64,000 nucleotides of DNA from a virus (lineage: Duplodnaviria > Caudoviricetes): IMG/VR virus record IMGVR_UViG_3300026488_000027, positions 2,131 to 66,130 of that record, one strand, 5' to 3'. Under the pieces are notes generated by a model, which ran no database searches, was not told where the DNA came from, and saw only the letters and a program-made list of their open reading frames with translations. Below are positions 1 to 64,000 of the stretch, in pieces. The position numbers and the translations under genes were made by a program. Position 1 is the stretch's first letter. Each line of letters starts with the position of its first letter.

Positions 1-70
1 GTTTATAAAAGACATTGAAGATACCATGACATCATCCCTCCCGAAAAAAGATTTTATTGATTAGAAAAAC

Positions 71-580
71 TTAGATTACTAAAGAAAAACCAGAATCAGT
101 TTTCTTCCACAGATTCTGGTTCTCAGTTGCAAGATAAAAATTATTGTGAAGAAATTTCTTATTTGAACATCTTTCGTCATACCTTCCTGTTTTTACATAA
201 TCAACAACATCAAGTAAATATTGATAGTGTCTTTTTACATAATCAAAATCAAATCCGGTGAATAAAACAAATTTTACGTCAGGAAATCTATTTTTTATTG
301 ACAGAATAAGGTTATAAATAAAAAGAACTCTTTTTTCATTATAAAGTGGTTCTCCACCAAGTAAGTGAACTTCTTTGACAAGCTCATGAGACAGTATATT
401 TGACAATCTTTCAACAACACTATTTACATCCTTTTCATAATCAGAAATATAGTTCCACAATTCCTTGTTATGACAATTTTTACATTTGTGCTGGCATCCA
501 GTAAAATAAAGTTCTACTGCAAATACATCTTCATTAATAGCATAAGGAGACACCTGTCCAACAATAACCGAGTCTTTCAT
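71..580 (-). CDS. nrdG: Anaerobic ribonucleotide reductase activating protein (radical SAM)
   Basis: FTGCQHKCKNCHNKELW (CxxxCxxC), LLGGEPL, VDYVKTGRY and ATENQ motifs typical of NrdG. Confidence 0.9.
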   Translation of the reverse strand: MKDSVIVGQVSPYAINEDVFAVELYFTGCQHKCKNCHNKELWNYISDYEKDVNSVVERLSNILSHELVKEVHLLGGEPLYNEKRVLFIYNLILSIKNRFPDVKFVLFTGFDFDYVKRHYQYLLDVVDYVKTGRYDERCSNKKFLHNNFYLATENQNLWKKTDSGFSLVI

Positions 581-598
581 CTTAATCCTCCAGCAAGG

Positions 599-892
599 TC
601 ATTTTATTAATGAAACTCTAAAACCTTTTCCACGAAGCATGTTAGTAAGCAATTCGGCTGCTTCTAAAGTCAAAAAAGGTATGTGAACATAAATTACACA
701 CTTCTTTCCTCTCTTGGTATTATGTATATTTAAGAACAAAGTATCAATATCACTTTCAGTAAATTCATCAAAAGTAAAACACAAGGTAGCACCATCAAAA
801 ACATCACCAAAAACTTCAGTTATGCCAGAAATACAATCTAAACAGCTTAATATTTCAGTCATTATTTCTTCTGCTGTAGATATCTTCTTCAT
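599..892 (-). CDS. Hypothetical protein
   Basis: 97-aa ORF packed in the minus-strand operon. Confidence 0.6.
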   Translation of the reverse strand: MKKISTAEEIMTEILSCLDCISGITEVFGDVFDGATLCFTFDEFTESDIDTLFLNIHNTKRGKKCVIYVHIPFLTLEAAELLTNMLRGKGFRVSLIK

Positions 893-1013
893 CCGTCTTT
901 GTTTTATCCTTCATTTTCAAAACCTTTTCATAGAAACAAGTTGCACAAACTATATTTCCATCTGCTAAGATAAAACCACTGCTTAATGAACATTCACACA
1001 AATAACATTTCAT
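855..1013 (-). CDS. Small zinc-finger-like protein
   Basis: MKCYLC...CATC; ATG at 1013 after GGAG. Confidence 0.5.
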   Translation of the reverse strand: MKCYLCECSLSSGFILADGNIVCATCFYEKVLKMKDKTKTDEEDIYSRRNND

Positions 1014-1348
1014 AGCAATCCTCCGTTTTCGGTTAAACAAGGTGCAATACCCACAATTTCTTCTAAATTAAGAACTATTCTGAAACCAGAATTTCTACTT
1101 GAAAACGGAAATACTGGTTCTATGTGAAATTGAACCTGTGGTTCATTCATTTCTGAATCAATAAATCCTGTATTCATAAGATAACTCGAACAAAGAAATG
1201 GATTTTCAAGAACTATGAATTTATCTGACACACTATAATCAACAAGCTTGCCTATAACAGCTTTGAAACCATCCTTCAATATAATTTGAACATCTGTTCC
1301 ATGCAACTTTTCAAGATCTTTCATAAAATACAAAACTCCATCATTCAT
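1010..1348 (-). CDS. Hypothetical protein (possible Sm-like fold)
   Basis: GGAGG RBS; VQIILKDG...GKLVDY...IVLENP resembles an Sm1 motif. Confidence 0.55.
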   Translation of the reverse strand: MNDGVLYFMKDLEKLHGTDVQIILKDGFKAVIGKLVDYSVSDKFIVLENPFLCSSYLMNTGFIDSEMNEPQVQFHIEPVFPFSSRNSGFRIVLNLEEIVGIAPCLTENGGLL

Positions 1349-1357
1349 TCTAACCTC

Positions 1358-1993
1358 CTATTTTACAGTCTCAAAATATGCATCAAAAATAAACTTATAT
1401 TCTTCGGGAATTGCTTCATACATCTTTCTTGCAAGTTCTCTTATTTCCCAATGTGCAGCTTTGTCTAATCTTAATCTAAAGAAATTAAAAAGACTTCTTG
1501 CATTGATAGTCATAACTAATTCAGTCTTCCAACATTCAGGCAAAAAGTATTTCAAATCATCTTGACACATACCGAATTCTTTCATTTTCTTCATTTCCAT
1601 AATCAAATTAAATACAGAATATCTTAGTGAATTCTTCTGTGAATCATCAAAATGTTCTGGAACTACAATAAATTTGTCCACATCCTGCATAGAACTTATC
1701 TGGTCAATGGCTCTGTTAAGGGTATATCTTGTGGACTTTACTGAATAGGATGCTATTCTATGTCTCACAAGCTCCTGCAACATCAACCTTGAACAACCTT
1801 CAATATGGAAGGTAAAATACAAATGTTCAAATACAGAATGATGACCTCTTTTCACCAGAGACTTTAGAAATTCCTTATCAGCTAATCCAATAGAATCAAA
1901 ATTACTGTCACTTCTACTTAAAGATTCATGACAAGTTCTCGCAGCCAAAACAACCAAGTAAAGACTTGAATGTGAAAGAAGTCTTACCTTCAT
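1358..1993 (-). CDS. thyX: FAD-dependent thymidylate synthase ThyX
   Basis: GHHSVFEH, QELVRHRIASYSVKSTRY, INARSL, AHWEIR; start MKVRLL after AGGAG. Confidence 0.96.
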   Translation of the reverse strand: MKVRLLSHSSLYLVVLAARTCHESLSRSDSNFDSIGLADKEFLKSLVKRGHHSVFEHLYFTFHIEGCSRLMLQELVRHRIASYSVKSTRYTLNRAIDQISSMQDVDKFIVVPEHFDDSQKNSLRYSVFNLIMEMKKMKEFGMCQDDLKYFLPECWKTELVMTINARSLFNFFRLRLDKAAHWEIRELARKMYEAIPEEYKFIFDAYFETVK

Positions 1994-2007
1994 TTGCTCT
2001 ACTCCTT

Positions 2008-2184
2008 TTAGTTTTTTGTGAAAATCCACTTATCAATAAACCAGAAAACACAAGCACCAAAAGCTTGTCCTATCATCAAATTTATCCACAATGGTAATCC
2101 CTGTTTCTCAAGGAAAAGCATCAGCGGCATCATCACCCATGCTGAAACTTGCCACCTCAAATGATACAACAAATATCTATTCAT
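2008..2184 (-). CDS. Small two-helix membrane protein
   Basis: Hydrophobic ORF, RWQVSAW...FWFIDKWIF. Confidence 0.6.
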   Translation of the reverse strand: MNRYLLYHLRWQVSAWVMMPLMLFLEKQGLPLWINLMIGQAFGACVFWFIDKWIFTKN

Positions 2185-2917
2185 GGTAATATATCTTATC
2201 TTTCCTAATGTCAAGTATTCCTACACTGCTAAATATAGGTGAAAGCTTAAACATCTTAGGTGATACTTTATAACCGAAGTTAAACTTTTTGGTATTATTA
2301 GCGTAGTGCCAAAATCTTTCAGTTCCTAAACCAGAATTTACATAATCTTCAAGAGACATGCTTCTTGCAAGTAGCAAATCATCTTCAAATTTATTACCAA
2401 GAAATGAAAAGACTTTGACACCAGACTGATACAATATGTTAGTAGCTACCTCTGAACAAAATCCTCCATCAGGATCAACATCTTTGGTTTTCTTAATCCA
2501 ATCAATGAATGGAGCTGTCACAAACCACACCAAACCAAGAAGAGAATACTTTTGCTTCCCTATCCTTTCTTCCCACAATCTATGAATCTTTGAATACTGA
2601 TATTCTGAAACTTCAATTCCTTTAACATAAATTCTGTAATTCACATAATCAGTAAAAATGTTTTCAATTGTTACCTTTGGAAATGTCGCCGAAACCACCA
2701 ATCCAGCACTTTCAAATGAATTAATTACATTTGCTCTATCCATAACTTTGACTTCAGACATTTTAGTTATGAATTTCTGAAACTGCTTTTCATTCCAAAT
2801 CATACCAACATGTGTTGCCTTTCCCCATGTTCTTATTTGAATCATAACTTGAACTGGAGCTATTTTCCAATTATACTTCAATGGTTCAAACACAAGAAAA
2901 TAAACTTCTTTTTTCAT
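2177..2917 (-). CDS. Permuted papain-like NlpC/P60 (YiiX/YebB-like) enzyme
   Basis: N-terminal THVGM His, central KYSLLG, later FCSEV Cys, i.e. circularly permuted catalytic order. Confidence 0.7.
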   Translation of the reverse strand: MKKEVYFLVFEPLKYNWKIAPVQVMIQIRTWGKATHVGMIWNEKQFQKFITKMSEVKVMDRANVINSFESAGLVVSATFPKVTIENIFTDYVNYRIYVKGIEVSEYQYSKIHRLWEERIGKQKYSLLGLVWFVTAPFIDWIKKTKDVDPDGGFCSEVATNILYQSGVKVFSFLGNKFEDDLLLARSMSLEDYVNSGLGTERFWHYANNTKKFNFGYKVSPKMFKLSPIFSSVGILDIRKDKIYYHE

Positions 2918-3678
2918 AACATTTCCTCCAAAGAGGTCTTAATTTTGTTCAAACAAGTTTCTATGTCATCTTCTATTGATCTTACTCTTTCACCATAAAG
3001 TGATACAAAAACTTCGTGTAGTATCTTTTGTTTTGCAAAGGGATCAGTCTCTTCTCTTTTCTCAATAACTTTGTTCAGTAGTGAATAACAATCATTATAT
3101 AGAGAAGCCCACTTCAATCTCTTTTCCTTTGCTTCTGATATGGGAACTTCCATAAAATCAAAATCAACCTTCTTGGCTATAAATTCAAATGTGGCAGGAG
3201 AAAATCTTTCATTCTCAAGCAAAGCAAAACCAAATGTTACATAATATGGAACATTTATGACAGACCACAATTCTGACTCTTTCATGTCTGGACTTGAGGT
3301 AACACTATCTATGTAAAGTGAAACAGCCTGCTGGCTTTTTTCACGAATGTTAGGTGTTTTTTCAACATTATAATACAAGGAAAATTCATATATTTTATCA
3401 TCAGGTAAAACAATTACAGGAATTTCTTTATCATTTCCAAGAATAGCCTTTGCTGCTTCTACTCTGTGCTGTCCATCTGCCACATAATAAGTTCCATCCT
3501 TCTTAACAACCAGTGGGAAAGAAACAAACCCAAGCTTTAACATAGAAGCTGTAAGAGATTGTAAAAGTGTTCTGGAAATCTTACGCTGATATTTAGAAAT
3601 CTCTAAAGACTCAATAGGCACAAATTCAAGTTTCAACCGGACACCATTGATAGGTTCAGTAAACTCAAACTCCTTCAT
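2914..3678 (-). CDS. ParB/Srx-like N-terminal domain protein
   Basis: YQRKIS...LGFVSFPLVV...YVADGQHRVEA. Confidence 0.8.
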   Translation of the reverse strand: MKEFEFTEPINGVRLKLEFVPIESLEISKYQRKISRTLLQSLTASMLKLGFVSFPLVVKKDGTYYVADGQHRVEAAKAILGNDKEIPVIVLPDDKIYEFSLYYNVEKTPNIREKSQQAVSLYIDSVTSSPDMKESELWSVINVPYYVTFGFALLENERFSPATFEFIAKKVDFDFMEVPISEAKEKRLKWASLYNDCYSLLNKVIEKREETDPFAKQKILHEVFVSLYGERVRSIEDDIETCLNKIKTSLEEML

Positions 3679-3718
3679 ACCGACAAACCTCCTTTTCCTT
3701 CAGTTTATCTTGTCTATT

Positions 3719-3746
3719 AGTATAACACAAGCAGAAAATTTGTCAA
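3719..3746 (-). promoter_or_regulatory. Sigma70-type promoter for the ParB-like to nrdG genes
   Basis: TTGACA-N16-TATACT with extended -10 TG on the minus strand, intergenic. Confidence 0.7.
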
Positions 3747-3750
3747 GTGG

Positions 3751-4200
3751 TCAAAGTAAATTTATTTCCTCAAGAATTGAACAAGCTTCACTTATTTTCT
3801 TAAATTTTTCTGGATCAGACTGGGCAAGTTTCATAAAAAACTGTGGTCTATCATTAAGTAGTTTTACAAAAAACAAAACATCTGTTAATTCTCTTGGTGG
3901 AACCCTAACTTTTTCTCCTCCAAACACAGATAAAACAAATTTAGCTGCTTTATAAGCTATATCAAGAATTCGTTCTCTACTTTCCAATTTTATCTTTTCT
4001 GACTCGTCAGCCATACTATAAAGTTTTTCAACAGTATCCCATCCAAATTCATCCAACAAAAAAGCAAAAGAAACACCTATCCCTTCTTTGGCACGAAATG
4101 CTCTTTCAAGGATTTCCTTTGGAGGTCGTTCTGAAAAATAACTCTTCTCTAAAAGAAGTTTGAAAACATCTTTTTTATCCGAAAACCTTTTTCGCTGCAT
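3751..4200 (-). CDS. Hypothetical protein with a Mor-activator-like motif
   Basis: KFVLSVFGGEKVRVP resembles the FGG-x-IYIP motif of the Mor/C family; no clear HTH. Confidence 0.45.
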   Translation of the reverse strand: MQRKRFSDKKDVFKLLLEKSYFSERPPKEILERAFRAKEGIGVSFAFLLDEFGWDTVEKLYSMADESEKIKLESRERILDIAYKAAKFVLSVFGGEKVRVPPRELTDVLFFVKLLNDRPQFFMKLAQSDPEKFKKISEACSILEEINLL

Positions 4201-4435
4201 CAGCTAACTCCATTCTAAACTGTTTCACTTCTGGATTTATATCAGGAACTTTCTGAAAGAAATCTATTACTGTTTCAACATCAAATTCTTCAAGAATCTT
4301 TCGCATTTCATCATTCATGCAAATTGTATAGATATTCATGTTCAAAAATGAATCAAGATCTCTTACTATATTTGTTTCTTTCAACAAAAAAAGAAATCTT
4401 TTTATATTTGTTACTTCTTGCATGAGTTCAGGCAC
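4175..4435 (-). CDS. Hypothetical protein
   Basis: 86-aa ORF overlapping its neighbours in the operon. Confidence 0.55.
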   Translation of the reverse strand: MPELMQEVTNIKRFLFLLKETNIVRDLDSFLNMNIYTICMNDEMRKILEEFDVETVIDFFQKVPDINPEVKQFRMELADAAKKVFG

Positions 4436-4956
4436 TCCAAGATGGTGTCACGATCCACTATTGATAGAAAATCAGAAAAGAGATAAAAATCAAATGGATA
4501 AGGTTTGTATAAACGAAGAATCTTCTTTCCATTAAGTTGGCTTTTTAAGTAGCATAGTTTTTTTGATACATAAACATCTACAGCACACATAATTGGATAC
4601 CGATCAAGTTTAAAAACTAAAAGACCATATCTTCCACTTTCACCTGCTTCAACTCTAAGTTTTCTCAACCATCCAAGTAAAGGAACAGATTTATCTCCTG
4701 CAATCACTCCAAATAAGTTGAACCTTCTTGTCCTTTTACATTCAATCACAAATAAATCAAGCAGTGGTCTTCCACATTCATTGATATATGTAATATCACC
4801 AAGTTGTTTTGAAGAAATATGGCTTGCTGCTCCCGAAGCATGTGTTCTCCAGAAAACCAATTCGCCTTTCTTGTAAAGATCAGGTGCCCACCACCTTGAA
4901 AGTATTTTTGCTACATCTCTTTCAAAATCTGATCCTTTTCTCTTAGACTGAGACAT
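4411..4956 (-). CDS. Holliday junction resolvase (Hjc-like PD-(D/E)xK)
   Basis: SKRKGSDFERDVAKIL, RTHASGA, GDI, IECKR. Confidence 0.88.
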   Translation of the reverse strand: MSQSKRKGSDFERDVAKILSRWWAPDLYKKGELVFWRTHASGAASHISSKQLGDITYINECGRPLLDLFVIECKRTRRFNLFGVIAGDKSVPLLGWLRKLRVEAGESGRYGLLVFKLDRYPIMCAVDVYVSKKLCYLKSQLNGKKILRLYKPYPFDFYLFSDFLSIVDRDTILECLNSCKK

Positions 4957-4959
4957 GGT

Positions 4960-5514
4960 TCACACTCCTGTGGAACCGATTCCTTTACTTCCCCTTGTCG
5001 TAGGAAAAATAATATCAAATTTATCATAAAGTTCTTCATTAAACATAAACAACATTCTTATTGTATCTGGTATTTCATAATTTGCTGGAGTTAAAGACAA
5101 CTGAAATGTCATCTGTGCTAACCTTGTTCCACTTGGGACATAAGCTTTTCCGAATTTGTTGTAAAGTAAACTCGTATTAAAACAACATAGAATTAACTTA
5201 CAATCACCTCTATAAGATGGGTCAATTGTTGCTGGAGAATTAGGAATCCACAATCCATATTTATGTAGAGAAGATCTTGGTCTTATTTCAGCCATCACAT
5301 AAGGAGGAAGTTTTACCTTTACTCCAGTTTCAGCAATTACAGCACAATCTGGTGCATCATTAAAATAAATATCATTTAAAGGAGAAAGATCCACTCCAAA
5401 ATCACTACCACTTATTCTGACATTTTTATTTTTTAGAGCAACAACAACATCAAACTTTGTGAGATTCAAGTCATGTATTGAAGTATTTTCCATCACTACT
5501 GTTTCTACAAACAT
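4960..5514 (-). CDS. dut: Trimeric dUTPase
   Basis: GVDL, EIRPRSS, TIDPSYRG, RLAQ, RGSKGIGSTG. Confidence 0.93.
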   Translation of the reverse strand: MFVETVVMENTSIHDLNLTKFDVVVALKNKNVRISGSDFGVDLSPLNDIYFNDAPDCAVIAETGVKVKLPPYVMAEIRPRSSLHKYGLWIPNSPATIDPSYRGDCKLILCCFNTSLLYNKFGKAYVPSGTRLAQMTFQLSLTPANYEIPDTIRMLFMFNEELYDKFDIIFPTTRGSKGIGSTGV

Positions 5515-5535
5515 AGAAACCTCCCACATCAAAAT

Positions 5536-7341
5536 TTAACATTGAACTGAAGAAACTGTTGAAATACCATTTTCTTTTCTAACAGATATAATGCAATCAA
5601 ACCTATCAGCAAATTCTGGAGAATGATCAATTACAAAAACTTGATTTTTTGTTGCAAGTTCACTAAGTAGTTGAAATACTTTATTTTTTCTTTCAAGATC
5701 AAGATTTCTAAGCGGTTCATCAAAGAAAAAGACACCTATATTCTTTCCTATAACATTTACCGCAAGATCATGCAAGGTCAAAGCAAGAGCTATTCTGGCA
5801 ACCTGCTTTTCTCCCGAAGATAAATTCTTAAATGAAAACTTATTTCTTCGCCTCTTGAAAGAAAATTCTATCTTTGTATCATCTATGAAAACTTCAACGG
5901 TATAGTCAACACCAAGGTATTTTAAATAATGATTCATTCTATCTGCAATAAGAGACATTATATTGTGAACTAACTTCCTCTTTAATTCAGGAAAACCATC
6001 TTTCCAAAACTGATAAATTTGTAGTTGTTTCTCAAAATCTGCTTTTGCTTCGTTCAGACTGCTTATCTTAGCAAGAACTGCATTTAGCTTTTCCTTTCTT
6101 TCTTCTTCAAGTTTACGATAAGGATTTTCTTCTGAAGTGATTGTAACTATTCTTTCAGACAAATCCTTTATTTTAGCTCGCAACAAAGAAATTTCATCCT
6201 TTATTCTTTCCTGTTTTAATTTAAGTCTAAGTTTTTCGTGCTCAATGCTGGTAACCTTTTCTACAATGAGCTTCAACTGTGCTATTGATGATTTGATCTT
6301 ATCTCTTTCATCTATTAATTTCTCCATTTCTTCTGATAATTTTTCCATCTCATTAGCAATTTCAGCACGCCTTTCTTTCAATTCAGAAGCAAGTTCTTGA
6401 TTTTTTAGATTAGAACCGCACAGAGGACATCTCTTTTTCTTATTTACAAACTTTAAATGTTCACCATACTTATGATAATCTGAATTAAGAACCTCATACT
6501 GAGCTTTTAATTCTTCAAGTTTTTTATTCACTTTATCAAGATTTCTTTCATGAACACTTATTCTGTATTCAACAGTTGCAACATCCATATCTGCCAATTC
6601 TTTTTCAAGCTTTTGCATCTTTTGCTTAAGTGTTTCAGCTTCTTCCCTCAGTTTATCTATCTTATCAAATAAACTTCTCTTTTCCTTTTCAATGTTAGCT
6701 ATAACGGCCTTTCTTTCATGTTCCCACTCAACTATCTTTTCAGCATAGCTCTTTTCAAGCTCTTTGGCTCTTCCTACAAATTGTGCTATTTTCACTTCAA
6801 CATCTCTAATGTTAGATTCTATTGTTTTAATCTTACCTGAAACTCTCTTTAAACATCTGTCAAACAATGACAAATTAAACAATGTTGCAAGGAAATTCAG
6901 TCTCTGTGAAGGAGACATATCAAAGATAGAATTCCAATCTGATCCAACAAACACACAAGCAAAAAAGGTTTTTACATCACAACCAATAAATCTATTGATT
7001 ATTTCTTGTCTCTGTGTTTTAGTCAAGTTTTCAGATGCACCGCTCACAAACAAATCTGATACAGTTCTTTTTACTTCAAATGGTTTGTCTCTTTCAAGAA
7101 AGAGATGAATTTCATAATCATCTTCACCTAATCTTATACATTCAGCAGAAGTTAATCCAGATGGAGAACGACCAAACAAACCCACTGCAACAGCTTCCAG
7201 CAATGAAGTCTTTCCTGATCCTATACTACCACCAGCATCAAAGTTTTCACCTTTTACTAAAAACAATCCTTTGGTCTTTGGAATATCTATTTCAGCATCT
7301 CCAAAAGACTTGAAGTTTTTTACTTTCAACTTTCTAACCAT
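5536..7341 (-). CDS. sbcC: SbcC/Rad50-like ATPase (gp46-like)
   Basis: Walker A GSGKTS, zinc hook CPLCG within coiled coil, LSSGEK signature, FFDEP. Confidence 0.95.
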   Translation of the reverse strand: MVRKLKVKNFKSFGDAEIDIPKTKGLFLVKGENFDAGGSIGSGKTSLLEAVAVGLFGRSPSGLTSAECIRLGEDDYEIHLFLERDKPFEVKRTVSDLFVSGASENLTKTQRQEIINRFIGCDVKTFFACVFVGSDWNSIFDMSPSQRLNFLATLFNLSLFDRCLKRVSGKIKTIESNIRDVEVKIAQFVGRAKELEKSYAEKIVEWEHERKAVIANIEKEKRSLFDKIDKLREEAETLKQKMQKLEKELADMDVATVEYRISVHERNLDKVNKKLEELKAQYEVLNSDYHKYGEHLKFVNKKKRCPLCGSNLKNQELASELKERRAEIANEMEKLSEEMEKLIDERDKIKSSIAQLKLIVEKVTSIEHEKLRLKLKQERIKDEISLLRAKIKDLSERIVTITSEENPYRKLEEERKEKLNAVLAKISSLNEAKADFEKQLQIYQFWKDGFPELKRKLVHNIMSLIADRMNHYLKYLGVDYTVEVFIDDTKIEFSFKRRRNKFSFKNLSSGEKQVARIALALTLHDLAVNVIGKNIGVFFFDEPLRNLDLERKNKVFQLLSELATKNQVFVIDHSPEFADRFDCIISVRKENGISTVSSVQC

Positions 7342-7344
7342 GCC

Positions 7345-8388
7345 TTATCTCCTGCAAACTCTAATCAATTCAAGACCAACTGAAATAATTTCATCTTTGT
7401 TTTCTGGTTTTTTAGAAGCTACATATTCTTGTAACATTTGTTCAAGATCAAATAATCTGTTTACTTCAAGAACCGATGATGCTTCATCAAATTCTATTTC
7501 CTCATCAATAAACAGTTTGTCAACATTCTTTATTTTGTCTCTAACAATTTCTTCAACATAAGAAGCACTTAATCCTTTTGGAATATTAATCATCAAATTA
7601 ACTGGATTCTGAGGAAACAAATCAGAAATTTCTGTTATAGTGTTAACAAGCTTGTTTCTTGTATTAACAATTCGTCTTCTAATGGTGATATAAACAGGCA
7701 ATTCCGGAAGTCTGTCAATAAAATCAATCTTTTTTACTTTCCCATTATTGAACAACAAAATTCCATGGAATAATCTTTCTGATTCAAAGAAAGAATCTCT
7801 AAAATCTCGCTGAAAAACACTTCCAACATGGAAATACTGATCATTGTGAGAAGAAAATTGATGAATGTGTCCAGCAAAAGCAAATCTAACATTATTAACA
7901 TTCAAAATATCAATGACATTGCTTTCATCAGAATAAAAATTTCTTGAAAATGGCAAAAGTTGGTTATGACAAAAAACAATTGAATTTTCTTTGTTCAAAG
8001 TAAGCTCATTTAAAACTTTTCTAAATTCAGTATAATCTCTACGATATGCAATGAAGATAAGATTTGAACTTCTGGTCTCTATTACTTCTCTATCAGTAAC
8101 TCTGACCGTTATTCTGTTAAGAAATGGTGCTGTAATTGAATCATGAGAAATATCATGATTTCCAAGAATGAAAACCTTTTCTGGCACATTCAAGTTGAAA
8201 ACAAATTCGTCTACAAGTTCATACAAAACATTAGGAATTCTATCTTTACTTTCAAACAAATCTCCAAGAAATACAAACAACTGAGGTTTTAATTCATTCA
8301 CTACTTTCACAATTTCATTCAAAACAAGTTTACAACGATCAAGGTAGCTCTCATGTAAGTGAAGATCTCCTACTATGGCTATCTTCAT
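7345..8388 (-). CDS. sbcD: SbcD/Mre11-like nuclease (gp47-like)
   Basis: GDLH, LGDLF, GNHD, GHIH metallophosphoesterase motifs adjacent to sbcC. Confidence 0.93.
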   Translation of the reverse strand: MKIAIVGDLHLHESYLDRCKLVLNEIVKVVNELKPQLFVFLGDLFESKDRIPNVLYELVDEFVFNLNVPEKVFILGNHDISHDSITAPFLNRITVRVTDREVIETRSSNLIFIAYRRDYTEFRKVLNELTLNKENSIVFCHNQLLPFSRNFYSDESNVIDILNVNNVRFAFAGHIHQFSSHNDQYFHVGSVFQRDFRDSFFESERLFHGILLFNNGKVKKIDFIDRLPELPVYITIRRRIVNTRNKLVNTITEISDLFPQNPVNLMINIPKGLSASYVEEIVRDKIKNVDKLFIDEEIEFDEASSVLEVNRLFDLEQMLQEYVASKKPENKDEIISVGLELIRVCRR

Positions 8389-8393
8389 ACTTT

Positions 8394-9395
8394 CTACTCC
8401 CACAAAATGAATGAACTTGGACGATTAGTTTTTGATTCTTCAATTATATCATTCCAAACCTTTTCAACTTCTTTCCTCAAATCATTTATCTTTCCAAGCT
8501 CTATCACTTTTTCAGCAAGACCACTTGGACCAAGTCCCTTTACATCATTCCAAACCCACCAAGCACCAGACTTAGAAATCAAACCACAATCTGAGAGAAA
8601 CTTTAGGCAAGATCCAACATCATCTATACCACTATCAAAGTAAATTGAAAATGATCCAGATTTAAATGGTGCAGCAAGTCTGTTCTTCTTTATTGTGAAT
8701 GTTATGTCTACACCAATAGGAAATTCCTTGTTCTTTATCTTCTTCTTGATTATGCCATCTTTCTTAACATAAATATCAACATGTATTGCATGTCTTATTC
8801 CTCTACCACCAGAATAGGTTTCCTTTCTACCATAAACTCCTATACTTTCTCTCACCTGTGAGATAACAAACAGAATCGCATTCTTTTTCTTTAAGACGCT
8901 CATGATTCTTTTGGCTGTTTCACTCATCTTCTTTGCTACTTCAGCTCCATAAGAAGAATCTCCTATATCAGCTTTCAGTCTGTCCTCAGTAAGTAAAGCA
9001 TCAAGACTATCAACAACATAAAACAAGAAATCTTCTTCCTTCAGATTTTTAAGTCGTGTTATAAAATCTCCAAAAACATCTTCAAATGAAGAACCCGTGA
9101 TAAGCTCAAAACCATCATTCTCCATTACTTTTTCATACATGGCTGGATTAAGTTGAGCAAGAAAACTATCAAGAAAACCACCTTCTACATCATTATAAAC
9201 TATTTGAGGATTCAATCCTTTCTTAATGGCATAATTCAATGCATGAAACATTCCTTGCATTGCAAGAAAAGATTTTCCACTTCCCTCTTCTCCGTAAATG
9301 TGGTAAAATTTTCCAGGAACATATCCAACATCATACTTGTTAGTTATTGCAAGATTTAGCAATGTTGAACCTGTTGTAAAACCATCAAGTGTCAT
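8394..9395 (-). CDS. recA: RecA/UvsX recombinase
   Basis: TGSTLLNLA, GEEGSGKS, VVDSLDAL, SQVRE, GGRG, KKNRLAAPFK, KSGAWW. Confidence 0.95.
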   Translation of the reverse strand: MTLDGFTTGSTLLNLAITNKYDVGYVPGKFYHIYGEEGSGKSFLAMQGMFHALNYAIKKGLNPQIVYNDVEGGFLDSFLAQLNPAMYEKVMENDGFELITGSSFEDVFGDFITRLKNLKEEDFLFYVVDSLDALLTEDRLKADIGDSSYGAEVAKKMSETAKRIMSVLKKKNAILFVISQVRESIGVYGRKETYSGGRGIRHAIHVDIYVKKDGIIKKKIKNKEFPIGVDITFTIKKNRLAAPFKSGSFSIYFDSGIDDVGSCLKFLSDCGLISKSGAWWVWNDVKGLGPSGLAEKVIELGKINDLRKEVEKVWNDIIEESKTNRPSSFILWE

Positions 9396-9667
9396 TATTC
9401 ATCACCTCCACTCTTCAGCAGAACAATTCTAAATGCACGCAAAGCAATAGAAAGCCACAAAGCACTTCCAAATGACACGGAAGGAATCTTCTCAAAAACA
9501 GAGTGTAGTGCATAGAATCCACACCAAATAAGACCTGCATCCAGAACAATTTCCACAAGAACCGCAATAAAAGTTACAAAGAAAATAGCAAAGAATAAAG
9601 TTCTACTTTCTCCATAAACCTTCTTCAACTTTTCTATAAGATCCTTCAGTTTAAAGAAGCTCATCAT
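9395..9667 (-). CDS. Small membrane protein
   Basis: Two hydrophobic segments. Confidence 0.6.
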   Translation of the reverse strand: MMSFFKLKDLIEKLKKVYGESRTLFFAIFFVTFIAVLVEIVLDAGLIWCGFYALHSVFEKIPSVSFGSALWLSIALRAFRIVLLKSGGDE

Positions 9668-10445
9668 CTTCCTCTACATCAAGATTGTTTATTTCTTCCT
9701 TAAGTTCTTCAAGATCATTTATATTTACAACTTCATCAGAAACATCAATGTAACCAAAAAGATAAGTTTTCAATTCTTCATCATCAGGATACTGAAGAAG
9801 CGAAGATATTGGTTTGATTTCATTTGCAAATTCTTCTGGAACAGCACTTTCTTTTGTAGAAATTCTTACTCCAGTATATTTTGGATAACCATTTTCACCA
9901 ATTTCTCTAACAAAGAAAACATCTCTACCAGTTACAGGATGGAATATATCAATCAACTCTCCAGTTTCAGGATCTTCAGTCTGTGCAAGTATTTCCTCAA
10001 ACAAAGTATAAGGCAAAAGTCCAAGTTTTAATCCTTCTGCTTCACGCATTGCATCACTTCTATCCCACACCCAAGCAAGAATAACCTTGCTTGGCTTGTA
10101 AGCAGACTTCAAAACTTCGTCAGATACCTTCTTTCTTTCGCTACAAATAACACATGGTTTACCAAGCATCTTCTGCTTACACAAGAACATCTTTCTTTCA
10201 TCTCCTATGCCACGATGAAGCCAAAGAAGCCATGCAACTCCTACAAGGGAAAACTTAGGTGGAAGAATTTCTGGATTTTCCTTTGCTGGAGAAACTCCTG
10301 GAACAATCCTTATTCTGTTCTTTCCATCCTTTGGACGCCATACCTGAATATCAGGGGGAAGAAAAGTGTAAATTCCTGAAGACTTCAATACATTCTTGAT
10401 TGTCTTCAGATCGTTCTTCTTTAGTCCTTCATAATCCCAGCTCAT
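9651..10445 (-). CDS. gp32-like single-stranded DNA-binding protein
   Basis: GKNRIRIVP, His plus C..CVIC zinc ligands, HPVTGRD, acidic C-terminal tail; lies next to recA. Confidence 0.85.
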   Translation of the reverse strand: MSWDYEGLKKNDLKTIKNVLKSSGIYTFLPPDIQVWRPKDGKNRIRIVPGVSPAKENPEILPPKFSLVGVAWLLWLHRGIGDERKMFLCKQKMLGKPCVICSERKKVSDEVLKSAYKPSKVILAWVWDRSDAMREAEGLKLGLLPYTLFEEILAQTEDPETGELIDIFHPVTGRDVFFVREIGENGYPKYTGVRISTKESAVPEEFANEIKPISSLLQYPDDEELKTYLFGYIDVSDEVVNINDLEELKEEINNLDVEEDDELL

Positions 10446-10478
10446 CTAAAACCTCCTTAAAAGTTATTCTCACTTCAC

Positions 10479-10506
10479 AATATAAGCTCATCTTCAAATT
10501 TGTCAA
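10479..10506 (-). promoter_or_regulatory. Sigma70-type promoter upstream of SSB
   Basis: TTGACA-N16-TATATT on the minus strand. Confidence 0.6.
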
Positions 10507-10730
10507 GAGGAATTTTCACTTTTTTCCTGTTTCACCACAGTAACTTCTTCATGTTCACCCATTTCAGAAAGATTATGCATCATTCCCTTAAACTTTCCTC
10601 TTTCCATTCCCCATGAAAATCCATACCCTATCCCATAAAACAAAACACTAAGAGAAACAGAAACAGTAAAAACAACAGCAACATACAACAAAAGAGCTGA
10701 CACTATTTGCCACAAAGTAAAGTTAAACAT
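10503..10730 (-). CDS. Small membrane protein
   Basis: GGAGG RBS; long N-terminal hydrophobic helix. Confidence 0.6.
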   Translation of the reverse strand: MFNFTLWQIVSALLLYVAVVFTVSVSLSVLFYGIGYGFSWGMERGKFKGMMHNLSEMGEHEEVTVVKQEKSENSS

Positions 10731-10828
10731 GTTCTACCTCCAACAAAAGGATTTTGATCCAAAGAAAGGAATCCTTTGGATGGATAAACTTTTGAACATC
10801 CACATTAATATATGTGGACAAGAATCTT

Positions 10829-11293
10829 CTATTCATCATTTGACTCCCAGTAATCCATGGATTCTGTTGGCCACTTCTCAAGAATCTTTTTCATTTTATC
10901 TACTGCATTGACTTCTATTCCAGATGCTGCCATTATTCTAATTATGTTGCTAATCATTTCTCTTCTGTGTTCAAAAAGCATTTTTATTCTCTTCAGTTTA
11001 TCAATTTCCTTTTTCAATTCAAGAAGTTTTTGATATTCTGCAACAAACTGCTCATTTCTCTTGATTGAATTTTCAATTGACTTTTCAGTTATTTTGATTC
11101 CGTTCTGAAGAGCCTGTTCACGAATCTGCTTATCCAATTCAGCCACAAGCTTTTCAAGTTTCAACTTCTGAATGCCATACTGATACTCCAACTCAGGCAG
11201 ATTACGAGTAAAATATTCAAGAGCAGGAAGATGATTTTCACATGCTTCCCATATTGAATCTGAATCAAGCTTCATAAAATCTTCCAACCTCAT
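10829..11293 (-). CDS. UvsY-like recombination mediator
   Basis: Helical protein with KITEKSIENSI...FEHRREMI pattern; upstream of SSB and RecA. Confidence 0.65.
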   Translation of the reverse strand: MRLEDFMKLDSDSIWEACENHLPALEYFTRNLPELEYQYGIQKLKLEKLVAELDKQIREQALQNGIKITEKSIENSIKRNEQFVAEYQKLLELKKEIDKLKRIKMLFEHRREMISNIIRIMAASGIEVNAVDKMKKILEKWPTESMDYWESNDE

Positions 11294-11322
11294 TCTCAAC
11301 CTCCCTACAAAGTCTAACCTTT

Positions 11323-11351
11323 AGTATAGACCAAAATGGTCATTTTGTCAA
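11323..11351 (-). promoter_or_regulatory. Sigma70-type promoter
   Basis: TTGACA-N17-TATACT on the minus strand, intergenic. Confidence 0.75.
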
Positions 11352-11359
11352 GAGAAACT

Positions 11360-11971
11360 TTAATAATTCTTGCCGAGTCGTTCCAACTCATGTTGCATCC
11401 AAAACTTCTGCATTGTAAAGTAAAAATCTTCATAGGTCTTGTTAAAGCAAAAATAAAAGACATTTCCAGGTCTTTCAAATCTTGCATAACGCAAATCAGA
11501 TTTGAAGATTGGATAAATAACAACTGACTTTACACCAGCAAGATTTGTATAATTGACATCAGTAAGTGTAATTTCAAGATTACTTTCAGGTAATGTTATC
11601 TTCTTCCCATCAAAATAATCACCACACTCAAAGTAAAGCAAAAATCTATCACTGTTCTTTAGATAATACAACTTCCGCAAGAATCCATCAAAATACAGCT
11701 TGTATCTAAAATCAACTATTTCCAATACATTTTCAAGAAGCAATGGAACAACACCATCAAATGATGAATATTTCTCACATAACTCCTTAACCTTAGAAAT
11801 GTATTTCCTTTTGTCCCATGCTTGACCACTTTTCTTGTATGTAGCAATCGCTTCATATAGAATTTTGTTATGGATGATCTTTCCATAATTCATGTTTCTA
11901 AAGAAGAACAACTTCGCATCATCATCCACCTCGACGACAAACTTTGATATTCTAATACTACAAACATTCAT
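11360..11971 (-). CDS. Hypothetical protein
   Basis: About 200-aa ORF with GGAGG RBS before the ATG at 11971. Confidence 0.65.
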   Translation of the reverse strand: MNVCSIRISKFVVEVDDDAKLFFFRNMNYGKIIHNKILYEAIATYKKSGQAWDKRKYISKVKELCEKYSSFDGVVPLLLENVLEIVDFRYKLYFDGFLRKLYYLKNSDRFLLYFECGDYFDGKKITLPESNLEITLTDVNYTNLAGVKSVVIYPIFKSDLRYARFERPGNVFYFCFNKTYEDFYFTMQKFWMQHELERLGKNY

Positions 11972-12056
11972 TTTGACCTCCTTCGCCACAGTTTAGCATG
12001 TATTTCTAATATACCCCAGACAGCAAGTTGTCAAGAAGAAAATTTGGCCGTCAGTT

Positions 12057-12167
12057 AATAACTCTAACTAAGTAACTCGAGAAATAACCCGAAAAATAAC
12101 TCAAACCAAATAACTCGATAAATAACTCGAGAAATAAATCGAAAAGATAACTCGATAAATAACTCGA
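12057..12167. repeat. Iteron-like tandem repeats, about 9 copies of AAATAACTCGA at about 12-bp period
   Basis: Units at 12057, 12071, 12082, 12094, 12108, 12120, 12132, 12145 and 12157, followed by an AT-only run. Confidence 0.85.
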
Positions 12168-12540
12168 TTGAATAATATATTTATATTATGTGGTCTGAGA
12201 AAAGAAAAGTGATTTGAAAGAAGAAATCTTTCTTGAGTAACTATACTATCTTAGTTAAGAATAGTCTATTTAAAAAATCAATCATTTTCTTCTTTTCTCC
12301 AAGAAAGAATTAAAGACTTTGATATTCATGATTTCACTCAGATCAGGTTCAGGAAAGATCTTTGGAATGGAAGATCTTTAGTTCAACAGTGAAAAGAAGA
12401 TTCTTTAAGATTCCTGTTTCAAAATTTGGTCAGGTCTTTGGTTTATCATGAGATTATCATCTCATTCTATATTGCAAAACCGTGTGTAGTGGAGTTAGGC
12501 TTTTCTAACAAATGAAATGGATGTAAAAATCTTCAGAAAT

Positions 12541-12612
12541 CGTCTCTGACGCATTTTTTAATTCTGGGTAATGGTTTTATACCTGTAGGCAATTTTGCGT
12601 GCGTCAGAGACG
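12541..12612. repeat. 13-bp perfect inverted repeat CGTCTCTGACGCA / TGCGTCAGAGACG
   Basis: Arms at 12541-12553 and 12600-12612 in non-coding DNA. Confidence 0.8.
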
Positions 12613-12723
12613 CTCAGAATGGATCTCAGGGGTAAAATTTTAGAATGTCCTGACCAAAATTTGACTTGACTTTTTCGTGAATGGATGTATATTGAAGTTA
12701 GGAATATTTCTGTGAGGGAAGGG

Positions 12724-13614
12724 ATGAATGAATTTGGTATAGTCAGAAAGATGATAATGGACTCCCTTGAAGGAATTACTTTTGAGGAATACAAGAACCT
12801 TTGTGGTTTCGGATCATTGATTCTTGAAAACCTTTCTTTGTATGATAAGGATGGATTGGAAAACTTCAATGAACTAATTTATGAGTTGCATGATGCCAAG
12901 AAGGTTTCATTGACACAACTTAGATATCGTGCAATGCGTCAAAATGTAAACATTACTGTGGCAAAAAATAGACAATATTATGCAATTTACTTTTTTCTTG
13001 TTGACTTTTTGACACACTATTTTAGAAAATGGAAAACCATCTATTTAACTGACAGAACCATTTTCTATCTCAGGAAAGCATACAGAAGTGAAGTTGTAGA
13101 TAATTTGTTAAAAGAGCCATTTTTTGATTATTATGAAACTGAAATTAGAATCTTCAGAAGAGCTTTTTACAGTCTTGCATTGTATCATGTATTGCTATAC
13201 AGAATTCTTTTTGTAAAGAATCCTCTGAATAAAGAAATGTTTTGGACTGCACACAGATACATTATGAGAAAGATTTTGTTTTTTGTTTTCACACAGATAG
13301 CTTTAATTTGTGAAACGGAAGAGGAAATGGAAAAGTTTGCATTTTATATTGAAGAGAATCCACACAAGGTGTTCAGGTTTTATTGTGAAGAATTAAATAT
13401 AGCTCCTGAAGATGTTTTTGAAGGTCTTAACATTGTTTCGTTCACAGATTTTGGTGCCGGAATAAACTCTACAACTGTCAATTTTATCCTTGACAAATGC
13501 CAAGATTTAGACTATCTAAGAAAAGAGAACTTGACAAGAAAGGATGCTGAGGAGTTGATAAAAAAACTTTTTAAGAAGGAATATCACCAAGTTTTGGTTG
13601 GGAGTAAATTATGA
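12724..13614 (+). CDS. Hypothetical protein heading the replication operon
   Basis: Long ORF (track start 12685); likely ATG at 12724 after GAGGGAAGGG and a TTGACT-N16-TATATT promoter. Confidence 0.75.
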   Translation: MNEFGIVRKMIMDSLEGITFEEYKNLCGFGSLILENLSLYDKDGLENFNELIYELHDAKKVSLTQLRYRAMRQNVNITVAKNRQYYAIYFFLVDFLTHYFRKWKTIYLTDRTIFYLRKAYRSEVVDNLLKEPFFDYYETEIRIFRRAFYSLALYHVLLYRILFVKNPLNKEMFWTAHRYIMRKILFFVFTQIALICETEEEMEKFAFYIEENPHKVFRFYCEELNIAPEDVFEGLNIVSFTDFGAGINSTTVNFILDKCQDLDYLRKENLTRKDAEELIKKLFKKEYHQVLVGSKL

Positions 13615-15089
13615 AAACCAGTGTGAAACTTGAAGACATTATTTACTTTCTTTCATCTTCAAAAGAGAAGTATGATAAGTGGGTAAAACACATTTTGAAT
13701 TGCGATCCTATCCGCAAGTATTCCTGGTTGATTAGATTGGTTGGCAGTTTGTTTGAAATATCAGATTTAAATAAATTAACTAAAGAAGAAATTGTTTACT
13801 GGTCTGAAAAACTGTTTGAAGATGGTAAATTAGATAAATTGAAACTTGAATTTGTGAAGTCTGTTTGTGATAGATTTCCTGAAAATGTAACACCAGTTAT
13901 GATTGAATCTTTAATTGAAAGTTTTGTATTGAGAAACATTATAGACAAATTTTACGATGATGTTATAACACAGGATTTAATTACTTCTGAATCGGTTTTA
14001 AATTATCTATGGAGAACATCATCAATTATCAAAGAATTTAACAAATACGAAGTTGATGATGAAAATATTGAAGAAATACTTGATTCTGGAAGTTTCGAAG
14101 TAGGTGGAAAGATAGGAATAGATCTGCTTGATGATTATTTGACAGGATATCCAAAATCTGGTTATACGATAGTTGCTGGAAAGACAGGAATAGGAAAGAC
14201 TTATTTCCTGTTAAATTCTTTTATTGAAAGCTTAAAAAATGGTTATTCTGCACTTTTCATTTCACCTGAAATGAGTTTTAGAGCTATAATCAACAGAACA
14301 GCTTTGCTGACTACAGGATTCAAACCTACATTTTTGAGAAACAAAAGTTTTTACATTGTGGATGAATTACCTATTCCTCATGAACCTATTGAAATCAATA
14401 ACGATGAACGAAAAAATTTTCAAGAGTTGAAAAAAGAATTTATAAACGAATGGTATGAAAGGCACCATTTGAAAGATAGATTTGTGTGCGCTGATGTAAG
14501 TGGAAATTTGATTTCCTTTCATACAATTGAGTCAGCAATTATAGACTTTATGGAAAAGTATGGGAAGGTTGATATTATATTTATTGATGCTCCAGAGATG
14601 TTGAGTATAAAGTGGGCGAAAAATGAATTTGATGAAATTCAGCAGAAAAGTTTGTTTTTCAATAAGATAGCGATTGAATATGACATTGCTGTTGTTGTGT
14701 CATGGCAACTGAAAAAAGACACATATAAAAAGAAATGTAATCTATCAATCAGTGATATAAAAGGTAGAAACGAAATTTCACAGAAGGCATCTTTGATACT
14801 TGCTATCATACAAGATTCATCTGAAAAAATGTTTAATTTGCTCCGTGTTGAAACACTAAAAGTAAGACATGATGTTCCTATTTATCCACCTCCAATAATT
14901 GTCAATTCTGCATTGAAAGATGGTAGATATGTTGATAAAGTTGCCGTGTTTGATAACAACAAGATACAAAAGTATTTGGAAAGAATTTCTGAACTTGCTA
15001 ACTTGTATGATACATCAAGTAAGATTGCAAGAGATTATAGAACATTTATAGATGACAGTGGAGATGTTGAAGATGACTTCCCGTTTTGA
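13611..15089 (+). CDS. dnaB: DnaB-like replicative helicase
   Basis: AGKTGIGKT Walker A, FISPEMS, IFID Walker B, SWQL, KVRH arginine finger. Confidence 0.92.
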   Translation: MKTSVKLEDIIYFLSSSKEKYDKWVKHILNCDPIRKYSWLIRLVGSLFEISDLNKLTKEEIVYWSEKLFEDGKLDKLKLEFVKSVCDRFPENVTPVMIESLIESFVLRNIIDKFYDDVITQDLITSESVLNYLWRTSSIIKEFNKYEVDDENIEEILDSGSFEVGGKIGIDLLDDYLTGYPKSGYTIVAGKTGIGKTYFLLNSFIESLKNGYSALFISPEMSFRAIINRTALLTTGFKPTFLRNKSFYIVDELPIPHEPIEINNDERKNFQELKKEFINEWYERHHLKDRFVCADVSGNLISFHTIESAIIDFMEKYGKVDIIFIDAPEMLSIKWAKNEFDEIQQKSLFFNKIAIEYDIAVVVSWQLKKDTYKKKCNLSISDIKGRNEISQKASLILAIIQDSSEKMFNLLRVETLKVRHDVPIYPPPIIVNSALKDGRYVDKVAVFDNNKIQKYLERISELANLYDTSSKIARDYRTFIDDSGDVEDDFPF

Positions 15090-16044
15090 TGTAAAAGCTT
15101 TTTTGCTTGATCATAACATAAGATTTGTGTCAAGAGGAAAGAATGTTGGAAAAGAAGATGTAAATATAAAATGTCCTAATTGTGATGACCCTTCCTTTCA
15201 CCTTGGTATTTACAAAGAAACAGGAATCTTTCATTGCTGGAGATGTGATTTTAGTGGTAACTTTATAACATTAATTCAAAAACTTCTTGGTGTTCCATAT
15301 TACAAAGCAAAAAAGATAGCTGTAAGTTACAGTTATTCCACAGGTATTGAAGAAACTGAAAATAATCAGAAAAACAATGAAGTAGTCTTTCCAGATAATT
15401 CATTTCTCATTCTTGATGCACTTGAAGATGATGAAATTGAATCTTACAGACTTAAAGCTATTTTGTATCTGAAGAGCAGATTTGTCAATCCTTACAATAA
15501 GATGTTATGGATGTTTACACCGAAAACAAATGATAACTATTCTTGTCTTATCATAATTCCAGTTTTCTTTAATGGTGAAATTGTTACTTGGATTGGAAGA
15601 AGATATATTGACAAAGATCCAAGATATGTAAATTGTCCAAAAGACAAATGTATTTTAACTGTAAAAGAAGTTCTTTACAACTATGATTCTTATACTGAAG
15701 ATGATTTTGTTTTTATAACGGAAGGTATATTTGATGCTCTTAGGTTTGGAAGATTTGGTTTAGCTTCATTTGGCAAGATTTTGGGTGAGAAACAACTTGA
15801 ATTGCTGTATATCAAAAGACCGAGAAAGATTTTTTATGTTCCAGATAGAGATGTTTCACAGGAAGAAGTGAAAGTGAATTTTAATCAACTAAAACTTATC
15901 ACGGAAACCGTTATGTTGTGGCCACCTACAAAATATAAGGATGTAGGTGAAATGAAAAAATCTGAAGTATTGCAGTGGCTAAGAGAAGAATTATCCGAAG
16001 AAGATTTTGAAAAGATTTTTAACGAATTTCTATCAAATGCTTGA
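15052..16044 (+). CDS. dnaG: DNA primase (zinc finger + TOPRIM)
   Basis: CPNC...FHCWRC, ITEGIFDA, PDRD, KDVGE. Confidence 0.92.
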   Translation: MTVEMLKMTSRFDVKAFLLDHNIRFVSRGKNVGKEDVNIKCPNCDDPSFHLGIYKETGIFHCWRCDFSGNFITLIQKLLGVPYYKAKKIAVSYSYSTGIEETENNQKNNEVVFPDNSFLILDALEDDEIESYRLKAILYLKSRFVNPYNKMLWMFTPKTNDNYSCLIIIPVFFNGEIVTWIGRRYIDKDPRYVNCPKDKCILTVKEVLYNYDSYTEDDFVFITEGIFDALRFGRFGLASFGKILGEKQLELLYIKRPRKIFYVPDRDVSQEEVKVNFNQLKLITETVMLWPPTKYKDVGEMKKSEVLQWLREELSEEDFEKIFNEFLSNA

Positions 16045-16088
16045 CAAACTATCAAAAAAGTTTATATTTATACACACTGGAGGATGTG

Positions 16089-16379
16089 ATGATTGATGAT
16101 AGAATACTAAAATACTTCAAGAATGTTGCTAACAAACTTCAAATTGTTCTGTCTAAGGAATACAGTAAGAAGAAGAAAAGTCTTTCTGTTTATGCGACCA
16201 AAGATGATTTGTATCATGATTTGATCATGTATTACTTGGAATATGGTGATGAAGGAAAAGCAGAGAGTAAAGTTATTCAAAAATATCTTGAATTATTAAA
16301 AAGTATTTCGGTTGAAAGAAGTTGGGGTGAAGAAAAAGCTCTTGAAGCATTTATCTATGGTGAGAAAAGTGAAGATTGA
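16089..16379 (+). CDS. Hypothetical protein
   Basis: GGAGG RBS before ATG 16089; TTGACA-N16-TATATT at 16041-16068 upstream. Confidence 0.6.
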   Translation: MIDDRILKYFKNVANKLQIVLSKEYSKKKKSLSVYATKDDLYHDLIMYYLEYGDEGKAESKVIQKYLELLKSISVERSWGEEKALEAFIYGEKSED

Positions 16380-16872
16380 TAATCTACGAATTACACCAAG
16401 ATTTCTGACAAAAGTTTTGATAAGTATTCCTTTTTTCTGTCAAACAGGAATTGGCCCAACAAAACTTAAATATTTTTTAGATGTTGTAAATTCTTTAAAT
16501 GATTATCTGGAGGAACTTTTTTATGATTTGCAGCCAGATATGATTTATGGTTGTCCTGATAGAAATGGTCTCTTCTTTTATTCAAATGATTTAGTCTATG
16601 TAGTCTGTGATACACTCTATGTTTTTGATTTTTTCTATCACGAGGCTTATATCAACTATAAAATAGAAAGACCCATTTTTACAAGTTTGAATATCCCACA
16701 ACAGACATTCTATAATACTTTTGATCTTGTTGGAGATAAGATGATAGGACTTGACAAACCTCGCATCAGAGATATTATGTATTGTGATAAAGTAAAAGAT
16801 TTTTGTTTGCTGTTAGGAGAAGTTCTTTATAATAAGAATATCGGGAGGTTAGAGAATGTCGATCTGCAGTAA
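16357..16872 (+). CDS. Hypothetical protein
   Basis: ORF between primase and polymerase; start uncertain. Confidence 0.6.
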   Translation: MVRKVKIDNLRITPRFLTKVLISIPFFCQTGIGPTKLKYFLDVVNSLNDYLEELFYDLQPDMIYGCPDRNGLFFYSNDLVYVVCDTLYVFDFFYHEAYINYKIERPIFTSLNIPQQTFYNTFDLVGDKMIGLDKPRIRDIMYCDKVKDFCLLLGEVLYNKNIGRLENVDLQ

Positions 16873-19372
16873 ATGTCCTGTGTGTAATGAAAATAGACAG
16901 AAAGTAGATTTTGATGGTAGTTGTGAAGAGTCTGGAATTTATATAGTTGGGCAGAATCCAGGTGCACGGGAAGTAGAGCAAGGAAAACCTTTTGTTGGTA
17001 GGTCTGGAACATTACTGTCCACCATGCTCCACGCAGCTGGTATAGACAGAAAAACCGTTAGAATTGGTAATATAGTAAAATGTTTCTTTCCTCCAGGAAC
17101 AGAAATAAAAAAAGATATTGTGAATGTATGCAAGCAATATGTTCTTGATGATATAAAAAAACACGAACCCAAAGTAATTATCACTCTGGGTGAAAGAGCA
17201 TATTTTGGTATCACAGGAAAAGACAATTTTAGTTCACATAGATTTGTTCCAACACCTTATCCTGAACTTGGTTGTTGGATAGTTCCTTTATATCATCCAA
17301 GATTTCTTATGGAAAATAGAAGTCTTGGTTTGAAACATATGATGATAAAAATGATGAAACATGCAAAGTATCTTACTACTGTTCCAGTCCCTCAAGTTGA
17401 TAGACCTGAAGTAGAAATCTTGACGAATTTTGATGATATAGTTAAAGCTATAAGATATTTTAGAAATCAAAAGTTTGCTGCTTTTGATTTTGAAACTTCT
17501 TCACTCTATTCTCACTTTGATATTTCTTACATTGCTACATGTGCTATATCTGATGGAAAACGAACTGTAGCTTTTCCTGTTGAAAATTATTTTAACGAGA
17601 AACAGACAAAACAAATAATTAGTGAATTCATTGAATTTATACATGACAATAATGTTTCAAAACTTGTATTCAATATGTCCTTTGAAAATTATTGGATTCT
17701 TTCAAGAATGAATACTTCTTTTGAAAGAAATGACAATTTTCATGATGTTATGCTTTTATCTTATATGATTTATCCAAGAGATGGACTTTTTGGTCTAAAA
17801 GAGTTGTCAAGGGTTTGGTTAGGTGCTGATGAAACTTATGCTATAGATGTCAAGGATGTTTATTCTATGTTAAAAGAAAATCCTGAAAGTATTTATGATC
17901 TAATGATATATAACGGAATAGATGCTTACTATACATATCACATCTTTGATAGAATAGCAAATTTTGTGAAAGAAATGAGACAAGCTCTCAGAAAGAACAA
18001 TCTTGACTTTGAATATAGATTTGGTTTTACGGCTGAAGAAATTTCAAATATCATAAAGTTGTTGAAGTATTATAAAATTTCTTTCAAGTATCTTCCCATA
18101 ACAGTTTCAAAAACACAATTTAATGGATGTATTCCTAACATAGAGTTTATAGATGATCTTGAATTAAGACTAAAGAATGAACTGCACAAAGAGCTTGAAA
18201 AGATTTATTCTGATGAAAGAGTTCCTGAAAGCACAAAGAATGTTATAAAATCCTTTGGCGTTGAATGTGGAGAAAAACTTGCTCGTATTCTTGGTTTTGA
18301 AAAGGAAAATGTTTCAAAAGAAGAAAAATCTATCAAGAAAATGATTTTTGATATAAGATCATCTAAACAGCTTGCTGAATTTTTCATAAAGAATGGTTAT
18401 GAACTGCCAAAAACAAGTAAAGGAAATTATTCTGTAAATGAAAGTGTTTTGAAAAATCTTGCTGAAAAGGATAAGTTTGCCAAAAGAATTCTTACTGTGC
18501 GTGGAATAGATAAAAAACTGTCTGCTTATGTTAATACATTTAGAAAGTGGATTTTTCCAGATGGTAAGTTTCATCCTTCATACAGAATAGTATCTGAAGG
18601 AACTGCAAGACCTCTTGCAAACAAAATTAATATTCAGCAGTTTCCAAAAAGAAAAGGTAAAGAAATGAGACAGGTGTTAAAAGCGCCTGAAGGCTATATC
18701 ATTCTTGATTTTGATTATTCTGCTCTTGAAGTGAGAGTGCTTGCAATGTTATCAAGAGATCAAAAACTTGTTGAATATATATTAAATGGTATTGATTTTC
18801 ACTTAGAGTGGAGTAAAAGAATTTTTGGTGAAAAATTGGCTAAGGAGAATAGAAACTTGGTTAAAAATCAGTTTGTTTTTCCTTTGTTTTATGGTGCAGG
18901 TGTTAAAACAGTATCTAATGGACTTGGCATACCAGAAGATAAAGCTGTAAAGTTAATTGATGAATTCTGGAATGAATTTAGTGGTGTAAAATTGTGGCAG
19001 GAGAAGATGTTTGCTGAATACAATAGAAATGGATGTGTTTCAAACTATTTTGGTAGAAGACGATATGCACCTGTTAGCTGGAATGTAATTGTGAACTATC
19101 CTATACAGTCAACAGGTGTGGAATTTACCATTTATGCATGGAACAAGCTTGTTGAAAAAGGTTATTGGGTAGCAGCAGAAATACATGATGAGCTTGTTGT
19201 TTATGTAAAAGATGATGAGAAATCAATCAGACAGGGAATAAGGGATATTTATGAAGCTATGGTTAAACAACCATGGAAGATTCTTGAAGTTGTTCCTTTG
19301 TCAATAGAAGGAAAAATAGGTTATGATTGGTATAATATGAAGGAAATAAATCTTGAAGAATACTTAAGCTAA
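16856..19372 (+). CDS. polA: Family A DNA polymerase with N-terminal uracil-DNA glycosylase-like domain (SPO1-type)
   Basis: UDG family-4-like N-terminus (CSKCPVC, GQNPG, GKPFVGRSG, YHP); ExoI DFET; DFDYSALEVR motif A; R..K...YG motif B; IHDEL motif C. Confidence 0.95.
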   Translation: MSICSKCPVCNENRQKVDFDGSCEESGIYIVGQNPGAREVEQGKPFVGRSGTLLSTMLHAAGIDRKTVRIGNIVKCFFPPGTEIKKDIVNVCKQYVLDDIKKHEPKVIITLGERAYFGITGKDNFSSHRFVPTPYPELGCWIVPLYHPRFLMENRSLGLKHMMIKMMKHAKYLTTVPVPQVDRPEVEILTNFDDIVKAIRYFRNQKFAAFDFETSSLYSHFDISYIATCAISDGKRTVAFPVENYFNEKQTKQIISEFIEFIHDNNVSKLVFNMSFENYWILSRMNTSFERNDNFHDVMLLSYMIYPRDGLFGLKELSRVWLGADETYAIDVKDVYSMLKENPESIYDLMIYNGIDAYYTYHIFDRIANFVKEMRQALRKNNLDFEYRFGFTAEEISNIIKLLKYYKISFKYLPITVSKTQFNGCIPNIEFIDDLELRLKNELHKELEKIYSDERVPESTKNVIKSFGVECGEKLARILGFEKENVSKEEKSIKKMIFDIRSSKQLAEFFIKNGYELPKTSKGNYSVNESVLKNLAEKDKFAKRILTVRGIDKKLSAYVNTFRKWIFPDGKFHPSYRIVSEGTARPLANKINIQQFPKRKGKEMRQVLKAPEGYIILDFDYSALEVRVLAMLSRDQKLVEYILNGIDFHLEWSKRIFGEKLAKENRNLVKNQFVFPLFYGAGVKTVSNGLGIPEDKAVKLIDEFWNEFSGVKLWQEKMFAEYNRNGCVSNYFGRRRYAPVSWNVIVNYPIQSTGVEFTIYAWNKLVEKGYWVAAEIHDELVVYVKDDEKSIRQGIRDIYEAMVKQPWKILEVVPLSIEGKIGYDWYNMKEINLEEYLS

Positions 19373-19382
19373 GAGGTGAAAT

Positions 19383-19460
19383 ATGAATAAGGTATCAGTT
19401 TTAGTAAGCAATTTCGTTGAAACGACAACATTAACAACAAAGGACCTTCTGAAACTGTAA
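19383..19460 (+). CDS. 25-aa ORF (MNKVSVL...DLLKL), possibly truncated at the IscB insertion
   Basis: GAGGTG RBS; stop codon lies inside the palindrome at the element's left end. Confidence 0.35.
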   Translation: MNKVSVLVSNFVETTTLTTKDLLKL

Positions 19461-19760
19461 CATTTTAAAATGTTTAGTTACAGTTTCAGCGGGTCTGAGG
19501 CAGAGGTGGTCCTGATGAAGGATAAGCTGAACTTGCCGAATAGGAAGGCAAGAGGTGAAGAGGAGAGAATTTTTCTCTCCCACCACCTACGTCCTATGGT
19601 TGCCCGTGAGGGCAGGCACCCTGGGGTGGAGCACCAGCTCCAGGCTCTGCTGGTGGTGGGGGACGAAACCCAGCCTGAGATGGTGTTGGTGAACACCCCT
19701 ACCACTATCAGAGACCATGGGACATTGCCGAGGTGCAGCATAACCCCTTTATGGGAGGTA
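19461..19760 (+). ncRNA. omegaRNA (HEARO-like) guide RNA of IscB
   Basis: GC-rich, hairpin-rich 300-nt island directly upstream of iscB, with typical motifs CTACGT, CACCCTGGGGTG, CCAGCTCCAGGCTCTG, ACATTGCCGAGG; boundaries approximate. Confidence 0.85.
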
Positions 19761-19766
19761 GCTTAA

Positions 19767-20960
19767 ATGCTACATAATCAAAAAATGAAAGTTTTTGTGG
19801 TTGATGCTGAGGGAAAACCACTTCTACCTACCACACCTGCAAGAGCAAGAATACTGCTGAAAAAAGGAAAAGCAAAAGTTTACAGAATGATACCATTCAC
19901 TATCCAACTAAACAGAGTGGTTAAAAATCCTGTTGGTGAATTTACTGCTGCAGTTGATGATGGTTCAAAATATCTTGGTATAGCTGTTAAGGGGAAAAAT
20001 GAAATTGTTTTCACTGCTAATGTAAAACTTAGACAAGATGTAAGCAGAAAAGTTAAGCAGAGAGCCATGTATCGCAGGAATAGAAGGAGGAGACTTAGGC
20101 ATAGACCAGCTCGGTTTATGAATAGAAAGAGAAGCAAAGACTGGTTGCCACCATCAATCAGATATAGAAAGGAAGTTGTTTTGAGGGTTCTAAATGATTT
20201 GAGTAAGTTTTTAAATATCACAAAAGTTATAATTGAGCAAGTTAAATTTGATGTTTCTTCCCTTGTGGCTGGTAGGAGGTTGAAAGGCAAGGAATATCAA
20301 CGAAAAAGATATGAAGGCAGAAACTTCAGAGAAAAAGTCTTGATAAGAGACAATTATACTTGCCAAATTTGTGGTAATAAGAAAAATCTTGAAGTTCATC
20401 ACATAATCCCAAGAAGTAAAGGAGGAACAAATGTTGTAGAAAATGGAATTACATTGTGTAAGAATTGTCATAAAGCTGTTCATGAATGTAAAATAAAACT
20501 GACCGCTAACATACTATCAACGAAGCATGCTTCTGTTGCTCAACAAGGCAAATGGTGGTTATTTAGAATATTAAAAGAACAATTTAAAAATGTTGAAATA
20601 ACGTTTGGTTATATCACCAAGAAGAATAGAGAGAAACTTGGACTTCCAAAGGATCACTATACTGATGCTTGTGCAATATTAGAATGTAACAATATCATTT
20701 CGCCTGTTTATTTAATTATTCCACGCAGAAGAAGACCAGAAATAAATAATTCAACAAAGAAACATAATGAATACAAAGGATTTAGACATTTTGATATTGT
20801 AGTTGCTTATCACAAAACTAAGGGTAAGATAATTGGTTGTGTAAGAAGTCTAAAGAAAAGTGGTTTGGCTTTGAGAACGAAATTTTCAGATAACTTTGTT
20901 GTTGGATATACAAAAAGTAAACTACTTTGGAGACCAAAGGGGTTAGTTTATGTGGTATAA
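19767..20960 (+). CDS. iscB: RNA-guided endonuclease IscB (RRXRR, HNH + split RuvC)
   Basis: PLLP (PLMP domain), RuvC-I VDDGSK, Arg-rich bridge helix RRNRRRR, RuvC-II IIEQ, HNH CQICG..HHIIPRSKGG..N..LCKNCH, RuvC-III HYTDA. Confidence 0.95.
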   Translation: MLHNQKMKVFVVDAEGKPLLPTTPARARILLKKGKAKVYRMIPFTIQLNRVVKNPVGEFTAAVDDGSKYLGIAVKGKNEIVFTANVKLRQDVSRKVKQRAMYRRNRRRRLRHRPARFMNRKRSKDWLPPSIRYRKEVVLRVLNDLSKFLNITKVIIEQVKFDVSSLVAGRRLKGKEYQRKRYEGRNFREKVLIRDNYTCQICGNKKNLEVHHIIPRSKGGTNVVENGITLCKNCHKAVHECKIKLTANILSTKHASVAQQGKWWLFRILKEQFKNVEITFGYITKKNREKLGLPKDHYTDACAILECNNIISPVYLIIPRRRRPEINNSTKKHNEYKGFRHFDIVVAYHKTKGKIIGCVRSLKKSGLALRTKFSDNFVVGYTKSKLLWRPKGLVYVV

Positions 20961-20985
20961 TATAATATTGCAATATGTTAGAAAA

Positions 20986-21019
20986 TGTTTTAAATTTTAA
21001 AACTGTTTGAAAGGAGGAA
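20986..21019 (+). repeat. 34-bp inverted repeat, left copy
   Basis: TGTTTTAAATTTTAAAACTGTTTGAAAGGAGGAA; 32/34 identical to the reverse complement of 24401-24434. Confidence 0.85.
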
Positions 21020-21022
21020 TAG

Positions 21023-21952
21023 ATGGAAAAGAGCAAGTTTGAAATCATAAGAGAACTTATCAACTTCTATAATGAAAATCTATACATACCTTCTGCAAAA
21101 ATGATAGCTTCCATGTATAACATTGGATCAAAGAAAGCATATTGGATTCATGGTTATCTTACTGCAATGTTAAATGATGACAGGTATATTCGTGAAATTG
21201 AAAATGACACAGATAGAAAAACAGAATTTATAGAAGTTGTCTTTGCTGACATGCACATACCTTATATAGATGAAAAAGCTTTCTTTACAGCAATAGATTT
21301 TTGTAAAAATCTGCCAAGAGTTGATAAGTTTGTATTACTTGGAGATGAAATTGATTTTTACCAGATTTCCTTTTGGAATAGAAATCCTAAAAAGATGTCA
21401 ATAGAAGAAGAAATTGAAATGTGTAAAGACTATCTCAAACTTCTAAAGAAAGAATTTAGTGATGTTGACTTCTACATGATAGAATCAAACCATCATCTTA
21501 GACTTCAGAAGTATATTTTTTCAAATGCTCCTGAATTAGCAGGACTAAGACAACTTATGTTTGAAAACTTACTTGACTTGAATTCACTTGGTATAAAATA
21601 CATAAGCAATGAAAAGTTAATTTCAATTACAGGAAAACCATTTAGAATTGGTGGTTTGTATCACATTCATGGGCATGAAGTTAAGACTGGTGGAATAAAT
21701 GTAGCAAGAAATGTATATCTGAAAACGCAACAAAATGTAATTATGGGTCATTTCCATAGAACACAGGAATATATTCATAGAACTTTGGATGGAAAAGTAT
21801 ATGGTTGTTGGTCAGTTGGATGTCTTTGTCAGCTTACTGCTGAATATGCACCAGTAAATCAATGGAATCATGGGTTTGCTGTTGTATATCATTTTGATGA
21901 TGAATATTTTGAGGTTAAGAATTACAAGATCATAAATGGGAAGGTGTTATGA
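21023..21952 (+). CDS. Calcineurin-like metallophosphoesterase
   Basis: ADMHIP, LGDEID, SNHH, HGHE, GHFHR, GCLC. Confidence 0.88.
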   Translation: MEKSKFEIIRELINFYNENLYIPSAKMIASMYNIGSKKAYWIHGYLTAMLNDDRYIREIENDTDRKTEFIEVVFADMHIPYIDEKAFFTAIDFCKNLPRVDKFVLLGDEIDFYQISFWNRNPKKMSIEEEIEMCKDYLKLLKKEFSDVDFYMIESNHHLRLQKYIFSNAPELAGLRQLMFENLLDLNSLGIKYISNEKLISITGKPFRIGGLYHIHGHEVKTGGINVARNVYLKTQQNVIMGHFHRTQEYIHRTLDGKVYGCWSVGCLCQLTAEYAPVNQWNHGFAVVYHFDDEYFEVKNYKIINGKVL

Positions 21953-22134
21953 AGAGGAAAAGCAGATATTGGTTAATTACTGGTGAAATATTCAGAAAAG
22001 GAAAGAAGTCTTATTTTATTAATGTGGTAAATCTAAAAAGTGGTAATATAGTGGAATGGAAAGAATTTTCAAACTATGGAAGCTGGAAACAACAACAAGT
22101 CTATCTACGAAACAAATATAGAACTGCTAATTAG
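21949..22134 (+). CDS. Hypothetical protein
   Basis: 61-aa ORF coupled (ATGA) to the upstream gene. Confidence 0.55.
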   Translation: MKRKSRYWLITGEIFRKGKKSYFINVVNLKSGNIVEWKEFSNYGSWKQQQVYLRNKYRTAN

Positions 22135-22864
22135 CAAATTCAAAAATTGCTGTCTGGCCAGCATAAACATAGTCTAATTCTTTAACTAATGGATTTAGTT
22201 TTATGTGTTTTCTATTTACTGGGATTACTAAAAGTGCATAGCTTCCCCAACATACAAATTGAAGTCTTTGTCCTTGATGCACAGGTTGATTTTCATCTAC
22301 AAAGTCAAGTATAGAATTTACTTCCCTATCAGCAATTGAGCAAATAACACAATCAAAGTTTTTTATTGGATTGTATAATTCAATAACTTTTCTTTCATTT
22401 TTAAATGTGAAGTGTAAATTTTCTGGCTTTGGTTTTTTATTTGTGATTATATCATATTCTGCTGGAATCATTGAAAGGTTTTCAGTAACAGTTGGTTCTA
22501 ATTCTTTTATTGAACGGACAATTCCTTTTATTGGACTTCTACCGAGATGAACACTAAACGCAGTTAAAAAGATAGCACATGCATAGCACTCGCATTTCAT
22601 TTCTGAATCTAAAACCTCGTTTATCGTGTATGATTTTCCTTTCACATTGAGAACATCTTCGTCTGGATTATATCTTCCTATATGAACAACAATTCCATCA
22701 AATGGAGCAAAGATATATTTACTAATTTGCCATTTTGTTCTTAAAGGCATTCTATTGAAGTATAGTTCAACAAATTCTCTTGGTGTTGCTTTTGATACCT
22801 TCTTGAAGTCTTCTGTTTGTTGCCATTCTTCCATTGTGTGCGATTTAAATAATCTAATCATCAT
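22127..22864 (-). CDS. Phosphatidylserine decarboxylase-fold (pyruvoyl) proenzyme
   Basis: FAPFDGIV, IFLTAFSVHLGRSPIKG, KNERKV, GQRLQFVCWGSYALL (G|S self-cleavage), VYAGQT. Confidence 0.85.
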   Translation of the reverse strand: MMIRLFKSHTMEEWQQTEDFKKVSKATPREFVELYFNRMPLRTKWQISKYIFAPFDGIVVHIGRYNPDEDVLNVKGKSYTINEVLDSEMKCECYACAIFLTAFSVHLGRSPIKGIVRSIKELEPTVTENLSMIPAEYDIITNKKPKPENLHFTFKNERKVIELYNPIKNFDCVICSIADREVNSILDFVDENQPVHQGQRLQFVCWGSYALLVIPVNRKHIKLNPLVKELDYVYAGQTAIFEFAN

Positions 22865-23901
22865 TTACCACCATACTCCTTGTAGTATGATTGATATTTT
22901 CTGTCTGCATAATTAAGATGAGCAAAACAACAACTTAGAGCCGCACCTTGTTTCATAAATTGCCCAATTTCAAACATGACTAAATCAAAACCATTATCGA
23001 AAGCTATCTGTTCCAGCGTTTCTATCTTTTTCATCTCAATATTAAATTCTTCTGTATCTGGTTCAAAAATATCTATGTAAGTTCCTGCAAAGATAGTATA
23101 TCCTATTACAAGATTATTCATAATGCAAAATTCAATCACATCCTTGTCTTCAACAGGTATTATTTCAGCATATTTTTCAACTTCTTTAAGTGCTTTCTTG
23201 TCAACATAAGGAGTAGCAACCATTACTTTATCTTCTGATAAAACGCAACAAGCTTCATCAAAATGATATACAAAATCAGTAGTTTTTCCTAACTTTATTA
23301 TCTTAGCATCAAATTTTTCTGCAATCCAATCTAAAGCTTCTTCACATGTTCTTTCTCCATATCCAGCTAAATAAATGTTATCTTTGAGATAGCGACAATC
23401 TGGTTCTCCTTCAAATGTCCATTCTGGATCAGGAATTCTGTAAGTCTTATATCCCATTTCAGCTAAGAAGTTTTCAGCTATGTCAGATTCAGGATCTCTA
23501 CCTTCAGCAGCGAAATTACTAATTATGCATGTTGGTTCTTCCACATGTGGTAGATATAGAAATTGATTTACCCAGACCAAATCTTGCAAAAGTGGGTTTG
23601 GTGGTAAAGTTAATATCAAAGCATATTGTGAAATGACTTGGTAAATTTCAAACCACTGATTAAAAAGTTTATCTACTGAAAATTTGTTTCCAATTAGTTC
23701 TTCATCCTCTTCCATAAATACATTATTATCAACAAATACTTTTTGTATGATAGGAGGAGACATAACAAGAACTGTCACATCAAGATCTGATGGTGTTCTT
23801 AGCCTTTTACTTACATCAACATCTGATAGAGATTTTTCTGTGCAAAAAGGACATTTTTCTGTTGTATATACAGCATTACATTTATCACAGATATACATCA
23901 T
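22861..23901 (-). CDS. Amidinotransferase/DDAH (pentein)-superfamily enzyme with N-terminal zinc ribbon
   Basis: LQDLVWVN, FEGEPD, GYGERT, VYHFDE (His-Asp), FMKQGAALSCC (nucleophile Cys); CDKC..CPFC at the N-terminus. Confidence 0.85.
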   Translation of the reverse strand: MMYICDKCNAVYTTEKCPFCTEKSLSDVDVSKRLRTPSDLDVTVLVMSPPIIQKVFVDNNVFMEEDEELIGNKFSVDKLFNQWFEIYQVISQYALILTLPPNPLLQDLVWVNQFLYLPHVEEPTCIISNFAAEGRDPESDIAENFLAEMGYKTYRIPDPEWTFEGEPDCRYLKDNIYLAGYGERTCEEALDWIAEKFDAKIIKLGKTTDFVYHFDEACCVLSEDKVMVATPYVDKKALKEVEKYAEIIPVEDKDVIEFCIMNNLVIGYTIFAGTYIDIFEPDTEEFNIEMKKIETLEQIAFDNGFDLVMFEIGQFMKQGAALSCCFAHLNYADRKYQSYYKEYGGK

Positions 23902-23925
23902 TTTATTTCACCTCATCTTTAGTAA

Positions 23926-23975
23926 GATTTGTGGTCTGTCACAAATCGTGATACGGAACAGACCACAGTGTTTTT
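23926..23975. promoter_or_regulatory. Structured intergenic element (10-bp hairpin with alternative 8-bp hairpin)
   Basis: TGTGGTCTGT 23930-39 pairs with ACAGACCACA 23958-67; GATTTGTG 23926-33 pairs with CACAAATC 23940-47. Confidence 0.6.
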
Positions 23976-23977
23976 GA

Positions 23978-23995
23978 TTTAAAATGTTTAGTTAC
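23978..23995 (+). repeat. 18-bp exact copy of 19464-19481 (TTTAAAATGTTTAGTTAC)
   Basis: Direct comparison of the two loci. Confidence 0.85.
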
Positions 23996-24396
23996 TTTTT
24001 AGCTTTTTCAAACATCTTGCATGTATAAATAAGCTCATCAAGAAGATTTATCCATGCTTTTCTTTCTTCAGGAGTAAATTCTCCTTCAACAACATCCAGA
24101 TGCTTTTCTGCAAGTATATCAAGTTTTCTTAGGAACAAATTAATTGCAAGTTTTGTGTTTTCGTCTTCAACACCAATATCGTCTAAAAGTTTCTCAAATT
24201 CCTTGTGGAATTCTTCTTCAGAAACCGTTTCATCAGTAGCCAGTCTCTTTAGCGTTTCAAAAGAAGCTACAAGCTGATCTGCATATTCGGGATGTTTTGA
24301 TAAAATTCCAATAAGAATTCCAGACAGTGCAAAAGAAACAAGATCAGGATCAAGTTTTTTTATGACATTCTTTGTTTTGTTCCAATATTTACCCAT
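23992..24396 (-). CDS. Hypothetical protein (134 aa)
   Basis: AAGGAGG RBS; helical, acidic. Confidence 0.75.
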   Translation of the reverse strand: MGKYWNKTKNVIKKLDPDLVSFALSGILIGILSKHPEYADQLVASFETLKRLATDETVSEEEFHKEFEKLLDDIGVEDENTKLAINLFLRKLDILAEKHLDVVEGEFTPEERKAWINLLDELIYTCKMFEKAKK

Positions 24397-24400
24397 AGCC

Positions 24401-24434
24401 TTCCTCCTTTCAAACAGTTTTGAATTTTAAAACA
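24401..24434 (-). repeat. 34-bp inverted repeat, right copy
   Basis: Minus strand TGTTTTAAAATTCAAAACTGTTTGAAAGGAGGAA. Confidence 0.85.
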
Positions 24435-25209
24435 AAATAAATGTTGCTGTTAGTTTATCCCAAACTTCTTTGGGATTTCCAATATTGTAAAATTTCATAG
24501 TTAACTGTGGCTCATACAATCTATACTTAAGTTCATTTCCATCTTTGTAAATTATAAGATTTATAGCATGATAAACCACTTTGTTTTTATCTTCATCTAT
24601 GAAAATTCCCCATAATATTCCGCATCCTAAGTTACCCAATTTGTGTTCAGAAAGAAACGATTTGAACATTAATGCATAATCATCACAGTCTGTTCGTTCA
24701 GGAATGTATTTGTGTTTTTCAGTGTGAAACATTGAAATTATCTTTTTGATTATTGAAAAATCCTTTGGAACATAATATTTACTGTCAGCATACTTTATGT
24801 CGGTATGTTGATCAACAAAGGGTAGTTCTTTTACAAAATTGAGAATCACTTTGTGATCCACTTCTTCAAGATCATCTTTAAATAATTCATAAAAATCGTC
24901 TGGAAGATGTTGACACAAGTTTTTAAAGTTAAAGTGTATTTCACTTGCATATTTGAAGAAGTTGATAAGTTTATTTAATTCAATGTTTTCATCTATTCCT
25001 ACCTGGTTAAGCATGTCTAACAAAAGATTGGCAGATGGATATCTATTTCCTATCAATTCACATACATCAAGTATTGTTGTTAGTATTTTATCCTTACCAT
25101 CATTAGCTTTCAAAATATTTGAGAAAGTAGTAGCTTTTTTTAATATTGTTATTAGGTTGTCATCTGGTTGTATAAGAAATGGTTCTAAAACTTGTTTAAG
25201 AGTTTGCAT
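24427..25209 (-). CDS. Papain/transglutaminase-like cysteine protease domain protein (MOA agglutinin C-terminal-like)
   Basis: TDCDDYA (Cys), YHAINL (His), LYEPQ (Glu). Confidence 0.7.
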   Translation of the reverse strand: MQTLKQVLEPFLIQPDDNLITILKKATTFSNILKANDGKDKILTTILDVCELIGNRYPSANLLLDMLNQVGIDENIELNKLINFFKYASEIHFNFKNLCQHLPDDFYELFKDDLEEVDHKVILNFVKELPFVDQHTDIKYADSKYYVPKDFSIIKKIISMFHTEKHKYIPERTDCDDYALMFKSFLSEHKLGNLGCGILWGIFIDEDKNKVVYHAINLIIYKDGNELKYRLYEPQLTMKFYNIGNPKEVWDKLTATFILF

Positions 25210-25792
25210 TTTGCTCCTCCGAATTTACTTCAACTATATATGTAGTATCAGGCCATCCCTGTTCCACATCATACTGTTCTGCTTCTTCCACGCTTTGCAG
25301 TGCATCTATTGCTTTATTGTGCTGTGCCTCGGCTACAAATAGGGATTCTATGTATTTTAGCATTATGTTTCCAACTTGCACCAGCTCATAATAGGTCAGC
25401 TCAGTGAAACTGTTGTCCTTCAGCTTCCACGCAACTTTGTCTTTTGCCTTATCCAGTATTCCAAGGTTGTAAGCGTTGACCACGGCGATGATGTTAGCTC
25501 TTGTTTTTGCATCTGTTTCAAAGTGGTAGCTGTTTTCGCCTATTTGTATGATGACGCCTTCATCTTCTTTCCGTTTACGCAAATCAGCCACTTTCTGTTT
25601 GAGCTGGACTTTGAGATTGTCAAGATAGTCATCTGGATATTTTATTTCGCCATCTTCATAGATGAAGCCGATTTCTGCTTTGTTCCATGTATCTTCATCT
25701 ACAAGAATGGTGTTGGAAGATGTTGGTTTATGCTTAGATTTGTATTTGGCTTTTATTGTGTTGTTTTCAAGTAAGAAGTAGTAATACATCAT
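25196..25792 (-). CDS. Tail fibre assembly protein (DUF4376-like)
   Basis: FETDAKTRANI...WKLKDNSFTELT...GWP pattern; follows the fibre genes. Confidence 0.75.
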   Translation of the reverse strand: MMYYYFLLENNTIKAKYKSKHKPTSSNTILVDEDTWNKAEIGFIYEDGEIKYPDDYLDNLKVQLKQKVADLRKRKEDEGVIIQIGENSYHFETDAKTRANIIAVVNAYNLGILDKAKDKVAWKLKDNSFTELTYYELVQVGNIMLKYIESLFVAEAQHNKAIDALQSVEEAEQYDVEQGWPDTTYIVEVNSEEQNANS

Positions 25793-26922
25793 AACCCTCC
25801 AGCATTCTTTTCGTAAAGATAAATTCTTTGAACTTCTTCGTCTGTAAGGGCACGATTGAAGATGCGAATGTTATCTATGAGACCCGCTATAATGTGATTG
25901 GTGCCACCATATGGCCTATTTGCAATAAGTATTAATGGATCATAATTGTTACTTGAAGTTGGAGCATCTATTTTCAATATGTCATCTACATATAGTTTTG
26001 TGTTTCCATTGTTAAATATTCCAATTAAGCTATGCCAACCACTATCTTGTATTATAGATATATCAACTCCTGGATCGGTTGCATCATTACCAAGATATAT
26101 TTTATTCTGATAGAAATAAATAGTATTTCTATAATCACCTGTGTTTTTATTAATTATTCCTACAGCATACCCATCTTGACTTTGTTCAAGATCTTTGACC
26201 CAAGCCGATATAGTATATGTCTTAGATGATATATCAATACCACTACTAAGAGAAATATAACTACTCCCATCAAACTTCGCAGCCTGTCCCCATGGACTTT
26301 CTGCATACAGTTCATTACCATTCCAAGTTCCGTTGTAGTTTTCAAAGGCATCATTAGCGTTGCCCTCAAATGGGTAGAAGGCAACCTGTGCCGTATCCCA
26401 ATCTGAGATGGGAAGCCATTTAGGTTCAATTTCATGCACAACTTGACATGCTGTTGAAGAGCTTAAAATATTATCAAATACACTTGTGTCCTTGAGAAGT
26501 GTATTTAAGTCTGAGTGGGCAGTGGGATCTAAACCTGCATATCCCGCAATAATCTTTGCACTTGCCATAGAGTTAGCACTTATCTTACTCCAGAACAGCA
26601 CATTGTTTCTCACAAAATTTCTCAGAGCTTCTTCTCCAGCTATTCTGTTCATTGCTTCTTCAGAATTGACCATCGCATTTACAAACTTTTCACTTTTCAC
26701 AAACTTCTCATGCGGGACAAACATGAAGGCGTCTATGATAGAAGGTTTCTTTGCAATTTCATCTATCACATCGTCCTGTTGCAAGATCATTTCAACTATA
26801 TTTGGATTATCCACAAGGAATGACTTGAGATACATCACCTTGCCAGAGGTGGTGCCTGTATCCGCAAGATTAGCAAACTTATCAATCATCTGCTTCAACA
26901 AATCTACACTAAATGAAGGCAT
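25789..26922 (-). CDS. Tail/receptor-binding protein with C-terminal LamG (ConA-like) domain, paralog 1
   Basis: AFYPFEGNAND, GQAAKFDG, TISAWVK, GLIDNIRIFNRALTDEEV. Confidence 0.85.
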   Translation of the reverse strand: MPSFSVDLLKQMIDKFANLADTGTTSGKVMYLKSFLVDNPNIVEMILQQDDVIDEIAKKPSIIDAFMFVPHEKFVKSEKFVNAMVNSEEAMNRIAGEEALRNFVRNNVLFWSKISANSMASAKIIAGYAGLDPTAHSDLNTLLKDTSVFDNILSSSTACQVVHEIEPKWLPISDWDTAQVAFYPFEGNANDAFENYNGTWNGNELYAESPWGQAAKFDGSSYISLSSGIDISSKTYTISAWVKDLEQSQDGYAVGIINKNTGDYRNTIYFYQNKIYLGNDATDPGVDISIIQDSGWHSLIGIFNNGNTKLYVDDILKIDAPTSSNNYDPLILIANRPYGGTNHIIAGLIDNIRIFNRALTDEEVQRIYLYEKNAGGL

Positions 26923-27988
26923 TTTCCGCCTCCTTTGTCAGTATTGTTGCTGTTGTATCTGCTGAAAATTGCACATAGAAGTCTTTGGGCACAAATAAAG
27001 TTACCGTGTTGTTTGCTTTGAGCGTTATGTTCTGATCAGGCGGGTTTGACGATCCAATAGAGAATGTAACATCAGAGCTGCCAACTGTTAGCATCAAGAT
27101 AACATCATCCTGTGCTTGGTAGACTGTATTTGCTGTGAATGAGAAAGAATCTATGTTACTAAACTTTGGAGTCCACCAGTTGGTTATTTCACCATGTAGC
27201 CATTTAGCATCTATAAATGGAGTTATATATCCATTTTCATCAAGATAGGGAATTCCATAGGGCCATGGTTTCTGGGTGAGAACTGAGAACGCTTCCCACA
27301 TTGCATAGACAAGCCATATTGCTTCATCGCTTGTCTGTTTCCAGTATGTAGAATTATCATTTGGTTCATTTCCAGTATTGTTGTCCGTCATAGAAACCCA
27401 AAAAGCATCATTGTGAAAGACATAATCACCAAAAGAATATGTGGTTGCAGAATCCCATACCCCCTTGAAATTGCCTAAACCACCATATTCAAAATACTTT
27501 CTTGCTTTTTCGGCATAATGGAAAGCAGAGTAACCTGTGTGATGACCATCGGTAACCTGGCTGTCTTCGGGAGCAACAGCCCATTTCCTCGCCTTTTCCT
27601 TGTAGTGGTAAGCTGAATAACCCTGATGCTCTCCATCATCTATCTGCTGATCCTCTGGTGAGTTAGACCATTTGTAGGCTTTTTCTTTGTAATGGTAGGC
27701 AGAATACCCCTGATGTTCTCCGTCATCCACCTGTGTATCTTCAGCTTCCTGCGCCCATTTGTGTGCGTTTTCTTTATGCTGATAAGCAGTGTCTCTCGCA
27801 TTTATGGTTTCGTCTCTTGCTTGATTAATCTCCTGCTGTGTTTGGTTGCATTGATCCGCCCAGTCGTTCATATTGTCAGGGAGAGTTTCAACATAGCTTA
27901 CAAATTCGTCTGCTCTTTCGTCAAAGTTTTCTGGATCGCTTCTTTTAGGTGCTGGCGGACAAGGTGGAATTATCTTTGTTATAGCCAT
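26909..27988 (-). CDS. Tail fibre protein with three 29-aa repeats and a CBM5/12-like motif
   Basis: AxKWAxxPEDxQVDDGxHxGYSAYHYKEK x3; GVWDSATTYSFGDYV. Confidence 0.75.
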   Translation of the reverse strand: MAITKIIPPCPPAPKRSDPENFDERADEFVSYVETLPDNMNDWADQCNQTQQEINQARDETINARDTAYQHKENAHKWAQEAEDTQVDDGEHQGYSAYHYKEKAYKWSNSPEDQQIDDGEHQGYSAYHYKEKARKWAVAPEDSQVTDGHHTGYSAFHYAEKARKYFEYGGLGNFKGVWDSATTYSFGDYVFHNDAFWVSMTDNNTGNEPNDNSTYWKQTSDEAIWLVYAMWEAFSVLTQKPWPYGIPYLDENGYITPFIDAKWLHGEITNWWTPKFSNIDSFSFTANTVYQAQDDVILMLTVGSSDVTFSIGSSNPPDQNITLKANNTVTLFVPKDFYVQFSADTTATILTKEAENAFI

Positions 27989-27990
27989 CT

Positions 27991-29211
27991 TTACAACCCT
28001 CCAACGTTCTTTTCGTAAAGATAAATTCTTTGAACTTCTTCGTCTGTAAGGGCACGATTGAAGATGCGAATGTTATCTATGAGACCCGTAAAACCCCCGA
28101 TAAGTGATCCATCTGGATCAATATACCCTCCAACAAACATACCTTTTGGAGGATATCTTGAATCATACCAATATATGTTAGATAAACTTATTGACGCAAT
28201 TACTTGATTATTTTTTCGTATAGAAAGAAGGTTATTTGCTGCATCATTTCTTATTTCTATGCAACTCCATGTATCCAGAGGGATACTTTCTGAAAAATTT
28301 ACCGTTGAGTCCGAAGAAGTCGAAGCAGCATATTTCAGATACTCACTTGTAAACTTATATCCAGCTCTACCTACTCCACTTGACTCCCCTGCATATGAGA
28401 AAATTAGTTCACTACTACAAGGATATACAAAAAAGGTAACTGTAAATGAATCATTGTGTATATCAAAAATCCTACTAACTAACTTTATGTTTGACTGCTC
28501 ATCAAACTTCGCAGCCTGTCCCCATGGACTTGCTTCATACTGTTCGTTACCATGCCAGGTTCCATTATAGTTCCCGAAAGCATCGTTAGCATTTCCTTCA
28601 AATGGATAGTAGGCAACCTGTGCCGTATCCCAATCTGAGATGGGAAGCCATTTGGGGTTGGTTTGATGGATGACTCTGCTGGCTGTTGATGAATTCACCA
28701 CGGCATCAAGAGCAGTTTCAGAATTAGCTATGGCGTTCATGGCTGTTTCAGAGTTGGCTACAGCATTCATAGCTGTTTCATCATTTGCCAGGGCAGTCAT
28801 GTCTGAATAGGCAGTGGGGTCAAGGCCTGCTTCTCCTGCTATCCACTTCGCTATGGCCATGTCATTCTGAGATATTGCATTCCAGAAAATAGGTTTCTTT
28901 CTGACAAAGGATCTTAGAGTATCATTCAGAGCTATGTGATTCATAGCATCAACAGATTCTGCTATGTATTTTGCAAGATCTTCGCTTTGAGCATACTTTT
29001 CATGTCTTGCCAAAAGATATGCTCCTATGGTGCTTCCATTGTTTGCTATGGCTTGTAGCAGCTCTGGGATCTGTATGATCTGGTGCACATTACTGGGATT
29101 TGTAACAAGAGAATGATATAAATAAAGAGTCTTCATATTTGTGCTTCCCGATGCAACGAGATTTCCAAATTCATTTATCATGTTCTTCAAAACATCTTTG
29201 CTATAAGCCAT
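27991..29211 (-). CDS. Tail/receptor-binding protein with C-terminal LamG domain, paralog 2
   Basis: Same LamG end motifs as paralog 1; 10-aa ANSETAMNA repeats. Confidence 0.85.
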   Translation of the reverse strand: MAYSKDVLKNMINEFGNLVASGSTNMKTLYLYHSLVTNPSNVHQIIQIPELLQAIANNGSTIGAYLLARHEKYAQSEDLAKYIAESVDAMNHIALNDTLRSFVRKKPIFWNAISQNDMAIAKWIAGEAGLDPTAYSDMTALANDETAMNAVANSETAMNAIANSETALDAVVNSSTASRVIHQTNPKWLPISDWDTAQVAYYPFEGNANDAFGNYNGTWHGNEQYEASPWGQAAKFDEQSNIKLVSRIFDIHNDSFTVTFFVYPCSSELIFSYAGESSGVGRAGYKFTSEYLKYAASTSSDSTVNFSESIPLDTWSCIEIRNDAANNLLSIRKNNQVIASISLSNIYWYDSRYPPKGMFVGGYIDPDGSLIGGFTGLIDNIRIFNRALTDEEVQRIYLYEKNVGGL

Positions 29212-29222
29212 GCTTCACCCCT

Positions 29223-30128
29223 CTAAATTAGTCCTTCAACCGTTATTGAACACTGGCTCACCACTGGATTTGACAGAACGATGCTGAAGTCTCTGTAAAA
29301 GCCGTAGATTAAGAGTGAAGTGTAGTCGGTTTTCTCATTATTCAGATCCCACACAACAGGAGTTGCTCTCAGATCGGCCAGCGTTCTCTGCACCTGATCT
29401 ATTAGTTCATTTTTCACTTCCACATCCAGCTCCGCTTTCTTTGCCCACTTACCCTGCTTCAGATAGGTTTCGCCAAAGTCATTTGTCTCCTTCTTGGAAT
29501 AATCTAAAATTCCTGCATTCACACCAAACAGGGTGCAACCAAGATTCTTGCTTTTGCCTATGATAACATGTCCGCACTTAACTGTTGGCGAATTGTAAAG
29601 CTTTATTTCTATCTTCCATGAGGATGCTGTGAACGGTATGCTCACTTTCAAACTGTCTCTCAGGATTATGTCTCCAAAGAAGTAATCAGACCAGCAGGAG
29701 GAAGTGTTTTGCAGTAAAGATATGTCCTTTTCAATCACAGTGTTGTCATTTTCATCGGTTATCTTTATGTAGCATCTTCCCGCATAGATTCTGAAAAGGC
29801 AAATAGAGTCGGCTCCAGAAATTCCCGTAACAACAACATCTATCTCATTTTCATTCACAGTTTGGCTTGTCACATAGTTATCAAACATCTTCCACTTGTT
29901 TGTTGCCCCAAGATCCTGCCATTTTCCTGGGTTTTCAGGCGGATAGTTGCCTGTGTTGTTGTCAGCCAAGCTCTTGAATATCTTTGTGATTCCATTTGGC
30001 TGCAAGTTTTGCACAAGCACTATGTCATCCTTGTTGTATGTTGTAGAGGAATCCCACACAGGATAGCTTGTCTCCTCGGCCACATTTGAACTAACTAATG
30101 TTATGTTTTTAGGCACGATAATATACAT
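29223..30128 (-). CDS. Tail tip/distal tail protein
   Basis: Immediately after the tape measure; WDSSTTYNKDD, GATNKWKMFD, DYSKKETNDFG. Confidence 0.75.
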   Translation of the reverse strand: MYIIVPKNITLVSSNVAEETSYPVWDSSTTYNKDDIVLVQNLQPNGITKIFKSLADNNTGNYPPENPGKWQDLGATNKWKMFDNYVTSQTVNENEIDVVVTGISGADSICLFRIYAGRCYIKITDENDNTVIEKDISLLQNTSSCWSDYFFGDIILRDSLKVSIPFTASSWKIEIKLYNSPTVKCGHVIIGKSKNLGCTLFGVNAGILDYSKKETNDFGETYLKQGKWAKKAELDVEVKNELIDQVQRTLADLRATPVVWDLNNEKTDYTSLLIYGFYRDFSIVLSNPVVSQCSITVEGLI

Positions 30129-33100
30129 CAGCTTGCCTCAGCCTGCTGCTGTTTCTCTTGCTGTTCCTGCTGTGGCATTCCATTCATATCCCATTTTTCA
30201 AGTGTGTAGCTTGTCTTCTGCATGTATTTTGCCAATTGATATATGGCACCTTTTAGTTCCATTCTTAACTCTCTGTTTTCTTTCATAAGTTCCTTGTTTT
30301 CAGCTTCAAGTCTGGCAAGCTTGGCAAAGAGTATGTCCATTGTTTTTTCGCCATAGGGCAGCGGAACGACTGCTTCAGGTTTGTCTCCTTCACCAAGAAG
30401 AGTAACGGTTGGTTCAGAAACTATTCCGCCAGTTGCGAGTGCGGCAAAACCACCTGTTCCTGTTTCTTTTGTTACTTCAGCATGTGTTAGCGTAACAGGT
30501 TCCTGCGTGTAGTAGGAGTATGTGTATGAATAGCTGAATCCTTCTCCAGAGTAGGATGAGCTTTGATAATAATGTCTTGTTGCAAGGCGTTGTGTGTAGC
30601 CGACGGTCTGTTTCTGGCTCTGTGTTATCCATTTTAGCCCTGCTATGAAGTTTTCAAGCTGCTGTAATGTGTTGAACATGCTTTGTTTGATATCAGTCAA
30701 TTTTTTGCTTATTATGCCGTCATTTCCAAGCAATTTTTTGAGAATTTCCGTCTGCTGCTCTATTTTGTCTTTCAAAACTTCAGCTTTTGCCCCAACAACG
30801 CTGTGTATCTGCTTAAGAGTTGAAACCGTCTGGTTCTTAGCCAAATCTATTGCAGCTTTGATTTGCTGTTCCATTGAGGTTTGCTTATCCGAAGTGACTT
30901 TCTGAAGTTCATACAGATCAGAAAGCACCTTCGCCTGTATGTCGCCGTATTCTTCCGCTGTGGCTGAAACACCTCTTGCGCTTTCAAGATACTGGGAAAC
31001 AAAGCTCATGTATTCTCTAACGGCTTCGGGTTTGCCGGTGAGAGCCTTCTGGTAAAGTTCTGTATATTTTGCGGTCTGCATCTGGAAGCGTGTTTCGGGA
31101 GTCGCCCAGACAAGCTGACCCTTCAAATCATCTATGGCTCTGCCTATGTCCTCTATGACCTGCTTGAGATCTTCCGCCGTGCGCTTAAGTTCCTCAGCCC
31201 TTTGCTTTTCAAGGTTCCAGCGTTCGAGAACAAGGGTTTCAACTTCTCTTGCCTTCTCAAGGAGCTTGTCAGGATCCTGTATAGCCCAGAGCTGTTGCAG
31301 ACCGGCTGTGATCTTCTGGCTAAAGTAGGAAATGCGTTCTTCTGTGGATTTGCCATAAAGCTGTGCTTCTTCTCTTACAGAGGCTATGCGTTCGGACAGA
31401 GCTTTTCTGTAGTCCTGCAGTCTTCTGTAAGCTTCCTCAGCCTTGCTGAGCCAGCTGTCAAGCTCGGCAACATATTTCTCAACATCTTCCAGAGATCTTC
31501 CCACAAGATGAGGGATTTGGTCGAGAAGCGATCTGTCGGCATCCCAGTCCCTATGCTTCTCAATAATGTCTTGGACACGTTCCTTTAGTTGTTTCCACTT
31601 GTTGTATTCTTCTTCGAGTTCATTTAGTCTTGACTGGTAGTAATTGTAAGCATATTGAGCAACCTTATCGTATTCTTCAGCAGAGGCTTTGTTCCAGTCA
31701 ACGGATTCCCTGTATGAATACCATAGATCTTTCCAATATGCTGACTCCTTTTTGCCAAGAATGTCTGTGTAATAATACAGAGATTGCTGTTGAAGTAGTT
31801 GTTCAAACTGAGGTATATATTTTTCCTCGGATGGTTGTTGTCTTAGCCAGCTAAGATATTCAAGAGCCGTCTCTATCTGATCTTCAGACCAGAAACCTCC
31901 ATAGGCGGCGTCATGTATGATTTGAGATACATAGTTGGGATTGCTGTAAAAGGTAGCCAGATCTTCAGCAGTTACAGGAATACCTGCTTGTTGCAACTTA
32001 TGTGCCCAATAATCATATTCAAGATCTTTGTATTCTTTTGCGCTTATCACATTTAACTGGTAAGCTTTTTGAGCTAAGTTCATTATTCTATTGTATGTTT
32101 CTTCAACTGAATCAGCGGTCTCTTTTAAAGCAACCGTCAGATTAGATAGCTCGGCTATCAGTTCCTCGACTGTCATTCCGTTGGCTTCGGCTACCTGCTT
32201 CAACACAGGGTAGTAGTCTTCAAGGTGGATCAGTATGTTGTAGAGATCTTCCCAGCCAAGATGCAGATTCTGTATAGTGTCCCAAATCTGAGGATAGAGT
32301 TGCTGGAAGCGTTCTATCTGTGCTTGTGTTGCGTCATATAAGCCAAGCTGTTGTTGCAGCATGGTTGTGAGCGTGTGCTGGTAAGCATCTATTGCTTTCT
32401 GTCCAAGGTCTTCTGAAAGCAGTCCCCTTTGCTCAAGTCTTTTGACCGCATCCTCCCAGTTCATAGTCATTGTGTAAACTTGCTTGCCGAAATCGGATAT
32501 GGTGTTTTTGAGGTAGTTGTTGAAGTTTTCTATTGCCGCCATTGTGTTGGAGATGTCTTCTTTAAAGAGATCGTAAACCTGCTGGATTTCTTCTTCGGAT
32601 GATGCATTCTGGATGGCTTCCATGTAAGAGTTTATCCATTCGTTGAACTTTTCAGCATCGGCTGCATAAGCCTGTAGCTGCTCTTTTGTGAACTCCATGA
32701 ATTGGGGAATGATCTCTTTGGGTAATCCCTTCTTGAGATACTCTTCTATTTCTTCACCTATATCTTTCCCCTTCCAGTTGTGTTCGTATAAAGTTATTTG
32801 ATACTGCTTGAAAGCTTCTTCCCAAGTGGTGCCGAATTGGGTGTCCATCTGCTTGGCGAAGTCCATCCAGTCCTTGACAATATTAGTAACGATCTGCTTA
32901 TATGCATTTTGAACTTTTCTCTCAGTCTCCTTTTCATCTTTCCCATGATCCATATCTGGGCGAATGCTATATGCTCCAGAAAGAGCTTGATCCATAGAAA
33001 TCTCATAGGTTCCAAAACCTTCAAGTATGTGGAATTCGGGTTTCTTCTTTTTCTTTTTGCCAATTCCAAATACATCACTCACAACATCTCCAAGTATATT

Positions 33101-36100
33101 GCCCGCCAGACCTCCAACAGGGCCAAAGAAATGATAGCCTATTGCAGTGGTGGCTCCTGATATTAAAGATCTTTCCCAGCTTCCTGTTCTGAGATAGGTG
33201 GTCAAGCCGCCCATCAGTCCAGCAGAAGCCCAGGGATTCTGCTGGAGCCAATCTGTTACTGCTCCAAGAGGATACCAGCCTGTCTGATCAAAAGCCCATT
33301 CGGTAATGGTTGCTGGAGTCTGCCAGTAGCTGTTCAAAAGCTTTGATACATTTCCAATTAGTCCTAAACCAGTTAATCCTGCTTGTTGGTTAGATGCAGC
33401 TGCTTGTTGTGCAGTTGGGAAAATAATTCCTTTCAAGACATTACTCAGGACGCTCATTAGAGCTGTTGAGAGATAAACAGCGAAGCTATGAGCAAATGCT
33501 CTTGCAATATCATTAAATAATGCTTTGAGATAGTCTTTAAACTTTCTCAGATGTCCTCTAAACAAATCATTAAATAGCATTTCAAAGAAGTTCTGGAATG
33601 CTTCTTTCAATCCACTGGTTAAGTTCTTAATCAGATCAAGGAGACCACTTTTCATCCATGAGTAAATCTTCTGAATTCCTTTCTCAAGTCTGTGATATTC
33701 TGCTTCGCTAATGATACCTTCTTGTTTCAGTTTATCAATGGTATTTTTCATGCGGTTAAGATAGTCTTCAGCTTTAGAAGCATTGTCAACAAGAATATCA
33801 CCAAGTGGTGCCAGAATGTCTTGCTCAACTGTTTTCTTGGCAAGTTGTTTGTATTTTTCAATTGCTTCGCTAATATTGACCCCTATGTTTATCTTCAGAT
33901 CTTTGAATGATCTAAGTTCTTTGATTTTGTTAATTATGTCAGTAACCTTTTCATCAATTGGGATAAGATCCTTTGTAAGTGTTCTGTAATGTTCTTTCAG
34001 TTTATTTACTACATCAGCTTCCTTTGAGTAAATTCTTTCTTTAATCTTTTCTCTTTTTTCAAGAATACTGTTTATCTTTTCATCAATTTCTTTTTCCTTT
34101 TGTTTTAAGGCTTCTCTTTGTTTATCAGTGAGAAGTGCTGATCTTTCATATTTTATCAGTTCATCTCTAAGAGATTTGTAATTTTGTATTTGATTGGTAT
34201 ATATGTCATACTGTTTCTTTAATTCTGCAGTAGTTCGCTCATATCTAAGATAGATTCTTTCTGTTTCAGTGCTTGCAACTTTAAGTTTGTTATTTATTTG
34301 TTCAATTAGCTGATTGTATTTTTCAGTAATTTTTATTGACTCACTTTTGTAGTTCTTATTGACCTGTTGATATTTTGCAGCAAGTTTAAGGAGTTCCTTG
34401 TATTGATATAACTTTTCATTTTCCTGTTTCAATGTCTTGACTTTTTCTTCATCAAGTTTTAATTCTTCAAGAAGATCTTTCTTATTTTTATCACTAACAG
34501 TTGCAATCTTTTTCTTGAGATCTAATATCTTTTGACTGTATTCTGCTATCTTTTTAGTATTTTCTGCTATAAGAGCTTCTGTTTCTTTGATTCTTTCACT
34601 TATTGATACACTTATTGTTTCTTTGAATAAACCACTTTTACCAAGAATTAATTGAGATTGTTGTGTAGCTGCTTGAGTTTTTCTTAGTTGTTCTTCTATA
34701 TCTGTGTATAATTTACTTAAGGAGTTTCTATATTCTTCAAGTAAATCCTTATGCTTCTTGAATCTTATTTGTTCATTTTTAATCCAAGTATCATCACCTG
34801 TGATTCCATATGCCCAGAGATTACCTATATCTTCAGCAACTTCCTTGTGAGCTTCACCTACTTCAAGAAGTGTTTCCTTAAATTCTTTCCAATGTGTGAT
34901 TGCATAAATTAATGTTGCTGTTAGAGCAGCGATTCCTGTTCCAACGAGACTTATGGTAGCGGTTAGGGATATAGCAGATTCAGCAGCAGCCGTCATTGCT
35001 ATTTCATACTCAGTTGTTGCTACAAAAAGAGTTCTTATTGACTCATATAAAGAATCAATTACGGATAGAAGTGGTTTTGCTGCACTGGCTGCTGTAATAA
35101 ATCCTTTTCCAACTAATTCTAATGTTTGAATCAGAACATTAAAACCACCAACAATTAATCCAAAACCACCTTTTATAATTTTAGCCCCAAGATTAATTGA
35201 AGCTAATCCACCCAATATAGTGCTTATTTCTAATATAACATCCCAATGACGAGAAACTTTTTCAAATGCAGTTACTACATGAGAAGCAGCTATTGCAATA
35301 CTTTCTAAAACAGCCTTTAATTTTTTACCTTCTTCGGTAAGTTCAATCATTCCATCTTTTACTTTGAAAAATCTATGTATTAATTTATCAAGAGTCTTGG
35401 TTAGTGTGTCATAGAATGGTTTAAAGGCAGGTTCAACTATTTGTAATTTGAATAGAGATTTTAATGTTGTTGATAAACCTGTTATAGTTTGTTGAACATC
35501 TCTTGCAGCATATTTAAATCCAGCAAGAATATCAGAAAGATGATAAATCAGTTCACCAGTTCTTGCCCAGTATTTAATTTGTTCCATTAATACAGGATTA
35601 CCTTGAGCAACAGATCTAACAACCTCTGAATATTGTATTCCAACACCAGTTAGTAAAGCCCTTGTTTCTTGAAATATTTGTAGATTTATTCTTTGTCCCT
35701 GTGTTAAAACGGCTATTGCATTAGCTAAAGCAAGAATTCCTTCTCTTGCTTTTTTGTTGTGTAAATCAAGAGTCTGGCCATAGGCAGCAAAAGCACGAGC
35801 AAGTTTCATCATCTGTTCGCCAGTAAGAGGTGTTTGAGCAGCAAGCAGTTGAACTGTTTTGTAAACTTCTTCAGCTCTTCTTTTATTCACTTGATATGCA
35901 GTAGCTAAAATCTTCTGTTGATTTATGACGGAGGCGAGATGAGAAGTTTCAACAGCAGCAAGAGAAATAACAGCCATTTTATGATCTTCAATGGCTTTGG
36001 CACCTTCTTTGAAAGCATCAGTTACTGCATGAACTATTCTCATTATACCACGATAAACAATTTCAGCACGAACAATTGTCCAGACTAATCCTCTCCAAGT

Positions 36101-36283
36101 TCTATCTTGTTTTACAAGTTCTCTTGTGTGTTTTTGTGTCTCTACTATGACATCTCTATAAACCTTACCAAGCTGTTTATGTGTAGAAATAGCCTCTGTT
36201 ACTGTTCTTTGTAGTTCCTTTATCTGTTCAGCAGTTAGCTTTTCATGGAATTCTATGTCTATGCTAATTCTATGCTCTGCCAT
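30128..36283 (-). CDS. Tail tape measure protein (2051 aa)
   Basis: Very long helical ORF after the tail chaperones; C-terminal LATGGIVSEPT..GEG..EAVVPL motif. Confidence 0.92.
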   Translation of the reverse strand: MAEHRISIDIEFHEKLTAEQIKELQRTVTEAISTHKQLGKVYRDVIVETQKHTRELVKQDRTWRGLVWTIVRAEIVYRGIMRIVHAVTDAFKEGAKAIEDHKMAVISLAAVETSHLASVINQQKILATAYQVNKRRAEEVYKTVQLLAAQTPLTGEQMMKLARAFAAYGQTLDLHNKKAREGILALANAIAVLTQGQRINLQIFQETRALLTGVGIQYSEVVRSVAQGNPVLMEQIKYWARTGELIYHLSDILAGFKYAARDVQQTITGLSTTLKSLFKLQIVEPAFKPFYDTLTKTLDKLIHRFFKVKDGMIELTEEGKKLKAVLESIAIAASHVVTAFEKVSRHWDVILEISTILGGLASINLGAKIIKGGFGLIVGGFNVLIQTLELVGKGFITAASAAKPLLSVIDSLYESIRTLFVATTEYEIAMTAAAESAISLTATISLVGTGIAALTATLIYAITHWKEFKETLLEVGEAHKEVAEDIGNLWAYGITGDDTWIKNEQIRFKKHKDLLEEYRNSLSKLYTDIEEQLRKTQAATQQSQLILGKSGLFKETISVSISERIKETEALIAENTKKIAEYSQKILDLKKKIATVSDKNKKDLLEELKLDEEKVKTLKQENEKLYQYKELLKLAAKYQQVNKNYKSESIKITEKYNQLIEQINNKLKVASTETERIYLRYERTTAELKKQYDIYTNQIQNYKSLRDELIKYERSALLTDKQREALKQKEKEIDEKINSILEKREKIKERIYSKEADVVNKLKEHYRTLTKDLIPIDEKVTDIINKIKELRSFKDLKINIGVNISEAIEKYKQLAKKTVEQDILAPLGDILVDNASKAEDYLNRMKNTIDKLKQEGIISEAEYHRLEKGIQKIYSWMKSGLLDLIKNLTSGLKEAFQNFFEMLFNDLFRGHLRKFKDYLKALFNDIARAFAHSFAVYLSTALMSVLSNVLKGIIFPTAQQAAASNQQAGLTGLGLIGNVSKLLNSYWQTPATITEWAFDQTGWYPLGAVTDWLQQNPWASAGLMGGLTTYLRTGSWERSLISGATTAIGYHFFGPVGGLAGNILGDVVSDVFGIGKKKKKKPEFHILEGFGTYEISMDQALSGAYSIRPDMDHGKDEKETERKVQNAYKQIVTNIVKDWMDFAKQMDTQFGTTWEEAFKQYQITLYEHNWKGKDIGEEIEEYLKKGLPKEIIPQFMEFTKEQLQAYAADAEKFNEWINSYMEAIQNASSEEEIQQVYDLFKEDISNTMAAIENFNNYLKNTISDFGKQVYTMTMNWEDAVKRLEQRGLLSEDLGQKAIDAYQHTLTTMLQQQLGLYDATQAQIERFQQLYPQIWDTIQNLHLGWEDLYNILIHLEDYYPVLKQVAEANGMTVEELIAELSNLTVALKETADSVEETYNRIMNLAQKAYQLNVISAKEYKDLEYDYWAHKLQQAGIPVTAEDLATFYSNPNYVSQIIHDAAYGGFWSEDQIETALEYLSWLRQQPSEEKYIPQFEQLLQQQSLYYYTDILGKKESAYWKDLWYSYRESVDWNKASAEEYDKVAQYAYNYYQSRLNELEEEYNKWKQLKERVQDIIEKHRDWDADRSLLDQIPHLVGRSLEDVEKYVAELDSWLSKAEEAYRRLQDYRKALSERIASVREEAQLYGKSTEERISYFSQKITAGLQQLWAIQDPDKLLEKAREVETLVLERWNLEKQRAEELKRTAEDLKQVIEDIGRAIDDLKGQLVWATPETRFQMQTAKYTELYQKALTGKPEAVREYMSFVSQYLESARGVSATAEEYGDIQAKVLSDLYELQKVTSDKQTSMEQQIKAAIDLAKNQTVSTLKQIHSVVGAKAEVLKDKIEQQTEILKKLLGNDGIISKKLTDIKQSMFNTLQQLENFIAGLKWITQSQKQTVGYTQRLATRHYYQSSSYSGEGFSYSYTYSYYTQEPVTLTHAEVTKETGTGGFAALATGGIVSEPTVTLLGEGDKPEAVVPLPYGEKTMDILFAKLARLEAENKELMKENRELRMELKGAIYQLAKYMQKTSYTLEKWDMNGMPQQEQQEKQQQAEAS

Positions 36284-36665
36284 GTCTGCTTTCCAATTCT
36301 ATATCTCTTATGGCACTGTGTATCTTCATTGCTTTATAAACAAGAGTAACAATCGGATTTGGAAGCTCAAGCAGTCCTATTTTGCTGTGAAAAGGAACTT
36401 GAGCTTCCACACAACTTTTTATATCCAGTATCAATGCAAATTCATCATAATGTTTGTTAACAAATGCTACTGGGCATTCAGTTAAAGTTTTAGTTTTATT
36501 CTTACCAACAACTATAGGATAAGCAACAACTCCTATGTGTTGTTCTTTCGGAATATAAGGACAGTGTCTTATTCTTTTTTGATATTCATCACATTCAGAA
36601 CAGTTCCAATTGTATTTGTTTGAAAAGTTTATTCCACATAATATTTCAAAATTCTCTACATTCAT
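36270..36665 (-). CDS. Tail assembly chaperone, frameshift-extended (gpT-like) part
   Basis: Lies in the -1 frame of the upstream chaperone, directly before the tape measure. Confidence 0.7.
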   Translation of the reverse strand: MNVENFEILCGINFSNKYNWNCSECDEYQKRIRHCPYIPKEQHIGVVAYPIVVGKNKTKTLTECPVAFVNKHYDEFALILDIKSCVEAQVPFHSKIGLLELPNPIVTLVYKAMKIHSAIRDIELESRHGRA

Positions 36666-36967
36666 TTTCCCTTAACAGAAAGTTTCATTATACGATCAAA
36701 CAGTTCATTCTGAACAGCTATGGGAGCTTCTCTTATTTTTTCCATAATAGTTTCTTTTATAGAAGGATCATCTACCATAAGACAGGTTTCAATTACTTCA
36801 AGAGCAAGATCCTGGAATTCATCAGTATCCACCTTACCTTCTTCCGCATTGAAATCAGCCAGTCTCTTAGCATATACAAGAAATTCCTCTCTGGTAAGGG
36901 CACGGATCTTAAATTCAACGTCATCAAACTTCACTTTCTCAGTGATAAAGCTTTTCAATACGAGCAT
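36662..36967 (-). CDS. Tail assembly chaperone (gpG-like)
   Basis: Between tail tube and tape measure; FKIRALT motif; ends at the slippery site. Confidence 0.8.
   Translation of the reverse strand: MLVLKSFITEKVKFDDVEFKIRALTREEFLVYAKRLADFNAEEGKVDTDEFQDLALEVIETCLMVDDPSIKETIMEKIREAPIAVQNELFDRIMKLSVKGK
36665..36671 (-). other. -1 ribosomal frameshift slippery site G GGA AAA
   Basis: ...AAG GGA AAA TGA; a -1 slip reads GGG AAA ATG AAT, in frame with 36270..36665. Confidence 0.8.
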
Positions 36968-36996
36968 AAAGACCTCCTTGAAATGGTTTTATATTC

Positions 36997-37026
36997 GGCC
37001 CAGGGACAAAATGAATTCCCTGGGCC
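36997..37026 (-). terminator. Stem-loop downstream of the major tail gene (stabiliser or attenuator)
   Basis: GGCCCAGGGA / TCCCTGGGCC 10-bp stem; no clear U-tract. Confidence 0.55.
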
Positions 37027-37041
37027 ATACTTATATGCTAA

Positions 37042-38088
37042 TTAAATAAGAAATCTGATTTTTATATCATCATCAGAACCAGTATCTATTGCAGTGAAGT
37101 TGAGTCTTCTGAAGAGAATATCTTCTTTGTTTTCATTAGCAAGGTCATTAATCTGTATGTGTGGCAGTTCAATTATAACATGATTACCTTCATCACCACT
37201 ATCAAGTTCTATTGATAGATTAATTGTTTCACCAGACTTGAATTTGGTAAATAGATGTTCTGGATCAGAAGTTCCAGGCAAAACTCCTTCTATAGAAAAG
37301 TTTCCAGTTACTTTTCTGCTTGTAACTATTGCACTGACAATACCATCAGCTTCAGAAGCACATTCTCTTAGTCTGACATCATTTCCACCATTGATTTCAA
37401 AACCACCAAGACAGTAAGTTGTAGAGGAACCTACTGTAAATGTCATGTTCTGAAGGAACAGTGGTTTCTGATCAGGATAGGTAATTGTAGGAAGTGTTTC
37501 AGCTACAGGATCACCAACTATTTTACCTGTGAAGTTGAATTCAATCATAACTCTTTCACCAACTCCACCTGCTCTTATGGTATAAGTTCCAATACAACCA
37601 GCAAGGACAATAGCTTCTGCTTTATCGTCTTCTCCAGCTGCATACCAGAGCTTGAATGAAAGAGAATTTCCACTTGTAGCAAGATTTGAAGTAGGTGTGT
37701 AATACATTTCACCTATGTATTCGTCACCTGAAGAAGGAGTTCCATCAGGATCAGTTTCAACATCAGTCTTGTTATACATACAAGCTCTTAGAAGTTTTCC
37801 TACAACAGGTTCAATCAGATTGGCAGGAGAACCGCCATCAGTCCCATCTCCTCTCAATTCACAGGTAAAGCTTATAGTGCCATATACAGCAGTAACATAT
37901 TCAGCATCAGCACCAAAAGTGGGTTTCATTAGATTTCTTCTCTGTGTCTTTCTGGGAAAGTTAAATGTTATATCTTCTGCTGGTATATAAAATACATCGG
38001 AAGAACTCCAGTCTGTTGGAGGAGTTCCATAAGAAGTTTCAACATAGCCTTTTAGAACAGTTCTTTTAACAAGTCTTGGCAAAGCCAT
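37042..38088 (-). CDS. Major tail tube protein
   Basis: ETSYGT N-terminus, GTISFTCELRG, beta-rich, strong RBS, position in the tail module. Confidence 0.85.
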   Translation of the reverse strand: MALPRLVKRTVLKGYVETSYGTPPTDWSSSDVFYIPAEDITFNFPRKTQRRNLMKPTFGADAEYVTAVYGTISFTCELRGDGTDGGSPANLIEPVVGKLLRACMYNKTDVETDPDGTPSSGDEYIGEMYYTPTSNLATSGNSLSFKLWYAAGEDDKAEAIVLAGCIGTYTIRAGGVGERVMIEFNFTGKIVGDPVAETLPTITYPDQKPLFLQNMTFTVGSSTTYCLGGFEINGGNDVRLRECASEADGIVSAIVTSRKVTGNFSIEGVLPGTSDPEHLFTKFKSGETINLSIELDSGDEGNHVIIELPHIQINDLANENKEDILFRRLNFTAIDTGSDDDIKIRFLI

Positions 38089-38123
38089 TGTTTACCTCCT
38101 TTCAAATAGAGATTTCATTAGTT

Positions 38124-38522
38124 TCACATATTATATGCTGTTAAGATACGAACATCAGCTATTCCAAAAGGATACAGCCAACCTTCATCTGTTTCAATTC
38201 TCAACACCTTTATGGGCTTGACAGAATTACCTCCAAGGAATTTGTCAGAATAAATTATGTTTATACTTTCCTGTATCGCTTTGTTCAGAATCTCAGATGT
38301 ATTATCTTCATTGTAAACCACAATTCTTAAGATTACTTCAAATTCACATAAGTCTCTATTACACACCATTTTTCTTGTCTCAACACCATCAATAACAAAT
38401 ACAATTGGAGTTTCATAAGGCCTAATAGATTCAGTATTTCTATATCTTCTCGTGACAGTTCTTATTTCAGTCTTGTTATTATTAATTAAATCAACTATGT
38501 AATTTAAGATTTCATTCCTCAT
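38124..38522 (-). CDS. Tail terminator-like protein
   Basis: MRNEIL...DKFLGG...IETDEG pattern; precedes the tail tube gene. Confidence 0.7.
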   Translation of the reverse strand: MRNEILNYIVDLINNNKTEIRTVTRRYRNTESIRPYETPIVFVIDGVETRKMVCNRDLCEFEVILRIVVYNEDNTSEILNKAIQESINIIYSDKFLGGNSVKPIKVLRIETDEGWLYPFGIADVRILTAYNM

Positions 38523-39087
38523 TTTTCAATCTCGCTATAGCTTTGCTAATATATGCATAAGCAGGAATGTGAACAACATGTTTGAGAACATAAGCGGGAA
38601 TTGTTAATCCACCTATCTTTCTGTATTGAATTATACCTCTTGTGAAATCAGTTTCGACTTGTCTATTTATTGGCCATGGAGTTCCTTTCGCTGGAACTCT
38701 AAGTCTTCTCCCCTTTGATCTGATAGTTCCACCAAATTCTAAGATAGCGGCTGCTGGATGGTTTGATACAACGCTTTGTTTCACATGAATATCAAATCCA
38801 TCTTCAGTTTTTTTCACTGACTTTTCAACATCAGTCATTGAAAATGAAGTGGCTAAGCTTTTTGTGTAATTATAATTCCATCCATGTCGTGTTGTATGTT
38901 TCATTTCACTAACAATCACAGCAATAATGTTGGCAAGTAACTTGTTTGAAATATTTGCAACAGATGTTTCTATTTGATTTGCCACATCATCAATAATTTC
39001 ATCAAGAACAATTCTTGAAAAGTTAGAAGGTGTAAATTCAGTTTTAGCCTTATGTTTTGATCTTATGGTAATTTTTAATCCATTCAT
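38512..39087 (-). CDS. Neck/tail completion protein (HK97 gp10/Mu gpG-like)
   Basis: AAILEFGGTI...VHIPAYAYI motif; position. Confidence 0.7.
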   Translation of the reverse strand: MNGLKITIRSKHKAKTEFTPSNFSRIVLDEIIDDVANQIETSVANISNKLLANIIAVIVSEMKHTTRHGWNYNYTKSLATSFSMTDVEKSVKKTEDGFDIHVKQSVVSNHPAAAILEFGGTIRSKGRRLRVPAKGTPWPINRQVETDFTRGIIQYRKIGGLTIPAYVLKHVVHIPAYAYISKAIARLKNEE

Positions 39088-39098
39088 TGAAATGAACC

Positions 39099-39674
39099 TT
39101 AAAAGATTTTATATAAGTCAAGAACAGACTTAATATTGGGTGGAATATCTTCTTTAGGGCCTATAAAGGTTACTGAAGCACCTTGACCAGCTTTCGTTAG
39201 AAGATCATATTCATTCTTTCTTATTTTATCATACTTATACACAACAAACTGACATGCAGCGTCTATAAGATCAGATGGTATTTCATTAGTTTCCCATCCA
39301 GCTTCATAGATAGCTTTTAGAACTTTTGGTGCTTCAGTTGGAATAAACGATAAATGAACAAATCCAGTTGAAAGATCAACAAAGTAATCTTTATTTTCAA
39401 TTAATTTTGTATCAGGCTCAAATTTTCTCGCTGGATCATAATAAAGTTCAAAATTGGAAATTGGAAAGTTAGATAGCATAAATGTGTTTCCAACATTACC
39501 ATCAATGTATTCTGTGACTTGCTTTCTTTCAATTACTCTACCACAATAGTTTTCAATAAATTTACAAACAGCATCACAAAGTCTGTTTATAAAGTCTTGT
39601 TCATCAGTAGAAAAGCTTGTTGCATTATCATAAGTTAGATATGGCTTGACCTTATCAAAGTCTACCCATGCCAT
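39099..39674 (-). CDS. Head-tail adaptor/connector
   Basis: IENYCGR, YEAGW..IPSDL, VLDLYK. Confidence 0.85.
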   Translation of the reverse strand: MAWVDFDKVKPYLTYDNATSFSTDEQDFINRLCDAVCKFIENYCGRVIERKQVTEYIDGNVGNTFMLSNFPISNFELYYDPARKFEPDTKLIENKDYFVDLSTGFVHLSFIPTEAPKVLKAIYEAGWETNEIPSDLIDAACQFVVYKYDKIRKNEYDLLTKAGQGASVTFIGPKEDIPPNIKSVLDLYKIF

Positions 39675-39886
39675 TACTTAGTCTTTTTCTTCTTTCTTAG
39701 TTTTTCTTCAGCATTTTCAGTCTTCATCTTCTTTTCTTTTATTTCAACCTTAACTTCTTCAAACCAATTAGGAAATGTTTTAATTAAATATTTACCCATA
39801 TCATCCTCTACATCAAAGATATTTCCTTTACCCTTAAGAACAACTTTGGTATTGGCATAAAAGTCTGTAAGAAGTTTGATCTTCAT
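39674..39886 (-). CDS. Small head-associated protein
   Basis: 70 aa downstream of capsid; GNIFDVEDD..YL motif and basic tail. Confidence 0.6.
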   Translation of the reverse strand: MKIKLLTDFYANTKVVLKGKGNIFDVEDDMGKYLIKTFPNWFEEVKVEIKEKKMKTENAEEKLRKKKKTK

Positions 39887-39920
39887 TGAAGCCTCCTAAT
39901 AGTCAGTTCCATAAGATTGA

Positions 39921-40235
39921 TTATGATAGATCTACATACTTCCATCCAGTTGCTTCACCAGTATATACATACAGACGATAACCTGGCGTAGTTGTATTTT
40001 CATCTATAGCGATTAGAAGTGTAGGCACAGAAGTTTCTGGTGGTGTGAATGTAGAAAATCCACCACCAAAATCACCAGAGATAACTTTGAAAGGCAGAAA
40101 ACCATGTGCATCTGTAAGTAAAGCTACGTTTGGTTCTGGTTGTTTACTTGTAAGTTTTCTAAAGTTGCCAGAAAGAAAATAATAAAACTCATTTTTATCT
40201 TTATCCACTTTGAAATGATTTATATAAAAATTCAT
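39921..40235 (-). CDS. Hypothetical virion protein
   Basis: GGAGGTG RBS; directly after the capsid gene. Confidence 0.6.
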   Translation of the reverse strand: MNFYINHFKVDKDKNEFYYFLSGNFRKLTSKQPEPNVALLTDAHGFLPFKVISGDFGGGFSTFTPPETSVPTLLIAIDENTTTPGYRLYVYTGEATGWKYVDLS

Positions 40236-40250
40236 TGTCACCTCCGACCG

Positions 40251-40287
40251 GTAAGATGGCTGGGGCCAATAAAGACCCCAGCCTTAC
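40251..40287 (-). terminator. Stem-loop downstream of the capsid gene
   Basis: GGCTGGGG / CCCCAGCC stem extended by GTAAG / CTTAC. Confidence 0.55.
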
Positions 40288-40294
40288 TTATCTA

Positions 40295-41632
40295 TTAAGG
40301 TTTAATGTTATAGATGAGACCAACTATGTTCTGTCCTTTCCAAGGAGTATTGAATGCGAGTCTGGTAGTGGCTACTACAACAGTCTGGTCGGTATCTATT
40401 TCCTTTCTGGAAGCTATCTTTACATCTCTTCTCTTACCAATCACAAATCCAGGTCTATAAACTATTGCAGCAACAGTTGTATCAGTTGTGGTTCCATCAT
40501 AAACACCAGAAGCATTGAGATCTTCTCTAACAAATGCAGAGGGAACAATAGGTATTCCAAAGATCTTACCAAGTTCACCATTAAATACAGTGGCCTGAGC
40601 ACCATATTTATCTCTGGTTATAACAAGAGGATTGCCAGCGCTGTCTTTGAGGTTGATAAGATCCTTGAGATAGACAGTTACTGAACAAACAAGAGCAAGC
40701 TCATTAGGATTCAGACCATACTTGCCCATAAGTGCTCTTGCATTGAGAATGTGATCACCATTAAGAGGAGATCCTGTTGCATCTACCTTAGCAGATCCAA
40801 GAGAAGCAACTTTTCTATAACCATCAAAAGCTTTTCTGGGATCGTTGGCAGCAGTCACATCAGAATCCATATGGGTGGCAGCAGTGTCACCATTTATTAT
40901 GGCAGTTTCAACAGCTTTGGCTATAGCAGTAACAAGTCTCTTTCTGGCAACATCAGCTATAGGTATGATGCTGTCCTCATTCAGTTCCTCAGAAATCCTT
41001 ATCTTAGCAGCTATCTTCTTAGCATCAAGTTCAAGATTGCTGGTCATGTTGGAAGAGCTTACATCGGCATCTATTTCGGTTCTGGTATTGGCAGTATTTT
41101 CAGCAACAAGATAACCCATTTCATCATGATAGACTATAGGATACCTATAGGGGTTGGTAGGCATATTGATCTGTTCATGCAGATCGGCAACAGCAAGCTG
41201 AACCATAACTTCTTCAAAGAAGGTTCTGGAAAGTCCAGTAGGAACAAAATCACCACCAGTTCCAGCACCAGTAGTAAATGCCTTAAATTCCTTTTCAAAT
41301 TCATTCATAAAGAGTTCATCAATCTTTTCTTCGGGAACAAATACTCTGAATGCCTGCTTAGCTATATACCAAGCATCATTGAACTGATGAATCTTCTTTA
41401 CAGTTTCATCATGAGCAGGCTGGCTGAGCAATTCCTTTATTTCGTAGTTTCCAGCTTCAGCTCCACCTATAAGAGCACCCTTTCTGACAGAAGCAACCTT
41501 GTCTTCAATTTCCTTAGCAAGTTTTTCTACAAGTTCCTTGGTTTCGGAAAGCTCCCTATCCTTGTTCTTCAAGAGATCAGTAGCTTCCTTGATAAGTTTG
41601 GTAAGTTCCTCAAATTTCTCCTTTGTAGCCAT
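40295..41632 (-). CDS. HK97-fold major capsid protein
   Basis: Coiled-coil delta domain, GGDFVP, ISEELNEDS, AIINGD, GKIFGIPIV. Confidence 0.95.
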   Translation of the reverse strand: MATKEKFEELTKLIKEATDLLKNKDRELSETKELVEKLAKEIEDKVASVRKGALIGGAEAGNYEIKELLSQPAHDETVKKIHQFNDAWYIAKQAFRVFVPEEKIDELFMNEFEKEFKAFTTGAGTGGDFVPTGLSRTFFEEVMVQLAVADLHEQINMPTNPYRYPIVYHDEMGYLVAENTANTRTEIDADVSSSNMTSNLELDAKKIAAKIRISEELNEDSIIPIADVARKRLVTAIAKAVETAIINGDTAATHMDSDVTAANDPRKAFDGYRKVASLGSAKVDATGSPLNGDHILNARALMGKYGLNPNELALVCSVTVYLKDLINLKDSAGNPLVITRDKYGAQATVFNGELGKIFGIPIVPSAFVREDLNASGVYDGTTTDTTVAAIVYRPGFVIGKRRDVKIASRKEIDTDQTVVVATTRLAFNTPWKGQNIVGLIYNIKP

Positions 41633-41654
41633 AACTATACCTCCTTCTAAAAAG

Positions 41655-42887
41655 TTATTTGTCTTCTTTCAAAGACTTAATTATGGATTTCAATTCAACT
41701 ATGGTTTCTTCCAAGATTTTCTCTTCTTCAACCTCTTCTTCCTTTATAGTCTTAGTCTCAATGGCTTCAGCAATCTTCTGATCAATTATTTCGTTAAGTT
41801 TGCTTTCCACTTCAGATATGAATTTCTTTCCAAGTTCATCAAATTTGTCATTGATAATGTCTTCGCACAAAGCAGAAATTTCCTCAGCATTCAAAACGCT
41901 CATTTTCTGCTCCATGTCTTCCTCCTCAGCCTGTTTCTGTCTATATATGTTATTGTCTTCATTAACATTATCACTTGTAATAGACTTTTCACGCTTCCAG
42001 GGAGGAACATCATTCCACTTCTTGTAATATGATTCAACCACTTTTTTAACCTTTTCCTTATCAGCTTCAGGAATATTTACTCCACCTCTTGCACCCTGCA
42101 GAACAGCAGCTATTGTCATGATTGCTCTCTTACATGCATGAGGCTTACCATCAACTATATAAACAAAAGGAAGCTTATAAGCTGTAAGTTCCTCTTTTCT
42201 GTCTTTATCATACCACATGAAACATTTCTTATACTTATCAAAATTGATCTTATCTGGATCACCAGAACCATCAGATGAAGCCCATTTTCTGCACTGTTCA
42301 ATAGCAACTCTTTTATCCCAAGGTTTATCTATTATTGGAAGATTCTTAAATGGCTCAACAGCTTTTTCTTCCTTATTGTGTCCATATTTAACATTCAAAA
42401 TTTTTCCATCAGTTGAAACTTCAAAAATGGCTTCATGGTTTGCGGGAACGGTAACAACAGAAATTTCATGCAGATCAAGTTCTTTTATTACTCTTATACC
42501 ATCCTTAGTCCATTCTTCACCACCTTCAGGAATGGAAAATCCAATGGAGAAGGTTTTAACTATTCCCTGTTCTATCATTTTCCATACAGTGTCAGCAGGT
42601 TCAAATCCCTGACCTATCTTGGCTCTTATCCACAAACCTTTGTCAGTTATCTTATAGCCAATAACAGTTCCTATTGGTTGGTTCAAATCATGATTGAACA
42701 ACAAAGTAGCTATTTTCATAAAAGTATTCATTGTTTTTTCAAAAGCTTTAGGTTCTACAATGTCTTTCACTCGGTCAACAACATTAGTAGAAGCAAATCC
42801 TTCAATAATTCTTTCCTTCTTGTCAACAGTTTTTATCTCCCAAGAATCATTAGACATTATAAAACCTTTTACATATCTCACTCCCAT
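41655..42887 (-). CDS. HK97-family prohead protease with extra C-terminal domain
   Basis: IEGFAST..DRVKD, LLFNH, FSIGF, EISVVTVPAN; followed by a WD..W..YKLPF domain and acidic tail. Confidence 0.92.
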   Translation of the reverse strand: MGVRYVKGFIMSNDSWEIKTVDKKERIIEGFASTNVVDRVKDIVEPKAFEKTMNTFMKIATLLFNHDLNQPIGTVIGYKITDKGLWIRAKIGQGFEPADTVWKMIEQGIVKTFSIGFSIPEGGEEWTKDGIRVIKELDLHEISVVTVPANHEAIFEVSTDGKILNVKYGHNKEEKAVEPFKNLPIIDKPWDKRVAIEQCRKWASSDGSGDPDKINFDKYKKCFMWYDKDRKEELTAYKLPFVYIVDGKPHACKRAIMTIAAVLQGARGGVNIPEADKEKVKKVVESYYKKWNDVPPWKREKSITSDNVNEDNNIYRQKQAEEEDMEQKMSVLNAEEISALCEDIINDKFDELGKKFISEVESKLNEIIDQKIAEAIETKTIKEEEVEEEKILEETIVELKSIIKSLKEDK

Positions 42888-42923
42888 GACTATCCTCCTT
42901 TTGTCTTCAAAAGTTATATGTTT

Positions 42924-43772
42924 CTAACAACTTGAAAGTCCTAATTCTTCTTCGGTGGATAAATATGGTTTGACATAATCAGCATACTTTCCAAAATCTA
43001 CTCTTCCCTCATAGTTGATTATTTTTACTTCACCAAATTTTTCTAAGGCATGATTGAATCTTGTTATTGTTTGTTCATTCCATACATATCCAAATTCAGG
43101 TGGCATATTTTTGTAATCAATTATTAATTTCACTTTCTTTAGATCTTTGTGAGCTGCATCAAGAATTTTGAAACAATATCTTATCCAGTATGATTTCTTG
43201 GAAACGATAAATGGGAAAATGTAGAACCGAATGTATTCCCCATTTTCTACAACACATTTATGATTACAGCAGTATTTTTCATGTTTTTCGTAATAGATGC
43301 AATGTTCTTCTCCACATGCCTTACACATTATATTTTCACAATTCAAATGTATCCCAGATAAAATCAACTTGGCACTTTTCATAAATGTTCCTGTATTATC
43401 ATAGAATTTTTCAAAGTCATAATTGATAAATTCCTTTATTAGAGGTCTAAGCATAACATAAGCAAGCATTTTGGCTCTAACATCCACATCTTGAATTCTT
43501 GGTATTAGTTTGTAAATACATTTGGTTGAAACATTCCGTTCAAAATACTTATTAACAAGTATGTATTCACCTATTGAAATCACAAACTTATACAGTTTCT
43601 TATAGCAAGGACAAATCTTTCTGTCCTCTTCTATATCTATCTTGTTTTTGTAAAATTCCAGTTCGAAAATGGCTGTAATTAACTTTTCAAATCTTTTAGC
43701 CTCTTTTAAATCAATTTTCAGATCAAATTCAAGTATCTTTTGTAGTATGTTTTCTTCATTTAGACATACCAT
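42924..43772 (-). CDS. Hypothetical Cys-rich protein in the head module
   Basis: 282 aa; CKACGEEHC...CCNHKC cluster. Confidence 0.7.
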   Translation of the reverse strand: MVCLNEENILQKILEFDLKIDLKEAKRFEKLITAIFELEFYKNKIDIEEDRKICPCYKKLYKFVISIGEYILVNKYFERNVSTKCIYKLIPRIQDVDVRAKMLAYVMLRPLIKEFINYDFEKFYDNTGTFMKSAKLILSGIHLNCENIMCKACGEEHCIYYEKHEKYCCNHKCVVENGEYIRFYIFPFIVSKKSYWIRYCFKILDAAHKDLKKVKLIIDYKNMPPEFGYVWNEQTITRFNHALEKFGEVKIINYEGRVDFGKYADYVKPYLSTEEELGLSSC

Positions 43773-44201
43773 CTAAATATCTCCATCCTTATTCAGCTTT
43801 GCGAAAATGAACAACACCTTATCAATCGTTGAAGAGAGCATTTCAACCTTGTGTAGAATTTCCTCAAATTTGAGTTTCATATCAGAAGTTGCATCGTCAC
43901 TTGATTTTGAAAATTTATCAATTGAAGCTAAGATCGTTCTCATTGTTTCAACTACGCTTTGCAGATCTTTGTTAATTATTTTCAGTGATGATACAATATC
44001 ATCAACCTTATCATCAAAAACATCTTGGCGAGTTCTAAAGTTGTCAAAATCATGTTTTAATCTATAATAGCACCTATCCTTTTCCCTTCTTTGTGTATCT
44101 CTCCACACAATAAAGAAAACACCAAGGGCAGTTATCAAAGTAAGAGTTTCAGTTAAACCATGTGTAGATGCAAAATCAAGAAATTTTATTAGTGCGTCCA
44201 T
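43773..44201 (-). CDS. Single-TM coiled-coil protein (holin-like)
   Basis: N-terminal hydrophobic helix followed by heptad repeats. Confidence 0.5.
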   Translation of the reverse strand: MDALIKFLDFASTHGLTETLTLITALGVFFIVWRDTQRREKDRCYYRLKHDFDNFRTRQDVFDDKVDDIVSSLKIINKDLQSVVETMRTILASIDKFSKSSDDATSDMKLKFEEILHKVEMLSSTIDKVLFIFAKLNKDGDI

Positions 44202-44207
44202 TACTTA

Positions 44208-46289
44208 TCACCTCTGATGAAAAGTTAACCAGCAACGGCAATTAATTGAAAGATTTGCAGGCAAACTCTTGTCTCCTGGATGATCTGCTTTATAACCACC
44301 AACATCAAATTTTTCATCTATGGGAATTTTCTTTCCATCAAGAGCAGCATGTTCAGGACGAGTTTTTTCATCAAGAACACAATTCCACTTCTTCATTTTG
44401 TAACCAGCTTCTTTATGTATTTCAAGATTAATTCTATTCAGCAGATAAGTTGTTTCTGTTCTTGCTATCAATCGTATTCTTTGTCCAACAACATCATTAA
44501 CAAGCTTGTTATAAACATGATCAATTGCGTGTTCTAAAGATTGCTCACTTTGAATAGCTTTTGTTATATGATTTATAAGTTGTTTTCTTGTAGTTTCATC
44601 AATAATATCAGTAATTTGATAAGCCCAGTCCGTTATAATCTTTCTTATATTCTTAGGAAGTTCTCCTGTTAAAACAGAAAGATCAGGATTGATTTGTCTT
44701 TTTATGTCAAAGTAGAGTCTTTCTGCAATTGACATGAATTTTTCCACAATTTCTTCAGCAGTTAGAGTTCTTGCATATCTAAGTGCTGCATTAATTTCCT
44801 TTTCAAGTTTCGACTCTGAAACTATTATCATAGCTGAAATGGAAGAGAGCAATTTTTCTTTAAATCTATCCTTTTGCTGGCTATAATATTTTGGCAATTC
44901 ATTAATGAAATAGTTTTCTACCACAGAATGAATTAATAGCCAGTCTGCTTCAGATTGATAAACGGTTTTTGTTTCAAAGAATTTTGCTGAATTGTCTGCT
45001 GCCTCACTGTCTGGTTTAAGTGTTTGATCTGGATTTCCTTCTTCGTTTTCAGGTTTTCTACCAGGTTCAACAGGGGTCATATTAAGAGGCAGCAAGAATT
45101 CATCACCACCTTCAACAGGTGGAAGATCAAAGAAGTGAACTCTAACTTCATTTCTGGTCATTACACCTCTATCCATAAGGATACCAGCAACTCTTGCTCT
45201 GACCAGCTTATTTTCCTTCAGCGCTTCAACACCACTGTAATCAAGAACGAATTTTAAGTTTTCATTTTTAACTATCTTATGCAGATTGAAATTGATTGTA
45301 TCTTCAAGGTCTTTTGCAAGGGGAATAATTGTATCTTCCCAGAAAGATCGTCTTGCTTGTTCCATTCCAGAATAGTTTGCCTGTCTTAAACCAAGAACTT
45401 CAGGAGGAACTTTGAATACTGCTAAGATAGCATATAGTGCTTTCTCATGTGCCTCAATAGCCTGCATATCTTTAGGAACAACATTGATTGGTCTGAATTT
45501 CAATCCTTTTTCAAGAATTGGTATTTTGAATGCATTTGAACTACTTGCGTAAAATTGCGCCCATCTGTTTTCAAGATAGGTTTTCATTTCTTTTGTCAGA
45601 ATATTATCAGTTTCAAGAACTCCTCTAAGATGAGTTCCATATTTGAAATATTTATTCAAGATATCTAAACTTTCTTGTAGTGTTTCAACTGGCAAGTCAA
45701 GAGAAGCCATAGGAGATAATCCATACAAATCGTCAAATGGATTTTGATATTTGAAGTGTATTATTTCATCTTGTTCATAAATTATTTCTTTACCATTAGG
45801 AAGTCTGTAGACATACTTGAAGGAATTTGGCCCATCTTGTTTAATAAACATTCTGTGTGGTTGAAGTAAATATATTGATAAAACTTTGCCAGTTTTTGTT
45901 TTGTTCAATTCCCAATAAGCATTTCCAGTCAATTCTAAACTTTCAACTGTGCCTTCAAGCAATATTCTAAAACTGTAATATGGATTAGGCTTCCTTATCA
46001 GTTTATAAAGTTCATTATTATAATCAACAAAGCTTTCTCCATCAGATGTTATCCGCAATGTTTTTGGCTCAAGTGTTTTTATTGCCGTGGCCTTCTTGTT
46101 AATACAAGCATAAATGTAGGGAGTTGCAATGAAACTTTCTACAAATGAACCAAAATCATAAGGTTTTACTTTCTTTCGCTTTCTTCCAGCAACATAAGGA
46201 TAGAATTCCTGAGAATAAAATCTATCTAATTCTTCAACCGATTCATTATTTGGTTTCTTCGCTTTTCTTCTAAAAAGTTTCCATATCAT
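44208..46289 (-). CDS. HK97-family portal protein fused to a MuF (SPP1 gp7-like) domain
   Basis: LTGNAYW, IIHFK, YGLSP, FKVPP, MTRNEVR; C-terminal IARTET, KTRPEH, INCRC. Confidence 0.92.
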   Translation of the reverse strand: MIWKLFRRKAKKPNNESVEELDRFYSQEFYPYVAGRKRKKVKPYDFGSFVESFIATPYIYACINKKATAIKTLEPKTLRITSDGESFVDYNNELYKLIRKPNPYYSFRILLEGTVESLELTGNAYWELNKTKTGKVLSIYLLQPHRMFIKQDGPNSFKYVYRLPNGKEIIYEQDEIIHFKYQNPFDDLYGLSPMASLDLPVETLQESLDILNKYFKYGTHLRGVLETDNILTKEMKTYLENRWAQFYASSSNAFKIPILEKGLKFRPINVVPKDMQAIEAHEKALYAILAVFKVPPEVLGLRQANYSGMEQARRSFWEDTIIPLAKDLEDTINFNLHKIVKNENLKFVLDYSGVEALKENKLVRARVAGILMDRGVMTRNEVRVHFFDLPPVEGGDEFLLPLNMTPVEPGRKPENEEGNPDQTLKPDSEAADNSAKFFETKTVYQSEADWLLIHSVVENYFINELPKYYSQQKDRFKEKLLSSISAMIIVSESKLEKEINAALRYARTLTAEEIVEKFMSIAERLYFDIKRQINPDLSVLTGELPKNIRKIITDWAYQITDIIDETTRKQLINHITKAIQSEQSLEHAIDHVYNKLVNDVVGQRIRLIARTETTYLLNRINLEIHKEAGYKMKKWNCVLDEKTRPEHAALDGKKIPIDEKFDVGGYKADHPGDKSLPANLSINCRCWLTFHQR

Positions 46290-46309
46290 ATACTTTCTCC
46301 TTTATGTTT

Positions 46310-48961
46310 TCACAAATATATGCTAAAAGTTTCATCTTGATCAATAAATTCCTCTTCATCAAGTTTTATATCAATAAAGCTAATATTGACAGTATCAGAA
46401 CCTACTATTTCTCTTGCAGCTTCTCTTGCAAAGAAAGATGCCATTACCGTATCAGAAAACTTAGAATGTGGAAAGGTTTTCAATTCTTCCAACCAGACAC
46501 AAAGAGAACAATCACAACCATCTGGATGTTCATCCTTCATAGGGATTCTCCACAATCCTTTTTCAAATTCAGCAGCCATTGATGGAAGTCCTTTTTCAGG
46601 GTCAAACTTTTGGTTTCCTGTTCTATAACCTTCAATAGGTAAATCAACAGAACCACTTATAGCATTTATCCAGTCAATTAAGGCTTGCTGGTAAGCATTG
46701 TTCTCAATCTTGATTATCTTATGTTTAAACCTTTCATATTCATTCAGTATCATTTTCGCTGTTGTAACACTATCCCATCGTCCTATCTTAATAGAAACAG
46801 GAATTCTATGTCCTTTTTCATCCATAGCTAAAGTAAAAATAACATTTCTTGCACTTTGTTTAGTTCTGCCAGCAGCTAAATCTACTCCCATCACATAGAT
46901 CCAGTTGTCTTTTGTTTCACCAAAGCTTAATGTGAAATCATAACATCGTTCTATTGCATTTCTATTAAATACGAAGTCTCTATCTGAAGCTACTTTACCT
47001 TGATATGCTCTTGCAAAGGCTGTTGGGCCAATTTCTTCAAGTTTCTTTTTCAATGCTTCTCTATCCATCCATTCAGGCCAGATAGGAGTAAGTTTATCAT
47101 CAACAATATATTCAACAACTTCATACAAATCAGTTCTTTCTTTGAGCTTCAATGAAAGTTCTCCTTCCTTGTATGGAGTAAATATGTAGATAAACCAGCC
47201 ACCTGGTGAATCCAGAACATTCATCCATGTGTTATAAAATGCTTCTTCCACTTTTTTTAAGTTTTCTGGATAAACAAGAGCGTTCCTTTGACCAATTATA
47301 TCATCAAACACAATCAAATCACAATTCGAAAGGGTTAGGAATGGACAGCAGAATGAATGACCATTCTTCACTTGTATATCATACACTATTCCATCATACT
47401 CTTTTTCTTCTATCTTTCTTATGGGTATATAATAAAACAAATCATCACTCTTCCATCTTGTAGGCTTATAGTTGTGTTTCTTATCTTTGAATAATAGATC
47501 AGTAAGAAATCTTTCTTCTGATTTAAAGGACAATCTTATATTGAAGACTTGCTTACTGTTGATCTTTCTACCTTGTATAAACTGTTTTTTTCTCTCAGAT
47601 CTAACAATGGATGGTAAACAATCAAAATCACTCACAAGCAAAGGTAACATGGTTGCAATATGCTGAGATGATGTGGTGATATTAATCTTATTTCTTACTT
47701 TACAACCATCTCCTCTTATATATCCTTTCAAGAACTCATATTTATTTTTCTTTGAAGCTGAAATCACCCAAGTTGGTAATATTTTATTTGGCGCTTTGTG
47801 CCCAAAAGTTGTTAGCAACTGCCAAATGAATTTGTCATGAAAAACTACCTGTGTGGTTGTTTGAGTTTGATATATTTTAGCTCTAATTCCAAATTTATTT
47901 AAGATCGAAACAACATCATTGATATAGTCTTGTTCGTGTTTTCCAAATGACAAAATCACTCTATAACCATTCTTTTTACCAACCATCTCTACATCTGTTC
48001 CATTTTCTATCCAATTAGCCAAACATCCTTCAGCTAAGTAATATCCAAGAAATCTCCAGAAATCTGTATCATAATATAACTTTTCAAATTGTCTTTGTCT
48101 TTCCTTATTTGAAAAGACTTTGTGTGTTCCAACAAATCTTGCTTTTGGAAAAGCAAGCATATATTTCTTCGGATTTTGTGCTATTTTTTCAGCTTCAACC
48201 CATTCTACTTTTGGGATGTTGTTTTCAATATATCTAACCAGAATTTTGTGATTTGAAGTTACTTTAACTGTAGCAAAATTTTGCATTGCTGATTGTATAT
48301 GATATACCTTACCTTTGTAGTGATGATTCATTGTAGCAATAACTCTTTCAAATTTTCCTGTTATACTGAAGACAAAATCTCCTTTCTTAATTTCTTCTAT
48401 TGGTTTTAGTCCTTTACTTGTAATAATTGGTGTTCCTTCAACAACACAGTGTGACCCTGTTGCTGCTGATAGCACGCCATAAGCTTCTACTGATGGGTCT
48501 GGTGAAATTAATTCTCTTTCAACATAAAGTTGTTGCGAAGACCAACTTTCTGTGTCAGCAGGTTTTAGATGTGGATACAATTGTCTAAGTCTTGGATTTC
48601 TCTCAAGATGTGTTTTCAAGAACTTAATTCTCTGCCTGGCCATTTGTTCACTTTCACAAACTATCTTAATTCGTAAATTAGGATTTTCACCAAGCAATGT
48701 GAGGATATATCCGAGAACAATGGTTGTTTTCGAGTGATTTCTGGCAAACTGTATTATAACTCCTTCTTTAGCTTCTTTTGGATCAAGCTTGCCAAGCTTA
48801 ACTAACTCCTTTTGCATTCTCACTTTTTCACATGCTTTGATGACAGCCTTATGTGGTTCTCCATAAGGAATAAAGTTCGGTATTCCCCATGAAAGGATAT
48901 ATTCTATGGCTGCAAGTTTATTTGAACGGATTTTTTGAAGTAGAAGTTTTTTGTTACTCAC
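46310..48961 (-). CDS. terL: Terminase large subunit interrupted by an intein
   Basis: ARNHSKTT Walker A, LIVFDD Walker B, MGVDLA nuclease, DTVMAS. Confidence 0.93.
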   Translation of the reverse strand: MSNKKLLLQKIRSNKLAAIEYILSWGIPNFIPYGEPHKAVIKACEKVRMQKELVKLGKLDPKEAKEGVIIQFARNHSKTTIVLGYILTLLGENPNLRIKIVCESEQMARQRIKFLKTHLERNPRLRQLYPHLKPADTESWSSQQLYVERELISPDPSVEAYGVLSAATGSHCVVEGTPIITSKGLKPIEEIKKGDFVFSITGKFERVIATMNHHYKGKVYHIQSAMQNFATVKVTSNHKILVRYIENNIPKVEWVEAEKIAQNPKKYMLAFPKARFVGTHKVFSNKERQRQFEKLYYDTDFWRFLGYYLAEGCLANWIENGTDVEMVGKKNGYRVILSFGKHEQDYINDVVSILNKFGIRAKIYQTQTTTQVVFHDKFIWQLLTTFGHKAPNKILPTWVISASKKNKYEFLKGYIRGDGCKVRNKINITTSSQHIATMLPLLVSDFDCLPSIVRSERKKQFIQGRKINSKQVFNIRLSFKSEERFLTDLLFKDKKHNYKPTRWKSDDLFYYIPIRKIEEKEYDGIVYDIQVKNGHSFCCPFLTLSNCDLIVFDDIIGQRNALVYPENLKKVEEAFYNTWMNVLDSPGGWFIYIFTPYKEGELSLKLKERTDLYEVVEYIVDDKLTPIWPEWMDREALKKKLEEIGPTAFARAYQGKVASDRDFVFNRNAIERCYDFTLSFGETKDNWIYVMGVDLAAGRTKQSARNVIFTLAMDEKGHRIPVSIKIGRWDSVTTAKMILNEYERFKHKIIKIENNAYQQALIDWINAISGSVDLPIEGYRTGNQKFDPEKGLPSMAAEFEKGLWRIPMKDEHPDGCDCSLCVWLEELKTFPHSKFSDTVMASFFAREAAREIVGSDTVNISFIDIKLDEEEFIDQDETFSIYL
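47324..48448 (-). mobile_element. Intein (375 aa) with LAGLIDADG homing endonuclease
   Basis: H|CVVEGTPIIT..., VTSNHK block B, LGYYLAEG and LKGYIRGDG, VYDIQV..HSF...LSN|C. Confidence 0.92.
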
Positions 48962-49305
48962 TGTTCAACAAACTCCGATTCAAGAGTTGCCAATCTCTTT
49001 TCCATTTCAACAATATCATCATCAACAGTTTCATCTTCTCTATTATCATGTTTACTAAGTAACTTTTCTGATTTCCTTATTTCTGCATTGAGAATCTGAA
49101 TAGCCTGCACTATATCCTTTACTTTCAATGATTTAGAGTTTTGCAGAAGTTCATTTAACTTCTGCAACAATTCTCTTCTTGTTTCAAGTGCATTTATAAG
49201 AAATTCCTTTTCACTTTCTTTTATTGCAGCTCTAAAATCTTCATCTATTGACATCAGAAACTTTACATAAGAATCCCTCATTGGTTTCCTCCAGCTTGTT
49301 TTCAT
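48958..49305 (-). CDS. Putative terminase small subunit
   Basis: Helical 115-aa ORF overlapping the terL start. Confidence 0.6.
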   Translation of the reverse strand: MKTSWRKPMRDSYVKFLMSIDEDFRAAIKESEKEFLINALETRRELLQKLNELLQNSKSLKVKDIVQAIQILNAEIRKSEKLLSKHDNREDETVDDDIVEMEKRLATLESEFVEQ

Positions 49306-49358
49306 TATTTATATGATGAACTTAATGAAGAAGAGAACATATAAGATAGGGCTAATCT

Positions 49359-49652
49359 ATGTTTAAATTGTGTTTCAGTTGTAAATTCTTTTCTATTGAT
49401 GGTTACTATTGTTCTTGTGGCAAAGGTAAATATAAGAATATCGGTTTTCTAACAGTAAATCCTTTATTCTTCGTAAGAAATGATCCAAGTCTCCTCTCCT
49501 GCCACTATCCTTTAAAAACAGCCTATCTAATTAGTTGTCAAATGATAGAAAGTCTTAAGAAAGAGATCATCAATAAGAAGAAAGTGGTTTCCTCTAAACA
49601 GTTGAAAAAACTTGAAAAACAAATTTCTGGTAAAACTAAAAAACGCTCTTGA
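49359..49652 (+). CDS. Hypothetical Cys-rich protein
   Basis: CFSCKFF...CSCG N-terminus; divergent from terS. Confidence 0.55.
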   Translation: MFKLCFSCKFFSIDGYYCSCGKGKYKNIGFLTVNPLFFVRNDPSLLSCHYPLKTAYLISCQMIESLKKEIINKKKVVSSKQLKKLEKQISGKTKKRS

Positions 49653-49677
49653 CAAAGCTTCATGTTCTTCTTATACT
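49649..49677 (+). promoter_or_regulatory. Sigma70-type promoter
   Basis: TTGACA-N17-TATACT. Confidence 0.75.
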
Positions 49678-49716
49678 ACTCTTAGCAGTCAGAAGATTTT
49701 GTTGAGGAGGTTAACC

Positions 49717-50040
49717 ATGCTAAAAAAGTTTTTAGTGGGATGTTTAGCAGCAGGAATCATAACCACATCATCTTTTGCAGCTGACGATCTTGCATGTAGA
49801 TTAGGTTATAAGACACATGTGGTATGTTATGATATGGCTACAGCTTTTCCAACTTTGTCGTGTTCGAGCATAAGTTATGATTTCTTCTATAAAATTTATA
49901 GAAAAACAAATGATCCACTTTTTGCCAAAGTTCTTTCTTCTATTTGCAAAACATCATGTGAAATACAAAGAAACGGTGGAAGAAAACTTTCTTATGTAAA
50001 CTATGAAAAACTTATCTGCGAGAGGAGGTATGGAAGATGA
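49717..50040 (+). CDS. Secreted Cys-rich protein
   Basis: GAGGAGG RBS; signal peptide MLKKFLVGCLAAGIITTSSFA; six Cys in the mature part. Confidence 0.7.
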   Translation: MLKKFLVGCLAAGIITTSSFAADDLACRLGYKTHVVCYDMATAFPTLSCSSISYDFFYKIYRKTNDPLFAKVLSSICKTSCEIQRNGGRKLSYVNYEKLICERRYGR

Positions 50041-50696
50041 TTTATACTTACTTTTTCTCAGGTTTTGCGGCAAATGGTAAGTCATCTTTGATTGATTCAA
50101 TTGAAGGATTTGTTCCCAAAGGTTATACTGTGGTCAAGATTGGCGAAGCAGCCAGAAATGTATTGAAATTAAATAACTTTCTATTTGACAAGTGTGATAT
50201 GAATGAATTTGAAAAACAGATTCTTGCTTCAGAATATTACATATTGCAGTTTCTTGGTGAATTGGTTGACAAAGATGAAACTGATGAAAAGAATAATATT
50301 GTAATACTGAAAGACAGATTTATTCTTGATGTGGTTACATTTATGGTAATTAAGAAGCAAATAACGATGGAAGATGCTGCTGATCTGTGCAGAGCATTCT
50401 TTATGGAGCATTCACAGAAAGTGATACATAATTTTCATCTTTCGAATAAAATTATTTTGATTAATGGAACTGAAAATGAAGAATTTATTAAGAAAGCCAT
50501 GCAAGATCCAGCAAGAAAGGAAACACTTGATGATTTCATTTCAATGCAAAGAAAATTTTATAGAATATGGTGGCAGTTGGCAGATAGAATGAATCTGTCA
50601 GAAAGATTTGATATAGTAAAATTTGCTCATCCTATTGATGATCCGATGACTCCATTCAAGATAATAAGCTTTATATTGACTGAATTGAAAGGATAA
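50037..50696 (+). CDS. P-loop nucleotide kinase-like protein (AAA_28/NadR-like)
   Basis: FSGFAANGKSS, EAAR, KDRFILD. Confidence 0.75.
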   Translation: MIYTYFFSGFAANGKSSLIDSIEGFVPKGYTVVKIGEAARNVLKLNNFLFDKCDMNEFEKQILASEYYILQFLGELVDKDETDEKNNIVILKDRFILDVVTFMVIKKQITMEDAADLCRAFFMEHSQKVIHNFHLSNKIILINGTENEEFIKKAMQDPARKETLDDFISMQRKFYRIWWQLADRMNLSERFDIVKFAHPIDDPMTPFKIISFILTELKG

Positions 50697-51070
50697 TGGA
50701 TAGTAAGGGGAAGACCATAGCAATACTTCAGCTTCCTAATGGCAAGATTATTACAAGAGAAAATCTTTGTTTATCTGGCTCATTGAAAGTAAAGATTTTT
50801 GGTATAGAATATGATAGTTGGCATGCTGAAGTTAGATGTATTCTTACTCTGATGAAGAATTCTTATTTTCTAAATCTGGTAAGACAAGAAAAATGGTTAG
50901 GTTTGACTGTTTTGAGATACAACAGAAAAGGAAAGCTGGCACCCAATTCAAAACCTTGTTCTGCTTGCTGGAAAGTTCTGAAAATTTTCAAGAAAAGATA
51001 TTTGGGCCTTGACAATAAGTTTGAATTGACTTATATTAAAGATGGAAAGATAGAGAAGACTTCTTTGTAA
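50696..51070 (+). CDS. Cytidine/dCMP deaminase-like zinc protein
   Basis: HAEVRC and SKPCSAC motifs. Confidence 0.8.
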   Translation: MDSKGKTIAILQLPNGKIITRENLCLSGSLKVKIFGIEYDSWHAEVRCILTLMKNSYFLNLVRQEKWLGLTVLRYNRKGKLAPNSKPCSACWKVLKIFKKRYLGLDNKFELTYIKDGKIEKTSL

Positions 51071-51082
51071 GAGAGGTGTTGA

Positions 51083-51361
51083 ATGAGCTGGAATAAAAAC
51101 ACAATCTATTCAAAGGTTTATGATACTATTGTAAGTGAATGGAAAAAGAATGGTGATGTGGTAGTTGAAGCTACATGTCCCGTTCCTGTTTATGGTTTGA
51201 ATGACATAGATGACACTTATCGTCTGAGAATTGCTGTAAATAAAACGAGAGCAAAGCTTATTTATGAATTTATTCTCAGAACAGACGATTGTGATACGCC
51301 AGATTTTGTGAATGCGAAAATTGTTGATTTAGATAGAAACCTTTTGACGGAGGAAGAATAA
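51083..51361 (+). CDS. Hypothetical protein
   Basis: GAGGTG RBS, operon packing. Confidence 0.6.
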   Translation: MSWNKNTIYSKVYDTIVSEWKKNGDVVVEATCPVPVYGLNDIDDTYRLRIAVNKTRAKLIYEFILRTDDCDTPDFVNAKIVDLDRNLLTEEE

Positions 51362-51627
51362 TGAAAATATCAGAGTTTAAGCAGTATCTTGTTAGTCTCT
51401 TTTCTGAATCACATGATGAAAAAGAAGCAGATGAAATAATACAGTTTGTTTCAGCTAATGTTGATTTTGATGATATAGACTTTACTGATCCTGACGCAGA
51501 AATAACCACTTCAGACGCACTTCTATTTACTTTCTGGTATGGAATTCTTTCGGCAATAATCAATCCTGAAGCAACCGAAAATGCTTTAAATATCGTTGCT
51601 GAAATGAATAACCAGACTGTAAACTGA
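51361..51627 (+). CDS. Hypothetical acidic protein
   Basis: TAATG coupling to the upstream ORF. Confidence 0.6.
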   Translation: MKISEFKQYLVSLFSESHDEKEADEIIQFVSANVDFDDIDFTDPDAEITTSDALLFTFWYGILSAIINPEATENALNIVAEMNNQTVN

Positions 51628-51641
51628 TGCGAGGTTGAAAA

Positions 51642-52004
51642 ATGAAAAACAAGCTATATACTTACAAAGTAATAAAGATAAATAGAGTTGTTGATGGTGA
51701 CACTGTGGATGTCACAATTGATTTAGGTTTTAACATTTTCAAGAAACTAAGAGTTCGTTGTCTTCACTATGATGCGCCTGAAGTTTATCATGCTTCTGAA
51801 GAGGAAAAGAAACTTGGATTAATAGCTAAACAGAAACTTGAGGAACTTCTTTTTTCATCAATACAAGAAAGTGGTCTCTACTTAAGAACTTACAAAGATC
51901 CATCCATTTATAGCAGATGGTATGGTGAATTTATTACTGAAAATCAATTAAATATCAATTTGATCATGAAAGAATACTGCAGGCAACTGAAGAAGGAGGT
52001 TTGA
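51642..52004 (+). CDS. Thermonuclease (SNase-like)
   Basis: RVVDGDTVDVTIDLGF, RVR...DAPE, YSRWYG. Confidence 0.88.
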   Translation: MKNKLYTYKVIKINRVVDGDTVDVTIDLGFNIFKKLRVRCLHYDAPEVYHASEEEKKLGLIAKQKLEELLFSSIQESGLYLRTYKDPSIYSRWYGEFITENQLNINLIMKEYCRQLKKEV

Positions 52005-52591
52005 AAATGCTTGGTGTCGATAACATGCTTCTTATTAAGACACCAAACAAAAGCATGAAGTTGACACTTGGAGAACTTTCTCCTTATATTGTGGGAAATG
52101 TTTTTTATTCTCTTCCATCCGTAATAAATGAATATAGATTGATAGACTATCTCACTGGGATTAAGATAAATCATGAAAAAGCCGAATTTGAGTTTAGAGA
52201 TATTCAAGTAGTCTCCTTCAACGACAAGCTGAATTTATTTGAATGGGATGAATTAGTAAAGATTGAAGAATTCCTTTATTCTGGAGATATTTATTTCATT
52301 AGCAATGTTTTCATTGACATTGAAGTTACAAACTTGAATGACATTGTATTTTGTGATTGTAAAAACCATAAGATTATTCCCCATGTTGAAGAATTAGATA
52401 TTTTCTGGAAAGGATCAAAATATCAATATTGCATGTTAAAATATACTGGAATAGGAAATCACCCTCACTATCATTCTTTATCCACAGTCATAAAGAAACC
52501 AACTTCAAAAAGACCAGTATTTAAGATTTGGTTGAAGAATAATAATTGTGTTGTTCTCAATAACCATGTTGTGAGGTGTAAAAATGAATAA
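52001..52591 (+). CDS. Free-standing degenerate Hint-domain-like protein
   Basis: VVSFNDK..FEW...YSGDIYFI...IEVT and C-terminal VFKIWL.NN..VLNNHVVRCKN resemble intein splicing blocks. Confidence 0.5.
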   Translation: MKMLGVDNMLLIKTPNKSMKLTLGELSPYIVGNVFYSLPSVINEYRLIDYLTGIKINHEKAEFEFRDIQVVSFNDKLNLFEWDELVKIEEFLYSGDIYFISNVFIDIEVTNLNDIVFCDCKNHKIIPHVEELDIFWKGSKYQYCMLKYTGIGNHPHYHSLSTVIKKPTSKRPVFKIWLKNNNCVVLNNHVVRCKNE

Positions 52592-53117
52592 AAACTTCGA
52601 TATTGCTTTCAAAATGGTTCTTACCTTTGAAGGAGGTTTAGTAAATGATCCTGATGATCCTGGTGGGATTTCGAAATATGGTCTCAGTCAAAGAGCCTAT
52701 CCAAATTTAAATATTGCTGAGTTGACCATTGAACAAGCAAAGGAAATATACTTTACCGACTATTGGATAAAAGGAAAATGTCACAAATTACCTGATGGAA
52801 TAGATATTTATCATTTTGATACTTGTGTGAATGTTGGAATAAGAAGAGCAAACAAATTTTTACAACTTGCAATAAACAAATCTTCAAAAACTGGATATAT
52901 TAAAGTAGATGGCATTATAGGGCCAAAGACATTGGGCATGTTAGCTACTATACCTAACTATAAAGTTCTTACTGAATATGCTTGCATTAGAAATGACTAT
53001 TATGTAAGATTAGCAAGCAGAAAGAATTTGCGAAAATTTCTCTCAGGATGGATAAGAAGATCAACGAAAGCTTTTGGTATATGCATGGCAAAAATCTTCG
53101 TTGAACAGGAGGAATAG
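52584..53117 (+). CDS. Endolysin, glycoside hydrolase family 108
   Basis: FEGGLVNDPDDPGG..KYG, FDTCVNVG, VDGIIGPKT, FLSGWIRR. Confidence 0.95.
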   Translation: MNKNFDIAFKMVLTFEGGLVNDPDDPGGISKYGLSQRAYPNLNIAELTIEQAKEIYFTDYWIKGKCHKLPDGIDIYHFDTCVNVGIRRANKFLQLAINKSSKTGYIKVDGIIGPKTLGMLATIPNYKVLTEYACIRNDYYVRLASRKNLRKFLSGWIRRSTKAFGICMAKIFVEQEE

Positions 53118-53119
53118 CC

Positions 53120-53611
53120 ATGGCACCATGGATACCTTTAGTTGGTGGGTTGGCTTCAAAACTATTTGATATTATTGACAAAGCTATTCCTGATAAAAGT
53201 AAAGCAATGGAATTGAAACATGAAATTCATCTTGAGTTGTTGCAGTTTCAGAATCAGTTATTACAAGCACAAAGAGATATCATAGTGGCTGAAGCTACGG
53301 GTCATTCTTGGTTACAAAGAAATTGGAGACCATTGCTTATGCTGGTGTTCACATTCATAATTGCATGGAATTATGCTATCTTTCCAATTATCAGTATTTT
53401 TGCACCTCGATTGAAACAACTTCCTATTCCACCAGAAATGTGGGCATTGTTAAAAATTTCAATATCAGGTTATATAATTTCAAGATCGGGAGAAAAGATC
53501 GTTACAATTGTAAAAAACAAAGACAATTCAAAAATGAATTCCAAGAAAAACAACAAATTCACAAAAATAGTCAAAGAAACACTATTTGAAGATGATGATG
53601 TTATTATGTAA
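53120..53611 (+). CDS. 3-TM holin (GTA holin-like)
   Basis: IDKAIPD, AEA..HSWLQRNWRP, GY...RSGEK; directly after the endolysin. Confidence 0.9.
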   Translation: MAPWIPLVGGLASKLFDIIDKAIPDKSKAMELKHEIHLELLQFQNQLLQAQRDIIVAEATGHSWLQRNWRPLLMLVFTFIIAWNYAIFPIISIFAPRLKQLPIPPEMWALLKISISGYIISRSGEKIVTIVKNKDNSKMNSKKNNKFTKIVKETLFEDDDVIM

Positions 53612-53619
53612 AGGTAGTT

Positions 53620-53802
53620 ATGAAATTTGAAGAAATAGTAAGGAATTGTCAAGTCTATATTGATCCGAGTTATTTGAGGATATGCTGTCCTGTTTGCGAA
53701 AATCATAACTTTGTAGATTATGAAATTGATTATGAAAGCAGAAGGATAGTCTGTTACTGTCAATCTTGCAAAATCAAATTTGTTGTGATGGAAGATGATT
53801 AG
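53620..53802 (+). CDS. Small zinc-ribbon protein
   Basis: CPVC...CQSC. Confidence 0.6.
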   Translation: MKFEEIVRNCQVYIDPSYLRICCPVCENHNFVDYEIDYESRRIVCYCQSCKIKFVVMEDD

Positions 53803-53826
53803 AAATACTTGGAGCGGAGGTATAGA

Positions 53827-54186
53827 ATGAGAAAAGAAACTTTTGAGTTTTTCAGTTCTATCTTTGGTTCTAACAAAATAGAGTATTATCAAAGTGAGAT
53901 CAGAAAAGCTCTAAATTGTATTGGTGAATATAAACATGATCATGGTTTTATTCATCCAAATATAATTCTTTATATTCAATCTAATCTTGATGATCTTTGC
54001 ACAAAGTCATTCATCTATACCGTTCTGGAAAGCTTCATTGAAGGAAAAGATGAATTAGAAGTTGATGACATAGATTCTTTCTTTGTGGCTGATCCAGAAG
54101 AAATTCTTTTGTTAGCTAAAAGATATGTTGATAATTATAAAGGAAAAAGCATGCAAAATATCAAAAATGGGTCTGAGAATAGTTAG
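53827..54186 (+). CDS. Hypothetical protein
   Basis: GGAGG RBS before ATG 53827. Confidence 0.6.
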   Translation: MRKETFEFFSSIFGSNKIEYYQSEIRKALNCIGEYKHDHGFIHPNIILYIQSNLDDLCTKSFIYTVLESFIEGKDELEVDDIDSFFVADPEEILLLAKRYVDNYKGKSMQNIKNGSENS

Positions 54187-54379
54187 GTTTGTCTGTGATT
54201 CTATGAGAGAGTATTGTGCCACCAAAGGCTTCAACATAAGCAAGGGCATCTTTGATGGACATTATTTGTGTGGCTACAACAACTTTTTCTCCATCTGGTG
54301 CAAATTCAAAAATAGACTTCATCGGTCTTCCTGTTTTTCCGTCCTGCCAGACTACAACAAGAAATTTTCCTCTTGACAT
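54161..54379 (-). CDS. Hypothetical protein, counter-oriented
   Basis: GAGGT RBS; plausible composition; fills the gap between plus-strand genes. Confidence 0.5.
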   Translation of the reverse strand: MSRGKFLVVVWQDGKTGRPMKSIFEFAPDGEKVVVATQIMSIKDALAYVEAFGGTILSHRITDKPNYSQTHF

Positions 54380-54401
54380 TTTAACCTCTCTGTTTTATAA
54401 T
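54373..54401 (+). promoter_or_regulatory. Perfect consensus sigma70 promoter
   Basis: TTGACA-N17-TATAAT. Confidence 0.85.
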
Positions 54402-54430
54402 ATATGCAGAAGCTGGCAAAGGGGGCCAGA

Positions 54431-54898
54431 ATGAAAAGATATTACGTCAACTTAACTGCTGGGCTGGCTTATTCAAAAAAGGTAGATAGTGATATTGTTT
54501 ATTGTCATTTACAGTCTTCACACATAGAAAGTAAAGCATGGAACAAATTTTTTATGAGTTTACCAGATGATTTACTTTTTCATTTGGCATTAGGACATGA
54601 ATGTTATATAATAGATTGCTCTGCTAACAATGGTGGAAAATCTAAGGTGATTAGATTAGGTATTCCAGCTATAAAATTATTGCTAAACAAGAGATGGTTT
54701 GATAAATTTGAAAGGATTGAACCTTTTGATTTAGATTATTGCAAAAGAATTCTTGATATGGCAGATAAGAATGTGAAAAACAAAGTGGATTATTTCAAGA
54801 AGTTTCTGAAAACTAAGGAAATAAAGCTATTTGGTTTATATGAAAGACTTGAAAAGGAAGATAGTGAAGAAATAATTAAGGGCTTTCTGGGGAGGTAA
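54431..54898 (+). CDS. Uncharacterised protein
   Basis: YVNLTAGL...LQSSHIE...DLLFHLALGHECYIID; first gene after the strong promoter. Confidence 0.75.
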   Translation: MKRYYVNLTAGLAYSKKVDSDIVYCHLQSSHIESKAWNKFFMSLPDDLLFHLALGHECYIIDCSANNGGKSKVIRLGIPAIKLLLNKRWFDKFERIEPFDLDYCKRILDMADKNVKNKVDYFKKFLKTKEIKLFGLYERLEKEDSEEIIKGFLGR

Positions 54899-54901
54899 AG
54901 A

Positions 54902-55240
54902 ATGAATGAATTTCTTAGTTTTTATCATCTTTTTAATGTTATTGAGCCTGTTTGCACTATCTTTGTTGTGCTTTCTGTTATTTCTCTTGTTATTTCAATT
55001 ATTTACATTACTGACTACTCATCTGACCAAGAAACAAAGAGCAAATTTAAAATGGCTTTATTGAGTTCTGTGTTTGTATTATTTATTTCTATCGCTATTC
55101 TTTCTGCATTTTCCATTAGAATGAACAATTTATTTACCAAGTATGTTGCTAATGATTGCAAGAATCTGAAGAAGGCAGCTTTAATAACCAATGATGGTGA
55201 ATATAAAATTAAATATTTCGAAATGTGTGTGGAGAGGTGA
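54902..55240 (+). CDS. Two-TM membrane protein
   Basis: Two hydrophobic helices; GGAGG RBS. Confidence 0.7.
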   Translation: MNEFLSFYHLFNVIEPVCTIFVVLSVISLVISIIYITDYSSDQETKSKFKMALLSSVFVLFISIAILSAFSIRMNNLFTKYVANDCKNLKKAALITNDGEYKIKYFEMCVER

Positions 55241-55244
55241 TAGA

Positions 55245-55472
55245 ATGAAATGGATCTTTATTGATGGAAGATATGTGAATCTTGACCAGGTGACACAGAT
55301 AATAATTGATCCACCAAATGCACCTGAAAAGAAGTGGACAGTTGAATTCAGACTTGTTAATGGTGATATGTTTTATGTGAAGATGGAAAAGGATCGGTTA
55401 TACTTATTGAAAATCTTTCTAAATAGAGAACTGGATGTGACAACTATTCCACTTGAGGAGGAAGAACTATGA
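55245..55472 (+). CDS. Hypothetical protein
   Basis: GAGGTG RBS; MKWIFIDGRYVNLDQV. Confidence 0.65.
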   Translation: MKWIFIDGRYVNLDQVTQIIIDPPNAPEKKWTVEFRLVNGDMFYVKMEKDRLYLLKIFLNRELDVTTIPLEEEEL

Positions 55473-55699
55473 AAATGAAGAAAGACAGGTTGTATAAAAT
55501 AGTGAATGATGCCATTAAGAAAGCACCTAAACAAGCAAAGGATGGATGTTATGGCCCATGGGCTTCTGTAGAAGAATATGATTATGTTATCTTTTTACAC
55601 AGATGCTGCCGAGACACTCAACTTGTTCATTATATCTATCAAACATTAGAAGAACATGATATAGATACAACAAAAATACTGATTTTGACTGAGTGGTAG
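55469..55699 (+). CDS. Hypothetical protein
   Basis: ATGA coupling. Confidence 0.6.
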   Translation: MKMKKDRLYKIVNDAIKKAPKQAKDGCYGPWASVEEYDYVIFLHRCCRDTQLVHYIYQTLEEHDIDTTKILILTEW

Positions 55700-55701
55700 T
55701 C

Positions 55702-55845
55702 ATGAGAAATAAATGGAAAGAATGGAAATACACCTTAACAAAGACTAAGGCGAGAAGAAAAGTAAAAAGGTTGACACACAAAGCTGAAAGAAGAAATAAA
55801 AAGAAAGAAATAAGAAAATATCTGAGAGGAGGAACTGATGAATGA
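55702..55845 (+). CDS. 47-aa highly basic protein (below the ORF-track cutoff)
   Basis: MRNKWKEW...RRKVKRLTHKAERRNKKKEIRKYL; fills an operon gap. Confidence 0.5.
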   Translation: MRNKWKEWKYTLTKTKARRKVKRLTHKAERRNKKKEIRKYLRGGTDE

Positions 55846-55872
55846 CAAAACACTTATGATGGAGGTAGAAAA

Positions 55873-56454
55873 ATGAAAGAAGTAAAATTTAGAGCAAAAG
55901 GAATAGAAGATAATAAATGGCACTATGGTCAGCTGATATGGAATAGATATTTGGATGAATATTTTATCATGGAAGAGTTTTATTTAGATAATTCTTTTAT
56001 TAAAGTATCTCCAGAAACCATATGTCAATTCACAGGTAAAAGAGACAAGAATGGAAACGAAATTTATGAATTTGATATTGTTAGAGGAGATTTTCCCTAT
56101 GCAGAATATGGAATTGTAATTTGGGATGAGGATAGATGTGGGTTTTACATTTTACCAGTTAATGTTCTTTTTAAGATTGCATCAGACAAATACTACAAAA
56201 TGAATGCAAATAAATTAGAGGTATTTGGAAATATATTTGATGATTCAGATTTGATTTTTGATGAAATGATTAAAGAAACTAAAGATGAACAAGCTAAGGA
56301 ATTACTTAATGATTTAAAAGAAAAAGGTGTTAAAATAGATGTAAAGCTATTGATAGATTTCATTAAAAAACCACCTAAAAGTAAAACATTGGAAGTAAAA
56401 CTAACAAGACTAATACCTTATTGCTATAAAGAAAGAATAAGGAGCGAAAAATGA
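55873..56454 (+). CDS. YopX family protein
   Basis: MKEVKFRA, TICQFTGKRDKNGNEIYEFDIV, EVFGNIFD. Confidence 0.92.
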   Translation: MKEVKFRAKGIEDNKWHYGQLIWNRYLDEYFIMEEFYLDNSFIKVSPETICQFTGKRDKNGNEIYEFDIVRGDFPYAEYGIVIWDEDRCGFYILPVNVLFKIASDKYYKMNANKLEVFGNIFDDSDLIFDEMIKETKDEQAKELLNDLKEKGVKIDVKLLIDFIKKPPKSKTLEVKLTRLIPYCYKERIRSEK

Positions 56455-57002
56455 ATGAAAAAGAATATGTCAAAATTATAGAATCAAAAGATCAATATTA
56501 CCCTCTTTACAAAATCTTTTTTGATTTTGATATTGAATCTCCTATTCTGTATGCAGATGTAATCAAAATTCTTGAAGAAGCAGATGAAAAAACGAAAATT
56601 GAGTTATATCTAAATTCTTATGGTGGTTACATAGACACAGCCATTCAGATAGCAGATGCAGTAGAAAATTGTAAAGGTGAAACAGAATCAATTATCTACA
56701 CAGCTTGTTCCGCTGCGTCTATCATTGCATTATCTGCTAAGAAGATTAACCTTAGACCTCTTTGTAAAATGATGATTCATCCAATACAAATTAAACAGGA
56801 TTTTCTTGATGATACAATAAGGCATGTAAGATATGCCAATGCTTACAATGAATGGGAAAAGAAGGTGTTTCAAAAATATTTTAAAGGATTCTTAACGGAA
56901 GAAGAAATTTCAAAAGTTGTTGAACAAAGATACGAAATTTGGTTGTTTTATGAAGACATAAAAGAAAGAATAAGAAAAATGAGGAGGGAGAATGATGAAT
57001 GA
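56451..57002 (+). CDS. ClpP-like serine protease
   Basis: LYLNSYGG, ACSAAS (Ser), MMIH (His). Confidence 0.85.
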   Translation: MNEKEYVKIIESKDQYYPLYKIFFDFDIESPILYADVIKILEEADEKTKIELYLNSYGGYIDTAIQIADAVENCKGETESIIYTACSAASIIALSAKKINLRPLCKMMIHPIQIKQDFLDDTIRHVRYANAYNEWEKKVFQKYFKGFLTEEEISKVVEQRYEIWLFYEDIKERIRKMRRENDE

Positions 57003-57315
57003 AAAACTGGAAAAACTAAAGGAAATAAGTAAAATACTATCAGAAGAATTTGAAAAGCTGAAACAAAATATGTTAAAAGAAGGTGAAGAGGTATGGAATA
57101 ATCTAACCTATGATGAAAAACTTGCTCTTTTGTGTTACATATCTAAGATTTTACATGAACATGCCATGGAAGGAGGAACCTACCGTTATCTCATCTATGA
57201 AAGGTTTGGTTTTGATATGGATGCTTATGCTCCACTACAATTATGTGGTCTTTTAGCAATTCATAATTTGATTTCTGGTAAGTTAAAAATTGAGTTTGAA
57301 GATGAAAATAAATAG
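56992..57315 (+). CDS. Hypothetical protein
   Basis: GTYRYLIYERFGF motif; operon packing. Confidence 0.7.
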   Translation: MMNEKLEKLKEISKILSEEFEKLKQNMLKEGEEVWNNLTYDEKLALLCYISKILHEHAMEGGTYRYLIYERFGFDMDAYAPLQLCGLLAIHNLISGKLKIEFEDENK

Positions 57316-57327
57316 AGGGGTTCTAAA

Positions 57328-57891
57328 ATGTATATGTATAAATATATACGAAAGAATAAGTTGGTTAAAAATTATCCTGAAGTTATGGAAAAGCTAAAAG
57401 TAAAAGAATATTGGAGGAATAGGGCAGAGTTTCTGTTAGATGATATCCAAAATTGTAAAATTGAGTTTGCTTTAATTTCAAAAATTTCCAATTTTCTAAA
57501 AGATTTAAAAAATACCCACTTTGTTTTAACCGATGAAGTAGAGTTATACTACAACAGATGTAATAAAATCTTAAATTGGGTTGTTTCTGAACTTTCTATT
57601 GCTAATGGTAATTTTAAGGAAGATATTAAATTTGATGCTAAGAGACACTTAGAATACCTTTGGGAAATGTTTTTGAAGACTTTTGTAAGAATGGTAGATG
57701 AAATGGGGAAATCAATTGTGGAAGAGATAGAAAAATTCGAGAGATTTATTGAGACTGAGCCTGAAGATTTGGATTGGTTTTATGATGCTGATGTTGTTTC
57801 AAGAGATATGAAAAGGAAAAGCTCTGCTCCATGTGCTGGTGAATATGCTCGTGATGATCATGTTGAAGACTATGATTGGTGGGATTTTTAA
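57328..57891 (+). CDS. Hypothetical protein
   Basis: 187-aa ORF with RBS. Confidence 0.65.
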   Translation: MYMYKYIRKNKLVKNYPEVMEKLKVKEYWRNRAEFLLDDIQNCKIEFALISKISNFLKDLKNTHFVLTDEVELYYNRCNKILNWVVSELSIANGNFKEDIKFDAKRHLEYLWEMFLKTFVRMVDEMGKSIVEEIEKFERFIETEPEDLDWFYDADVVSRDMKRKSSAPCAGEYARDDHVEDYDWWDF

Positions 57892-57908
57892 ATAAATAGG
57901 AGGAGAAG

Positions 57909-58487
57909 ATGATAGAGAAAAAGACTAATCTTGACATTTTCAAAATGTTCTTTGAAGGAAATATGAAATTTTCATGTGAAATGGATCTACAAAAATCACA
58001 ATACGCTCTATTCTTTGAGACAGAAAACATAAAAATACCATTTTTCACAACCGACACATTGACAGAAAAGGACTTGATAAATGAAATTATACAAAGATTC
58101 AACCAACTGATCATAATCTATGAAATCAAAAACAGGATAGTTGATGGGGAATATATTCCTGTTCTATTCAGATTTGAAGAAATAAACAAAGAATTTGAAA
58201 AACCAGTCAACATATTCACCTTAGCCGAATTAGCAAACTATCTTCCATATGATCATGAATTAGCAGAAAGAATTTCAGTAGATTACAACTTACTTCTTTT
58301 CTTGAAATCTCTACATACTTTAAGAGAAAACATACCATGGAAAGGTTTCGCCATTGCCTTAAAAACCATACCTCCCTTCATTGAAGTGAACTTAGAACAC
58401 ATCATTAACAAATTCAACAAAGAAAACAATGCAAATATCAAGATAGAAAGAAAGAATGCTATTTACATACTGACCAATAGTTTATAA
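57909..58487 (+). CDS. Hypothetical protein
   Basis: 192-aa ORF with AGGAGG RBS. Confidence 0.65.
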   Translation: MIEKKTNLDIFKMFFEGNMKFSCEMDLQKSQYALFFETENIKIPFFTTDTLTEKDLINEIIQRFNQLIIIYEIKNRIVDGEYIPVLFRFEEINKEFEKPVNIFTLAELANYLPYDHELAERISVDYNLLLFLKSLHTLRENIPWKGFAIALKTIPPFIEVNLEHIINKFNKENNANIKIERKNAIYILTNSL

Positions 58488-58499
58488 GACAGAATCATC

Positions 58500-58868
58500 A
58501 TGCACAAGTTTAAAATAGCCATAGTTGGTTCCAGAAAATACAATGACTATCACAAAGTTGAAAAAGAATTCTTCAAGCTTTTGAGTGACTTAGGAAGACC
58601 AAAAGAAAACATACTTATAATATCAGGTGGCGCTAAAGGTGTAGATACCATAGCACAACAAATAGCAAAAAACCATGGAATACCCATTCTTATCTTCTAT
58701 CCCAACTATTCAAAATATGGTAAGAAAGCACCTCTAATAAGAAACATTCAAATCATAGAACATTCTGACTTTATACTTGCTTTTCCAACAAAAGATTCAA
58801 GAGGAACAAGGTTTGTCATAAAAGAAGCAGAAAAGAGAAAACTTCCTTGCAGAATGATAGAAATATAA
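58500..58868 (+). CDS. SLOG/YspA-like (DUF2493) protein
   Basis: IAIVGSR, IISGGAKGVD, APLIRN, SRGT. Confidence 0.88.
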   Translation: MHKFKIAIVGSRKYNDYHKVEKEFFKLLSDLGRPKENILIISGGAKGVDTIAQQIAKNHGIPILIFYPNYSKYGKKAPLIRNIQIIEHSDFILAFPTKDSRGTRFVIKEAEKRKLPCRMIEI

Positions 58869-58886
58869 CTAAAAGGAGGATAAATA

Positions 58887-59360
58887 ATGAAACTCTTTGA
58901 TCCATTAAGGGAAGAAATGATAGAAATAAATGAAAGTGATAAGACAGTAAAAAGAAAGAAAATAAAGAATAATACTTTTGAAATTAATAAATGCAAAATA
59001 TTTACTTTCAATAAAGCGTTTATAAAAAAGTTAAATGAAAATGCACAAGCAAAAGCAGTAATCAAAATGAGAGATTACTTTAATTATGATTTCATAGGTT
59101 CAAGATATGCTGGTGAAGAAATAAGAAGAGAAATTGACAAATATCTATCCGAGGGCTACAATAAGATTGTAGTAGACTTTACAGGAATAACAGGAATCAC
59201 TCAAGCATTTGGTGATGAGGTCTTAGGAATATATATTAGAGCATACGGAACTAAATGGGTCAGAAAATATCTTGAATTTAAAAATCTTCATCCTAATGTA
59301 GATGCTGTCTTAAGATTTGTCTGGAATTATTCAAAGAAAATGAAATCCCAGGAAAAATAA
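58887..59360 (+). CDS. STAS-like (DUF4325) domain protein
   Basis: GSRYAGEEIR...IVVDFTGITGITQAFGDEVLG. Confidence 0.8.
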   Translation: MKLFDPLREEMIEINESDKTVKRKKIKNNTFEINKCKIFTFNKAFIKKLNENAQAKAVIKMRDYFNYDFIGSRYAGEEIRREIDKYLSEGYNKIVVDFTGITGITQAFGDEVLGIYIRAYGTKWVRKYLEFKNLHPNVDAVLRFVWNYSKKMKSQEK

Positions 59361-59839
59361 CTTTAATATAACCTTCAATTATAAAATCTCAGAGAAAATG
59401 GTTCATAATCTTTAATTTCAAAAATACCAAAAAAAGAATTTGGTATAACCTGAATTTTAGAAACCTCAGAAAAAATAATTTGGTATAGTCCTAATCCTAA
59501 AAACCTTGGAAAAAATGGTTTTGGTGTTGTTCTTCCCCTCCCCTCCTTTCTCATTTTCGTGGACGCCCATACCCTTATAATGTTTGATAAAAACAACAAA
59601 TAGTGAAAAAACATAAGAAAAACAATAACTTAGAAAAATTATGTGAAAAAGATAACAAATGAAGTGTTTTATTTTTGTAGTGTTTTAGGTGGTAAGAAAA
59701 GAATAAAAACAGTAAGGGGTTAATAAAAATCTGTCATTTTTGATTAGTTTTATTATAGTGAGGGAACCTGAAATATATCGCAATCACAAGTCCTAATAAA
59801 CAGTAAAATTTTAACCTTGATAAAAAACCAAAATGACAA

Positions 59840-60304
59840 CTATTTTTCAACCAGGTTTTGGACTCTAACAATATCTTCACCTAAAGAGAAGGTTGAGATT
59901 GCTCTTAAGGTATTGATAAATAAAGGATTATTAGCAAAATCATAAACCAAAACTTCATTATATCTGAAAGTGAAAAGATCAAAAAGACAATTAAATCCTC
60001 TATTGTTTGGTGTTTGCTCTAAGTCCCTAATAATAATGATCCTTTTATGGTAAGATGGGTAATTTTTCATGATCTCTTTAACCAAATGAGTGTTTTTATA
60101 ATAGTGTTTTTTAGATCTAAAGATAAAGAGAATGATTTTAGAATGAGGTTTTGGGTTGAAACCTAAAGACCTTATAAGAGAATAGAGGGAGTTTGTATCT
60201 ATCTTCCTGATTTTCAAGATTTTTCTTCTTTTCAAACCTCTTTTTAATCTATAAACTGTTAAATGATGGAAACCTAAAAACTGCATTATATGTCTTGTTC
60301 TCAT
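59840..60304 (-). CDS. HTH + degenerate IS607-type serine-resolvase-like protein
   Basis: MerR-like HIMQFLGFHHLTVYRL; IRD..TPNNRGFNCLFDL resembles the D.GSGLN..R.G...L motif; catalytic YARVS absent. Confidence 0.45.
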   Translation of the reverse strand: MRTRHIMQFLGFHHLTVYRLKRGLKRRKILKIRKIDTNSLYSLIRSLGFNPKPHSKIILFIFRSKKHYYKNTHLVKEIMKNYPSYHKRIIIIRDLEQTPNNRGFNCLFDLFTFRYNEVLVYDFANNPLFINTLRAISTFSLGEDIVRVQNLVEK

Positions 60305-60574
60305 GGCTTCCTCCATAAGCTATTATTGTGTCTCTATTATTATATGGGTTGCACGACTATATCGTGGTATATAGCCGAATAAGCTATAAAATTTTAACCC
60401 CTATTTTACTTGTGATATTTTTCACTAAATTGAGTGTAAAATAATAGTTTGCTTGTGATTGTGATAACTTTCTTATTTGTGGGTAATATTTAGGTAAGCT
60501 TGGAAGATATACTATCTTAACAAAAATAGTAAATTATTACCGGCGTGCTCGTGATCACATTCACAAATAGAGGG

Positions 60575-60611
60575 AAAAATACAGGGCAAGGGACTAAACC
60601 CCTTGCCCTGT
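60575..60611 (-). terminator. Intrinsic terminator
   Basis: ACAGGGCAAGGG / CCCTTGCCCTGT stem followed by ATTTTT on the minus strand. Confidence 0.8.
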
Positions 60612-60618
60612 GGTATGG

Positions 60619-60855
60619 TTAATTATCGGAAAATAGTTCATTAAAATCTTCAAATAAATCCTTATAATAATGGTTGAGGTAATGGTTAAAATACTCAATT
60701 ACTGAATCCACAATCTCTTTACCATCCAACTTATAAAACTCTTCTATATGTTCCAAAGTCTTGATCAGGGCTTTTTCCAAAAGATATGGATGTTTTCCAA
60801 AACTACTTAAAAAAGAAAAAACATATGTTTTTTTATGCTTTTGTGTCAATCTCAT
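60619..60855 (-). CDS. Hypothetical early protein
   Basis: TAATG coupling; followed by a terminator. Confidence 0.65.
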   Translation of the reverse strand: MRLTQKHKKTYVFSFLSSFGKHPYLLEKALIKTLEHIEEFYKLDGKEIVDSVIEYFNHYLNHYYKDLFEDFNELFSDN

Positions 60856-61181
60856 TACTCACCCCCACAAAATCTTTCATAAAACTCCTCTAAGTTGATA
60901 TAATATCTTGTTTTGTCCCTCCCAGTCTCCACTATTGGCACCCCCATATCAACAAACAACCTTACTATTTCCATATATTTACTCTGGCTTATTCTATTCT
61001 TTATCACCCCCCCTGCTTGTAGATAGTCGTTGAAGACAGACACACTAAGCCGAGTAACACCATCGGCAAGGAGCTCAGGACACAACTCCTTGAGCTCCTC
61101 AATAAATTTTTTCACATGATCCTCATATGAAGACCTTTTTAAGGCTTCCCTTTTCTTTTCCAAAATTTTTTTCAACAACAT
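60855..61181 (-). CDS. Hypothetical early protein
   Basis: GGAGGTG RBS before ATG 61181. Confidence 0.65.
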   Translation of the reverse strand: MLLKKILEKKREALKRSSYEDHVKKFIEELKELCPELLADGVTRLSVSVFNDYLQAGGVIKNRISQSKYMEIVRLFVDMGVPIVETGRDKTRYYINLEEFYERFCGGE

Positions 61182-61221
61182 CCTCACACCTCCCAAACAT
61201 TGTTTTATTTTAGGTTTAGTA

Positions 61222-61255
61222 AAATAAAAAGGATTAGGGACTCGGCCCTAATCCT
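61222..61255 (-). terminator. Intrinsic terminator
   Basis: AGGATTAGGG / CCCTAATCCT stem plus T-tract on the minus strand. Confidence 0.7.
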
Positions 61256-61652
61256 CTTCTTCTTCGTAAACATCCTCATACTCTTCAAAACCTTCATCCT
61301 CTACAAAACCATAGGGGGAGGGAGCATCCTCCAAAATAGCCACTATGTTTCCAACGCTTGAGTTTATTTCGACCTTACCATTAGACACAAACTCAACCCC
61401 GATCTCTCTTTCTTCAAAAATATCCAACATCCCTCCAAACAAAAACTCTACACTACCCTCTGGCACTCCCATAACCAAACCCTTAGAAGACAAATTAATA
61501 GATATTCTATCATCCTCATTTTTAAAGTAAACATTTCCTGTAATAGATTCTCTTTTCCAAAACCTAAAACCTTCAGGCAAATACACGCCTACATAGTGTC
61601 CATATCCACCCAAATACAAATATTTTCTTTCATTATCCCATATCATCCTCAT
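61248..61652 (-). CDS. Hypothetical early protein with acidic tail
   Basis: GGAGGTGG RBS; TTGCAT-N17-TATAGT promoter at 61709-61737. Confidence 0.7.
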   Translation of the reverse strand: MRMIWDNERKYLYLGGYGHYVGVYLPEGFRFWKRESITGNVYFKNEDDRISINLSSKGLVMGVPEGSVEFLFGGMLDIFEEREIGVEFVSNGKVEINSSVGNIVAILEDAPSPYGFVEDEGFEEYEDVYEEEED

Positions 61653-62138
61653 CCTTCCACCTCCCTTGGTTTTTGAGCTTGAGGTTTTATCCTCCAAGCT
61701 CGCCGATAACTATATACCCTCTTTTACCCTTATGCAACCCCCTTTTTCAAATTTTTTATTGTGATTTTTTCCTTATTTATCAGGGACTTAGGATTAGGTA
61801 GATTTTTTCTATTTTAGTTATTTTAGATTTTTATGTTTGATTGTGAATGTGATCACGAGGAATTTGTTATGCTTTATTTTTGAGTAATTTAGAGCTATTT
61901 GTGGTTTTTATGGAACTATGTTTTGGTATTGTGTGATGCGAAATTTTTCACATGGTAAAAAATTTTTTTATGCTTTATTTTTGAGTGTTTTAGGTAGGGT
62001 TTGTGATTGTGATAACTTTCTTTTTTGATACCTAATTATTTATATAGTAAGGTGAGTGAAAAAAGCTTTATTTTTGAATAAGTTAGGAGAAGGTCTAAGT
62101 TATTGATTTTATTTGTGTTATTTTTTGTTGTTGTGGTG

Positions 62139-62168
62139 TTGACAGGAACCGTTTAGTTATGGTATAAT
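62139..62168 (+). promoter_or_regulatory. Sigma70 promoter with no downstream ORF
   Basis: TTGACA-N18-TATAAT with extended -10 TG. Confidence 0.6.
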
Positions 62169-62293
62169 ATTTTGGGGGAGAACGGGTGATTTTGTGAAAG
62201 TTACCACATTCTTTTATTTGTGTATTTTATTTGTAATATTTGGGTTTTCTATTTTGATTTGTATTTGTAAGATTAATTTAATTTTGTTATCTA

Positions 62294-62322
62294 TTGACAA
62301 GTAATATGGTTGGACTTATAGT
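62294..62322 (+). promoter_or_regulatory. Second orphan sigma70 promoter
   Basis: TTGACA-N17-TATAGT. Confidence 0.55.
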
Positions 62323-62600
62323 TTTTATGGTGAGGTTAGGATTGAAAATATTAATATGTGATTTAGTTGGTTAATATTGTAATTTTTGTTGTTGTGGTAA
62401 GGATTGATTGATATTGTTCTCACAAACACTATCTTTTGTTATCTCTATATGCCAGCGGTTTGCAAGGGGTTATTTATGCCAGGCAATTGCAAGCTTTTTA
62501 ATATCATTTTTAATTTTTTTGTAAGTTGTTGATTTATTTGTGTTTTTAATTTTGAAGTTAAATGTGTGAAATTTTTCACATAAATGGAAAAATTTAATAG

Positions 62601-62630
62601 AGGGAGGAATTGAACCTCCCTTTGTTTTTT
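62601..62630. terminator. Intrinsic terminator, possibly bidirectional
   Basis: AGGGAGG / CCTCCCT stem; TTGTTTTTT on the plus strand; lies at the end of the minus-strand operon. Confidence 0.75.
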
Positions 62631-62925
62631 ATTGTATGTTTTCTATTTTTCTTTTTATTTTGAGAAATACTTGTTTTGTTGATTCTGGATTTGAATAATA
62701 ATTTACTGAAACGATTTTATTTGTTCTTTTATCTGTTATACAATAATGTATTCTGTTGGGGAATACGATGAAATCTATTGTAATGTTGGGAAGATATATG
62801 TAAATATCGTGTGATTTTGAATCTATTGGTTCATCGTATATTTGGCAACCTGGGAATATTTCCTTTGCAATATCTTTTATTTTTTGGATAACAGCATAAT
62901 CGTAAGTCTCTAATTTTTTAATCAT
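62629..62925 (-). CDS. Hypothetical early protein
   Basis: GGAGGTG RBS and TAATG coupling. Confidence 0.65.
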   Translation of the reverse strand: MIKKLETYDYAVIQKIKDIAKEIFPGCQIYDEPIDSKSHDIYIYLPNITIDFIVFPNRIHYCITDKRTNKIVSVNYYSNPESTKQVFLKIKRKIENIQ

Positions 62926-63122
62926 TACTTCACCTCCACTATTGTATCTGGTGTGCAATAAAATGTTCTTGTAAATGTTTTGCTATTATTGTATGTAATT
63001 ACTGACCAATTTGAAGGATTTACTGCAAGTATTTTGTAATTTCCTAATGAAGTAGGTAATTCAGCTTTAATAGTTCCATTGTTAATATCTTTATAAATAT
63101 CTTTTAGTTTCATCTTTTTCAT
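62925..63122 (-). CDS. Hypothetical early protein
   Basis: GGAGGTGGAA-TAATG coupling. Confidence 0.65.
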   Translation of the reverse strand: MKKMKLKDIYKDINNGTIKAELPTSLGNYKILAVNPSNWSVITYNNSKTFTRTFYCTPDTIVEVK

Positions 63123-63370
63123 TATTCCACCTCCTCTTTTTGATTTTTTGGTATTATACAAATTAACTTTTTTCTCCTAAATTTTGTCTTCTCAATTTTG
63201 AATCCTTTTGATTTTAGATATGACCGTATAAATTGCCTTGTGTAATGGTTGGTTGAATTTCTGTTTAATTTTAGTGCAATGAGATCACAGAACGGATAAA
63301 ATGGATATGGTAATGTTATTTCCTTTAATGTTTCATCTATCAATTTTGCAAGGAAGCCTGTTTTAATCAT
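63122..63370 (-). CDS. Hypothetical basic protein
   Basis: GGGAGGG RBS before ATG 63370. Confidence 0.6.
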   Translation of the reverse strand: MIKTGFLAKLIDETLKEITLPYPFYPFCDLIALKLNRNSTNHYTRQFIRSYLKSKGFKIEKTKFRRKKLICIIPKNQKEEVE

Positions 63371-63384
63371 TGCAATCCCTCCCA

Positions 63385-63801
63385 TTAGTGCAATCCCTTC
63401 GTAATTTTGAATAGTAATAAGTCATAAATCCTTTTTGCAAGCTGAATCATTTTACCAATGTCCTGATATTTTTGCCATAATTGACGGATCAATGAAGTGT
63501 AATATCTAAGTTCTAATGGTTCCAAATACATAATGTGATTCACAACATCTGGATCATAATCAATTTGCAGTATAGTTGCAATTATTATAGCTCTCAGATA
63601 ATCATATTCATTATCATTAATAAAGATGTAATGGTTTTTGTCAATCTTTTTGAATCCAAGTGAAGACAAATGTTTTTTCAATTTTTTAATATCAGGTGCA
63701 ACTACACAATCAGCAAATTTCATTTTCTTTATGTAATCTGGCTTGAATACCACAATATTATTTTCTATAATGAGTTCATAGTGCATGTCTTTTGCAATCA
63801 T
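63385..63801 (-). CDS. Hypothetical early protein
   Basis: GGAGGTGGAA-TAATG coupling. Confidence 0.7.
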   Translation of the reverse strand: MIAKDMHYELIIENNIVVFKPDYIKKMKFADCVVAPDIKKLKKHLSSLGFKKIDKNHYIFINDNEYDYLRAIIIATILQIDYDPDVVNHIMYLEPLELRYYTSLIRQLWQKYQDIGKMIQLAKRIYDLLLFKITKGLH

Positions 63802-63998
63802 TATTCCACCTCCTTTGAACAAATTATTTTATGAACAATATCACGATCTATAATTTCGCCATCGTAATAGAGATCATCTGAATAATCCTGATTGCAATAA
63901 GAACAATAACCAGGAAAATGCCCTTCGCAATCTATCACAATTTCACCATCAATTTTAACCCAGAATACATCTCCAGAAATGATCTTTTCAATTATACC
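63801..63998 (-). CDS. Partial ORF running off the window end
   Basis: Open frame GIIEKIISGDVFWVK...CSKEVE* coupled to the next gene. Confidence 0.55.
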   Translation of the reverse strand, partial: GIIEKIISGDVFWVKIDGEIVIDCEGHFPGYCSYCNQDYSDDLYYDGEIIDRDIVHKIICSKEVE

Positions 63999-64000
63999 AA

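Follow-up and report, generated by a model that had tools for sequence, protein, structure and literature searches.

The locus studied here raised the question of what a pentein, i.e. an enzyme of the guanidino-group-modifying fold, and a pyruvoyl-dependent decarboxylase proenzyme of the phosphatidylserine decarboxylase (PSD) family do together in a tailed phage that encodes them as a coupled pair. The window analysed is a stretch of 64,000 nucleotides of viral DNA (IMG/VR record IMGVR_UViG_3300026488_000027, positions 2,131 to 66,130), and both genes are located on its minus strand. The gene of the pentein, a putative arginine dihydrolase of ArgZ/AgrE type with 346 amino acids, occupies 22861..23901, and the PSD-like gene, coding for 245 amino acids, 22127..22864. 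Their junction reads ...GGT GGT AAA TGA TGA TT...; the ATG of the PSD-like gene shares four bases (ATGA, 22861..22864) with the TGA of the pentein gene, and an AAGGAG is positioned 13 nt 5' of this ATG. The virion operon (in the order terminase, portal, protease, major head protein, a 2051-aa protein and tail fibres) is encoded on the same strand, and the minus-strand pair faces the end of a plus-strand replication block. The original prediction of two translationally coupled genes with a 4-bp overlap, co-oriented with the tail genes, hence holds, coordinates included.

Upstream of the pentein gene, a gap of 90 nt contains a perfect inverted repeat of 10 bp (TGTGGTCTGT / ACAGACCACA) around a loop of 18 nt (23930..23967, minus strand), after which the ribosome-binding site GAGGTGA is found. 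Folded as RNA, the repeat reached -21 kcal/mol with a z of -3.25, and none of 200 shuffled sequences folded equally well. The repeat lacks a following T-run and was not among the hits of the consensus terminator scan; it may mark the boundary of a transcript or act as a regulatory hairpin. Scanning of the region 21700-24600 gave site numbers no higher than expected: 12 promoter-like (13.4 expected) and one terminator-like (1.3 expected).

The Pfam search of the window pentein returned no matches, the agmatine deiminase family PF04371 thus not being matched either. The protein was matched by phrog_12759 (E 2e-35) and, with 70.2 bits, by the NCBIfam model Arg_dihydro (NF052232), the curated cut-off of which (450 bits) was not reached. 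Since all family scores were far under the curated cut-offs, the phage pentein appears to form a subfamily that is related to, and separate from, the ArgZ/AgrE-type NF052232, and its substrate may differ from that of ArgZ/AgrE. The AlphaFold model (pLDDT 88.9) and the alignment revealed a five-fold beta/alpha propeller, a His-x-Asp motif and a C-terminal catalytic Cys, which places the protein in the pentein superfamily. Foldseek returned 129 PDB matches at E<=0.001; leading among the matches listed were ArgZ, AgrE, DDAH, amidinotransferases, arginine deiminase, AstB and agmatine deiminase. The top matches were all ArgZ/AgrE, with the N-domain of ArgZ at E 2e-20 and a target-normalised TM of 0.86. 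The family profile search ranked AgrE (E 2e-36) and ArgZ (1e-35) best; DDAH, structurally the next-best clade (Foldseek E 1e-13, target-normalised TM 0.73-0.79), gave a much weaker profile match (9e-5) and only weak matches to the NCBIfam DDAH models, and we know of no evident methylarginine source in phage infection. An amidinotransferase identity of the AGAT/StrB1 type was rejected: AGAT, StrB1, SxtG and HsvA were structural matches at Foldseek E 1e-10 to 1e-9 only, with target-normalised TM of 0.54-0.57 and rmsd of 5.7-8.2, and no amidinotransferase was found in the family profile search at E 0.001.

Both profiles and model therefore suggest that the nearest relatives of the pentein are the cyanobacterial arginine dihydrolases ArgZ (Sll1336) and AgrE (Alr4995). 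In an alignment of 35 pentein sequences, N60, D107, N112, R135, E138, E164, R184, H213, D215 and C324 were invariant; these positions align with AgrE N22, D65, N71, R90, E93, E118, R139, H168, D170 and C264. The ArgZ/AgrE-type Cys264, His168, Asp170, Asn71, Arg90 and Arg139 are thereby kept as C324 (codon 22930-22932, minus strand), H213 (codon 23263-23265, minus strand), D215, N112, R135 and R184. We assume for C324, H213, D215 and N112 the roles of the catalytic and conserved residues of ArgZ/AgrE to which they align, and we take R135 and R184 to be the binders of the alpha-carboxylate, as in the structures of DDAH and ArgZ. The similarity extends to organisation, a dihydrolase being coupled to a second, product-using enzyme. 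Unlike ArgZ and AgrE, the phage pentein is a stand-alone protein of about 300-346 aa devoid of a fused C-terminal domain, it is paired with a separate pyruvoyl decarboxylase instead of an ornithine cyclodeaminase-type domain, and a zinc-ribbon-like element has been added in the lineage of the window. This element, C5-x2-C8...C17-x2-C20 at residues 5-20 (23842..23889, minus strand), is present in four of five close relatives, with the fifth (P0004) missing the first CxxC, and is missing in the more distant homologues of L006, DAC19 and NCTC12673; the Spt4 zinc ribbon matched it weakly (E 0.005).

The partner protein was assigned to PF02666 with E 1.9e-23 and 83.6 bits (gathering threshold 22), residues 41-239 covering profile positions 13-196 of 198. 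Across an alignment of 35 PSD-like sequences G57, H106, G207 and S208 were invariant and D56 nearly so. The Asp-His-Ser self-processing triad and the Gly-Ser site near the C-terminus are thus kept, as in canonical Psd (EC 4.1.1.65), and cleavage at G207|S208 (codons 22241-22246, minus strand) is predicted to yield a beta chain of residues 1-207 and an alpha chain of 38 aa. Residues 12-206 of the structural model align to the beta chain of E. coli PSD up to residue 252 (Z 10.5), which is located just before the E. coli cleavage site. In canonical Psd the cleavage motif is LGST or GGST, unlike the WGS of the phage protein, which is moreover always accompanied by a pentein partner. None of the 13 NCBIfam PSD equivalog models was reached, the best score being 60.9 bits against cut-offs of 183-377 bits. 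The E. coli PSD structure paper reportedly describes a membrane-associating hydrophobic N-terminal region as the defining feature of canonical PSD; the phage protein has no hydrophobic or membrane segment by Kyte-Doolittle analysis (maximal 19-residue mean of 1.23, mean of -0.84 for the first 45 residues).

Structure comparison placed E. coli PSD (Z 10.5), PsiD from Psilocybe (10.0) and Ao-ADC1 from Aspergillus oryzae (9.2) within about 1.5 Z, i.e. lipid and amino-acid enzymes were level. PsiD is a PSD-fold decarboxylase with a free amino acid as its substrate, and it self-cleaves at Gly|Ser to the pyruvoyl group. Ao-ADC1 is likewise described as a free-amino-acid decarboxylase of PF02666, with Gly|Ser self-cleavage to a pyruvoyl group documented and PSD activity reported as lacking (PMC12904898). 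The fold is common to both fungal enzymes and the phage protein; the former differ in their size (440-480 aa against 245), in a long helical N-terminal region and in having no pentein partner. As to the features first read from the two sequences, the Asp/His/Cys motifs and the N-terminal zinc ribbon of the pentein, and the Asp, His and G|S site of an anchorless PSD-fold proenzyme, were all confirmed; the label "amidinotransferase-fold" proved loose, true amidinotransferases ranking far behind ArgZ or DDAH.

Related loci were searched for with a 10-sequence alignment as a seed, and 78 non-duplicate viral and 51 bacterial loci were evaluated. Among the viral loci, the PSD-like gene was directly downstream of the pentein gene on the same strand in 58 of the 78, and in 41 of these 58 the two genes overlapped by one base. 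It followed after one to three inserted ORFs in eight further loci and was on the other strand in one; two loci were truncated, and nine had no PSD-like gene nearby. Six of these nine belonged to Fletchervirus, where the PSD-like gene is located elsewhere in the genome. The directly adjacent pair is carried by T4-like aquatic myoviruses, Bacteroides phages and relatives of the phage studied here; in Bacteroides phage DAC19, NCBIfam and tblastn identified the pentein as gene 243, immediately upstream of the PSD-like gene 244. In bacteria, both genes were adjacent, in either order, in 30 of 51 loci. Because of these adjacency counts, the pairing is well above chance and the two genes represent a conserved module, so that the expected co-occurrence in other neighbourhoods has been found. 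The proposed tie of the pair to the end of a virion operon was not conserved: other phages have the pair behind the gene of the major head protein, between those of portal and protease, within blocks of nucleotide metabolism or next to replication genes, and its closeness to tail genes is incidental. It should be added that some of the "bacterial" loci are metagenome bins and may hold phage DNA; L086, for instance, shares an identical gene with the viral locus L011.

The surroundings of the pair were informative about its chemistry. Three cyanobacterial loci (L096, L101 and L115) have no PSD-like gene and carry a PLP-dependent Orn/Lys/Arg decarboxylase next to the pentein gene, i.e. a non-homologous replacement; two more flanking proteins matched Orn_Arg_deC_N. 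A gene of the agmatine deiminase family (PF04371, E 1e-18 to 1e-24) was found within or beside the pair at nine viral loci, of 80 including the window; an agmatine deiminase (E 1.5e-102) flanks one bacterial locus, and a glutamine-synthetase-like gene is likewise found at one. Among 77 flanking bacterial proteins, 14 MatE proteins and four ABC exporters agree with a small exported product, and eight penicillin-amidase-like proteins and three condensation domains point to a possible use of the amine in an acylated natural product of the cells. Neither CN_hydrolase nor spermidine synthase was found in the five full or near-full phage genomes carrying the pair, and the module is therefore self-contained. 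PF00478 (IMPDH/GMP-reductase), considered as a common nucleotide enzyme linking the pair to DNA modification, was dismissed, as it was detected in one of five records, that of DAC19, and not in NCTC12673, the contig of the window, G001 or G002.

Complex prediction for the pentein and the PSD-like protein, the second check proposed along with the neighbourhood search, was passed with a score of 0.82 (0.82, 0.85 and 0.81 in separate runs), the best of three controls scoring 0.01. Of 80 solved complexes, 58 reached the mark applied, as did two of 110 mismatched pairs; these counts hold only roughly, since the alignments were self-made. The runs shared at least 89% of contacts, with partner pLDDT of at least 86, and the predicted interface sets residues 41-48 of the PSD-like protein against the pentein strand 306-311.

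We consider it somewhat more probable than the contrary that the pair is a physically associated, self-contained two-enzyme module that forms a diamine from L-arginine, most likely putrescine via ornithine. The pentein would act like ArgZ/AgrE: Cys324 would attack the carbon of the guanidino group, His213 and Asp215 would form the catalytic pair, and Asn112 would stand where ArgZ has Asn71; two rounds of hydrolysis would deliver ornithine, CO2 and two ammonia. The PSD-family proenzyme would self-cleave between Gly207 and Ser208 via the Asp56-His106-Ser208 triad, leaving an N-terminal pyruvoyl group on the 38-residue alpha chain; ornithine would react with this group through its alpha-amino function to a Schiff base, and decarboxylation would yield putrescine. 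Given the predicted binding of the two proteins, the intermediate could be passed directly from one to the other, similarly to AgrE, where the dihydrolase is fused to an ornithine-using domain. The phage would presumably benefit from a polyamine for DNA packaging or translation, and from the released ammonia. The core of the two-step arginine-to-polyamine route through ornithine or agmatine, as initially suggested, is thus supported by the ArgZ/AgrE kinship, the PLP decarboxylase replacement, the agmatine-deiminase neighbours and the predicted complex. Known routes to putrescine proceed via arginine decarboxylase and agmatinase, agmatine deiminase or ornithine decarboxylase. In a bolder version, which we offer tentatively and at less than even chances, an obligate heteromeric machine of pentein and PSD fold would channel arginine to putrescine by a route distinct from these; in unrelated phages it would raise polyamine at packaging or donate an amine for modification of DNA or capsid, and it would contain the first PSD-fold amino-acid decarboxylase outside fungi.

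The main rival, unlikely in our estimation, has the same product with the steps reversed: the PSD-like protein would be a pyruvoyl arginine decarboxylase producing agmatine, and the pentein would hydrolyse agmatine, or N-carbamoylputrescine supplied by the agmatine-deiminase-family neighbour, to putrescine. A PSD-family arginine decarboxylase has a precedent in Ao-ADC1 (PMC12904898), and the structures 9jf5 and 9jer matched the PSD-like model with Z 9.0-9.2 (10.5 for E. coli PSD). The agmatine-deiminase-family gene at nine viral loci speaks more for a route through agmatine than for one through ornithine, the strong agmatine deiminase beside one bacterial locus likewise counts in its favour, and the three-gene set would provide one enzyme per step; N-carbamoylputrescine amidohydrolase was found in none of the five phage genomes, and therefore the pentein would have to perform that step. 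This third gene is however missing from most loci (present in 9 of 80, window counted), and the arginines equivalent to R90 and R139 are invariant in 35 of 35 sequences, including the seven alignment members (nine loci) with an agmatine-deiminase-like gene. In the ArgZ/AgrE clade these arginines are taken to bind the carboxylate of the substrate, and agmatine has no carboxylate.

Two further readings abandon the free arginine-derived metabolite. In thymidine hypermodification, a serine or ornithine adduct on DNA gets decarboxylated, and decarboxylation of an O-serinyl adduct is chemically that of phosphatidylserine to phosphatidylethanolamine. The pair might correspondingly have a bound substrate, such as an amino acid attached to phage DNA, or else a virion protein or the head group of a lipid. 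The DAC19 pair is located among dUTPase-like, dCTP-deaminase-like and IMPDH/GMP-reductase-like genes, other phages have the pair within the head module, the pentein of the window lineage bears a zinc ribbon, and both genes adjoin replication genes in Fletchervirus, the DNA of which is reported to have deoxyinosine in place of deoxyguanosine (PMC13091555). We nevertheless regard a bound substrate as improbable, given that there is no constant tie to nucleotide-modifying genes (in the window, those related to nucleotides are limited to ThyX, a dUTPase/DCD-like protein and a radical-SAM activase), that the exporters and PLP amino-acid decarboxylases in bacterial contexts suit a free small molecule, and that the conserved pentein residues are those of free-arginine enzymes. 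Hardly credible, finally, are two unrelated auxiliary genes, an ordinary phosphatidylserine decarboxylase raising host phosphatidylethanolamine and a separate amidinotransferase, although GenBank names on Campylobacter phages say so, an ocean survey has viral psd as a lipid gene (PMC11360552), and the two genes are far apart in Fletchervirus. Such genes would not be expected to be so often adjacent in both viruses and bacteria, nor to pass complex prediction; the PSD-like scores far under the equivalog cut-offs, the missing membrane-binding segment, the merely distant structural matches of amidinotransferases and the PLP decarboxylases standing in for the PSD-like gene at some loci all argue against this reading.

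Returning to the arginine-to-putrescine module that we favour, its closest counterparts include the viral polyamine enzymes. For PBCV-1, arginine decarboxylase, agmatine deiminase, N-carbamoylputrescine amidohydrolase and homospermidine synthase have been described, as well as, for phages, pyruvoyl ornithine and arginine decarboxylases derived from speD (AdoMetDC) (PMC9992855). These systems likewise make polyamines from arginine or ornithine, pyruvoyl-dependent decarboxylases included; they differ in their folds, the described phage pyruvoyl enzymes being AdoMetDC-derived, and phosphatidylserine, dihydrolase, amidinotransferase, Campylobacter and Bacteroides do not occur in the main text of that systematic survey, where the pair goes unmentioned. 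In the literature the two genes were found mentioned separately, gene by gene, and no description of them as a pair was found. With regard to the candidate new phage pathway first proposed, both genes are already present, individually annotated, in sequenced isolates of Campylobacter Fletchervirus and of the Bacteroides phages DAC/SJC. Many phages and bacteria share this pair, which is conserved and as yet uncharacterised.

Phages depend on polyamines for the packaging of their DNA and for translation, and the polyamine genes of viruses are under active study. If the proposed function is correct, the pair would make putrescine from arginine by a compact route of two genes, whose folds had not been combined before. 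The "phosphatidylserine decarboxylase" and "amidinotransferase" genes of Campylobacter therapeutic-candidate phages, gut Bacteroides phages and many aquatic T4-like phages would be re-annotated, and ocean surveys counting viral psd as a lipid gene would be corrected (PMC11360552). Conserved gene clusters of Bacteroides, Xenorhabdus and actinomycetes, in which the pair is found together with exporters, would likewise be explained.

The window covers nearly all of its source record, a 66,130-base IMG/VR virus with an estimated completeness of 63%. The minus-strand virion operon runs through the large terminase, portal, protease, major head protein, a 2051-aa protein and tail-fibre genes to its last ORFs of 134, 346 and 245 aa. 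The latter two are a pentein gene (22861..23901, minus strand) and a gene for a PSD-family decarboxylase, hereafter PSD-like (22127..22864, minus strand), which overlap by ATGA, with AAGGAG upstream. Both genes lie where the original prediction had placed them, and all the features it described are there. Facing the pair, a replication block on the plus strand (helicase, primase, DNA polymerase, RRXRR-HNH endonuclease and metallophosphoesterase) comes to its end. Ahead of the pair, a gap of 90 nt folds into a stable hairpin (-21 kcal/mol, z -3.25). It corresponds to an inverted repeat 5' of the pentein gene (23930-23967, minus strand) whose 10-bp arms match perfectly around a loop of 18 nt; no T-tract follows. 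An ORF of 260 aa lies two genes upstream of the pair (24427-25209, minus strand), after a DUF4376 tail-fibre-type protein. Its residues 143-235 match Lectin_C_term and Agglutinin_C of Pfam (E 8e-7), and the protein may be an accessory in receptor binding.

The 346-aa protein had no Pfam match and matched phrog_12759. With its AlphaFold model (pLDDT 88.9), the top Foldseek match was to ArgZ/AgrE, which are cyanobacterial arginine dihydrolases, in their N-terminal domain (E 2e-20, target-normalised TM 0.86). Dimethylarginine dimethylaminohydrolase, DDAH, ranked second (E 1e-13), and only distant matches were obtained with true amidinotransferases, arginine deiminase and agmatine deiminase. Similarly, a 35-member pentein profile matched AgrE at E 2e-36 and ArgZ at 1e-35, and DDAH at 9e-5 only. 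In the ArgZ/AgrE clade, two conserved arginines hold the substrate carboxylate. Counted along the profile alignment, AgrE residues N22, D65, N71, R90, E93, E118, R139, H168, D170 and C264 correspond to N60, D107, N112, R135, E138, E164, R184, H213, D215 and C324 of the window protein, and all ten are invariant across the family; according to a PDB entry title, the N71S variant of ArgZ trapped a reaction intermediate. The family is nevertheless distinct: with the arginine dihydrolase model it reaches 70 bits, where the cut-off is 450. An exhaustive profile search among 1.84 billion returned 329 cluster representatives at E<=1e-30, and the N-terminal CxxC...CxxC motif was found only in close relatives of the window protein.

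The 245-aa protein matched Pfam PS_Dcarbxylase (E 1.9e-23) and contained no hydrophobic segment. Among 35 aligned relatives G57, H106, G207 and S208 were invariant and D56 nearly so; D56/H106/S208 and G207/S208 are the putative self-processing triad and Gly-Ser cleavage site of the PSD family. In the AlphaFold model (pLDDT 89.1), residues 12-206 aligned with the E. coli PSD beta chain, to residue 252 (Z 10.5). Two fungal PSD-family enzymes acting on free amino acids, the tryptophan decarboxylase PsiD (Z 10.0) and the Aspergillus oryzae arginine decarboxylase Ao-ADC1 (Z 9.2), fitted about as well. A review on Ao-ADC1 documents a pyruvoyl-dependent arginine decarboxylase within the PSD family that lacks PSD activity (PMC12904898). 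By NCBI standards an ordinary PSD was rejected, with 61 bits for the best equivalog model and a cut-off of 183. The nearest ESM Atlas clusters were of the PSD family, and 93-96% of their recorded members were viral.

The two genes form a conserved module. An IMG/VR scan yielded 79 pentein loci, one of them a duplicate. In 58 of the 78 counted, the PSD-like gene lay directly downstream on the same strand (41 with a one-base overlap); these loci are not all independent, since 80 penteins, that of the window included, form 31 groups at 80% identity. The PSD-like gene followed past one to three inserted ORFs in eight further loci and was on the opposite strand in one; two loci were cut off right after the pentein, and nine had no PSD-like gene, six of these from the Campylobacter phage genus Fletchervirus. 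GenBank phages carried the pentein in 46 records (39 Campylobacter, 6 Bacteroides, 1 Xanthomonas) and the PSD-like protein in 44 (38 Campylobacter, 6 Bacteroides). Genes 243 (pentein) and 244 (PSD-like) adjoin in Bacteroides phage DAC19; by record coordinates they are about 43 kb apart in Campylobacter phage NCTC12673, by replication genes. The pair comes after a gp23-like head gene in a T4-like lineage (49 loci), has a PhoH-like gene 3' of it in 36 loci, and lies between portal and prohead protease in L005, a relative of the window at 64% identity. Because its position differs among phages, the tie to the virion operon and tail genes proposed originally is incidental. In DAC19 (6253-12849 of locus L001), the pair is surrounded by genes for a dUTPase, a second dUTPase/dCTP-deaminase-like protein and an IMPDH/GMP-reductase-family protein, a set that could alter purine or pyrimidine pools.

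Complex prediction from the two family alignments gave 0.82 (runs 0.82, 0.85 and 0.81), and the best of three controls 0.01. In the calibration of the tool, this mark was attained by 58 of the 80 complexes with solved structures, against 2 of 110 mismatched pairs, counts that hold here only roughly because our own alignments were used. The runs shared at least 89% of contacts, with partner pLDDT of at least 86, and the predicted interface involved strand 306-311 and helices around 85-92 and 293-304 of the pentein, and residues 41-48, 113 and 194-196 of the PSD-like protein. To our knowledge no pentein-PSD complex has been solved, which makes it unlikely that the predictor merely reproduced a known structure. 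The prediction supports binding of the two proteins to each other rather than demonstrating it.

Among one-genome-per-species bacterial and archaeal assemblies, 51 pentein loci were found. A PSD-like gene was within 200 nt on the same strand in 30 (20 preceding the pentein, 10 following it), further off in three and absent from 18. A Pfam scan of 77 flanking proteins detected MatE (14), penicillin-amidase-like (8), ABC exporter (4), condensation domain (3), OKR_DC_1, a PLP-dependent Orn/Lys/Arg decarboxylase (3), Orn_Arg_deC_N (2), agmatine deiminase (1; E 1.5e-102) and glutamine-synthetase-like (1) proteins. Three cyanobacterial loci without a PSD-like gene have the PLP-dependent decarboxylase immediately 3' of the pentein. 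This is a non-homologous replacement, which points to decarboxylation of a basic amino acid as the job of the partner. Furthermore, Bacteroidota loci L097-L099, L107, L108, L111 and L125 share a conserved cluster of a penicillin-amidase-family protein (~650 aa), pentein, PSD-like protein and MatE exporter; the Xenorhabdus cluster has instead PSD-like protein, pentein and ABC exporter, and that of Prevotella MatE, pentein and condensation domain. All three look like small-molecule biosynthetic clusters.

Mobile elements repeatedly target the pair. ORFs inserted between the two genes include homing endonucleases, and in L005 (5088-7139, plus strand) a LAGLIDADG intein of ~341 aa, starting with Cys, ending ...SSN and followed by Ser, interrupts the pentein, its insertion point lying two residues ahead of the catalytic His. 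For several other members, 590-942 aa long, the profile matches fall into two to three separate stretches. Such repeated insertion is typically seen in genes under strong selection for function. DAC19_245 (9779-11299 of locus L001) and Hef85 of NCTC12673 (6728-8182 of locus L003), both annotated as Hef, homing-endonuclease-like, and each directly downstream of the PSD-like gene, share 38% identity over 280 aa; they are either a mobile element travelling with that gene or a further partner. Elsewhere in the window, the 883-aa large terminase (46310-48961, minus strand) matches terminase PHROGs at residues 38-173 and 547-831, and its residues ~170-549 match PHROGs of unknown function and an anaerobic ribonucleotide reductase PHROG; by these matches the middle stretch looks like an intein or other inserted element. 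The RRXRR and HNH gene between DNA polymerase and metallophosphoesterase (19767-20960, plus strand) is probably a free-standing homing endonuclease.

The most likely reading, which we favour with moderate confidence, is an associated arginine-to-diamine machine: the pentein would act as an arginine dihydrolase yielding ornithine, and the physically associated pyruvoyl enzyme would decarboxylate ornithine to putrescine. This association recalls AgrE, in which the dihydrolase is fused to an ornithine-using domain, and the originally proposed arginine-to-polyamine route gains support from independent comparative evidence. In the main rival reading, which we regard as rather unlikely, the order of steps is reversed: the PSD-like enzyme would convert arginine to agmatine and the pentein would hydrolyse the product, helped where present by an agmatine-deiminase-like gene. 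This third gene (PF04371, E 1e-18 to 1e-24) favours the agmatine order and occurs inside or beside the pair in nine viral loci (L011, L012, L025, L026, L027, L040, L055, L057 and L067; cluster c17), as a divergent gene of ~275-310 aa between the pair or just after it, with its closest cellular relatives in L086 and L087; the invariant ArgZ-type arginines, however, favour the ornithine order. Neither an N-carbamoylputrescine amidohydrolase-type gene nor a spermidine synthase gene was found in five pair-carrying phage genomes that are complete or nearly so, nor any further polyamine enzyme among the other genes of the window, so that the module appears self-contained.

Action on a bound substrate, e.g. 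modified DNA, seems improbable. Two contexts suggest it, namely Fletchervirus, the DNA of which is described as containing deoxyinosine in place of deoxyguanosine (PMC13091555), and the nucleotide-metabolism neighbourhood of the DAC19 pair, but no constant partner gene accompanies it. We give very little credence to the annotations as they stand, an ordinary PSD and an unrelated amidinotransferase. GenBank annotations of Campylobacter phages name the two genes individually, and an ocean survey places viral psd under phosphatidylethanolamine synthesis (PMC11360552); the amidinotransferase label, also used in the original prediction, gives way to ArgZ/AgrE as the nearest matches.

Our literature search for the pair returned only separate mentions of the two genes, and the main text of a systematic study on viral polyamine enzymes (PMC9992855) has no mention of phosphatidylserine, dihydrolase, amidinotransferase, Campylobacter or Bacteroides. 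The arginine-to-diamine module would plausibly benefit the phage by providing counter-ions for packaged DNA, translation support and ammonia release. The pair extends known kinds, namely viral polyamine genes, arginine dihydrolases and PSD-fold amino-acid decarboxylases, and is widespread, uncharacterised and directly testable.
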